The notes under the pieces: model-generated
The model's input: the letters and a program-made list of their open reading frames with translations, nothing else
What the model was told of the DNA's origin: nothing
The model's database searches: none
NCBI GenBank assembly: GCA_041674405.1
Contig: JBAYVT010000004.1
Span: 1 to 32,000, forward strand
Direction of reading: 5' to 3'
Length of the DNA: 32,000 nt
Source of the DNA: Patescibacteria group bacterium
GTDB lineage: Bacteria; Patescibacteriota; UBA1384; XYA2-FULL-43-10
Position numbers and translations under genes: made by a program
Shown here: piece by piece, positions 1 to 32,000 of the stretch
Numbering within the stretch: position 1 is the first letter of the stretch
Layout: every line of letters starts with the position of its first letter

Positions 1-945
1 GATCGAAACTAACATATCGAGCGAAGCCAACTGATTAGATGTAATTTTCTGTAAACCTATCCCCAAAGAAACTAGAGCGACAATCGAGCCGACCCCCATA
101 GCAACGCCCAAAGTAGTCAAAAAAGCCCTAAGCCCTTTGCTTAAAAAATGGATGGAAGATAAGCGCAAGATCTCAAATATTCCCAAATGCCCGGCATGAA
201 TTCTCACATTTTTGCTTCGCGGCTGCTCTTCCGGCTTGCCAATATCTGCAACTTTCTGATTGTGCACCTCTTTGATAACCTTCCCGTCTTCCATGTACAG
301 GACCTTGTTCCCTTCATTCACAAAATCCGGATTATGGGTAACCATCACTATGGTCGTTCGCCATTTCTCACTTATCTCTTTTAAGATACTCATGATTTCC
401 TTGCCTGTCGGCACATCCAAGTTGCCTGTCGGCTCGTCAACCAAAAGAATATCTGGATTCGTAATCAGCGCCCTGGCTATGGCAACCCTTTGTTGCTGCC
501 CACCGGAAAGCTGCGAAGGTTTATGGCGAGCGCGATCTTTAAGCCCCAATAAAGACAAGTATTGAATCGCTTTTTTTCTCGCCTTTCTTGATTTTTCCCC
601 TTGAAGCAAAAGCGGCATTGCCACATTATCTCTAGCAGTAAGAGCATCAACTAAATTAAACTGCTGAAAAACCATTCCGATTTTTTGGCCTCGGAATTTT
701 GCTTGGTTTTTGGGCTTTAGCGCATTAATATTTATACCTTCAAGAAAGATCTTCCCATCTGTGGGCCTTTCTAGCCCAGCGAGAAGCGAAAGTAAAGTTG
801 TCTTACCACATCCTGACGGGCCGTACACAACAACGAACTCACCTCGATATATATCCAGGTTTATCTGTTTTAGGGCGGGTACGTTAATACGCCCAACCCG
901 ATAAGATTTATTTATGCCTTCCGCAGTTATTTCTGGTCTGTCCAT
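1..945 (-). CDS. MacB-type ABC transporter: N-terminal ATPase fused to an FtsX-like permease (3' end runs off the window)
   Basis: Hand translation from the ATG at 945 (GAGG upstream) gives MDRPEITAEGINKSYRVG. In frame are Walker A GPSGCGKTTLLS (about 790-825), the ABC signature LSGGQQQRVAIARAL (about 470-513) and Walker B ILLVDEPTGN (about 421-450). The frame stays open to nt 1 and enters LRAFLTTLGVAMGVGSIVALVSLG, which looks like the first TM helix of MacB/FtsX permeases. It is absent from the ORF track because there is no stop inside the window. The plus-strand ORFs at 187-904 are its antisense shadows. Confidence 0.85.
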   Translation of the reverse strand, partial: MDRPEITAEGINKSYRVGRINVPALKQINLDIYRGEFVVVYGPSGCGKTTLLSLLAGLERPTDGKIFLEGININALKPKNQAKFRGQKIGMVFQQFNLVDALTARDNVAMPLLLQGEKSRKARKKAIQYLSLLGLKDRARHKPSQLSGGQQQRVAIARALITNPDILLVDEPTGNLDVPTGKEIMSILKEISEKWRTTIVMVTHNPDFVNEGNKVLYMEDGKVIKEVHNQKVADIGKPEEQPRSKNVRIHAGHLGIFEILRLSSIHFLSKGLRAFLTTLGVAMGVGSIVALVSLGIGLQKITSNQLASLDMLVSI

Positions 946-1202
946 TTTGAATCCGCCTCTAATTCTTCTTCGTACTTGCTCAGATGGACAACTTCCCATA
1001 ACGCTTCAAAAACTGCGATGCAAGTTGCTAGTATTATCAAAGCTGTAATAAAAATTGCCCCAGAAATTAATGCTTTTCGCTCAAGTCCGCCATCGGCATA
1101 AATTACCAGAACATAAATTCCGGCACCGACAAGACCAGTGGAAAAAATAATCCCCAGCGAAAGGATAAGGACTGCTCCAATTTTAATCAACGAATTTCTC
1201 AT
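927..1202 (-). CDS. small membrane protein (91 aa, 2-3 predicted TM helices), function unknown
   Basis: ORF with an ATG start and two long hydrophobic segments (IGAVLILSLGIIFSTGLVGAGIYVLVIY; GAIFITALIILATCIAVF). Its stop overlaps the MacB-like start by 19 nt, which suggests translational coupling. No recognisable SD. Confidence 0.5.
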   Translation of the reverse strand: MRNSLIKIGAVLILSLGIIFSTGLVGAGIYVLVIYADGGLERKALISGAIFITALIILATCIAVFEALWEVVHLSKYEEELEADSKWTDQK

Positions 1203-1234
1203 GACTATATAGACTCAATTACCTCTATTCACAA

Positions 1235-1260
1235 GATCCTTCGACTTCGCTCAGGATGAC
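1235..1260 (-). repeat. mini-palindrome element GTCATCCTGAGCGAAGTCGAAGGATC (read on the minus strand)
   Basis: Arms ATCCT/AGGAT around a GAGCGAAGTCGA loop. It has the same architecture as the GTCATTGCGAG...GCAATC copies at 19498-19535 and 23715-23785. Confidence 0.5.
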
Positions 1261-1273
1261 ACTTCTGTGTCAA

Positions 1274-1317
1274 TTTATGGACTTTCGACTTTATGGACTC
1301 AATAGACTTTATGGACT
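1274..1317. repeat. three direct copies of TTTATGGACT (GACTTTATGGACT in copies 2 and 3), spaced 16 and 18 nt apart
   Basis: Exact 10-mers at 1274-1283, 1290-1299 and 1308-1317, in the 127-nt gap between the giant gene stop (1330) and the next minus-strand start (1202). Confidence 0.7.
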
Positions 1318-1329
1318 TTACAGACTATC

Positions 1330-4300
1330 TTATCCCCTCATCCACTTATCAAATCCCGATAGTGCATCTTGCAACGCTTTAACTATTATCTCGAATAATG
1401 ACATATCGGTTGGGGCGTTTTCAGCCACAAATTTTTGGATAGCTGATGTAGTAACATTTTCTCCTGATTTATCGATAGTTTTAAGCTCAAAGCTGTAGTT
1501 CCTGGTAGGCTTTAGGTTTTCGATAAGAATTGTGTGTGACTGATTTAGAGCCTCATCAAGCGGCGTTTGCAAATTTAGACTTTCTCCCTCTCCGTATAGG
1601 ACCTGTGATTTGGCTAATTTGTCAGTTTTGAACGTCACAATAACCGAAGCATTGTCCTTACTGACAGCGCCGGATTCAATCTTGATTGCTGAAATTACGC
1701 TCTTACCCGAAAGTTCATCGCTTGACACTCCGGTAAGTTCTCCGACTTTGTAAGTATAATTTGCATTGGTTTTTGCCGAAAAATCCAGATAAAAATTCTG
1801 GTCTGTCTCCCCGATTGTCACAAAGCTGCCCCCATCTTCTGACCTCTGAATACTGACATTGCCTTTGCCCTTCGGCCAATACAGCGCATAGGAAGGCTTT
1901 GTTGGGGTTGAAATATTTGAAACAAATAAAGTATCCAGGGAAGACATGGCGTTATCTGCCGCATAAACCATGTCGTGGTTTGCCGAAAAAAGATTTCTGA
2001 CTGAACTCCAGATACGGCTGAATGAATTTGAAAGGGTTTCTGCGATTAAATCAAGAATCGATTTTTGCTTTACTTTGCTTCCAGTGGTAAACGTCTGGTC
2101 AGAAGAAAAGATCTCATTGCCTCGCTTATCCTTAGAAATCACCCTGAAATGATAGGTAGTTGCCGGATTCAAATCTGGCAAGATAACCGTATGCGAAGAA
2201 TTTAAACCGGTGTCGATGTCGGTTTTTCTATCGTAATTTGCGCTTGTGCCGAATTCAACCTGCGAGGTGGCAGGCACGCTTGTTGACCAAGTGGCTTTCG
2301 CCTGAGTTTTGTCCGATATAACTCCTGAAGGCTCTACTTTGATATCAGAAATTTCAAGTTTGCCCTCGCCAATTATTGCATCGGGTAAAATGATTGTGGT
2401 ATCCCCGGCTTTTTGGCTTGTAGTACGGGTAATATCCGTATCGGCAAGCGTTGCCGCGACCTCGGGTGTTATATTGCCGGCTAAATCAACTGCTTTGATG
2501 CTATATGAAGTTTTTAAATTTGCCTGCGACAAATCAAGATAGAACGAATATCCGGTTTTCGGATCGCTAACTATACCCCCGGTTATTCCATTCGGGCCGA
2601 CATTTAAGGCAGATCCGTTTTTAGAAACCACATATCCTTTGAGGCCCGAGATTGCATCAGTTGATGATTTCCAAGCGATCGCTGCAGCAAAAATATTATC
2701 AGCCCTGTCTGAAACATCGTACATTACGGCATCTTCCGGTCTTCCCGGTGCAGTCGTGTCGATTGCAATTATATATTCGTCTGACGAGGCGCTGATATTT
2801 TCCATTTTGTCAGAAGCGCTAACGCGCACAAAATAGGTGCCGTCAACCCCGAATTCATATGCAAATGAAGTTGTTCCCGCATCAATTTCTGCTTCCGAAA
2901 CAACATCATTTCTTCCCGATGCAGAGCCGATATTTATGATGTAGTTCTTAAGGCCAGAATTTATATCTTCAGACGCAGACCAGTTAAATGTCAATTTTCT
3001 GGCTGTGGCAACAATATTTCCGTTAATGTTTTGGGTCGTCTCTGTGACGCCTGGCTTTCCTGGCGTAGTCGGATTATCCGAATCAGCACGTGCAGTCACT
3101 TCGTTCGACACGCCGCTTTCGTTGCCGACCCCATCCAGTGCCGTTACTTTGTAATAATAATCTATGTTGTTAGTCGCATCAGGATCAACATATGTTGCTC
3201 CGCCTCCATAAATTTCAAATGTTTTGTTCGCAGAACCAAGATCAAATCCGGCCGCTGCTCCGCGATACACTTTAATTTTCAAAAGATCAGAATCAGAAGG
3301 ATTAGTCCAGGAAAGAGAAATGGTGTGATTACCGGCTTGTGCAGAAAGAGCTGTTGGGTCAGCCGGAGCGGCGCGATCTAGTGTGATTGATTGCGAATAG
3401 GTAGCCGACTCGTTGCCGTACTGGTCTTTGTATTTGAGACATATTGTGTAGGCGGCATCGACATCAGGCAGCGCCAGGCCGATACTAGAAGCAACACCGA
3501 TGTAATCGCTGTCCGAAAAATCAGAATTAGTCGAAGCAATTACCTGTGTAGCAGTGCCGTAAGTCAAATTTAGTGATAAATCGCGAGAATTCGTCGTTGA
3601 TCCTTGCGCAATCGCAAACGAGCCTGACGGTGCGGGATTATCGTTAATGATCGTAAATGTGAGCGTGCTGGTCGCGCCAATAGAGGTATTTACAGGATTG
3701 GAAAGTGTGAAGACGATAGTTTTGTTCGAGCCCACAAGGTGATTGTTGATCAGCGTCAAATTAACACTAACTCCATTCTGTCCATGGGCAATACTCGCAG
3801 TACCATTGGTAAAAGTGTAATCGGTATCTTTAACTGCCGTACCACCAGTAGCTGCGTAATCAACAGAGGCGTCTGTGCCGGATATTTCAGAAAGGTTAAT
3901 TGAAATGTTATTGGATCCAGAAGAAATTGAATTCTGGCTGGTTGCAGCAGCAAATTGCACGCTTGGATATCCAGTAATGGTGTGGACCAAAGCAGACATC
4001 GAAGTCTCAGCACCATCATTGTTTTCGGCTTTCATTTGATAAGCATACTCCGTACCAGCGGTAAGGCCGGAATTAGTAAAGCCCGAAGCCCCACCCCAGT
4101 CCGAATATGTTTGCCAATCAGCATCGTTTTGCAGGCTTCCATCAGCATGTTTGACATACTTTCCAAGAGTCTCATTATATATTGCATATCTGGTGCCAGC
4201 CGGATTGGAATTTTGATTTATGAAAATTTTAATCGCACTAGCTGAAACGGCAGAGGCATCTGGGGCTCCAGGCACATTTGCCAAGGTATATTTCGAAGCA

Positions 4301-7300
4301 GCCAAAGATGGGGCTGCCAAAACACCATCGCCGTTTCTTGCCCTAACCACATAGCTATAAGAAGTGTTGCTGGATAGTCCAATATTGGCTATTCCAGAAT
4401 CTCCGCCCCAACCTTCTCTTGTTTGCCACGTTGCAAAGGCGCTCAATGTACCATCGGCTTTAAGATATTGTCCAGCGGCTGAGTTATAGATAATAAATTC
4501 GGTACTAGCCGGATTTGAATTTGCATTTATTATTATTGTTAAAGAGCTAGAAGAAGTTGCATTGACGGTTGGCGAAATTGAAGCATTAGCTGGCGAATAA
4601 ACATTGGCAGTACTCGAGAAATCAGTGGTAATCATGTCGCCATTTTCGGCTTTGACCTTATATGTGTATGAGACATTCGGGCTAAGACCAACATTTATAA
4701 ATCCGCTTGCACCACCCCAATCGGCATAGAGTTGCCAGTCTGGGTCATCTTGGAGCGTTCCATCAGCGTGTTTGACATATTTGCCGGCAGTATCATTGAA
4801 AATTGCATAACGAGTATTGGCATCAGGATTGCTATTTTTGTTAATAACAATCTTAATGCCGGAAGCGGTCGCCGACACTGTCGGGGCACCAGGAATATTG
4901 GCCAGTGTATAAACCGTCTTTTGATTAGAATCGTTTGAGCCATAATCATTGAATACATTTGCGTGGCGGGTATAGGAAGTATTGGCCGAAAGCCCGGTTT
5001 CATTCCAGCCTGTTGAATCAGCAGCTAAATCATGCAAGTCTGTGTGGTCGGTGTCTTCTACTTTCCAGCCAGTCTCTCCCGAGACATTACTCCAGCTCCA
5101 ATTAACTTGTGAAGCTGATGCAGCCGTGCCATTAAAATCGTTGGGTGCAATTGGCGCAACACAGGCGCCGGTTGCGAAGTTTGAAATTGCAGACCAGCCT
5201 CCTGTACCATTTGCATCAGAGGTAGATGATACTTTCCAATAATATGTCGTCACGTCAACCAGGTCAGATAGGCCATGTTGGGTATCTGTAATATTTGATG
5301 TTGTACCAAGATTTGTTGCATTCGTATCCGTACCATAAGAAAAATTATAACTATTGGCGCCGCTTGCAGCAGCCCATGAAGCCAAAGCAGTGGTTGAACA
5401 AATATTGGATACTTGCCTGTTGGTAGGAGGTCCGGGAGGAGTAACATCAGCTCCGGCAATTGAATAAGACGTTTCTGTGCCATCGCCATTTTTGGCTTTA
5501 ATCTTAAACCAATATTGAGTATTCCAAGGCTTTCCGAACAAATTATAAGTCGTCTCTGTCTGCCAAGCCATATCCACCGGATCTTGATAATCAGTTCCGT
5601 TGGCAGAATATTGAATCCAATAATTTGTGCCTTCGGGATTATTATTTGGGTTAATCGTCACATCGAAGTGATAACCATACGCGAGGACATAGTCCCCCGA
5701 TACAGTCGGCGCAGACGGTGTATTTGCCAAAGTATACTTCGGCGCTGAATACGCTGGGTCGGAATCGCTGCCTGATCCGGCGGCAATTATCTTGGCACAA
5801 TACTGTGTGTTGATACTTTTTCCGGTCACAGACTGCAAAGTTGCGCCGGCGGCCGCTGTGTAGTCGGGCGTATCAGGATAAGTTGCAAGCGAGCAGTCAG
5901 CATTGGAATTGGTCGAAATATAGACTTTGAATCCGGTCTCATCTGAGGAGTTATCGGTCCAAGTAGCATCAAACGAGGTAGAATCGATATTACCGATGGC
6001 CGCATCCGTCGGAGCGTTGGGCTTGCAGACAGCGCTTGAACTTATCAACCAGCCAACATTGCCAGAGCCGGTTGAATATGTCGCACAGAAAGAAGCACCA
6101 GTATTTGTCGATTTTGACACATCAACATAAGTGACTGCAGTAATCGTCGTCGGGTTAAATGCCCAGTTGGTTGTGCTGGATGGTGCTAGTATAATCGGAT
6201 GGTTAGCTGCACCAGCAATGTTTACCTTATCAAAGTCGTAAGTAGAGCCGGAATGGAAAGTCAATTTTGATGATTGGGTCGTGTCTGTAAACGTGCCGTT
6301 AACAGTCGCGGAATCAGCAAATACTACGCCAGAAGCTGACGCATTGGTTGAAGTCAAATTATTGAATTCTTGAATAGAGGTCCCATTTGATGAAGTAATC
6401 GTCTGAGTGTTCGAACCATTCAGGGTCACCACTTGTGTGCCAGTGCCAGGCGTTACCGCAATTCCGGCAAAATTGATATTCCCGCCAACAGAAATTGAAC
6501 CTGTGCCGAAGTCGATGGCATTGCCTGATAGGGTCCCACTCTGGCGTAAATCTCCTGCATCAGTATGAGAACCAGACTTAAGCAATATTACTCCGCCGTA
6601 GTTATTGCCACCAAGACCAGCATATAAACCATTAGAGGAAAGATTTACTCCATTCGTATCTAAAGTAGTGGTTTTATTAGAAGTTGCACCCGAAGCACTA
6701 ATATAGCCAGTGGTAGTAATACCCGAAGAAAGTGTAAATGTCACATTGTTAGTTTTGCCTACGTACTGCACATTCATATTGCCAAAATTGTATCCGGCAA
6801 TTGTAATATCCGAATTGGGATAATATTTAAGAAATCCACCACCAGACCAAGTAACCCCTGTGTTTACTAAAGGATCACCATCAGACTTGCCCAAATCTAA
6901 ATAATGTCCTGATGACAGAACTCCTCCAGAATAGACATATAAAAAGTTACCAACATAAATTGATGTATCTAAGGTGGTAGTCTGTCCATTGTGAGCACAC
7001 TTTAAATTATAGAAATCATAAGAAACTCCCGAAACTACCGCAAGTGCTTTCACACTTCCTGTCCCAGTCAAATCAACAGTAGAAGTGCCTGATGTTTCCG
7101 TAATATTCGTTCCGCTTGAATCCCAATTGCCTGAGACAGTCCAAGTGCCGGAGCCGTATTGAAGAACTCGGGTTGTGGAGCCGGAGGCAGTCATATTTGC
7201 GCAGAAAATATTGTGTGTATCAGCATTAAATGTGCCTTTGGTCAACGTGAAATCACTATTGGCGACAATATCGCCAGCTGCGGTGTAAGTCCCCGTTCCA

Positions 7301-10300
7301 TTGAAAGTTAGTTTGTAATAAGTTGTCGCAGTGATAGTCGGCGTGCCTGCACCCCGGTATGTTATGGTCGAAGTCGAAGACGTGAAGGTGTCGTTGATGA
7401 CCAAAGGCGTACCTCCGCCCCAAATTTCTATCGTTTTGTTTGAGGCGTCAAAATTACCAGCCGTAATTGTAAGCGTTGAACCCACAGTTATATCGCCCGC
7501 AGCGGTAAAGGTAGTGCCAGCTTGGTTGAAGAAGAGGTTGTAATAGCTGGCGGCAGCGACAGTCGTAGGACCCGATCCGGTGTATCTGACATTAGAAGTG
7601 AATGGATCAAACGTTCCATTAATTACAAGCGGCGTGCCAGATCCAGATAGGTAAAGATTGGTATTGCCCACATTGAAGGTGCCCGCGTTAACTGTCAAAA
7701 CGTTGGAGACGGTGTTGTTGCCGACTTCTGTAAAGGTTGTCCCTGTGTGGTTGATATATAGGTTGTAATAAGTTGTTCCTTTTACATTTGTCGCTGATGT
7801 GCCCTCATAAGAAATGGTTGAAGTAGATGGTGTAAATGTACCAGTATTAATAAATGGTGTGCCAGAACCAGTGAGGTGAATAGTCTTGTTAGAAGCATTA
7901 AATGTACCAGCATTGTTAGTGAAAACAGATGAAACTGTAATATCGCCGGCAGCAGTGAATGTAGTACTAGTATGATCTAGATAAAGATTGTTATAAGTCG
8001 TACCAGCAATATTTGTGGCGGAGGAGCCGGTATATTTGAAAGTTGAAGTCGAAGCGGTAAGCGCCCCGCCCGGAGCAGTTGCCGTACCCAGTGAATAGAA
8101 GGAAGCTGGAGCGTTTTGGCTGTTATAATCGGTGGTAACCCAAGGCTGAGTCCAAGCGACGCCATTGCCGACTCTTAACTCATCGAAGTAGGCATTTGCG
8201 TACGACGGACCGGCATAGAGGTTTGCCCCCAAGCGCAATGATCCAGTCAAGACAGGTGCCGACGCGGATGTATTTTGCCCGACCTGAGTGGCACCGACAT
8301 AAATCGTCCAGACACCACCGGAAGTTCGAGTTATGGTAAGCTTTTTCCAGCCGAGCGTTGTTATCGAGCCGGCTGGAGCTGTTACTACGCTTCCGGCGAC
8401 ATATGGAATATCGACATTGATCGAACCGTTAGTGTTGATAGTGGCAAATATCTGGCCTCCACTAAAACCACCCGGCCCCCTGCCGATGAAAGTGCTTACA
8501 CTGCTCAATGAATTGAGATATGTCCAAGTGCCCCATGATGCAGTCGCGCTATCGAGCCCGACCGGAGAGGTCTTGGTGAAGTAGGCCGAACTGCCGTCGA
8601 GCATCATGCTTTTGCCCACTGTCCCGTTTGCGCTATATGTGACGCTTCCGCTTGGTGTCAGATCATTGATATTTGATGTGGAGTCTGTCGCATTACCGGA
8701 AGCCTGATTCATATGCCAGACACCGGCGAAGCCATTGCTCCAGACCGCCTGCTGGTCGGCGGCGGAGGGCATAGTCGCCGAAGAGTTGCCCCAATAGAGA
8801 TAAAAAGTGGAATCAGCGTCACTGCTTAAAGAAGGAGCCTTAAACCAAACTTCCATCGTGTGTCCAGTGGTATCAACGCTTACGACTTGGTTTTTCAGGA
8901 CAGTGGTTGCATTGGAGTCGGTAACGCGGATATCTTTTCCGTCAGAGGCGACCTGCGACCAGAAATCAGCAGGAATGTTGGCCTCAGTCAAAAGTACCGG
9001 AAAATCGCTTACTCCACCCGTGCCGATTTTGGTGTGGTCAATTGTAATAGTGGAGCGATGGCCCCAGCCGGTCAGCCAAGCGCCGGTAGCGCCCGGAGTA
9101 ATCACAAATGGCGTTCCACTTCCGGTTAAATTAATTGTCTTATCCGCAGCATCAAATGTTCCGGCATTAATGGTAAAAACATTTGAAACTGTAATATCGC
9201 CAGCTGCTACATATGTTTCAACCGCTTGGTTAATGTATAAATTGTAATAGGTTGCTGAAGTTACACTTGTGTTACCCGAGGCATTTCCTGTATAGCTGAT
9301 TGTCGAGGTAGACGGAGTAAACGAGCCGTTCAAAACGAAGGGGGCACCAGTTGAGCCAGCTAAGGTAATTGTTTTATTTGAAGCATCGAATGTGCCGGCA
9401 TTAACTGTTAGAACATTATAAACTACAAAATTTGCCGCTGCCGTAAAGGTTGTATTGCTATGATCGAGGTAAAGGTTGTGATAATAAACCCCGGCAACAT
9501 TAGTTGCAGCTGCACCTGTATACTTGACAGTAGATGTGGAACGATGAAAAGAGGCGATTGATGATACAAGAGGTGTACCCGATCCGGATAAAGTAATAGT
9601 ATAACTAGACGCATCAAAAATGCCTGTATTTACAGTTAGCACCGAGGAAACCGTTATGTCGCCAGCTGCCGTAAAGGTTGTGTCGGCGTAATTGAAATAC
9701 AGATTGTTGTAGGTAGTAGAAGCAACATTCGTGGCCAATGTACCCTCGTAAGAGATGGTCGAGGTCGCGGGCGTAAAGGTACCGGTCACAACGAATGGAG
9801 TAGTTGAGCCGGTGAGGTGGAGTGTTCTTGACGACGCACTAAATGCTCCGGCATTAATTGTTAACACACCACTAACCGTAATATCACCAGCGGCAGTAAA
9901 GGTAGTGCCGGTATGATCTGCAGCATAAAGGTTGTAATAACTTAAGGCATTTACATTGGTAGCGTTTGCTCCCTGAAACTTAACTGTCGACGTGCCGATC
10001 GTAAAGGTCCCTGCAATAGAGAGTGGATCTCCAGAACCTGTCAAAACAAGGGTTGTGCCGTCAAGATTAACTGTGGCCGTCGCTGGAATGACTAGATTGG
10101 GAGTTGTCGAAGTAATGCCCGCCCCCGAGTTGGGCCGCCAAGCGTTTCCGGCAAGGACATAAAGTTTTTGGTCAGTATCGGTTTGTGTTGCGCCGGTTGG
10201 AAGGGTTAGGTCCCCCGTACCAGTATTAACCTCAAAGAAAATGTCTTCATCGGAAGAAACCGAATTGTCGTATTTGGAAATATCAGTATTGGAAAGTGTT

Positions 10301-13300
10301 TGATTGTCGGCTGAACCGATGGATAAATGTTTTTCATAAAGTGCTATGCCGGATACATCACCGGAGACATATTTTGTAACCGCATTTGCTTCATTGGCAT
10401 CGGCCACGCCATCAACAAAAACCGTGATCGTATCTCCAGCTGAAGGCTGGGTGACATTTGAGATTGACCAGGACCCTCCCGAAGTTGTACCAGTAGCCGC
10501 ATCGAGGCTCCCATTGATTGCCACTTTGACCGTTTCACTATCGCCGCAGTTGGTTGACTCATCATACTGTTTGCAGGTGCCGGAAATGGTGATACCCCCG
10601 GCGGGTACTGAATAAAAGGTTGAGGCGGAACTCTGATTATTAAATTCAGTTTGAATCCAGGGCTGAGTACGAATAGTTGAAGAAGCGGTAAAATTTTCAA
10701 ACTTTGCGCCTGTTTGCGATCCTCCCCAACTATTGTGTGCCCTCTGCCCTATGCCCACGTCTATCGCTCCTGTTGCATTTGGATCTCCATTCACCGTTGG
10801 ATGGGCAACGTCTGAGCCATCGATATAGAACTTCATCGAATTCCCTGAAGGCGAGAAAGTGAGAGAAACAAAATGCCAACCCGTTGTAAGGACATTCCCA
10901 GCACCTACCCATCCGTTAACATTGTCGTAATAAGAAATTTCAGCATTGTTATAGTCCCACTCATACGAAACGGTGGAATCATTCGAATATCGACTAATAA
11001 TTTGGTGGATGCCGTCTGAAACACTTGGAAAATAAACCATTCCTTCAAAGGTTTTGTCTTGAGCGTTAAGATTAAGCGAATCACTGCTGCCGACATTAAT
11101 TGTTTGACCTGCGGTATATTGCTGCGACTTTCCGTAAAGGCCGTCGGCTTGAACAGGAGTATTTGCGCCCGATTTGCTACCTGTGTTGCCGTTTCCGCTT
11201 GAATCAGAAATAGTTGAAGTCGTCACATCGTTCATGTGCCAGACACCGGCATAACCGTTTGACCATACTCCCTGTTTCCAGGAGGCTGGCGGGGCAACCG
11301 CCCCAGTATTACCCCAGTAAAGCTTAAAAACAGTATCGCTATCGCTCGAAAGACCGTCAGCCTTGAACCAGAGTTCCATTTTTTTGTTACCCGTATCAAG
11401 AGAAACTAGCTCGTGATTCATTAGTAAGGTATCGTCGTGGTTCATTATCCTGATATCTTTGCCATCGGCCGCGACCTGGCTCCAAAACAAAGCCGGGATA
11501 TTGGCCTCGGTGACAAGAACGGGGAAGTCGGCAACTCCGCCTGTACCAACCTTCGTGTGGTCAATCGTAATCGTGGTGTTATAATCCCAACTAGTCGGAG
11601 GAATGGGTATGGCTGTAAAGTCTTTTCCTGTGAGATCAGCTCCGGAAACCGTCGCACTCAAAGTTGCCGGGGTAAATGTGTAAGCTGTCTTGGTTGGGGT
11701 CAAAGTGTAGGTTCCATCGGGTACACCTGTAATCGTATAAGCTCCATTTTCGTCAGTATCATCGGATCTGGTACCATCAGACACAGTAACGCCAGAAATG
11801 CCAGTGCTAGACCAGTCGAGTATTGTGCCTGAGATGCTGTACGATGGCTCCTCGGCAACTGCAAAATCGGTGTCGGGCACATCTGATCCGCTCAATGCAA
11901 CGTCGGTACTGGTGGGCGAGAATGTTAGCCCTTCTATGGTTGGAGTGACAGTCCATGTCATACCGCTAAGCAAAGGCGGACTCGTGTAATTACCGCCGCC
12001 ATCGGCAGTAACATGAATTGTGGTTTGGCCAGAAGCGCTGAAAGCCACATCTGCCCCCGCTGCCTGGCTTGACGCTAGATATCTGACAATTACTATACCT
12101 GAGCCACCGTGCCCGCCAGCATAACTGCCCGAGTCAGCACCTGAACCACCGCCTCCGCCGCCAGTATTTGCCGTTCCGTCGGTTCCGTTTTGAGCCGATA
12201 TGCTCCCGGCTCCGCCACCACCTTTTCCTCCAGCTTTGGCACTTCCACCACGATCTGTCCTCGCTCCTCCTCCGCCACCTCCGGCGATCCATCTTGTTCC
12301 TGAAATATCAACGCCGGCATTAGCTGCTGTGAGCAAGCTTGAATATGTTGACAAGCCATCTCCGCCAGCACCGGCAGTATCTCCAGATGCATTTCCTCCT
12401 ACAGCGCCTGCGCCACCTCCTCCTGCTCCTCCCCAACCATATGCCGATGTTTCATCACCTCCATCATTACCTTGGTTTGCAGTACCAGAACCACCACTAC
12501 CATAAGTAGTACCATCACTAGCGCTTCCGCCACCGCCACTACCACCATTACTACCTGCTGTTCCAGAATACGGCCAAGTACTAGTTGTTCTTGATCCACC
12601 ACCGCCACCACCTACAGCCGTCAAGGTGTCGACGACAGAATTTTCGCCACTTTCCCCAGGAAGTCCTCCTCCCGCTTGCGCATTCCCGGCTCCTCCCAAA
12701 CCGACAGTAACTGGATATGATCCAGCTGAAAATGAATGGGAGCTTTCATGCAATAATCCTCCAGCACCACCGCCACCAGCGAAATATCCGCCGCCGCCGC
12801 CGCCAGCCACTAAGAGAACCTCTGCTTCTGCGGCTTCGGAGACGACAAGCGTGTCATCGGATTTAAAGGTGCGGATAGTGTATGCACCATCATAGATAAC
12901 TGTTCCGCCACTCATAGGATCGGATCCTGCAGCAACGGTTCCGCTAATAATGTTAGCTGCTACTGCAGTGGAATCTTGCCCTGTTACATTTGCATTGGTG
13001 ATAGAAATATCTGATATGGTAGCGGGGGTAAAGCCATAATTAGTCTTGCTGAAAGCGAGATTATAGGTGCCAGGAACTAATGGTGTCGTGGTAAATGTGC
13101 CGTTAGCGGCCGTAGTGGCAGTTGCGCTTGAGGTGCCAGTAACCGAAACCGTAACTCCCGACAATCCGTTGCCACCGTAGGTAACGGTTCCTGATATAGT
13201 CCATCCATCTGGATCCCCATCAGTGACAGTTGGGGCTGGGGCAGCTGCTAGTGCCCATGTGCCCTGATCTGGAGTGGCAGCATTGGCATCTTTATAAACA

Positions 13301-14487
13301 TCTGTCATCGTCATTGGATCTTGTATATACCAGTCGCTACCGCTCTGGTAGAGCATGCCCATATAGTCCGTTTTCATATATTGGCCAGGACCGACAGAAT
13401 CATACTGTCCGTTAAAATTTGTATTCCCTGCGCCGGCGACCAAATAGCCAGTACCACTAACTGTTACCGAAGTTGGTGCCGGGCTATCGCTTCCTGCAAT
13501 TACCCAAGTACCAAGTGGCGAAGATGAGTTATTCGTATAAGTTCCCAATGTACCAGGCCCACCCATGTTGTAATAGATCGAATATGTTCCCGTCCAGTTA
13601 GCATCTCCAAGTTCCCAGTAAGAATTAGAAGCATTATAATAGTACGCTATGCCATTCGAATTCATGCCTGTCATATTAGCATCAAAAACATAATTCCCAT
13701 TTGCCGCGCTAATCCCTGCGCCGCTGACGACATAAAGCGATGATTTTCTGGTAACAGTCGGCGCGCTACCGGGACTGTTGGCAGTCCAGCTACCATCTTG
13801 GGGATTTGCTGAATTTGTATAATACAGCATGTACATCCCATTAGGATCCATAACTTGCCATTGGCCGTAATTTTGAAGCACAAAGTTACTACTATTCATG
13901 TAGTAGCCGCCTCTGTCTGTGTATGTCCCATTTACCTCCGAGTATCCCGCACCTGAAGCAACATAGTCTGATCCATTAAGAGTAAAGGTCGGTGCTGTGC
14001 CCCAATAAGAACTCCATGATCCGACAGGAGTGTCACCGGTTGTTGTGAACATTTTTAGGCCTGATTGTTCGGAAAGAACCCAGTCACTGCCTGATTTGGT
14101 TATAGTACCCTGGCCCATCATGCCAGACATTGTATAAGGACCATCGTCTGTGCCATAATAAAAACCATCCAAATTCATGGTTCCGGAAATCGAGTAAAGG
14201 TGGTTTGTCGCTGCCTTCACCGGCTTAGGCGCAATAGAATTATAGCCCCACAAGCCAATCCCAAATGAGAAAAATAACAAAAATAAATAATGAGCCCACT
14301 TTGCCCCGCTCCACAAATGCCATCTGTAATACCATTGAAACTTCATCCGGCAAAAATTGTGTGCAGGTTCTAAGTGCGGGATTAATGTTCTCGTACTTTT
14401 TTGAATTTTCATAATTTCATCATCCAATTCCATGATTGTCATTCCGCAACGCTTGCTCCGATATTTTAATATTTTTGATCGCAGCAA
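1330..14487 (-). CDS. giant N-terminally anchored, repeat-rich cell-surface protein (4385 aa), likely an adhesin/lectin-type protein
   Basis: A single uninterrupted 13.2-kb ORF. An N-terminal hydrophobic anchor (KWAHYLFLLFFSFGIGLWGY, aa 63-83) is followed by: four novel aromatic/Gly-rich repeats; SGTV-type beta-sandwich domains; a 250-aa glycine-rich domain; two DUF2341-like plus LamG-like modules (TITIDHTK[VI]GTGGV[AS]DFPVL..., ...GVWHMN...); about 9 units of a 75-aa TTFTAAGDITVS...YYNLY repeat; at least 10 FN3-like domains; one Calx-beta-like domain; and two purple-acid-phosphatase-N-type FN3 domains. The start is uncertain: in-frame ATGs also occur at 14442, 14433, 14412 and 14346, and none has a clear SD. 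Confidence 0.9.
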   Translation of the reverse strand: MLRSKILKYRSKRCGMTIMELDDEIMKIQKSTRTLIPHLEPAHNFCRMKFQWYYRWHLWSGAKWAHYLFLLFFSFGIGLWGYNSIAPKPVKAATNHLYSISGTMNLDGFYYGTDDGPYTMSGMMGQGTITKSGSDWVLSEQSGLKMFTTTGDTPVGSWSSYWGTAPTFTLNGSDYVASGAGYSEVNGTYTDRGGYYMNSSNFVLQNYGQWQVMDPNGMYMLYYTNSANPQDGSWTANSPGSAPTVTRKSSLYVVSGAGISAANGNYVFDANMTGMNSNGIAYYYNASNSYWELGDANWTGTYSIYYNMGGPGTLGTYTNNSSSPLGTWVIAGSDSPAPTSVTVSGTGYLVAGAGNTNFNGQYDSVGPGQYMKTDYMGMLYQSGSDWYIQDPMTMTDVYKDANAATPDQGTWALAAAPAPTVTDGDPDGWTISGTVTYGGNGLSGVTVSVTGTSSATATTAANGTFTTTPLVPGTYNLAFSKTNYGFTPATISDISITNANVTGQDSTAVAANIISGTVAAGSDPMSGGTVIYDGAYTIRTFKSDDTLVVSEAAEAEVLLVAGGGGGGYFAGGGGAGGLLHESSHSFSAGSYPVTVGLGGAGNAQAGGGLPGESGENSVVDTLTAVGGGGGGSRTTSTWPYSGTAGSNGGSGGGGSASDGTTYGSGGSGTANQGNDGGDETSAYGWGGAGGGGAGAVGGNASGDTAGAGGDGLSTYSSLLTAANAGVDISGTRWIAGGGGGGARTDRGGSAKAGGKGGGGAGSISAQNGTDGTANTGGGGGGSGADSGSYAGGHGGSGIVIVRYLASSQAAGADVAFSASGQTTIHVTADGGGNYTSPPLLSGMTWTVTPTIEGLTFSPTSTDVALSGSDVPDTDFAVAEEPSYSISGTILDWSSTGISGVTVSDGTRSDDTDENGAYTITGVPDGTYTLTPTKTAYTFTPATLSATVSGADLTGKDFTAIPIPPTSWDYNTTITIDHTKVGTGGVADFPVLVTEANIPALFWSQVAADGKDIRIMNHDDTLLMNHELVSLDTGNKKMELWFKADGLSSDSDTVFKLYWGNTGAVAPPASWKQGVWSNGYAGVWHMNDVTTSTISDSSGNGNTGSKSGANTPVQADGLYGKSQQYTAGQTINVGSSDSLNLNAQDKTFEGMVYFPSVSDGIHQIISRYSNDSTVSYEWDYNNAEISYYDNVNGWVGAGNVLTTGWHFVSLTFSPSGNSMKFYIDGSDVAHPTVNGDPNATGAIDVGIGQRAHNSWGGSQTGAKFENFTASSTIRTQPWIQTEFNNQSSASTFYSVPAGGITISGTCKQYDESTNCGDSETVKVAINGSLDAATGTTSGGSWSISNVTQPSAGDTITVFVDGVADANEANAVTKYVSGDVSGIALYEKHLSIGSADNQTLSNTDISKYDNSVSSDEDIFFEVNTGTGDLTLPTGATQTDTDQKLYVLAGNAWRPNSGAGITSTTPNLVIPATATVNLDGTTLVLTGSGDPLSIAGTFTIGTSTVKFQGANATNVNALSYYNLYAADHTGTTFTAAGDITVSGVLTINAGAFSASSRTLHLTGSTTPFVVTGTFTPATSTISYEGTLATNVASTTYNNLYFNYADTTFTAAGDITVSSVLTVNTGIFDASSYTITLSGSGTPLVSSIASFHRSTSTVKYTGAAATNVAGVYYHNLYLDHSNTTFTAAANFVVYNVLTVNAGTFDASNKTITLAGSTGAPFVLNGSFTPSTSTISYTGNASGNTSVTSATYYNLYINQAVETYVAAGDITVSNVFTINAGTFDAADKTINLTGSGTPFVITPGATGAWLTGWGHRSTITIDHTKIGTGGVSDFPVLLTEANIPADFWSQVASDGKDIRVTDSNATTVLKNQVVSVDTTGHTMEVWFKAPSLSSDADSTFYLYWGNSSATMPSAADQQAVWSNGFAGVWHMNQASGNATDSTSNINDLTPSGSVTYSANGTVGKSMMLDGSSAYFTKTSPVGLDSATASWGTWTYLNSLSSVSTFIGRGPGGFSGGQIFATINTNGSINVDIPYVAGSVVTAPAGSITTLGWKKLTITRTSGGVWTIYVGATQVGQNTSASAPVLTGSLRLGANLYAGPSYANAYFDELRVGNGVAWTQPWVTTDYNSQNAPASFYSLGTATAPGGALTASTSTFKYTGSSATNIAGTTYNNLYLDHTSTTFTAAGDITVSSVFTNNAGTFNASNKTIHLTGSGTPFINTGTFTPSTSTISYEGTSATNVKGTTYYNLYINHTGTTFTEVGNNTVSNVLTVNAGTFNVGNTNLYLSGSGTPLVINGTFDPFTSNVRYTGSGPTTVAAASYYNLFFNQAGTTFTAAGDITVGSTLTITAGNFDASNKTIEIWGGGTPLVINDTFTSSTSTITYRGAGTPTITATTYYKLTFNGTGTYTAAGDIVANSDFTLTKGTFNADTHNIFCANMTASGSTTRVLQYGSGTWTVSGNWDSSGTNITETSGTSTVDLTGTGSVKALAVVSGVSYDFYNLKCAHNGQTTTLDTSIYVGNFLYVYSGGVLSSGHYLDLGKSDGDPLVNTGVTWSGGGFLKYYPNSDITIAGYNFGNMNVQYVGKTNNVTFTLSSGITTTGYISASGATSNKTTTLDTNGVNLSSNGLYAGLGGNNYGGVILLKSGSHTDAGDLRQSGTLSGNAIDFGTGSISVGGNINFAGIAVTPGTGTQVVTLNGSNTQTITSSNGTSIQEFNNLTSTNASASGVVFADSATVNGTFTDTTQSSKLTFHSGSTYDFDKVNIAGAANHPIILAPSSTTNWAFNPTTITAVTYVDVSKSTNTGASFCATYSTGSGNVGWLISSSAVCKPNAPTDAAIGNIDSTSFDATWTDNSSDETGFKVYISTNSNADCSLATYPDTPDYTAAAGATLQSVTGKSINTQYCAKIIAAGSGSDSDPAYSAPKYTLANTPSAPTVSGDYVLAYGYHFDVTINPNNNPEGTNYWIQYSANGTDYQDPVDMAWQTETTYNLFGKPWNTQYWFKIKAKNGDGTETSYSIAGADVTPPGPPTNRQVSNICSTTALASWAAASGANSYNFSYGTDTNATNLGTTSNITDTQHGLSDLVDVTTYYWKVSSTSDANGTGGWSAISNFATGACVAPIAPNDFNGTAASASQVNWSWSNVSGETGWKVEDTDHTDLHDLAADSTGWNETGLSANTSYTRHANVFNDYGSNDSNQKTVYTLANIPGAPTVSATASGIKIVINKNSNPDANTRYAIFNDTAGKYVKHADGTLQDDPDWQLYADWGGASGFINVGLSPNVSYTYKVKAENGDMITTDFSSTANVYSPANASISPTVNATSSSSLTIIINANSNPASTEFIIYNSAAGQYLKADGTLSAFATWQTREGWGGDSGIANIGLSSNTSYSYVVRARNGDGVLAAPSLAASKYTLANVPGAPDASAVSASAIKIFINQNSNPAGTRYAIYNETLGKYVKHADGSLQNDADWQTYSDWGGASGFTNSGLTAGTEYAYQMKAENNDGAETSMSALVHTITGYPSVQFAAATSQNSISSGSNNISINLSEISGTDASVDYAATGGTAVKDTDYTFTNGTASIAHGQNGVSVNLTLINNHLVGSNKTIVFTLSNPVNTSIGATSTLTFTIINDNPAPSGSFAIAQGSTTNSRDLSLNLTYGTATQVIASTNSDFSDSDYIGVASSIGLALPDVDAAYTICLKYKDQYGNESATYSQSITLDRAAPADPTALSAQAGNHTISLSWTNPSDSDLLKIKVYRGAAAGFDLGSANKTFEIYGGGATYVDPDATNNIDYYYKVTALDGVGNESGVSNEVTARADSDNPTTPGKPGVTETTQNINGNIVATARKLTFNWSASEDINSGLKNYIINIGSASGRNDVVSEAEIDAGTTSFAYEFGVDGTYFVRVSASDKMENISASSDEYIIAIDTTAPGRPEDAVMYDVSDRADNIFAAAIAWKSSTDAISGLKGYVVSKNGSALNVGPNGITGGIVSDPKTGYSFYLDLSQANLKTSYSIKAVDLAGNITPEVAATLADTDITRTTSQKAGDTTIILPDAIIGEGKLEISDIKVEPSGVISDKTQAKATWSTSVPATSQVEFGTSANYDRKTDIDTGLNSSHTVILPDLNPATTYHFRVISKDKRGNEIFSSDQTFTTGSKVKQKSILDLIAETLSNSFSRIWSSVRNLFSANHDMVYAADNAMSSLDTLFVSNISTPTKPSYALYWPKGKGNVSIQRSEDGGSFVTIGETDQNFYLDFSAKTNANYTYKVGELTGVSSDELSGKSVISAIKIESGAVSKDNASVIVTFKTDKLAKSQVLYGEGESLNLQTPLDEALNQSHTILIENLKPTRNYSFELKTIDKSGENVTTSAIQKFVAENAPTDMSLFEIIVKALQDALSGFDKWMRG
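3643..3972 (-). other. Calx-beta-like domain (aa 3506-3615)
   Basis: SVQFAAATSQNSISSGSNNISINLSEISGTDASVDYAATGGTAVKDTDYTFTNGTASIAHGQNGVSVNLTLINNHLVGSNKTIVFTLSNP matches the Calx-beta pattern (V.Y.T..GTA..G.DY....G.l.F..Ge....i.v.i..D). Confidence 0.6.
3973..6024 (-). repeat. array of seven FN3-like domains (aa 2822-3505)
   Basis: Units of about 90-100 aa with the spacing W...Y...Y.[VF].A.N..G. Units 5 and 7 are about 75% identical (KYTLAN[IV]PGAP...NSNP...RYAI[FY]N[DE]T[AL]GKYVKHADG[TS]LQ[DN]D[PA]DWQ). Confidence 0.65.
7168..8070 (-). repeat. array 2 of the same 75-aa coding repeat
   Basis: About 4.5 units at aa 2140-2440, directly after DUF2341/LamG copy 2. Confidence 0.65.
8083..9072 (-). 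other. DUF2341-like plus LamG-like module, copy 2 (aa 1806-2135)
   Basis: TITIDHTKIGTGGVSDFPVLLTEANIPADFWSQVASDGKDIRV...LYWGN then GVWHMNQASGNATD...IYVG. The first 45 aa are about 85% identical to copy 1. Confidence 0.6.
9088..10050 (-). repeat. array 1 of about 75-aa coding repeats (TTFTAAGDITVSxVLTxNAGxFxASxxTIxLTGSGTPxVxxGTFTPxTSTISYxGxxATNVxxxxYxNLY)
   Basis: About 4.5 units at aa 1480-1800, probably a beta-solenoid. Confidence 0.65.
10603..11592 (-). other. DUF2341-like plus LamG/concanavalin-A-like lectin module, copy 1 (aa 966-1295)
   Basis: TITIDHTKVGTGGVADFPVLVTEANIPALFWSQVAADGKDIRI...LYWGN then GVWHMNDVT...SGNGNTG...FYIDG, the pattern I associate with DUF2341 followed by Laminin_G_3. 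Confidence 0.6.
12079..12822 (-). other. segment encoding a glycine-rich domain (aa 556-803) of the giant protein
   Basis: Runs of GGGGGG separated by short S/T/A/N stretches. The domain starts EVLLVAGGGGGGY and ends GGHGGSGIVIVRY. The GGN codons raise local G+C and create shadow ORFs on both strands (12093-12895). Confidence 0.75.
13222..14175 (-). repeat. coding repeats: four copies of an uncharacterised 75-95-aa module (Y-[VL]-V-[SA]-G-A-G-x4-N-G-x-Y ... W ... APT[VF]T)
   Basis: aa 105-422 of the giant ORF. Aligned by eye: SDYVASGAGYSEVNGTY.., SLYVVSGAGISAANGNY.., TGYLVAGAGNTNFNGQY... Each copy ends in ..AP(A)PT(S)VT. Confidence 0.6.
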
Positions 14488-14807
14488 AATCTCTCATTTT
14501 ATTTTGCACAACAAAATAATGGGCGTGAAATACGCTTTTCCCAAAATAAGTAAATTGTATTCGGATTTACTATCACCGCCCCTCGCAAAATTGCACTCGA
14601 TAACACACAAGAAAAGTGAGAAACTCGCTTTAGAACTCGATGGACTCCCTCCATCATGTTTTCATTATATAGTATGCCCAGCTATTGGACAACCAATATT
14701 ATCAAGATTTTATTCAAAAAATTATCTGTAGCGCAACAAAATTGGCAAGAGCAATAAAAACACTTTTAAAAAGCGGAAAACAAGAAATAAGCAAATCTCT
14801 TCGAAAA

Positions 14808-15335
14808 TTATTTCAATGAAATAGACACATCGCCCGTATTGATGTTCCCGGTAGAGTTGTTAAATAAAATCGTATTTGAACCAGTGTTCACATTCACACT
14901 GACATTCTGGTTTGAATATATTTTTTTGGTGACTTGCGTAAAAATTGCATCGGAAACATAGACAGTCGCTTTGTTTATATTGACTGAATTTGGCCCTGTT
15001 AAATCATTTTTGAATGTAAAAGTATTGCCTGGAGCATCGCGATCAATGACTATAAGTTCACGCGCATAAACCTGCGCCGGTAGGAAATCTTGGAAGTGGT
15101 GATGTTTTCTCATCAACCCCTGGTCCTGGAAAAAAACGGCGTTTGTGTCGATTACAATCAGATTTTCCAAATTTGTTTTCATTTGAATATCACAGCCGTC
15201 TCTGTGGCAATGGCTGTGAATCCGAGTTTTGACATCCGAACTGGCAGCATATGCGTTTGGCATAGCCACCACTATCAATACCAGAGTGACAAAAGTAGCC
15301 AGAACAACTCTCGCTATTTTCTGTAAATAAACCAT
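14808..15335 (-). CDS. secreted hypothetical protein (175 aa), His/Cys-rich N-terminal part and N/T/G-rich C-terminal tail
   Basis: Strong SD GGAAGGAGGTGAACCGA-ATG at 15335; the longer TTG start in the ORF track lies inside this SD. Signal peptide MVYLQKIARVVLATFVTLVLIVVAMPNAYA/AS. Also HSHCHRDGCD and KHHHF motifs, and the tail NVSVNVNTGSNTILFNNSTGNINTGDVSISLK. Confidence 0.7.
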   Translation of the reverse strand: MVYLQKIARVVLATFVTLVLIVVAMPNAYAASSDVKTRIHSHCHRDGCDIQMKTNLENLIVIDTNAVFFQDQGLMRKHHHFQDFLPAQVYARELIVIDRDAPGNTFTFKNDLTGPNSVNINKATVYVSDAIFTQVTKKIYSNQNVSVNVNTGSNTILFNNSTGNINTGDVSISLK

Positions 15336-15486
15336 TCGGTTCACCTCCTTCCGTAGCAAAAATAAAAAACGCCATAAGTTTACCCGACGGCGCTCAATAT
15401 TCCTATGGATTTATTTACTATCTCAACCTTTTAATCTTGAATGCAAGTTCGAGGATTTTAAGATTTTGGGTGTATTTTTGACTTTT

Positions 15487-15509
15487 GTCCGCCAGCTAGC
15501 GGATTGACT
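15487..15509. repeat. GC hairpin motif GTCCGCC-AGCT-AGCGGAT(T)GAC, copy 1 (one arm mismatch)
   Basis: Matches 19509-19530 (GTCCGCCAGCTGGCGGATGAC) at 20 of 21 positions plus a 1-nt indel. It lies 6 nt downstream of the PIG-L stop. Confidence 0.6.
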
Positions 15510-15515
15510 TTTGAG

Positions 15516-16217
15516 CTATCCGCGCGTATACACTTCTGCGTGGTTTGATACCCCAAAAGACTTTCCGAGATATTCGTTTAGGGCAAGCATCGCTTCATCG
15601 TATTTTTTGACTCTAAGCTGGCTTTTGTGAGAGCGCGCAGCCTCTTTTTTTATTTCGATATACTGGTCTATTGGAAAAATAATATTGGGCTTGCCAATTC
15701 CCCACACACTGTAATACCACACTTCCGGCTTTTCCTTAAGCTTGGAATAAGCGGTAAAAAAATGTTTATGGATCACCACGTGATCCGGGTGCCAATCTGA
15801 TTTATCCGGCACCAAAATTAAATCAATTGGGCGGGTTGCAATTTCCTCAAGTATCCGAACCCAAAGATCAGAATTTGCCGGGGAATCATCTTTAAGCCGA
15901 AGAAAGTTTACTTCGGAGTGCCCGAGCACCCGCACCGCTGAAACGGCTTCTTTTTCGCGGGCATCAATCAATGATTCATCTCGCGAGCCAATCTTGTTTC
16001 CTTTTGCGCCATCAAAAAAATAGAGGGTTTTAATTTTCGCCCCACCCTGTATTAGGTGTGCAAGCAACCCTCCGCAGCTAAAAACATCATCATCGGGATG
16101 AGGAGAGAGCACAAGAACATGGCCTGCTATCACATGGTCAACTACTTTTGCAGAAAGCCATGACCTCGCAGCAGAATGAACTAGGTCTTCTTCTTTTTTA
16201 TGGTGAACATGAAACAT
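15516..16217 (-). CDS. PIG-L/LmbE-family N-acetylglucosaminyl deacetylase
   Basis: VLVLSPHPDDDVFSCGG (the PIG-L metal-binding motif) and WHPDH, 233 aa, ATG start. Confidence 0.85.
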   Translation of the reverse strand: MFHVHHKKEEDLVHSAARSWLSAKVVDHVIAGHVLVLSPHPDDDVFSCGGLLAHLIQGGAKIKTLYFFDGAKGNKIGSRDESLIDAREKEAVSAVRVLGHSEVNFLRLKDDSPANSDLWVRILEEIATRPIDLILVPDKSDWHPDHVVIHKHFFTAYSKLKEKPEVWYYSVWGIGKPNIIFPIDQYIEIKKEAARSHKSQLRVKKYDEAMLALNEYLGKSFGVSNHAEVYTRG

Positions 16218-16225
16218 GGCAACCC

Positions 16226-16257
16226 AAGAATTACGAATTAAGAATTACGAATTAAGG
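16226..16257. repeat. tandem 14-mer AAGAATTACGAATT x2 (+AAGG)
   Basis: Exact copies at 16226-16239 and 16240-16253. They encode the tail and stop of the four-helix-bundle remnant. Inverted partners TTGATTCTTAA lie at 16429-16439 and 16478-16488. Confidence 0.75.
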
Positions 16258-16435
16258 TTTTGGATTTTTTTATTAATCCATTTGTCATTTTACTTAACTC
16301 GACTGTTTTTAACGCCAATCCTTTAAAGCAAATGTCAGTAATAAAATTGACATCTTTAGCAATAATTAATTGGTTTTGTACTTCAGTCAAAGATCCCAAG
16401 GAAATCGAATAAAAGTTTGCTTTATCCTTTGATTC
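16238..16435 (-). pseudogene. 5'-truncated remnant of a four-helix-bundle (23S rRNA-intervening-sequence-type) protein gene
   Basis: Hand translation of the minus strand gives ESKDKANFYSISLGSLTEVQNQLIIAKDVNFITDICFKGLALKTVELSKMTNGLIKKSKTLIRNS*. This fits the C-terminal half of this family (..F..IA.GSL.E..TQL.IA..L.YI.......L......V.KML.GLIKSL). There is an in-frame TAA at 16436-16438 and no ATG before the internal M. It is absent from the ORF track. Confidence 0.5.
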
Positions 16436-16505
16436 TTAATTCTTGCTTCTTGATTCATCTTGACTGATTTATGATACTTGATTCTTAAAATATGCGGAGG
16501 AAGAT

Positions 16506-17708
16506 TTAAAATTTATCTCTAGCTAACTTTTGGTACACTTCTTCAATTTGTCCAACGACTATCCTCCAGTCATATTTTTTTGCCGTTTCCTTCCCTTCTC
16601 GAGCTAGCTTCGCAGCTAACGCCGGATGTCCGATAATTTCAATTACTGCCTGCGCAATTTGGCTTGGGCTTTCTGCTTTAATCATTATCCCGTTTTTTCG
16701 GTCGGATACGATGTCAGCAATTCCACCCACTTTTGTTGCGATGACTGGCACTCCTGTGCTCATGGCCTCCAAAACAACAATGCCAAATGTTTCTGAGATT
16801 GACGGCAAAACAAAAACATTCCATCTTTTCATATATTTTGTTGGATTGTCGATCCTACCAAGCAAAGTCACGTGTTTTTGTAATTTGGCATTTGTAATTT
16901 GTAATTTGAGCGCCTCACGCTCTTCGCCCTCACCAATAATTTCAAGAGTGGCAAGGGGAAATTTTTTTATTATCTCCGGCATGGCAGCAATCAAATATTC
17001 TTGTCCTTTCTGTAAATTCAGGTTTCCGATATTGCCAATAATCGGAGGTTGATGCCCGTGCCTAGCCTGAATGTTGCAAGCTGAGAGCTGCAAGCTTTTA
17101 GTGTCGATCCCGTTTGGAACAACCATAACTCTTTTGGCTGGAGCCATCTTATTTTTTATAAGAAAATCCGCAACGGCATTTGAAACTGCAATTATGGCAT
17201 CCGTTCGATAATTTAAAATACGCAGGGCTCTTTTCTGCAGCCATTCATTGACCCTGTTTTCAAGATGGTATGATTCATTCCAAATATGTTCGGTATATAC
17301 TTGATATACGCCTTTTGGTGCTGCTCTGCGTCCGATAAAACCCGCTCTCGGCCCGTGCGTATGAACTATCATCGGGCGAAATGGGTTATCGCGAGTCTGA
17401 ATTTCCGAAAGGATTTTTTCCAACCTGGATTTCGCAGAAAAATCAAACTTTGATCTGAATTTTATTTCGAGAACATGAATGCCATCAATTTCGCGAACCT
17501 TTCCTGAAAGAATTCCGGGCGAACATACCAAAAAAGGCTCGAACTTTTTCTGGTCGATATTTTTAAGAAGGCCAAGAACATGGGCTTCCCCGCCCCCAAA
17601 ACCGCTGTCCGCGATAATCTGTACTACTTTCATGCGTTTATCAACTTCTTTCGCTTCTGTATCGGCGGCCATTTTTTTAACGCGTTCTTTCGAAGTTTCT
17701 TTTACCAC
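16506..17708 (-). CDS. GT4-family glycosyltransferase
   Basis: N-terminal MKVVQIIADSGFGGGEAHV, and a C-terminal EX7E-type region (LPSISETFGIVVLEAMSTGVPVIATKVGGIADIV) typical of GT-B/GT4 enzymes. The track start at 17708 is GTG; ATGs at 17672 and 17633 (MKVVQII) are alternative and probably better starts. Confidence 0.85.
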   Translation of the reverse strand: MVKETSKERVKKMAADTEAKEVDKRMKVVQIIADSGFGGGEAHVLGLLKNIDQKKFEPFLVCSPGILSGKVREIDGIHVLEIKFRSKFDFSAKSRLEKILSEIQTRDNPFRPMIVHTHGPRAGFIGRRAAPKGVYQVYTEHIWNESYHLENRVNEWLQKRALRILNYRTDAIIAVSNAVADFLIKNKMAPAKRVMVVPNGIDTKSLQLSACNIQARHGHQPPIIGNIGNLNLQKGQEYLIAAMPEIIKKFPLATLEIIGEGEEREALKLQITNAKLQKHVTLLGRIDNPTKYMKRWNVFVLPSISETFGIVVLEAMSTGVPVIATKVGGIADIVSDRKNGIMIKAESPSQIAQAVIEIIGHPALAAKLAREGKETAKKYDWRIVVGQIEEVYQKLARDKF

Positions 17709-17748
17709 AATTCTCCAATGCCAAAATAATCTTTGTCTTAGAAAACTT

Positions 17749-18033
17749 TTATATTGAGATATATTTTGTCGTATACAAAATCACAAAAACCAGCACGTAA
17801 ATTATTGCCAGAAACACCCCCAGCGAATGATTGAATCTCTTACTGCCAAGCATCAGGTAACCAAGCGATAACCCGAACAAAATTCCAGAAAAACCAATCG
17901 TTAGAGTCTCTATCGGGTTTCCCCACATCTGGTTCGCCACTACGTCTAGTACCAACAATAGCAAAGCAAGCAATGACAAAGAAACCGGATTGAACAAAAC
18001 TCCTAACTCGCTTTTAGAACTAGCCTTAGCCAT
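17749..18033 (-). CDS. small membrane protein (94 aa, 3 TM), function unknown
   Basis: SD GGAGG lies 6 nt upstream of the ATG at 18033; the TTG at 18045 in the track lies next to this SD. Hydrophobic segments VSLSLLALLLLVLDVV, IGFSGILFGLSLGYLML and GVFLAIIYVLVFVILY. Confidence 0.6.
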   Translation of the reverse strand: MAKASSKSELGVLFNPVSLSLLALLLLVLDVVANQMWGNPIETLTIGFSGILFGLSLGYLMLGSKRFNHSLGVFLAIIYVLVFVILYTTKYISI

Positions 18034-18057
18034 GTTCCCCTCCAATTATTCGATTAA

Positions 18058-19470
18058 CTATAGACTTCTAATTAATTCTACCGCTTTAGCGATTCGCTTT
18101 AAAGATTCCTCTCTTCCAAGCGCAAACATTAACTCGACGGGCGAGGGTGATTTTTCTTCTCCCGACAAAGCTACGCGAACCGGCCAGAAAACATCACCAT
18201 TGGTCAAATTATTGTCCGAAACAATTGATTCTAACACTCCCTGCAAGCTCTCTGCATCCCATTTACTTTCCGTTTTCAACTTTTCACTTGCCACTTTAAG
18301 CGCGGTAGCTGTTTTCTCTTTATCTGATTTTCTAAAAATTAGAAGAGCTGCCTTGTACTCTGGTTCCTTTCGCAATTTCAAAATATATTCCGCCGCATCT
18401 CTCAAGGTAACATATCCCCCGCGCCCGATAAGCTCGACTTCACCCGGAATGAGTTCTGCTACACCGAAATCTGCCAAATATTTCGAAATTTGATCTGAAT
18501 TTTTGAGATTTGAAATTTGAGATTTGAGATATTGAGAATTTATTGAATTTAATTTCTCAATATTGAATATCGCCGGCGCCTTGTTCACATTCTCGATCTT
18601 AAATTCTTTTTCAAGTTCAGAAAGTGTGAATATTTCCCGCTCGTCTTTGGGGTTCCAGCCCAGAAGCACCATGAAGTTTACCAGCGCCTCCGGTAAATAC
18701 CCTTCACCTTTGTAATCAGCGATACTGGTTGCACCGTGGCGTTTCGATAGTTTCTTTTTATCCGGACCGAGGATCATCGACAGGTGTGCGAATTCCGGCG
18801 CTTTCCAGCCCAACATTTCATACAAAATTAAATGTTTCGGCGTTGATGATAGCCACTCCTCCGCCCTGATCACATGAGAAATTTCCATTTCATGATCGTC
18901 GACAATTGAGGCCAAATGATAAGTCGGGTAGCCATCAGATTTCAAGAGAATCTGATCATCCATAAGCGATAGATCGAATTCAACTTTCCCTCGAATCAGG
19001 TCATTTACAACGACTTTTCCGCTTTGGGGCATCTTCATTCTGATCGTATAGCATCCCTCTTTCATATCTTCGAGCTTGAAATTAGCATCCCTGCAGTATC
19101 CTTCGTACTTGGGCGGGCGTTTCTCCTTGATCTGTTTTTCATGATCTTCGGCAAGCTTCTCCTTCGAACAAGTACATATGTAGGCTTTTCCGGCCCGAAC
19201 AAGATCAAAAGCATGCTTTTTGTAGGTCTCAAGACGCTCGGATTGAATCATAATATTTTTAAGATTGTCAGGCTTGATTCCTAACCACTTCAGAGAATCA
19301 ATAATGCGCTCGGTTGCTCCTTCAACATATCTTTCTCGATCAGTATCTTCAATGCGTAGAAAAAATTCTCCATCCTGACTCTTGGCGAATAGATACTCAA
19401 AAAGAGCTGTTCTTGCAGCACCGATATGCAATTCTCCTGTCGGACTTGGGGCAAATCGAGTTCTTATCAT
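18058..19470 (-). CDS. gltX: glutamate--tRNA ligase
   Basis: RFAPSPTGELHIGAARTALF (HIGH motif), KLSKRHG (KMSKS motif) and GYLPEALVNFMVLLGW, 470 aa. Confidence 0.92.
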   Translation of the reverse strand: MIRTRFAPSPTGELHIGAARTALFEYLFAKSQDGEFFLRIEDTDRERYVEGATERIIDSLKWLGIKPDNLKNIMIQSERLETYKKHAFDLVRAGKAYICTCSKEKLAEDHEKQIKEKRPPKYEGYCRDANFKLEDMKEGCYTIRMKMPQSGKVVVNDLIRGKVEFDLSLMDDQILLKSDGYPTYHLASIVDDHEMEISHVIRAEEWLSSTPKHLILYEMLGWKAPEFAHLSMILGPDKKKLSKRHGATSIADYKGEGYLPEALVNFMVLLGWNPKDEREIFTLSELEKEFKIENVNKAPAIFNIEKLNSINSQYLKSQISNLKNSDQISKYLADFGVAELIPGEVELIGRGGYVTLRDAAEYILKLRKEPEYKAALLIFRKSDKEKTATALKVASEKLKTESKWDAESLQGVLESIVSDNNLTNGDVFWPVRVALSGEEKSPSPVELMFALGREESLKRIAKAVELIRSL

Positions 19471-19497
19471 GCCTTAAGATTACCACAAATGTCTTGC

Positions 19498-19535
19498 CAT
19501 TGCGAGCAGTCCGCCAGCTGGCGGATGACGAAGCA
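19498..19535 (+). repeat. mini-palindrome element CATTGCGAG-CAG-[TCCGCCAGCTGGCGGA]-TGACGAAGCA
   Basis: Shares CATTGCGAG and ATGACGAAGCA with the copy at 23753-23785. It contains a perfect 6-bp/4-nt-loop hairpin TCCGCC-AGCT-GGCGGA at 19510-19525. It sits in the yraN-gltX spacer. Confidence 0.6.
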
Positions 19536-19554
19536 GCTTTTTAGTATTCATCCT

Positions 19555-19582
19555 TGTCAAATTGAAGAATCCAGCAATTTGA
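19555..19582. other. hairpin GTCAAATTG-N10-CAATTTGAC
   Basis: A perfect 9-bp inverted repeat 12 nt downstream of the yraN stop. No U-tract follows on the minus strand, so it is not a canonical terminator. Confidence 0.4.
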
Positions 19583-19593
19583 CGATGTAGAAA

Positions 19594-19962
19594 TCACCCC
19601 TCCACCGCCGAGATCAGATGCTCAATATGGGGCGGCTCAACACTTTTGTCAACTCCGATCACGTCTATCCTGATTGTGCGGCTCGGATACTTCTGCTCGA
19701 GGATTCCGGCCAAATTCCGTAGTTTTTCCTGCTTCGCACGCCTCACCAGGTCTTTAGCCGGACCATATCCTTCCCCCTTCACCGTCTTCACTTCTACAAG
19801 AACAACAACTCCGCCGGCTGGCGGATCGAACGCCAATATATCGATTTCTCCGATCGAAAGTTCAATATTCCTGCCCAATATTTTGTATCCAATAGATTCC
19901 AGATAATCACACGCCGACTGCTCCCCTTCATCCCCGGTTTGTCTTTTCTTCGATTTACTCAT
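19594..19962 (-). CDS. yraN: YraN-family (UPF0102) endonuclease-like protein
   Basis: GDEGEQSACDYLESIGYKILGRNIELSIGEIDILAFD....VLVEVKT matches the YraN pattern (G..gE..A..yL...Gy.il.rN.r...GEiDli......lvFVEVK). The ATG at 19962 overlaps the upstream gene stop by 8 nt. Confidence 0.8.
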   Translation of the reverse strand: MSKSKKRQTGDEGEQSACDYLESIGYKILGRNIELSIGEIDILAFDPPAGGVVVLVEVKTVKGEGYGPAKDLVRRAKQEKLRNLAGILEQKYPSRTIRIDVIGVDKSVEPPHIEHLISAVEG

Positions 19963-20713
19963 ATTTATCTTTCGCAGCTTCCCACAATAGCTCAAATTTT
20001 TGCCTTTCAATTTGCGCGATTGCCGGATTCTCGATCACCGTCGCGAATGGCTCCTTTTCCGAGTGAGCAATGAATACTACTTTATTCGGATAGATCTGCG
20101 TCTCTACGGCCGGATTAAATTGATCTTTCGGCAAGAATCGAGTTCTTCTCATCTCCGCCCGATCATTTCCCAAAGATTTATAATTTTGCTTATCGTCCGG
20201 AAATATCATGCGCAATGAAATTTTTTTCTTAACCCTTTCGGTTACAAAAGCGTCGTTTTCTTCTGGGTTTTGATACCAAAAACCGGGATTTGCTAACACC
20301 AACCTTTCCCCGCCCTCAGGCCCTTGAAGTCCCTGATAATATACCTGTCTTACACCCTCTAATCCTTCATACAATGAAATGATCGGTTTAGATGGCGATT
20401 TGCTAGTTAATGCATCAAAAAGGGGCAGAGAATCTCGAAATTGATTTTTCTTCTGTTCTAAGGCGGTTACCAAATTTTCTGGGCTGACTACCGAATACAT
20501 GGTGTGTGTTAGTTCTGCTGTTCTTGACCCGATTCCCTTATCGATGAATCTGTCAAAAATTTGATAGCATGTTGTGCGTTTGATACAAGATTTACGATAT
20601 ATATTCCACATCGAAGATGGCCCAATCTCACAAGAGGCAAGATACACTCGTGCCTCATTTTCTTCAAATCCAAGTAGTTTTAGTTTTTTTACTAAATTCC
20701 AGTCTGTCGTCAT
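19955..20713 (-). CDS. TrmB-family winged-helix transcriptional regulator
   Basis: N-terminus LLGFEENEARVYLASCEIGPSSMWNIYRKSCIKRTTCYQIFDRFIDKGIG matches the TrmB wHTH pattern (L..lGl...Ea.vYlaLl..G..t...i...s.i.r..vY.vL..L..kG). 252 aa, ATG start. Confidence 0.75.
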   Translation of the reverse strand: MTTDWNLVKKLKLLGFEENEARVYLASCEIGPSSMWNIYRKSCIKRTTCYQIFDRFIDKGIGSRTAELTHTMYSVVSPENLVTALEQKKNQFRDSLPLFDALTSKSPSKPIISLYEGLEGVRQVYYQGLQGPEGGERLVLANPGFWYQNPEENDAFVTERVKKKISLRMIFPDDKQNYKSLGNDRAEMRRTRFLPKDQFNPAVETQIYPNKVVFIAHSEKEPFATVIENPAIAQIERQKFELLWEAAKDKYE

Positions 20714-20723
20714 GTTTTATGAC

Positions 20724-20752
20724 ATTGTACCAGCAGAATAAATTTTAATCAA
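20724..20752 (-). promoter_or_regulatory. putative sigma70-type promoter for the TrmB-like gene: TTGATT-17 nt-TGgTACAAT (extended -10)
   Basis: Read on the minus strand, the -35 box is at 20747-20752 and the -10 box at 20724-20729, preceded by TGg. The -10 ends 10 nt from the ATG at 20713, implying a near-leaderless mRNA. Confidence 0.35.
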
Positions 20753-20810
20753 ATATGATTCTAAATTCGGGATGTCAAAAAATAATAAATCCCAATATAT
20801 GTCGTTAATG

Positions 20811-20839
20811 TTGACAATCAATTATGCTGCTGCTAATTT
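20811..20839 (+). promoter_or_regulatory. putative promoter for the GC-rich plus-strand ORF: TTGACA-17 nt-TAATTT
   Basis: A perfect -35 box at 20811-20816, a 17-nt spacer, and a weak -10 box at 20834-20839, 40 nt upstream of the ATG at 20879. Confidence 0.3.
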
Positions 20840-20878
20840 CTCGACGCGAACCAAGACTGAATCGGGAGGTTGACCAAC

Positions 20879-21364
20879 ATGTCCGACCGTAATCTTCTAT
20901 GTGCCCGAGAGATTCTTGAGAAGATCTATCTTTCACGGTATATCTTTCTCTCTGGTCTTTCAGGGTACGACACCGAAGCACAATCCGCCATTGGCACCTT
21001 CGTGGTGCCTACATCCGAGCAACTTCGCTACACAGCCGAACAACTCGGCTATGTCTCCGCCACCGAGCGCCACTCGTGCGTCAATCAGCTCGCATATTCA
21101 CTCACTGCTCTGCTTGTCCGCGATCATGCCGGGCAATTCGCGTGTTACGATCTCGAGTCATTTCGAGACCTCTCCTCTGGCTTCCAGATGTGGAATACCA
21201 AGGAGCACTTCGAGCACAAGAAAGTGCTTCCCCGAGACACGGAGTTCGAGATTAGCATGCACGTGACGCGATCTCGAATCAGCCCTCACGGGCTGAGCGT
21301 CGTCGAAGTGGAACTCAACAGGGGCGTCGATGGTTATGTCCATTTCGCCGTACAGGTAGATTAG
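20879..21364 (+). CDS. hypothetical protein (161 aa), possibly a hotdog-fold FcoT/AfsA-like thioesterase-type protein
   Basis: SD GGGAGG lies 9 nt upstream of the ATG at 20879. About 55-58% G+C against about 40% in the neighbours. The segment F.VP.S......G..S..E...C.NQ.AY.L.ALLV resembles the central-helix region of FcoT-like hotdog proteins; this is recalled by eye only and is weak. It is the only plus-strand gene besides dnaE. Confidence 0.6.
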   Translation: MSDRNLLCAREILEKIYLSRYIFLSGLSGYDTEAQSAIGTFVVPTSEQLRYTAEQLGYVSATERHSCVNQLAYSLTALLVRDHAGQFACYDLESFRDLSSGFQMWNTKEHFEHKKVLPRDTEFEISMHVTRSRISPHGLSVVEVELNRGVDGYVHFAVQVD

Positions 21365-21377
21365 GAGGTGAGATCAG

Positions 21378-21405
21378 AAAAACGAGCCTTTAGGGGCTCG
21401 TTTTT
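21378..21405. terminator. bidirectional rho-independent terminator
   Basis: AAAAACGAGCC-TTTAGG-GGCTCGTTTTT: an 11-bp stem (6 GC-containing pairs plus an A/T extension) and a 6-nt loop, with A-run and T-run flanks. It lies between the convergent 20879-21364 (+) and rplS (-) genes. Confidence 0.8.
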
Positions 21406-21430
21406 CATATTTAGATCACATTATTTCAAT

Positions 21431-22042
21431 TTACTCAGCTTTGGTCTCTTCGTCTTCGGCTTCGTCAGCCTTTTCCTCTGTGGGTTCGGCAGCACGCTCG
21501 TCTGTGTTTGATCCGGCTTCGACTTCCTCGGCTTCACCATCAGCTTTTCCGCTTCTGGCTGCTAGGGCGCTTTCCGCCTTCTTTGCTAGCTCGGCGTCTT
21601 TCTCCGCTTTCTTCGCAGCATCGGCTTCGGCTTGTTTGGCTTTTTCCGCCTCAATTTTGGCTAGCTCTTCCTCGGCTTCTTTCTCTTCCCACATCTTGTA
21701 CTCGCGGCTTTGTTCTTTCAGGCGGGCATTCTTGCCGGTAAGCTCGCGCATGAAGTAAAGCTTGGCACGACGAACCTTCGAGTGTTTGATTCGCTCTATC
21801 TTGATGATTCTTGGCGAATGAAGCGGGAAAACTCGCTCAACACCGATACCAAAAGACTCCTTGCGGACTGTGAAGGTGCCATCAAGGCCTTTTCCGTGCT
21901 TCACTGCAATAACAAGGCCCTCAAAGATCTGGACACGCTCTTTGGCGCCTTCTTTGACCTTGAGGTGTACTCGAATCGTGTCACCAGAGACAATGTCCGG
22001 AACATTTTTTTTCATCAATTTTTTCTCGATTGTGGTTTGCAT
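21431..22042 (-). CDS. rplS: 50S ribosomal protein L19 with a C-terminal extension of about 93 aa rich in Glu, Lys and Ala
   Basis: Core: [91 protein letters not shown]. The start is taken at the ATG at 22042 (MQTTIEKK); the track start at 22075 is GTG. Confidence 0.9.
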
Positions 22043-22099
22043 TTTACAATTCCGATCTAATTCAGACTTCTGCACTCAAGATTTTGAATTCAGGAGTCC

Positions 22100-22130
22100 G
22101 CTCTCCTCCCGCCAGTGACGGGAGGAGAGC
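22100..22130. other. perfect 12-bp GC-rich hairpin (GCTCTCCTCCCG-N7-CGGGAGGAGAGC)
   Basis: Arms at 22100-22111 and 22119-22130 with a 7-nt loop, 57 nt upstream of the rplS ATG. No U-tract follows on the minus strand. Confidence 0.7.
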
Positions 22131-22283
22131 CGGAGAGGGCGACGAGCCCGGTGGACCTTCGTCCAAACGAGCAAGTCGTGATGCTCCACTCTACCCTGCA
22201 GGAGTCGAGTGGCTTGCTGCACGAGGACAGCGCGCTGACACTAGCCCCTCGTGCAACGAGATGGAGTCTCTCGTGCGAGCGTG

Positions 22284-22628
22284 TTACCTCACCGTCGCCG
22301 AAAACTGGCTCCTCGCTAGGGGCGAGGACTCGAAGTGATAGACGAGGGCCTGCGCCCATCCCGGATCTACGGGAACCCTCGGGCTTAGCAGGATCTCCGG
22401 GGTGCTGATGAGCCGAGGCCCATCTGCCGCGACAATGTGTACTCCTTCGCCAGGCATACGGTAGACAAGCAAGTTCCCGCCCTCGGACCAGGCATAGCCG
22501 CACAGCCCCCTGACGACACTCTGGAGGGTGTGCTGCCCGAGCTTGACCAGCTCACGGACGAGGTCTTCGTACCCCGAACGCATGAGCTGTATCCACTTTG
22601 CCCTACGATTCGAACTTCTCTTAGCCAT
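22284..22628 (-). CDS. hypothetical protein (114 aa), possible RelE/ParE-superfamily toxin-like protein
   Basis: Strong SD GAGGAGGAAGCACG-ATG. The segment SEGGNLLVYRMPGEGVHIVAADGPR resembles the G.Y(R)L.Y.v....v.I..v..R core strands of RelE/ParE/YoeB toxins. About 60% G+C. The C-terminal 40 aa are not family-like. Confidence 0.4.
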   Translation of the reverse strand: MAKRSSNRRAKWIQLMRSGYEDLVRELVKLGQHTLQSVVRGLCGYAWSEGGNLLVYRMPGEGVHIVAADGPRLISTPEILLSPRVPVDPGWAQALVYHFESSPLARSQFSATVR

Positions 22629-22914
22629 CGTGCTTCCTCCTCAATGCGGAATTGGCACTAGGCATCCTGCTGTCAGGTTTATTTGGCGCATGAAGTCCAG
22701 CGCCTCCTCTCGTGTGTGATTGACCCTCTAAAGGGCCTTGCTGCGTTTCTGAAACAACCCCACTCGCACAGAAAGTTCTGCAACCACCTCCCTTGAACAC
22801 TATGAGATTTTCGGCAGGCAGGATTCCCCGATCTATGCCTACCGACAACCATTGCTAAATTGCTGTATTGTTAAATTGCTACCAAAACAATTTAACAGTT
22901 TAACAATGTAACAA

Positions 22915-23199
22915 TTATTTTTTATCTGCCTCTACAGACACAAAAGTTCTTTTGTCTTTATTGCTGTTGAAAGCAACTACTCTTTTCTCTTGAAATTTGA
23001 CCATGCCGTCTTTCAGCGCATAAAGCGTATCGTCGCAGCCAATTCCGACATTTGCTCCGGCATGAAATTTGGAACCGCGCTGGCGGACGATTATGCCTCC
23101 GGCAAGGATTTTCTGGTCACCAAAAACTTTGACGCCAAGTCTTTGCGCTCGTGAATCCCGTCCCAGTCTTGTACTACCAGCAGCCTTCTTATGTGCCAT
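22915..23199 (-). CDS. rpmA: 50S ribosomal protein L27
   Basis: [59 protein letters not shown] lies 7 nt upstream of the ATG at 23199; the longer track ORF start is rejected. Confidence 0.92.
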
Positions 23200-23281
23200 A
23201 TCAATTCCTTCGGAATAATGACTAAATCCAAATGTCAAATTTCAAATTTGGGAATTAAACCATTTTGTTTGTCATTTGAAA

Positions 23282-24586
23282 TTAGGATTTAGGTGCTTGT
23301 AAAAAGAGAATTTCTCTTTTTACAACCTGATAATCCCGCCCGTAAACTAAAGGCGGACGAAGTAGAGTATAACCCATTTTTTCGATCTCGTCAACACTCG
23401 CAGCGAAAAGGCTGATCTGTCCGCCATCTGATGATTCGACGAGGGGAAAGACGAGGCAAACAGCTGACAGCTGACAGCTGCTAGCTCGCAGTAAACTAGC
23501 CAAGTTTTTAAGAAAACCCAGATATATTCCTTCTAGCTTCTTAAATTCGCCAAGAACAGCATTTTTCGAGGGCTTAAATTTTTTTGGTTCACCGAGATAC
23601 GGCTCGGCGACGATGATTACATCGCGAGTCGAAAGTTCCAAGTCCAAAGTCGAAAGCGGGGCAAGAAAATCATGCTTGGTTGCGTCAGCTTGAAAGATTG
23701 AAAATGTTTTGCCTGTCATTGCGAGCCCGGAGGGCGCGGCAATCTTTTTAATAGATTGCTTCGTCATTTCATTCCTCGCAATGACCCATTCTATGTTTAG
23801 TTTCGTATCCATCACAGCTTTTTCCGAAATATCCGAAGCAATAATATCGTGCCCAAGCATGAGAGCTTCTATGGGAATATTGCCCGATCCGCAGAATGGA
23901 TCGACGACAATAGATTTATCATTTGATTCGCCAATACTTAGATTCACCATCATTCGAGCTAGCTTCGGCGGCAACATTCCGGAATATTTATCTCCGGCTG
24001 GCTTGCCATAATCACGCTTCGACCACTCGAACGGATTCGATATTGCAATCAATCGACCCAAATACTCGTCAAAGACACCTACTTCGACTCCCTTGCCATC
24101 TAGCTTGTTGGTTTGTGAAACAATTGTTGAGAGCTCCTGCCCCTCCTTAATCGCTACGAATCGAGACTTAATTTGAGGCTTAAGGGCAGTCTTAACTTCA
24201 ATTCCAAGCTTGTTGATATTCAAAGTTCGTTTTGAAAAATTTGAGATTCCAAAGTCAATTTTCGAACCATTTTCACTTTTTTCAGCGATCACCATATCAA
24301 TGATCTCTTTTTTAAGATCAGGACTTGCCTTTTTGTACAGTTCAAATATCTTTGTCGTTCCGCCCAGGCTGCTTATCAAGCTGTCAGCTGTCATCTGCAA
24401 GCTACCAGCTTCTTCAAACTTGATGATAGCGATATTGTCGGATACACTTGAAATGCAAAAACCAAAACCAAAGCGTCCTAAAACCGCCTTTACTTCAAGG
24501 AGGGCTAGCTCGGATTCTCTACCGAGTACGAAGGCGAATGTATTTTTGTTGTGATCTGTGTCCATAAATTCATCTAAATCTATCAC
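23282..24586 (-). CDS. THUMP-like / UPF0020-family SAM-dependent RNA methyltransferase (Trm11/RlmL-like)
   Basis: GMLPPKLARMMVNLS and VVDPFCGSGNIPIEALMLGHDIIASDIS (SAM-binding motif I of the UPF0020 family), plus IIVAEPYLGEP (a motif IV-like (D/N/E)PPY variant). The track start at 24586 is GTG; the ATG at 24565 (MDTDHN) is an alternative. Confidence 0.75.
   Translation of the reverse strand: MIDLDEFMDTDHNKNTFAFVLGRESELALLEVKAVLGRFGFGFCISSVSDNIAIIKFEEAGSLQMTADSLISSLGGTTKIFELYKKASPDLKKEIIDMVIAEKSENGSKIDFGISNFSKRTLNINKLGIEVKTALKPQIKSRFVAIKEGQELSTIVSQTNKLDGKGVEVGVFDEYLGRLIAISNPFEWSKRDYGKPAGDKYSGMLPPKLARMMVNLSIGESNDKSIVVDPFCGSGNIPIEALMLGHDIIASDISEKAVMDTKLNIEWVIARNEMTKQSIKKIAAPSGLAMTGKTFSIFQADATKHDFLAPLSTLDLELSTRDVIIVAEPYLGEPKKFKPSKNAVLGEFKKLEGIYLGFLKNLASLLRASSCQLSAVCLVFPLVESSDGGQISLFAASVDEIEKMGYTLLRPPLVYGRDYQVVKREILFLQAPKS
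23715..23785. repeat. 71-nt nested palindrome made of two head-to-head GTCATTGCGAG...GCAATCT elements, inside the methyltransferase CDS
   Basis: Outer arms GTCATTGCGAG (23715-23725) and CTCGCAATGAC (23775-23785) are a perfect 11-bp repeat. Inner arms GCAATCT (23739-23745) and AGATTGC (23753-23759) are 7 bp around a TTTTAAT loop. The region is translated as WVIARNEMTKQSIKKIAAPSGLAMTG. Confidence 0.8.
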
Positions 24587-24604
24587 GAATAGGAAAAAAA
24601 CTCA

Positions 24605-27600
24605 ATGAGCGAGGACAAACCAAAATTCGTACATCTGCATGTCCATAGCCACTATTCTATGCTCGATGGGATGGGTAAAATCCCCGATCTGGTGGCAAAA
24701 GCAAAAAACGACGGCCAACCTGCTATCGCCCTTACCGACCATGGTGTTATGCACGGCATAATCGAATTCTATGAAGAGTGCTTGAAGCAGGAAATCAAGC
24801 CAATATTGGGCGTTGAGGCCTATATGGCACCGCGTACGATGCATGACAAGCAGCCGCGAGTCGATTCTTCAGCCTATCACCTTATACTCTTGGCAAAAAA
24901 TGAAACCGGATATAAAAATCTTTTGAAATTAACATCTATTGCTCATCTTGATGGATATTATTATAAGCCAAGAATTGACAAAAAAACGCTCAAAAAGCAT
25001 GCGGATGGTTTGATCGCTTGTAGCGCCTGTGTCCAAGGTGAAATTCCAAGAAAATCGCTTGAGAGCCTAAACGAAGGCCGCAAAGCCCTAAAAGAATATT
25101 TGGAAATATTCCCTAAGGAAGATCTGTATCTCGAGGTTCAGAAACACCCGCACACTGTTCCCGAGCAAGACTCAGCAAATAAAAATATGTTCAAGCTTGC
25201 TCAGGAATTCGGGTTGAAAGTTATTGCAACAAATGACCCTCACTATGTAAATTCGGATGACAATATAGCCCATGATGCATTGATCTGCCTTCAAACAGGA
25301 AAAGTTTTGTCTGATGAAAACAGAATGTCCATGGCTGGAGATGATTATTCACTTCTAACCACCGAGCAGATGGCGGCGAATTTTCCCGACCATCCGGAAG
25401 TTCTTCAAAACACGCTTGAGATTGTCGAAAAATGCAATGTCGAGATCGAGCTTGGCAAATTTAAATTCCCCGAATTTCCACTCCCGGAGGGTGAAACCTA
25501 TGAGACGTATCTGCGCAAGTTGATCGACGAACGCCTGCCCCGCATGGTAGGCGAAGTTACGAAAGAAATGACGGATCGTATCGACTATGAGTTTGATGTG
25601 ATTAAGAAAAAAGGTTACTTAGGATATTTTTTGATTGTGCAGGATTTTTTCCACTTTGCAAAAGAAAACGGCATTCCGACCAATACCAGGGGTTCAGCCG
25701 CAGGTTGTTTCATCTCCTATGCTCTCGGAATCACTGCTAAGCAGCTGAACCCGATGGAATACAATCTGCCATTTGAACGATTTTTAAATCCGTATCGCCC
25801 ATCTGCGCCCGATATCGACGCTGATATTGCCGATTCCGGCCGCGATTCGATCATTCAGTATGTGTCCAAAAAATATGGAAAAGATCACGTGGCACAGATT
25901 ATCACCTTCGGAACAATGGCAGCCAGAATGGCAGTCCGTGATGTCGGGCGGGTACTCGGCATGACATATTCAGAAGTCGATATTATTGCAAAATTAATTC
26001 CTCCCCTCAAAACAACGCTTGAAAAAGCTCTTGATTCAGTCGAGGATTTGAAAGCACTATATAATTCTGATGCTAAGGTCAAGCAGTGTATCGATATTGC
26101 TCGCAAACTCGAGGGCGTCGTCCGCCATGCTTCCGTCCATGCTGCCGGTGTGGTTATCGCACCTGAGGCAATCACAAACTTTACTCCGATCATGATGGAC
26201 GCAAAGGGCGAACGGCTCATCACCCAATACGAAATGCACACTGTAGGAGAAGATGGCGTTGGCTTGATCAAGATGGATTTTCTTGGGCTTGCTAACCTTT
26301 CAATCATTCAAAATGCCCTCCGCATTATTCGAAAAACACGAAATACCGAGATCAATCTTGAGGAAATTCCGCTCGACGACAAAAAAACTTTTCAGCTTCT
26401 ATCTCGCGGAGAAACCATTGGCGTTTTTCAGCTTGAATCCGAAGGCATGCGCAAGAATATCAAAGAGCTTCGTCCTTCGACAATCCATGACATCATGGCA
26501 ATGGTGGCACTCTACCGCCCCGGGCCGATGGCTTTTATTCCAGAATACATAGCCCGCAAGCACAATCCGGCAAGAATAAGTTATCTTGATCCTAGAATGA
26601 AACAATTCCTGGATAAATCACTTGGCCTGATCGTTTATCAGGATGATGTTCTTATGATTGCCCTCGAGCTTGCCGGCTACAACTGGGAGGAAGTCGATAA
26701 ATTTCGAAAAGCTATCGGTAAAAAAATTGCCAAAGATATGGCAGCCCAGAAAGATAAGTTCTATAAACAAATCATCGAACGCGGCATGGAGAAAAATATC
26801 GTTGATGAGCTCTGGGCGCAGATTGAAACGTTTGCCGGTTACGGCTTTAATAAAGCGCATGCTGCAAGCTACGGCCTCGTCGCCTACCAGACAGCATATT
26901 TGAAATCGAATTATCCGCCAGAATATATGTCAGCCTTAATGACCTCAAACCGAGATGATCTTGACAAATTAGCAATGGAGATCGAGGAATGTAAACGAAT
27001 GGGCATACAGGTTTTGCCTCCATCGGTAAACGAATCCTTCGTTGATTTTGGCGTTGTGAAAGACAGCGGCAATGTCCGTTTCGGCCTTTCCGCCATCAAG
27101 AATGTTGGTGCAGCAGTTGCAGAAGAAATAGTTGAAAATCGCAAGGAAGGTGGAAAATTCAAAGATATTGAGGATTTTTTGACGCGGTTGGGTCCCAAAG
27201 TAATTAATAAAAAATCACTGGAATCGCTTGTGATGGCGGGCGCACTAGACGATCTTGGAGAGCGGGCTCTCTTTCTCTACAACATGGAAAAAATGTTGGC
27301 TTTCGCATCGAATATTCAGAAGAATCAGAATTCTGGCCAAAATTCATTATTTACAAGCGAAGAAGTCAGTATCCCCTCTATTCAATTTGAGGAAACAAAG
27401 CCGGCAGAAAAAAAACAACGGCTGGCATGGGAGCGGGAACTTCTCGGCATGTACGTGTCTGAACATCCGCTTTCTGGCATTTCGCACATGATCGAACCCC
27501 ACCGAACACTCAAGATTTCCGAAGTTACATCTGAACACGAAGGTGAATTTGTCCGAATTTCCGGCATTATTACAAACATCCATTCGATCCTCACCCGTGC

Positions 27601-28186
27601 TAATCAAAAAATGGTTTTTGCCAAAATCGAAGATCTCACCAGCAATGCTGAAGTAATCGCATTCCCGAAAATCTTAGCAGAAACAACTGACCTCTGGGTT
27701 GCCGATAAAATCGTGGCGGTAGACGGATATGTAAACTACAAAGACGGATCACCAAAAATCCTGTGTGAGCAGATACAGGAGATCCACGAACAAGCCGACA
27801 TCGATCCTTTCAAACCAAGAGGCAAAAAGAAAAATGGAGATTGGCGGAAAAAAGGAAATGGGAATGGTAATGGAAATAGCTATGCCTCTACCAACGGATA
27901 CTCCAATAACGGTTCAGTGCCCGCCCCCAAAAAACAAGCTGAAGAGTATATTATCAAGCGCAAATCGATAAAAATAACGCTACCCAAAGGCTCCGACCGC
28001 TCGATTTTGAAAGAAATAAAAGAAATATTGGAGTCCGACCCGGGTGAATCTGACGTGATCCTGAATGTACCGAATAATGGCAGCGGATACAAAGAGATCA
28101 AAACAAAAACCAAGGTAGCGATAAATCCCGTCCTTAACAAAAAATTAAAAGAGATCGTCGGCAAGGAAAATATTGCCATCACCTAA
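24605..28186 (+). CDS. dnaE: DNA polymerase III alpha subunit
   Basis: PHP-domain start FVHLHVHSHYSMLDG. Also FLIVQDFFHFAKENGIPTNTRGSAAGCFISYALGIT, PDIDADI, MDFLGLANL and GYGFNKAHAASYGLVAYQTAYLK, 1193 aa. SD AGGA upstream of the ATG at 24605. Confidence 0.95.
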   Translation: MSEDKPKFVHLHVHSHYSMLDGMGKIPDLVAKAKNDGQPAIALTDHGVMHGIIEFYEECLKQEIKPILGVEAYMAPRTMHDKQPRVDSSAYHLILLAKNETGYKNLLKLTSIAHLDGYYYKPRIDKKTLKKHADGLIACSACVQGEIPRKSLESLNEGRKALKEYLEIFPKEDLYLEVQKHPHTVPEQDSANKNMFKLAQEFGLKVIATNDPHYVNSDDNIAHDALICLQTGKVLSDENRMSMAGDDYSLLTTEQMAANFPDHPEVLQNTLEIVEKCNVEIELGKFKFPEFPLPEGETYETYLRKLIDERLPRMVGEVTKEMTDRIDYEFDVIKKKGYLGYFLIVQDFFHFAKENGIPTNTRGSAAGCFISYALGITAKQLNPMEYNLPFERFLNPYRPSAPDIDADIADSGRDSIIQYVSKKYGKDHVAQIITFGTMAARMAVRDVGRVLGMTYSEVDIIAKLIPPLKTTLEKALDSVEDLKALYNSDAKVKQCIDIARKLEGVVRHASVHAAGVVIAPEAITNFTPIMMDAKGERLITQYEMHTVGEDGVGLIKMDFLGLANLSIIQNALRIIRKTRNTEINLEEIPLDDKKTFQLLSRGETIGVFQLESEGMRKNIKELRPSTIHDIMAMVALYRPGPMAFIPEYIARKHNPARISYLDPRMKQFLDKSLGLIVYQDDVLMIALELAGYNWEEVDKFRKAIGKKIAKDMAAQKDKFYKQIIERGMEKNIVDELWAQIETFAGYGFNKAHAASYGLVAYQTAYLKSNYPPEYMSALMTSNRDDLDKLAMEIEECKRMGIQVLPPSVNESFVDFGVVKDSGNVRFGLSAIKNVGAAVAEEIVENRKEGGKFKDIEDFLTRLGPKVINKKSLESLVMAGALDDLGERALFLYNMEKMLAFASNIQKNQNSGQNSLFTSEEVSIPSIQFEETKPAEKKQRLAWERELLGMYVSEHPLSGISHMIEPHRTLKISEVTSEHEGEFVRISGIITNIHSILTRANQKMVFAKIEDLTSNAEVIAFPKILAETTDLWVADKIVAVDGYVNYKDGSPKILCEQIQEIHEQADIDPFKPRGKKKNGDWRKKGNGNGNGNSYASTNGYSNNGSVPAPKKQAEEYIIKRKSIKITLPKGSDRSILKEIKEILESDPGESDVILNVPNNGSGYKEIKTKTKVAINPVLNKKLKEIVGKENIAIT

Positions 28187-28682
28187 TAAGTTGTTTTTCA
28201 ATCCTTTTTGTCACTTCTTGCTGGATTTCGAATGGATCGGAGATGTTTTTGACAATAATTTCCGTACCAATTCCGGCTCCGGCTGTGCGTATTATCAAAT
28301 CACCAAAACCGAGTGACATGCGGATTGCCCCGGAAGTATCAGATGAAATGTCAACGATATTTCTAAGCTCGGTTTCGATAATTTTGCGGCCAAAAAATCC
28401 TCTTTGCGCCAAATACATTACTCTTTGGTTTGTGAGAATGAGAACACTCGCGGCATATTCATAATACGGCCTTGCAAATACAGCAAAAGCAGAAAGCACA
28501 AAAATTAACGTCGCTAGGGTAAAATATGTGCTCGCACCAGTAAAGAAGAAGACACCGACTGGAATAGCAAGCAGTATAACAGCCTTGATACCCGGCCAGA
28601 ACAATACAAAAGGATGATTTTTGACCACTTCCTCGACCGTTTCATCTGCGCGCTGGCCTTTGAATGTGAACTCAAGAGACAT
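28179..28682 (-). CDS. membrane protein with a bacterial PH-like (bPH_2/YdbS-type) domain
   Basis: Two TM helices (IKAVILLAIPVGVFFF; FTLATLIFVLSAFAVFA) followed by SVLILTNQRVMYLAQRGFFGRKIIETELRNIVDISSDTSGAIRMSLGFGDLIIRT, typical of the bPH_2 topology. The ATG at 28682 is preferred over the GTG at 28694. The stop overlaps the convergent dnaE stop by 8 nt. Confidence 0.6.
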   Translation of the reverse strand: MSLEFTFKGQRADETVEEVVKNHPFVLFWPGIKAVILLAIPVGVFFFTGASTYFTLATLIFVLSAFAVFARPYYEYAASVLILTNQRVMYLAQRGFFGRKIIETELRNIVDISSDTSGAIRMSLGFGDLIIRTAGAGIGTEIIVKNISDPFEIQQEVTKRIEKQLIR

Positions 28683-28743
28683 GGGTCGTTTCACTCCGAT
28701 TTCTAAATTTAACTTTTAAAATTTGGTTTTTAGTCATTAGATA

Positions 28744-29841
28744 TTAAGATTCTGTCATTTGCTTCGCTCTCATGCGAAGCAAAACGATTATCCCTATTAA
28801 CAATAATATCAAAATTATTGAAGCAATGATTTTGTTCATGGTTGTCGAACGCAGAGCGACCCAGGCAAAAGCAATCGCAATAACGTAAAGCGACAGGACA
28901 GCCTCGCGAACAGAAAAGCCAGCGGCCAAAAATCTATGATGAAGATGCGTTTTATCCGGAGTCGTAAAAGGGTTTTTGCCACGTAAAATTCTTCCGCCGG
29001 CCACAAAGAGGCCATCTACTATCGGAAAACCCAATACAAGGAACGCTGTAGCCAATTTACCGCCAGAAATAAGTGGAAGCACTCCCAGTATATAACCCAA
29101 AAACATACTTCCTGCATCCCCCATAAATATTTTTGCCGGCGGAAAATTCCAAAACAGGAACCCTGCAGTTGACCCTGCCAATATTATTGCAATTAGCGCA
29201 GTCGATGGCTGATTTACAGCCAGCGAGATTGAAAGAAGAAAAATGGTAAAGGCGGCAATAGTTGAAATTCCGGAAGCCAATCCGTCGATTCCGTCCACGA
29301 AATTGATTACGTTCATCATTCCGACAAGCCAGACCAATGTTAGAAGATCGGACCAGAGAGAAAAATGTACCATCGTTCCAGAAACGGAGAAAAGGGGAAC
29401 ATAAATCGAATTCAAATTAATTTCACCACCAAACGGATTGGTTAAAGTATCAATTCCGATTCCGCCAGATATCGCAACAATTGCTGCTAAAATTTGAAAG
29501 ATTGATTTCTGCCATGCTTTTAGCCCGAAAAGATCATCAAAAAACATCGATATTACAACAAGCGTACTGCCCAATATAATTCCAATAAATTTCGAGTCCA
29601 AACCAAAAACTGCCGAACCGGCAAAGCCAAAGTTGGTTTTAAATACCAGAAGAAAAATGGTCAATGTGATCAAAAATGACAAGAAAATCGCAATTCCCCC
29701 GATCCTGGGAATTGGTTTTTTGTGCACATCGCGTTCCCTAATTTCGGCAAATATTTTTTTGCGGAAACCTAGGGATCTCACAATTCCAGTCGCAAAAATC
29801 GATAGAACCAGGCTGATAAAAAATCCAAGAAAATAAGTCAT
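28744..29841 (-). CDS. polyprenyl-phosphate N-acetylhexosamine-1-phosphate transferase (WecA/TagO branch of the MraY superfamily)
   Basis: MNVINFVDGIDGLASG, FMGDAGSMFLGY and DKTHLHHRFL, with about 10 TM segments, 365 aa. The NxxNxxDGxDGLA and HLHHR motifs favour WecA-like over MraY proper. Confidence 0.8.
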   Translation of the reverse strand: MTYFLGFFISLVLSIFATGIVRSLGFRKKIFAEIRERDVHKKPIPRIGGIAIFLSFLITLTIFLLVFKTNFGFAGSAVFGLDSKFIGIILGSTLVVISMFFDDLFGLKAWQKSIFQILAAIVAISGGIGIDTLTNPFGGEINLNSIYVPLFSVSGTMVHFSLWSDLLTLVWLVGMMNVINFVDGIDGLASGISTIAAFTIFLLSISLAVNQPSTALIAIILAGSTAGFLFWNFPPAKIFMGDAGSMFLGYILGVLPLISGGKLATAFLVLGFPIVDGLFVAGGRILRGKNPFTTPDKTHLHHRFLAAGFSVREAVLSLYVIAIAFAWVALRSTTMNKIIASIILILLLIGIIVLLRMRAKQMTES

Positions 29842-29856
29842 ATTTTGAAATTACCC

Positions 29857-29886
29857 CACAGAAATGTTACACAGAATGACACAGAA
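29857..29886. repeat. three copies of CACAGAA (plus strand) downstream of the GxxExxY gene
   Basis: Exact heptamers at 29857-29863, 29870-29876 and 29880-29886. Confidence 0.75.
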
Positions 29887-29888
29887 AC

Positions 29889-30281
29889 TTATTTTATTAA
29901 ACGCTTAACCTTGGCGCCATTCTTGGTAAAAACTATTAATAATCCGACTTGAATTTTTTCCGACGACAAATAGCTAAGGAGTTGTCTAACGTCAGTTTCA
30001 TAAATTTCATTTCTGACTTTAAGCTCAACAGCTATTTTCCCTGCCACAAGGAAATCTAAATAATATTTACCGACTTTTTTACCGTTGAATGTAACAAATC
30101 CGTATTTCTCACGCTGAAATTCAAGTTGTTTTTTTGCAAGTGACTCTGATAACGCATTCTGATAGGTTTTTTCAGACAGCCCATATCCTAGCGCCTTATA
30201 CACCTCGAAAGCACATCCAATAATATTTCTGGTCAGTTCTATCTCAGGATATTCGTCATTATCAAATCGATTTATATTCAT
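29889..30281 (-). CDS. GxxExxY-family protein (PD-(D/E)xK-like)
   Basis: LTRNIIGCAFEVYKALGYGLSEKTYQNALSESLAKKQLEFQRE...YYLDFLVAGKIAVELKV...QLLSYLSSEKIQVGLLIVF matches the family pattern, including the G-x-x-E-x-x-Y motif (GLSEKTY). Confidence 0.8.
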   Translation of the reverse strand: MNINRFDNDEYPEIELTRNIIGCAFEVYKALGYGLSEKTYQNALSESLAKKQLEFQREKYGFVTFNGKKVGKYYLDFLVAGKIAVELKVRNEIYETDVRQLLSYLSSEKIQVGLLIVFTKNGAKVKRLIK

Positions 30282-30288
30282 TTCCCCC

Positions 30289-30360
30289 TTCTGTGTTTTT
30301 CTGTGGACCGTTTTTCTGTGACCGTCCCTTCCGTGTTCTTCTGTGGGTTGTGCTTCTGTG
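30289..30360. repeat. five exact copies and one degenerate copy of TTCTGTG (= CACAGAA on the minus strand) upstream of the GxxExxY gene
   Basis: Exact copies at 30289, 30299, 30314, 30339 and 30354, with degenerate TTCCGTG at 30329. TTCTGTGACCGTC occurs twice (30314 and 30354). Confidence 0.75.
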
Positions 30361-30365
30361 ACCGT

Positions 30366-30977
30366 CTACTCGTTGAACATCACGCTATGATCTGACCGCT
30401 TATATTCATCATGAATATCTTCATCAGAAAACCAATGGGTAATCTCATGCTCGGCCTCTTCTGGCGTTTCCGAAGCATGCATGATGTTCTTAATTGCCCG
30501 ACCTTCTAGGTTTGCAGCCGCAGGTGAGTCTACTGAAAAATCTCCCCTCACAGTGCCAATTTCAGCCTTGGACGGAAGGGTATTACCAGCAATTTTGCGC
30601 ACCATATCAATAGCGTGCACACCCTCGACAATCATTGCAACAACAGGAGCATCAAGGAGATAATCAACCAACCATTTTCGAACCATTTTTCCGGCTTCTT
30701 TCTTTGAATCGGTGCCCATCATTTCTTTTGGATCGATGCCATATTCCTCAAAGACCGTAAAACCTTTGTGCCCGAGCCTTTCTATCCAGGCTTCGTCCTT
30801 TGGGTAATGATTATCGATGTGTTCAAGTGATGGCTTGACCATTTTAAGAGCAACGATTTTCAGCCCGCGATTCTCAAGCCGTTTAATTACTTCGCCAACC
30901 AATCCCCTCTGTACCCCGTCCGGCTTGACTAGTACGAGCGATCTTTGAATCGCAATCTTTAATTTCTTTTCCGCCAT
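30366..30977 (-). CDS. ndk: nucleoside-diphosphate kinase (long form, 203 aa)
   Basis: RSLVLVKPDGVQRGLVGEVIKRLENRGLKIVALKMV, TVRGDF and NIMHASETPEEAEHEITHWF (NxxHxS active-site His region). SD GGAG lies 6 nt upstream of the ATG at 30977. Confidence 0.88.
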   Translation of the reverse strand: MAEKKLKIAIQRSLVLVKPDGVQRGLVGEVIKRLENRGLKIVALKMVKPSLEHIDNHYPKDEAWIERLGHKGFTVFEEYGIDPKEMMGTDSKKEAGKMVRKWLVDYLLDAPVVAMIVEGVHAIDMVRKIAGNTLPSKAEIGTVRGDFSVDSPAAANLEGRAIKNIMHASETPEEAEHEITHWFSDEDIHDEYKRSDHSVMFNE

Positions 30978-30985
30978 AAGTTCTC

Positions 30986-32000
30986 CTATCCATTTAAAAT
31001 TTTCTTAAGCTTCTTGTCGTCAAGAAAAGGCCCGACAACAGACACCAACATTTTATCAAAGTTGATGTATTTTTTCGCCACCCGTATTACGTCTTTGGCC
31101 GTTACTTCTTCAAATTTGGCAATGACTTCCTCGGGCGCCATGAGCTTTTCATGGATTATTTCCATCCGCATCAGCGATTCTGCCAAATTTTCCGAATCTT
31201 CCATTCCGATCGATATCGCACTTTTCATAAGTTCTTTAGCGCGCTTTATTTCCTCGTCTTTTGGGCCATCTTTGACAATTTTCCGGTATTCATTGATTAT
31301 CGCCCTGGATGCTTTCTCGATATTTTCATGCGCAACATTGGCAAGGGTAACCAGCGACCCAGCATCGGAGTATGCGATGTGCTCAGTCTCAGCTGCATAT
31401 GCCAGACCTAGTTTTTCTCTTACTTCAACAAACATTCTGGAGCTGGATGATCCGCCCAATATTTCCGCCAAGATTTTAAACGCATATCTATCTTCCAAAT
31501 CCCTGAGTCCAGGACCGGCAAAACCGATTATTAAATTCGTTTGCTCTGTTTTTCTTTGCCCGGAAACCTCTCTTGCAACATCAAGTGTACCCGATGTAAT
31601 AATTTCAGATTTTTTGCCACTTTTCGCTGTAAAATACTTTTCAGCCTCACAGACAACTTTTTCTTCTGTAAGATTGCCAAGGTTACCGCATATGACGACC
31701 ACAATATTCTCGGCAATGTAATGATCCTGCTCAAATTCCAATAGCTCTTCGTGTTTGATTTTTCGCACAGATTCAACGGTGCCTGCAATTCTTCGTCCAA
31801 GTGATTTTTCTGTAAAAATATTTTCTTCGAAAAGTTCAATCACTTCTTCCATTGGTCTATCTTTGTGCATCTTGATATCTTCGATCACAACGTTTTTTTC
31901 GCGGTTAAACTCTTCTTTGGAATTTATCGGATTGATCAAATTATCTGAGAGGTAATCAAGGACCTCAACCAAGTGATCGGAAGATATTTTGACATGATAA
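30986..32000 (-). CDS. M16-family (pitrilysin-like) peptidase, C-terminal portion (5' end outside the window)
   Basis: The frame stays open to nt 32000 (..YHVKISSDHLVEVLDYL..); the M at 31972 in the track is an internal TTG. FEENIFTEKSLGRRIAGTVESV, EELLEFEQDHYIAENIVVVICGN and SSRMFVEVREKLGLAYA are typical of the middle and C-terminal domains of M16 peptidases. Confidence 0.8.
   Translation of the reverse strand, partial: YHVKISSDHLVEVLDYLSDNLINPINSKEEFNREKNVVIEDIKMHKDRPMEEVIELFEENIFTEKSLGRRIAGTVESVRKIKHEELLEFEQDHYIAENIVVVICGNLGNLTEEKVVCEAEKYFTAKSGKKSEIITSGTLDVAREVSGQRKTEQTNLIIGFAGPGLRDLEDRYAFKILAEILGGSSSSRMFVEVREKLGLAYAAETEHIAYSDAGSLVTLANVAHENIEKASRAIINEYRKIVKDGPKDEEIKRAKELMKSAISIGMEDSENLAESLMRMEIIHEKLMAPEEVIAKFEEVTAKDVIRVAKKYINFDKMLVSVVGPFLDDKKLKKILNG

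Follow-up and report, generated by a model that had tools for sequence, protein, structure and literature searches.

A giant mosaic protein of Candidatus Berkelbacteria with a lineage-specific leader and a tail module genetically linked to a MacB-type ABC gene

The Giant Gene and Its Locus

The window, that is, the whole stretch of DNA analysed here, comprises 32,000 nucleotides (positions 1 to 32,000 of contig JBAYVT010000004.1, assembly GCA_041674405.1) from a Candidatus Berkelbacteria (Patescibacteria) cell with a genome of 0.93 Mb. It contains a giant gene which makes up 1.4% of that genome, followed downstream by a gene for a small protein with two transmembrane segments (2-TM) and by the 5' part of an ABC gene (Table 1). 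These two downstream genes are absent from an earlier note on this DNA, which was made by reading the letters.

Table 1. Positions of the giant gene, its parts and the genes behind it; residues (aa) are numbered from TTG 14487.
Feature	Position	Strand	Remarks
Giant gene, whole frame	1330..14487	(-)	4385 codons from TTG; probable start ATG 14442, giving 4370 aa
Extended leader, aa 16-92 (77 residues)	14212..14442	(-)	Conserved N-region, hydrophobic core aa 66-86, signal-peptidase-type site P-K-P-V-K-A/A
Four β domains of ~80-95 aa, aa 93-430	13198..14211	(-)	Aromatic/Gly/Asn-rich; no known family
CarboxypepD_reg aa 430-505, Gly_rich_2 aa ~549-803, further β-sandwiches including a second CarboxypepD_reg aa 885-956	11620..13200	(-)	Pfam
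Head unit 1: DUF2341 aa ~1008-1065, Laminin_G_3/ConA-like aa ~1135-1279, β domain aa ~1296-1458, β-helix aa 1459-1815	9043..11466	(-)	
Head unit 2: DUF2341 aa 1849-1923, LamG-like region, β-helix aa 2125 to ~2820	6028..8943	(-)	LamG-like region without Pfam match
Stalk: seven FN3-like units aa 2822-3505, Calx-β-like aa 3506-3616, unassigned β domain of 87 aa, three more FN3-sized units to aa 4014	2446..6024	(-)	
Tail unit 1: PAP-N-type FN3 aa 4040-4141, internal amphipathic helix aa 4142-4170	1978..2370	(-)	
Tail unit 2: FN3-like domain, PAP-N-type FN3, terminal amphipathic helix aa 4361-4385	1333..1944	(-)	
2-TM hairpin protein, 91 aa	927..1202	(-)	No known family; immediately follows the orthologous tail in nine further genomes
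Fused MacB-type (type VII) ABC gene, 5' part: ATPase and start of MacB_PCD	1..999	(-)	Runs off contig end

The frame is uninterrupted down to its stop codon (1330-1332), as the earlier note had it, and the ORF is a real gene: the same protein has been recorded on a contig of 158 kb, and orthologs of 3196-5207 aa are collinear with it over the stalk and tail. The internal DNA is free of tandem repeats, and since its longest direct repeats (111 nt) are only 60-74% identical, a collapsed-repeat assembly artefact is unlikely. The start had been called ambiguous among five in-frame ATGs; the in-frame starts are TTG 14487 and four ATGs (M16, M19, M26 and M48), and the gene caller behind the database record chose ATG 14433 (4367 aa). 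A paralog (C2:136455-148634) has a stop codon two codons ahead of the homologous Met, so translation probably begins at ATG 14442. The first 16-18 codons are thus rightly doubted, but not for the reason given, because the mini-palindrome reported at 14438-14462 was sought in the sequence and was not detected. The predicted mature protein has a mass of about 444 kDa and an acidic composition in which Thr, Gly and Ser are abundant.

The Leader

The protein has a single hydrophobic segment (aa 61-87), which lies in its leader. The N-region in front of it bears the motifs LD..I..IQKSTRT and P.HN.LR.K..WYY.WH and an invariant His66. In an alignment of 110 leaders, six positions (S31, R47, W52, Y53, W56 and H66) never vary and Y54 is kept in 99%; behind the hydrophobic core, position -6 is Pro in 69%, -3 is Val, Thr or Ala in 71%, -1 is Ala in 91% and +1 is Ala, Ser or Thr in 75%. 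These column statistics replaced a simple count of the AXA pattern, which occurs in 94% of leaders against 64% of control windows and discriminates weakly in proteins rich in Ala, Ser and Thr. A positive N-region, a hydrophobic core and small residues at -3 and -1 of the c-region, the marks of a Sec signal peptide, are all present; the candidate cleavage site here is VKA/A after aa 92, and genes for signal peptidase I are found in the genome. Because a signal-peptidase-type site is conserved at its end, the leader is probably removed by cleavage.

The leader is lineage-specific and its N-region is almost invariant. A profile made from three leader sequences matched 372 cluster representatives among 1.84 billion; among the best 150 of these matches, 148 have their start in the first 75 residues, and 82 reach a length of 800 aa or more. 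Three genes of the source genome carry the leader, as do genes in 27 of the 44 genomes of the order, most of which have two to five large genes with it, encoding up to 6641 aa. The known extended signal peptides, YSIRK/GxxS and KxYKxGKxW of Gram-positive surface proteins and ESPR of autotransporters, are alike in that a lengthened, motif-bearing N-region precedes a hydrophobic core of the ordinary kind and a site of AXA type, and in being confined to large surface proteins. The present leader differs from them in its unrelated motif (QKSTRT ... H.xLR.K..WYY.WH ... H), in an N-region of about 50 aa and in being known from only about 372 clusters of uncultured bacteria; no NCBIfam or Pfam match to YSIRK, KxYKxGKxW or ESPR was obtained in aa 1-550, and no paper on the leader was located in the library searched.

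The Head and the Stalk

The four repeats behind the leader, described in the earlier note as novel, are real and have a confident predicted fold with no known structural relative. When PDB and BFVD were searched with Foldseek, the repeat had no match at E<=0.001; the best partial ones were to Atg18, over 36 columns of its propeller blades, and to viral proteins that are uncharacterised (TM 0.6). A word-indexed search for homologs of aa 16-440 had the protein itself as its sole match. The repeats are rare and were seen solely in the ortholog P0003 and the paralogs C2 and C6. If the leader is cleaved, they form the N-terminal tip of the mature protein. The β-sandwich and Gly-rich domains proposed to follow them are confirmed by Pfam matches to CarboxypepD_reg (36.9 and 34.5 bits) and Gly_rich_2 (60.5 bits).

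The rest of the head had been read as two copies of a DUF2341-like domain, a LamG-like domain and 75-aa solenoid repeats, and most of this stands. DUF2341 (PF10102) is matched twice (55.5 bits over two stretches, cut-off 23.4), and about eleven solenoid repeats of 74-75 aa are present in two blocks, a β-helix of about 4.5 repeats of 75 aa in the first unit and one of six clear 74-aa repeats, followed by degenerate ones, in the second. The LamG assignment has Pfam support in the first copy only, where Laminin_G_3 (PF13385) scores 37.3 bits (cut-off 27.6) solely as a 220-aa piece (aa 1081-1300); a scan of the second copy for Laminin_G_3 gave no match. Moreover, a PDB sequence search with the DUF2341/LamG unit found nothing, and NCBIfam gave no useful match for any part of the protein.

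The seven FN3 domains proposed for the stalk are largely upheld. One unit alone exceeds the Pfam cut-off (52 bits), and the other six, at 13-19 bits, have fn3 as the top match in four cases and as a sub-threshold match in two; over the whole protein fn3 scores 74.3 bits and Pur_ac_phosph_N 48.1 bits, which places the protein within the FN3 group. The Calx-β domain is probable: its own scores of 23.9 and 20.6 bits lie below the 27-bit cut-off of PF03160, but the match extends over profile positions 6-118 of 119, and the family is on record for the orthologs P0003 and P0004. As for the additional FN3 domains said to come after it, three FN3-sized units are present, with a weak fn3 match in the first only. 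Weak SdrD_B/SpaA-like matches also occur in the protein.

The cross-genome comparison for gain and loss of modules, suggested earlier, was carried out. The relatives retain the leader and the last 800-1,570 residues, that is, the stalk and tail, while the head is a mosaic, parts of which are common to other giant genes in the source genome. From the stalk onward (aa 2816 to the end) the protein is collinear with P0003 at 62% identity. The upstream genes for a His/Cys-rich protein, a PIG-L deacetylase and a GT4 transferase had been suggested as possible surface-glycoconjugate partners; they have no homologs in the analysed flanks of the orthologs and were ruled out as conserved partners.

The Tail Module and the Genes behind It

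The two copies of a PAP-N-type FN3 domain with an amphipathic helix, proposed for the C-terminus, are borne out by Pfam (Pur_ac_phosph_N) and by an AlphaFold model of aa 4030-4385, in which three FN3 domains have a pLDDT of ~80-93 and two unpacked helices a pLDDT of 34-56, a low value that may merely reflect the shallow alignment (8 sequences). Foldseek matched this model to tandem FN3 structures with E about 1e-8. No 18-mers of the protein are more amphipathic than those of the two helices (muH 0.61-0.65; 99th percentile 0.44), and their conserved motif is [ST].[FL].II..AL..AF.GF..W. The terminal FN3 domain with its helix is a conserved C-terminal module: it terminates four proteins of the source genome and is present in 38 of the 44 genomes of the order, and homologs of tail unit 2 occur in related genomes as free-standing secreted proteins of ~240-255 aa. 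No paper on this module was located in the library searched.

A C-terminal TM segment and LPXTG are lacking, as stated earlier: [LIV]P.[TSA]G occurs nowhere in the protein and its C-terminus carries no hydrophobic segment, which sets it apart from the sortase-anchored class, although the source genome has two sortases and other proteins ending in LPQTG. The further statement that no other sorting signal could be seen does not hold, for the tail is a conserved module linked to the downstream MacB-type ABC gene.

The full-length orthologs of the truncated ABC gene encode 650-668 aa with ABC_tran, MacB_PCD and FtsX, for which one of them (L041:5984-7912) scores 129, 70.5 and 57.8 bits, respectively, the type VII architecture. 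In G021, G033, G034 and L043-L045, too, the giant gene is followed first by the 2-TM gene and then by the MacB-type ABC gene; this order is kept in five of six close orthologs, and the paralog C6 (3740 aa) is followed by genes for an ABC ATPase and an FtsX-type permease. Furthermore, among 78 tail-ending ORFs in the 44 genomes of the order, 56 are followed on the same strand by MacB_PCD at a distance of no more than 2 kb (median 897 nt), where chance would give about 0.4%, and five more sit behind another tail gene. A MacB gene is missing downstream on the contig for 14 of the 78, including two in the source genome, C1 (next to secY) and C3. The tail module is therefore tightly linked genetically to a MacB-type ABC gene, and the linkage spans three families of the order. 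Judged by gene order, the conserved partners of the giant protein are the downstream 2-TM gene and ABC gene. No paper on a pairing of MacB with a giant protein in Patescibacteria was located in the library searched.

Topology and Attachment

The conserved gene order suggests that the tail helix docks on the membrane ABC motor encoded downstream. On balance we favour the view that the product is a secreted, adhesin-like fibre of the cell surface with a cleaved leader, a variable lectin/β-helix head, an FN3 stalk and a tail docked on the ABC complex. The leader would be an extended Sec signal peptide cut by signal peptidase I after Ala92, and as a consequence of this cleavage the novel aromatic repeats and the lectin/β-helix head would lie at the free outward end, the FN3 stalk and the tail helices being proximal to the cell. 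Like EnvC or PcsB on FtsEX, the helices would dock on the MacB-type ABC/2-TM complex at its extracytoplasmic face; the fibre would be held by this complex, which might spend ATP to mount, tension or release it, and the head would bind glycans on a host cell or substrate. The earlier note had pictured an attachment organelle with lectin-like and Ca-binding modules on a long stalk, anchored by its N-terminus. A giant mosaic extracytoplasmic protein is indeed encoded and an attachment fibre is plausible, but the N-terminal anchoring is not borne out, given the signal-peptidase-type site that follows the hydrophobic segment in the 110 leaders.

An uncleaved signal-anchor would reverse the fibre, with the novel repeats at the membrane, the FN3/helix end outward and the helices serving for oligomerisation or partner capture at the tip. 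The single hydrophobic segment would suit such an arrangement, the strongly conserved, basic and aromatic N-region of about 50 aa could be a cytoplasmic docking domain, and cleavage is read from a sequence pattern. This topology is nevertheless unlikely, because that pattern (Pro at -6, a small residue at -3 and Ala at -1) is conserved behind the hydrophobic core, because it is the C-terminal stalk and tail that are conserved and tied to membrane-protein genes while the N-proximal modules vary, and because small free-standing proteins consisting of a signal peptide and a tail unit make little sense as distal tips.

The docking of the tail can be questioned independently of the leader. In low-molecular-weight PBPs such as PBP5 and PBP6 of E. 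coli, likewise exported proteins, a terminal amphipathic helix of ~20-25 residues with a high hydrophobic moment serves as an in-plane membrane anchor, and the terminal helix here might be self-sufficient in the same way, leaving the ABC complex to export a lipid, peptide or glycoconjugate, or to extract and release the fibre rather than hold it. The high hydrophobic moment of the helices, of the same order as that of a PBP5 tail, and the aromatic and basic residues at their end agree with this, as do the tail-bearing genes without an adjacent ABC gene and the precedent of LolCDE, a MacB-family system which extracts membrane-embedded substrates. However, unlike the PBP helices, the tail helix is strongly conserved in sequence, far beyond what amphipathicity alone needs, and is genetically linked to an ABC complex; the tightness of the gene order (56/78 at the median gap given above) and the co-occurrence of a dedicated 2-TM protein with the ortholog group also speak against it, so that we hold an in-plane anchor to be rather unlikely.

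It is improbable that the cell sheds the protein into the medium or builds S-layer-like or matrix material from it, the ABC gene order reflecting co-regulation only. The absence of a covalent anchoring motif, the acidic, Thr/Gly/Ser-rich composition and one weak S_layer_C match (14.4 bits) fit release, but the terminal helix and its linkage to membrane genes are conserved across three families of the order, and tethered adhesins typically show such a head-stalk-tail layout. It is hardly credible that the long frame arose in assembly or is a pseudogene in decay, in view of 13 kb without a stop, the diverged internal repeats, the same protein on the 158-kb contig and the collinearity of the orthologs through stalk and tail.

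Likeness to Known Systems

The docked fibre that we favour resembles the type VII/MacB ABC mechanotransducers, namely FtsEX with EnvC in E. coli and with PcsB, CwlO or RipC in monoderms. They share the MacB fold (ABC_tran, MacB_PCD and FtsX), an ABC gene adjoining the gene of a secreted partner with a helical element capturable by the extracytoplasmic domain, and the lack of an evident transported substrate; the genetic coupling of partner to transporter expected of such systems is seen here in the same 56 of 78 cases. Here, however, the candidate partner would be an FN3/lectin fibre of 444 kDa, or a two-FN3 protein of ~240 aa, that ends in a single short amphipathic helix, and not a coiled-coil hydrolase regulator. 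In addition, there is an extra 2-TM protein, and one fused polypeptide contains both ATPase and permease.

Sortase-anchored Gram-positive adhesins (MSCRAMMs, e.g., SdrD, and giant Ig-repeat adhesins) have the same layout of signal peptide, N-terminal ligand modules, Ig/FN3-like stalk and C-terminal attachment signal, but the present fibre has no LPxTG, TM segment or basic tail, and its attachment would be non-covalent via the tail helix. LapA, SiiE and MpIBP, the giant RTX adhesins of type I secretion systems, are likewise very large and modular, contain Ca-binding or lectin domains and have an adjacent ABC gene. They differ in having no N-terminal signal peptide, C-terminal RTX repeats, an HlyB-type ABC protein with MFP and TolC, and diderm cells, whereas the fibre has an N-terminal leader, no RTX family among its Pfam matches and a MacB-type ABC gene, in a cell taken as monoderm, as Patescibacteria cells are.

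Implications for Patescibacteria

Patescibacteria live attached to other cells, and giant surface proteins occupy a large share of their tiny genomes. We suggest tentatively that the tail, the 2-TM protein and the MacB-type ABC protein constitute an undescribed way of mounting, holding or releasing giant fibres with ATP on the single membrane of Patescibacteria, that extended signal peptides include a new class, represented by the QKSTRT/WYYxWH leader and reserved for surface proteins of very large size, and that the two tail helices may engage the two halves of a dimeric ABC protein. If the adjacency to the ABC gene is merely regulatory, the finding shrinks to another large mosaic adhesin. 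The picture otherwise is of interchangeable heads on a fixed chassis, which is made up of a dedicated leader, the FN3 stalk and the tail helix. The leader and tail-helix signatures can be used for spotting surface fibres in metagenomes, and the pairing of the tail with the ABC domain, the cleavage of the leader and the ligand of the head provide handles on how uncultured episymbionts display, and perhaps operate, their adhesins.

C-Terminal Tail and the MacB-Type ABC Genes

The final 130 residues of the giant protein encoded in the window constitute a PAP-N-type FN3 domain followed by a helix. This tail also terminates three other proteins of the source genome, on contigs C6 (3740 aa), C1 (1444 aa) and C3, and is present in 38 of the 44 genomes compared within the order. 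The earlier note had seen no C-terminal sorting signal; LPXTG is indeed absent from the protein, but the claim in its wider sense does not hold against such a conserved module. In close relatives, a homolog of the last roughly 220 residues is encoded on its own, as a secreted protein of 240-255 aa (signal peptide, FN3-like domain, PAP-N FN3 and helix), so the giant protein has an internal tail unit in addition to the terminal one. A motif, [ST].[FL].II..AL..AF.GF..W, is conserved in the helix. An AlphaFold model of aa 4030-4385, made from eight sequences, gave three FN3 domains with pLDDT of about 80-93, and Foldseek confirmed the tandem FN3; the two tail helices are not packed against these domains (pLDDT 34-56) and are the most amphipathic 18-mers of the entire protein (muH 0.61-0.65 vs a protein-wide 99th percentile of 0.44).

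Downstream, the order tail gene (giant or small), 2-TM gene and fused MacB-type ABC gene is the same in G021, G033 and G034, genomes of the same order, and in the related loci L043-L045; in L046 the MacB-type ABC gene follows the tail gene without the 2-TM gene. The fused orthologs have 650-668 aa and consist of ABC_tran, MacB_PCD and FtsX. Searches across the order detected the 2-TM protein in ten further genomes, of which nine belong to family f2; in seven of the ten its gene comes directly after the orthologous tail. Next to the C6 paralog of 3740 aa, an ABC ATPase and an FtsX-type permease follow. When tail matches were crossed with MacB_PCD matches across the 44 genomes, 56 of the 78 ORFs ending in the tail had MacB_PCD on their own strand no more than 2 kb downstream, at a median distance of 897 nt, that is, about one ATPase gene, and a further five sit behind another tail-bearing gene. 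No MacB_PCD lies downstream on the contig in 14 cases; inspected by hand, three of these have it just upstream and several lie against the end of a contig. If a 0.9-Mb genome holds some four MacB genes, about 0.4% adjacency would be expected by chance. The source genome (0.93 Mb) has at least five MacB-type ABC systems, which is high for its size.

The earlier note had looked for partners upstream, in a His/Cys-rich protein, a PIG-L deacetylase and a GT4 transferase, none of which has homologs in the fetched ortholog flanks; they may be local partners, although nothing in the conservation pattern favours this. Judged from gene order, the conserved partners of the giant gene are the downstream 2-TM and ABC genes. 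The His/Cys-rich protein is small and secreted, with its His and Cys in the N-terminal part, matches no Pfam family and has two weak paralogs on contig C2.

By analogy with FtsEX-EnvC/PcsB, the tail helices may hold the giant protein non-covalently on the MacB-type ABC/2-TM complex. Alternatively, the terminal helix could be a self-sufficient in-plane anchor like that of PBP5, the ABC having another role; the extreme amphipathicity of the helices suits such an anchor, and the recurrent tail-MacB_PCD adjacency speaks for coupling. The giant protein might also be released or S-layer-like, a reading to be weighed against the same adjacency. The candidate of an LPXTG protein is ruled out by the missing motif, though the genome has sortases and LPQTG proteins, and that of an RTX/T1SS adhesin was rejected. 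LPQTG is found near the C-terminus of two large proteins of C6, in the first of which a hydrophobic stretch follows, and with the two sortase genes this indicates that sortase anchoring coexists with the tail-helix type.

N-Terminal Leader

The leader also opens two other proteins of the same genome. It occurs in 27 of the 44 genomes, usually in 2-5 large proteins per genome (up to 6641 aa), and is present in families f1, f2 and f3 and in none of the 12 genomes of f4. Neither Pfam nor NCBIfam recognises it. A profile built from the three own-genome leaders and searched against 1.84 billion proteins gave 372 representatives, 209 of them at E<=1e-10; among the best 150 of the 372 matches, 148 begin no later than residue 75 and 82 belong to proteins of at least 800 aa; many of the shorter proteins have probably been truncated by contig ends. 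Across 110 aligned leaders, S31, R47, W52, Y53, W56 and H66 are invariant, and Y54 and H43 (99%), T32 (97%), H57 (95%) and Q29 (93%) are nearly so.

The earlier note had read this end as a signal-anchor. An uncleaved anchor has in its favour that aa 61-87 are the sole hydrophobic segment of the protein. However, this core is followed in the 110 leaders by Pro87 (69%), V/T/A90 (71%), Ala92 (91%) and A/S/T93 (75%), that is, a helix-breaker plus the -3/-1 rule of signal peptidase I, so the leader is probably an extended signal peptide, with cleavage predicted between VKA and A. It is functionally comparable to the YSIRK, KxYKxGKxW and ESPR signals, although unrelated in sequence. The genome has two or three signal peptidase I homologs, and one of these genes, directly upstream of that for the C3 tail-helix surface protein, hints at a processing enzyme dedicated to tail-helix proteins.

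Integrity and Start of the Giant Gene

The source genome comprises 929 kb in 7 contigs and is 98.7% complete; the window covers the initial 32 kb of its contig C4. That the giant frame is a collapsed-repeat artefact, a possibility raised in the earlier note, is unlikely, because Tandem Repeats Finder reported no tandem repeats in the gene and its longest direct DNA repeats (111 nt, 225-nt period) are only 60-74% identical; a 4367-aa gene call of the same protein, from a 158-kb contig, is also on record. Since the C2 paralog of 4060 aa has a stop two codons ahead of the Met homologous to M16, translation is placed at ATG 14442 (M16), with TTG 14487 and ATG 14433 as alternatives. The predicted mature protein has about 444 kDa and a pI of 4.4 and is abundant in Thr, Gly, Ser and Asn. 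Two promoter-like sites, in number not above shuffle expectation, are located some 220-280 nt ahead of the start and imply a long 5' leader on the mRNA.

Mosaic Head on a Fixed Chassis

Coordinates of features in the window, the giant protein (aa from TTG 14487) and contigs C1-C6 of the source genome
Feature	Position	Remarks
Giant gene	window 1330..14487 (-)	4385 codons open, from a TTG
2-TM hairpin gene	window 927..1202 (-)	91 aa; after giant gene stop
ABC gene	window 1..999 (-)	ABC_tran + start of MacB_PCD; cut by contig end
Promoter-like sites	window 14664-14748 (-)	TTGCCA-16-GATAAT, TTGTCC-17-TATAAT
His/Cys-rich protein	window 14808-15359 (-)	not conserved beside giant-gene orthologs
Its weak paralogs	C2:4514-5392, 5484-7340
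rplS (L19)	window 21431-22075 (-)
GC-rich block	window 22080-22700 (-)	between rplS and rpmA
ORF in block	window 22284-22628	114 aa
rpmA	window 22915-23238
Leader	aa 16-92
N-terminal repeats	aa 93-430	four copies
CarboxypepD_reg	aa 430-505, 885-956	two copies; Pfam match
Gly_rich_2	aa about 549-803	60.5 bits
DUF2341 x2	aa about 1008, about 1849
Laminin_G_3	aa 1081-1300	37.3 bits vs cut-off 27.6; seen only when 220-aa piece scanned
LamG-like region	after second DUF2341	by position only; Laminin_G_3 scan without match
Solenoid repeats, 74-75 aa	aa 1459-1815, 2125-2578	eleven clear, two blocks; second runs on, degenerate, to about 2820
FN3-sized units x7	aa 2822-3505	one 52 bits; other six 13-19 bits
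Calx-beta-like	aa 3506-3616	23.9 and 20.6 bits, cut-off 27
87-aa domain without family + three FN3-sized units	aa 3617-4014	weak fn3 match in first FN3-sized unit only
Tail	aa 4040-4385	helices aa 4144-4168, 4364-4384
Leader proteins	C2:136455-148634 (-)	4060 aa
	C6:56211-57152	ends at contig edge
Second tandem giant	C2:148647-155939 (-)	>2431 aa; cut by contig end
C3 tail-helix protein	C3:132091-135921 (-)	1277 aa
Signal peptidase I	C3:135980-136447 (-)
LPQTG proteins	C6:1622-5311 (+), C6:42415-45057 (+)
Sortases	C3:66988, C1:27541
MacB-type ABC systems	C4:1-999, C6:3-1541, C6:18278-20233, C5:141152-143094, C1:228272-229668

The domain order read in the earlier note was essentially right, most modules being matched by Pfam, except that the second LamG has no match, Calx-beta stays below the cut-off here (PF03160 is on record for the orthologs P0003 and P0004) and six of the seven FN3-sized units score weakly, fn3 being the top match for four of these and matching the other two below threshold. 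Its four novel N-terminal repeats are real: a single repeat, modelled on an alignment of its seven own-genome copies, is all-beta (pLDDT 85.5, pTM 0.71), and Foldseek against PDB and BFVD gave no match at E<=0.001. The LamG units and the aromatic N-terminal repeats may bind glycans.

The orthologs, P0003 (3196 aa, 62% identity from aa 2816 onward), P0004 of G021 (3294 aa, 54%), P0005 of G034 (4313 aa, 42%) and that of G033 (5207 aa, 41%), share with the giant protein its leader and a C-terminal stretch of 800-1,570 residues, and their head modules are reordered, duplicated or missing. Head pieces resemble other giant genes from their own genome more closely than they do the orthologs, with 72% identity to C2 over aa 1292-1658, and this suggests that modules are exchanged inside the genome. 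The tandem C2 giants carry head modules up to 72% identical to those of the protein in the window but another C-terminal cassette (…EGY.L..PV.F…), and at least the first has the same leader. It seems that leaders, heads and tails are freely combined among the giant genes of this genome.

Other Features of the Window

Measured in 1-kb steps, positions 21001 to 23000 have 52-53% GC vs about 42% in the genome. The GC-rich block there folds with an MFE of -276.8 vs a shuffle mean of -248.9 kcal/mol (z = -5.4), with a strong hairpin at the end, and a search of Rfam at E<=0.1 found nothing; the candidates are a structured RNA, a small GC-rich gene and a foreign insert. Ribosomal protein L19 has a C-terminal extension of about 90 Glu/Ala/Lys-rich residues.

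Proposed Mode of Surface Attachment

The giant protein would be exported by Sec, with subsequent leader cleavage, and then held by its tail helices on the MacB-type ABC/2-TM complex, which possibly mounts, tensions or releases the fibre in an ATP-dependent manner. A conserved base and a variable tip fit a fibre with its C-terminus towards the cell, where the conserved machinery lies, and its N-terminus towards a changing target. In working, it is closest to the Gram-positive stalked adhesins, although its sorting signals differ at both ends, and a full-text literature search found no paper on this leader, on this tail or on a pairing of the tail with MacB-type ABC genes. The giant protein is an adhesin-like surface protein of a known kind, and there is a moderate chance that the coupling of its tail to the ABC constitutes a new anchoring system.

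Follow-up and report, generated by a model that had tools for sequence, protein, structure and literature searches.

The window analyzed here is a 32,000-nt (32-kb) stretch of DNA whose minus strand carries rpmA, a GC-rich island of 0.87 kb (22043-22914) and rplS, in that order. Upstream of the island, rpmA (22915-23199, minus strand, ribosomal protein L27) was recognized from its ORF translation and the Pfam family Ribosomal_L27; downstream, rplS (21431-22042, minus strand, ribosomal protein L19) encodes an E/A/K-rich C-terminal tail and has no Shine-Dalgarno (SD) sequence of its own. The host, an uncultured bacterium, is best placed in a Berkelbacteria-like lineage of Patescibacteria, and the block is best explained as part of an rpmA-to-rplS transcription unit. 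Given that neither a sigma-70-like promoter nor an intrinsic terminator was found inside the block on the minus strand (a scan of 21300-23400 returned zero terminator-like sites), one transcription unit is probable. ARAGORN reported no tRNA or tmRNA, and a full-text literature search found no description of the rpmA-rplS island locus.

In 200-nt windows from 22100 to 22599, the island presents a G+C content of 61.5-64.5%, versus 38-46% in most of the window. The GC-rich insert between rpmA and rplS described in the original prediction is thus real, whereas the 37% G+C it counted for gltX compares with a measured 42%. Around the island, G+C is about 43%. ORFs of 48-137 aa overlap across all six frames of the island, as had been claimed, and their codon-position G+C is flat except in the minus-strand ORF at 22284-22628.

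The orphan gene ORF114

This ORF (22284-22628, minus strand), hereafter ORF114, encodes a 114-aa basic orphan protein with a pI of 9.9. Its SD sequence, GAGGAGGAAG (22633-22642, minus strand), lies 5 nt before the ATG, so that the start context reads GAGGAGGAAGCACG-ATG, the strong SD that had been predicted; GAAGGAGAAGCACU-AUG occupies the matching site in the related locus L083. The G+C of ORF114 by codon position is 0.62/0.48/0.73. Among 1.84 billion representative proteins, its sole homolog cluster is P0002 (114 aa, E 1.4e-14), which is 38% identical, equal in length and likewise encoded between rpmA and rplS, in L083. Between the two orthologs, identity by codon position is 0.54/0.63/0.36, and the ORF114 frame is the only one open in both loci, with stops in every other frame. 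A word-indexed search of 5.8 billion proteins, run with the single sequence and with a 2-sequence profile, returned only these two family members. Since ORF114 is known from two sequences only (the window and L083), most of the hairpin comparisons below concern a single pair of loci.

Judged from its sequence, ORF114 is a genuine, rapidly evolving protein-coding gene with its own strong ribosome-binding site; the ortholog and the codon pattern make it the one real gene in the block, in line with its having been singled out from the nonsense frames. Searches with ORF114 against Pfam, NCBIfam, PADLOC, PHROGs and PDB sequences returned nothing at E up to 10, P0002 drew no hit from NCBIfam or PADLOC at the same limit and none from Pfam at E up to 1, and a PDB profile search gave only chance matches with E above 1. 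An AlphaFold2 model from the 2-sequence alignment shows three helices followed by three strands at low confidence (mean pLDDT 48, a level at which fold matches would carry no meaning). The N-terminus is rich in Arg and Lys, and a small basic protein of this kind may bind nucleic acid or the ribosome.

Hairpin arrays on both sides of ORF114

Folding of the whole block gives z = -6.8 for the minus-strand RNA and z = -4.7 for the plus strand. Across ten island loci, the rplS-side end is strongly folded in every case (z from -4.1 to -7.6) and the rpmA-side end in most (z from -4 to -7), while island middles and flanking genes are mostly ordinary; the coding part of ORF114 shows no folding beyond that of shuffled sequence (z = -0.7). 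On both sides of ORF114, the sense-strand RNA forms arrays of stable hairpins, which bears out the earlier description of these flanks as hairpin-rich and non-coding; they are unclassified in Rfam. For the two full spacers, MAFFT with RNAalifold suffers from the non-structural alignment, and the comparison relies on independent folds and on a seven-sequence hairpin alignment.

On the rpmA side, an AT-rich imperfect palindrome of about 26 bp (22851-22915, minus strand) with 8-nt periodic TTGTTAAA-type repeats starts at the rpmA stop codon. Inverted repeats I1-I4 and direct repeat D1 belong to it, and it folds into a long hairpin; over 112 nt it shares 83% identity with L083, and L003 has it too. 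Next to it, the fold places a 5' hairpin, CGGUAGGCA / UGCCUGCCG (22812-22844, minus strand), with the conserved loop UAGAUYGGGGAAUYC; L083 has the same loop on a CAGACA / UGUCUG stem, changed on both sides from G-C to A-U. Two local minus-strand hairpins (22722-22737 and 22685-22704) surround the invariant block AAUCACACA (22713-22721). In the alignment, the first is GGCCCU/AGGGUC in the window versus GGCACC/GGGUGCC in L083, and the second, GGCGC/GCGCC, is common to both; these are the local stems noted at first reading. The long-range helix proposed to enclose them fared less well: its two 7-nt complementarities exist, but the minimum-energy fold prefers the local hairpin at 22812-22844 and L083 contains no counterpart, so the helix is neither supported nor conserved.

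On the rplS side, the spacer after ORF114 folds into four consecutive hairpins (22258-22272, 22216-22257, 22186-22212 and 22140-22178, minus strand), with z = -5.35 for 22043-22283. The L083 spacer (z = -8.4) has three of the four in the same order and of similar sizes, and the long hairpin GCACGAGG/CCUCGUGC of the window corresponds to CGUGAGGUG/CACCUCACG in L083. They are followed by a GC clamp (22100-22130, minus strand) of 12 perfect bp, or 14 in the predicted fold, with pyrimidine arm CUCUCCUCCCG and purine arm CGGGAGGAGAG. This stem was correctly perceived in the original prediction, and the 32 kb contain no other perfect GC-rich stem of 9 bp or more. Each of the eight loci compared has a GC-rich clamp (8-14 bp) at this position, although the clamp sequences are unrelated. 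The window clamp is followed by GGACUCCUGAAUUC, not by the immediate U-tract that, after a GC hairpin, marks an intrinsic terminator. In some relatives this tract is richer in U and C (CUUUCUCU in L091), hence a weak terminator is possible there.

The last element is a terminal hairpin (22059-22101, minus strand) with a CUG-AAUUCAA...UUGAGU-CAG core, which ends 16 nt before the rplS start codon. In an alignment of seven loci, 89% of cells are paired and seven pairs are changed on both sides; none of 500 shuffles attains these values, and slid controls present 31-45% pairing. The alignment contains about ten G-U cells, which indicates the structure is strand-specific. A covariance model, R1, adds the hairpin in L010 and L092, has all its matches shortly before rplS and within this clade, and gives sense scores far above antisense. 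In nine related genomes, the sequence-variable clamp and the sequence-conserved hairpin directly after it recur as a module ahead of rplS. With its conserved, covarying structure in the rplS 5' UTR, this module is a candidate for the ribosomal-protein leader class. Given that the distance from the hairpin to the rplS start varies by genome from 0 to 160 nt, the hairpin cannot act by masking the start site.

Rfam gave no match at the gathering threshold across the 32 kb, only chance miRNA and snoRNA matches in 21900-23000 at E up to 10, and nothing relevant in 11 related loci. The families covered in Rfam 15 include RNase P, tmRNA, 6S and group I/II introns, as well as GOLLD, ROOL, OLE and HEARO. 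The block is therefore unmatched to known RNA families, as suspected at first reading, and of the three readings offered then, an unclassified structured RNA or leader fits best.

Distribution, inheritance and base composition

In relatives without the island, rpmA and rplS are separated by 13-58 nt or overlap in TAATG. The block is thus an extra segment missing from close relatives, where the two genes abut or overlap, and the best explanation is that the island separates two genes which, in sister genomes, are coupled in translation through the overlapping TAATG. In each of two related clades an island occupies this site, and what it contains follows the host tree. This is a neighbour-joining tree from about 210 residues in which the placement of L003 is uncertain, so a history of one gain followed by one loss is not secure.

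The content of the island middle varies by sublineage: the small basic ORFs differ between genomes and often include a tiny zinc-ribbon protein of 29-56 aa. In L083, L003, L010, L088 and L107, an ORF of 29-56 aa with paired-Cys zinc-ribbon motifs, in the form CxxC...CxxC in four of the five, stands behind a comparably strong SD-like sequence, which in L083 and L107 is GGGAGGTG. In the window, the same slot holds a strong SD-like AAGGGAGGUG (22785-22794, minus strand) without a convincing ORF, being followed, 3 nt away, only by a 34-aa TTG ORF (22679-22783) of atypical codon-position G+C; the zinc-ribbon gene is lost from the window. Elsewhere, L088 and L107 encode a 96-112-aa protein, for which a profile-profile comparison with ORF114 gave a probability of only 0.1%, and other islands contain 50-60-aa ORFs. 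When all island ORFs were searched against one another with HMMs and phmmer, only weak reciprocal matches emerged (E 0.06-0.4), a lead at most.

Between the window and L083, identity at 4-fold sites is 0.45 in ORF114 and 0.33-0.66 in its neighbours, all near saturation, yet the GC3 of ORF114 is 0.73/0.67 against 0.40-0.61 in the neighbours. Hence, the composition is maintained and is not a fading sign of transfer: the high G+C is held at equilibrium and is no fading relic. Given the z-score of -0.7 of the ORF114 coding part, selection on RNA structure alone does not explain this GC3. The codon-position G+C of ORF114 resembles that of a gene from a genome of about 60% G+C, so an origin outside the host is possible. 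The island is, however, probably not recently acquired foreign DNA. The earlier suggestion of a foreign insertion disagrees with the shared site in two clades, with content that follows the host tree, and with synonymous divergence in ORF114 equal to that of its neighbours. Phage, plasmid and viral collections contain nothing similar: the block had no BLASTN match in phages or plasmids, tblastn of ORF114 found nothing in plasmids and only chance mycobacteriophage matches (E = 0.9), and a scan of IMG/VR with the ORF114 profile and the terminal-hairpin pattern returned nothing.

Interpretation and comparison with known systems

The reading we favour, with about even confidence, is that of a clade-specific structured rpmA-rplS region that doubles as the rplS leader and houses orphan mini-genes. 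The island would be read through from the rpmA promoter, and its hairpin arrays would act as processing, stability or partial-termination barriers through which rpmA, the accessory ORF and rplS become uncoupled in their expression. The clamp and terminal hairpin would form a cis-acting rplS leader, possibly a candidate operator for L19 feedback, and strong SDs would let the internal ORFs initiate within tightly folded GC-rich RNA. A bolder extension, which we consider improbable, is that the island represents a new dual-function RNA class in Patescibacteria, combining control of L19 synthesis or processing by the clamp and hairpin with a nursery of mini-proteins. Selection may then maintain a long GC-rich structured RNA in which ORF114 and zinc-ribbon peptides arise and turn over, and the arginine-rich N-terminus of ORF114 might bind the island's own hairpins.

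Equally unlikely in our judgement is a mobile or exchangeable cassette, that is, small GC-rich elements integrating or recombining at the rpmA-rplS junction, with the clamp and terminal hairpin marking a conserved end or a site of recombination and with the small ORFs as cargo. Such elements would account for presence or absence at one site, for conserved ends around a middle whose ORFs differ between genomes, for G+C and codon-position patterns typical of a GC-rich source, and for the 38% identity of ORF114 against 63-92% in its neighbours. However, the surroundings contain no integrase, transposase or relaxase, the search for terminal inverted repeats and target duplications gave nothing convincing, and the 32 kb holds no second copy, so a MITE/PATE/IS-type element is not indicated either; a repeat search of the block gave one weak 24-nt direct repeat (71% identity). 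The congruence with host relationships, the synonymous divergence of ORF114 and the empty phage, plasmid and IMG/VR searches also oppose a cassette, and strand-specific hairpins with G-U pairs fit RNA rather than DNA.

The island might instead be a cradle of genes, an ancestral non-coding GC-rich structured spacer in which ORFs arise, given the few stop codons of GC-rich sequence, as lineage-specific de novo genes that later gain strong SDs. To this we assign a similarly low probability. By its G+C pattern, ORF114 is like an established gene and lacks the flatness of fresh non-coding DNA; zinc-ribbon ORFs recur in both clades; and the C-terminus of ORF114 is weakly linked to other island ORFs (VDPGWAQAL versus VDLGWATAA; E 0.06-0.4), reciprocal best matches that hint at one old, very divergent family. 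These points weigh against the long ORFs in all six frames, the unrelated ORF families in the same slot across sublineages, the single homolog cluster of ORF114 among 1.84 billion representatives, and the absence of a known domain in any island ORF, all of which speak for a cradle.

That the block is one large non-coding structured RNA, with ORF114 an accidental open frame, is largely refuted and now highly improbable. High G+C, strong block z-scores and nonsense-like ORFs in the other frames would suit it, but L083 keeps the frame, length and SD of ORF114, codon-position identity and the stops in every other frame point to a coding sequence, and shuffled sequences fold as well as the ORF segment.

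Scarcely credible is an orphan toxin of RelE/ParE type or type III, restrained by the flanking structured RNA. The basic ORF114, the structured RNA upstream and a helix-then-strand order that, in a low-confidence model, is loosely ParE/RelE-like are offset by the lack of any toxin-family match: the RelE/ParE/YoeB resemblance first perceived found no profile-HMM match to these families or HigB in Pfam, nor any hit in NCBIfam, PADLOC, PHROGs or PDB sequences, at E up to 10, and plasmids gave none. No antitoxin ORF adjoins ORF114, as had been noticed; its neighbours are rpmA and rplS, and the other block ORFs have flat codon-position G+C and no Pfam match. A ToxI-type tandem repeat array was not found in the GC-rich leader, the only repeat near it being three overlapping 14-nt AT-rich units beside rpmA. 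The vertically inherited locus lies within a ribosomal-protein operon, and unrelated ORFs fill the same slot in sister lineages. ORF114 thus resembles the RelE/ParE superfamily in being a small basic protein with helices ahead of a three-stranded sheet (a low-confidence prediction), and differs from it in sequence, partner and genomic setting. Finally, an assembly chimera joining another organism's GC-rich DNA into a CPR contig, suggested by the abrupt composition change, is practically negligible, since both junctions are 100% identical in the ENA and Logan assemblies and the architecture recurs in an independent sample (L083, L084) and about ten further genomes.

The structured rpmA-rplS region with its putative leader offers a candidate new rplS-associated RNA motif in the Candidate Phyla Radiation, a poorly studied group for which, to our knowledge, almost no regulatory RNAs have been described. 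A coupled ribosomal gene pair is split, and local G+C lies far from that of the genome despite synonymous saturation, which makes the locus a clean natural case for the question of what maintains local G+C. It also supplies a few orphan mini-proteins whose setting is fixed and highly expressed, useful for studies of gene origin and divergence, and a false toxin-antitoxin lead is removed.

Among known systems, integron attC cassettes share with the island small promoterless ORFs followed by a hairpin conserved more in structure than in sequence, and a composition that differs from the host's. Unlike them, the island lacks an integrase and an array of repeated sites, inspection by eye showed no RYYYAAC/GTTRRRY cores, and the G-U pairs of the island indicate folding at the RNA rather than the DNA level. 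The REP/BIME elements of E. coli and the RNase III sites of phage T7 are, like the island, stable intercistronic hairpin arrays without a U-tract, but the island is not a dispersed repeat (no further copy was found in the 32 kb), is far longer, is clade-specific and is combined with ORFs. The Bacillota L19 leader (RF00556), one of the autoregulatory mRNA structures of ribosomal-protein genes, likewise is a covarying, conserved structure of the rplS 5' leader, on the sense strand and within one lineage. The island differs in matching neither RF00556 nor any other Rfam family at E up to 10, in a leader-to-start distance of 0-160 nt before an rplS without an SD to mask, and in having its leader within an island of 0.55-1.5 kb in which proteins are encoded as well.

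Structured RNA around ORF114

The window derives from a Patescibacteria metagenome-assembled genome, on a contig of 158 kb. The GC-rich block studied here (22043-22914, minus strand) lies between rpmA, which encodes L27 (22915-23199, minus) and comes first in gene order, and rplS, which encodes L19 and follows it (21431-22042, minus). Its high G+C content, as originally predicted, is borne out: 200-nt windows over 22100-22599 yield 0.615-0.645, against about 0.38-0.46 elsewhere; the 37% quoted for gltX is corrected to 42%. All six frames carry overlapping ORFs with R/S/G/P-rich products and flat codon-position G+C. As predicted, the exception is the 114-aa minus-strand ORF at 22284-22628 (ORF114), with codon-position G+C of 0.62/0.48/0.73. 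Its SD, the local stems and a perfect 12-bp stem at 22100-22130 were all found in place.

Structure exists in the block, and it is the flanks that are structured RNA. Measured against dinucleotide shuffles, the block RNA folds at z = -6.8 in sense and z = -4.7 in antisense. The 241-nt spacer between ORF114 and rplS reaches z = -5.35, the 286-nt spacer between rpmA and ORF114 z = -3.0, and the ORF114 coding part z = -0.7. In absolute terms, the island has a stability of about -0.41 kcal/mol per nt, versus about -0.25 in its surroundings, and apart from the stem at 22100-22130 the 32 kb contain no perfect GC-rich stem as long as 9 bp. L083, a related contig with an island at the same locus, has a 3' spacer folding at z = -8.4. 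This spacer and that of the window have five hairpins in common, in identical order and ending with a GC clamp (22100-22130, minus) and then a terminal hairpin (22059-22101, minus); the window has one additional small hairpin at the start. Stems change in pairs from the window to L083: GCACGAGG/CCUCGUGC to CGUGAGGUG/CACCUCACG and, in the 5' part, GGUAGGCA/UGCCUGCC to CAGACA/UGUCUG around a nearly unchanged 15-nt loop, and GGCCCU/AGGGUC to GGCACC/GGGUGCC. A predicted long-range helix did not stand: its 7 + 7 nt complementarity exists in the window, but a local, conserved hairpin competes with it and L083 lacks a counterpart.

The hairpin module upstream of rplS

The ~45 nt upstream of rplS form a three-tier hairpin, consisting of an outer stem, CUG/CAG and AUUCAA/UUGAAU. 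In an alignment of seven sequences, 89% of cells are paired and 7 of 18 pairs are changed on both sides; the observed pairing or covariation score was reached by none of 500 shuffles, and slid controls gave 31-45%. The hairpin is sense-strand specific, given its approximately ten G-U cells. Two further cases, in the island loci L010 and L092, came from a covariance model built on it. Sense-strand scores are 24-32 bits for these two and 37-57 bits for the seven sequences used in training, against antisense-strand scores of 16-27 bits. All significant hits lie immediately upstream of rplS, and neither island-free relatives nor other phyla yielded a match. A GC-rich clamp of 8-14 bp precedes the terminal hairpin by 0-4 nt in all eight complete cases, with an entirely different sequence between genomes. 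The module is conserved with covariation, and Rfam has no family matching any island.

The end of the terminal hairpin is 0-160 nt from the rplS start across genomes, and rplS in island genomes has no SD (22043-22058 in the window); the ORFs inside islands have very strong ones. Given this distance and the missing SD, masking of the ribosome-binding site is ruled out as the mechanism. The L19 of the window has a Glu/Ala/Lys-rich C-terminal extension of ~85 aa (21431-21690, minus), common to its closest relatives.

Islands of related genomes

Loci were gathered by probing GTDB species genomes and JGI metagenomes with L19, locating L27 and L19 in each. Within a Berkelbacteria-like group, the rpmA-rplS gap is 20-58 nt in L005-L009, L011, L090 and L094 and 117 nt in L093. 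Island-free relatives, including L005, L006 and L009, frequently have a TAATG overlap of the rpmA stop and the rplS start, which indicates translational coupling. Islands of 0.55-1.46 kb and 48-54% G+C, in hosts of 38-45%, are present in L083, L003, L004, L010, L012, L088, L091, L107, L112 and, truncated, L092. In a weak neighbour-joining tree of L27 and L19, islands occur in two basal clades plus L003, island-free genomes form one derived clade, and outgroup spacers are short; weak as the tree is, this fits one old gain followed by loss. In sliding windows over all ten island loci, the rplS-side end is strongly folded without exception (z -4.1 to -7.6), the rpmA-side end reaches z -4 to -7 in most, and folding is mostly ordinary in the middle and in flanking genes. 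By BLASTN the islands have little in common, except for the ~45 nt just upstream of rplS and an AT-rich palindrome adjoining rpmA (window, L083, L003).

AT-rich palindromes with 8-nt periodic repeats lie on both sides of rpmA (22851-22915 and about 23218-23367, minus). The one downstream of rpmA is 83% conserved in L083 and also occurs in L003; in other island loci the AT-rich repeat clusters differ and occupy one end. The intergenic region upstream of rpmA folds at z = -5.9. A second GC-rich variable island lies across rplS on the opposite strand (20870-21364, plus), with an ORF of 161-164 aa, 53% G+C and only a faint FcoT Pfam match; the matching position of L083 (2884-3102, minus) holds an unrelated 72-aa ORF of 62% G+C.

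The original prediction also considered a foreign insertion. Where residues are conserved, the 4-fold degenerate sites of the window and L083 have identities of 0.33-0.66 in five flanking genes and 0.45 in ORF114. These values are near saturation and indistinguishable, which means that ORF114 has been diverging as long as its neighbours have. Given that its GC3 is high (0.73 in the window and 0.67 in L083, versus 0.40-0.61 in neighbours) despite this equally long divergence, the island composition is a maintained equilibrium rather than a remnant of recent transfer. A reasonable guess is that selection for a compact, nuclease-resistant transcript maintains it. No integrase or transposase was found near the block, no convincing terminal repeats, no second copy in the window, and nothing like it in phage, plasmid and viral collections. 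The island, compositionally anomalous but native, follows host inheritance. An exchangeable or mobile cassette is an unlikely reading.

The island content, ORFs preceded by SDs, varies by sublineage. In five loci the first island gene is a zinc-ribbon ORF of 29-56 aa (L083 1225-1434; L003 2981-3136; L010 3165-3272; L088 2747-2848; L107 219-389) with paired-Cys motifs, which take the form CxxC...CxxC in four loci, and with a strong SD-like sequence before it (GGGAGGTG for L083 and L107); in databases it matches generic zinc ribbons. At this slot the window retains the SD (22785-22794), followed by a doubtful 34-aa TTG ORF, and has no intact copy. L083 has an additional Arg-rich ORF of 34 aa (pI 12). 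L088 and L107 have in common a 96-112-aa protein, unrelated and without similarity to ORF114, and ORFs of 49-63 aa occur in L004, L012, L091, L010, L003 and L112. Some island ORFs are weak reciprocal best hits of the ORF114 C-terminus, not significant at E 0.06-0.4 in a 323-segment database. A short motif at ORF114 residues about 82-98 (about 22335-22385, minus) recurs in L010 3458-3625, L004 3464-3655 and L091 3132-3293, the variants being VDPGWAQAL / VDLGWATAA / GDLSAFCAA / PDLSALTAA. As a lead only, the principal small ORFs might belong, across islands, to a single highly divergent family. By eye, the 5' halves of L004, L012 and L091 contain conserved helix-like blocks, among them GCCCUU...AAGGGC, which encloses a variable hairpin, and also CAGGAGGUG...ACCUCCUG. 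That the islands are cradles of de novo genes is a minor possibility, compatible with our main reading.

ORF114 and the reading of the block

ORF114, labelled 'hypothetical protein WC080_03035 [Patescibacteria group bacterium]' by NCBI, matched itself alone in a word-indexed search of 5.8 billion proteins. Among 1.84 billion cluster representatives, exhaustive phmmer identified a single true relative, P0002 (114 aa, E 1.4e-14), whose gene sits exactly as ORF114, between L27 and L19, on L083, from an unrelated sample. Weaker matches, either to repetitive proteins at several places or to just a short part of long proteins, were dismissed as chance. The two proteins are 38% identical without internal gaps, and by codon position the gapless codon alignment has identities of 0.54/0.63/0.36. 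In both genomes this is the sole stop-free frame of six, and both copies have a strong SD and then AAGCAC(G/U)AUGGC. These results show that ORF114 is a real gene, and a purely non-coding RNA is a very improbable reading of the block. The protein has a basic pI of 9.9 and an N-terminus rich in Arg/Lys; from the alignment of the two sequences, AlphaFold2 predicts three helices then three strands, at a low pLDDT of 48. Any function for it is a matter of inference.

The RelE/ParE-like identity first proposed fails all tests run, since Pfam, NCBIfam, PADLOC, PHROGs and PDB profile searches return no family match at E up to 10 and no recognisable toxin. In tblastn, 72,556 plasmids gave no match and phages only chance matches. 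The lack of an adjacent antitoxin ORF was confirmed, with no partner found. The toxin idea is not supported, and we consider it highly improbable. An assembly chimera has a negligible probability, as the ENA and Logan assemblies agree 100% over both junctions. Elsewhere in the window, a giant 4385-aa ORF (1330-14487, minus) matching CarboxypepD_reg, DUF2341 and Gly_rich_2 in Pfam is probably a surface protein.

Our main reading, held with about even confidence, is that the island is a clade-specific structured region between rpmA and rplS that also supplies the leader of rplS and harbours orphan mini-genes. With neither a promoter nor a terminator detected inside it, the block would be co-transcribed with both genes, and its hairpin arrays would serve in transcript processing, stability or attenuation. 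Together, the clamp and terminal hairpin would form the cis element of rplS, possibly an operator for L19. The feature is real: a new rplS-associated RNA motif together with an orphan gene, in an island that is compositionally anomalous yet native.
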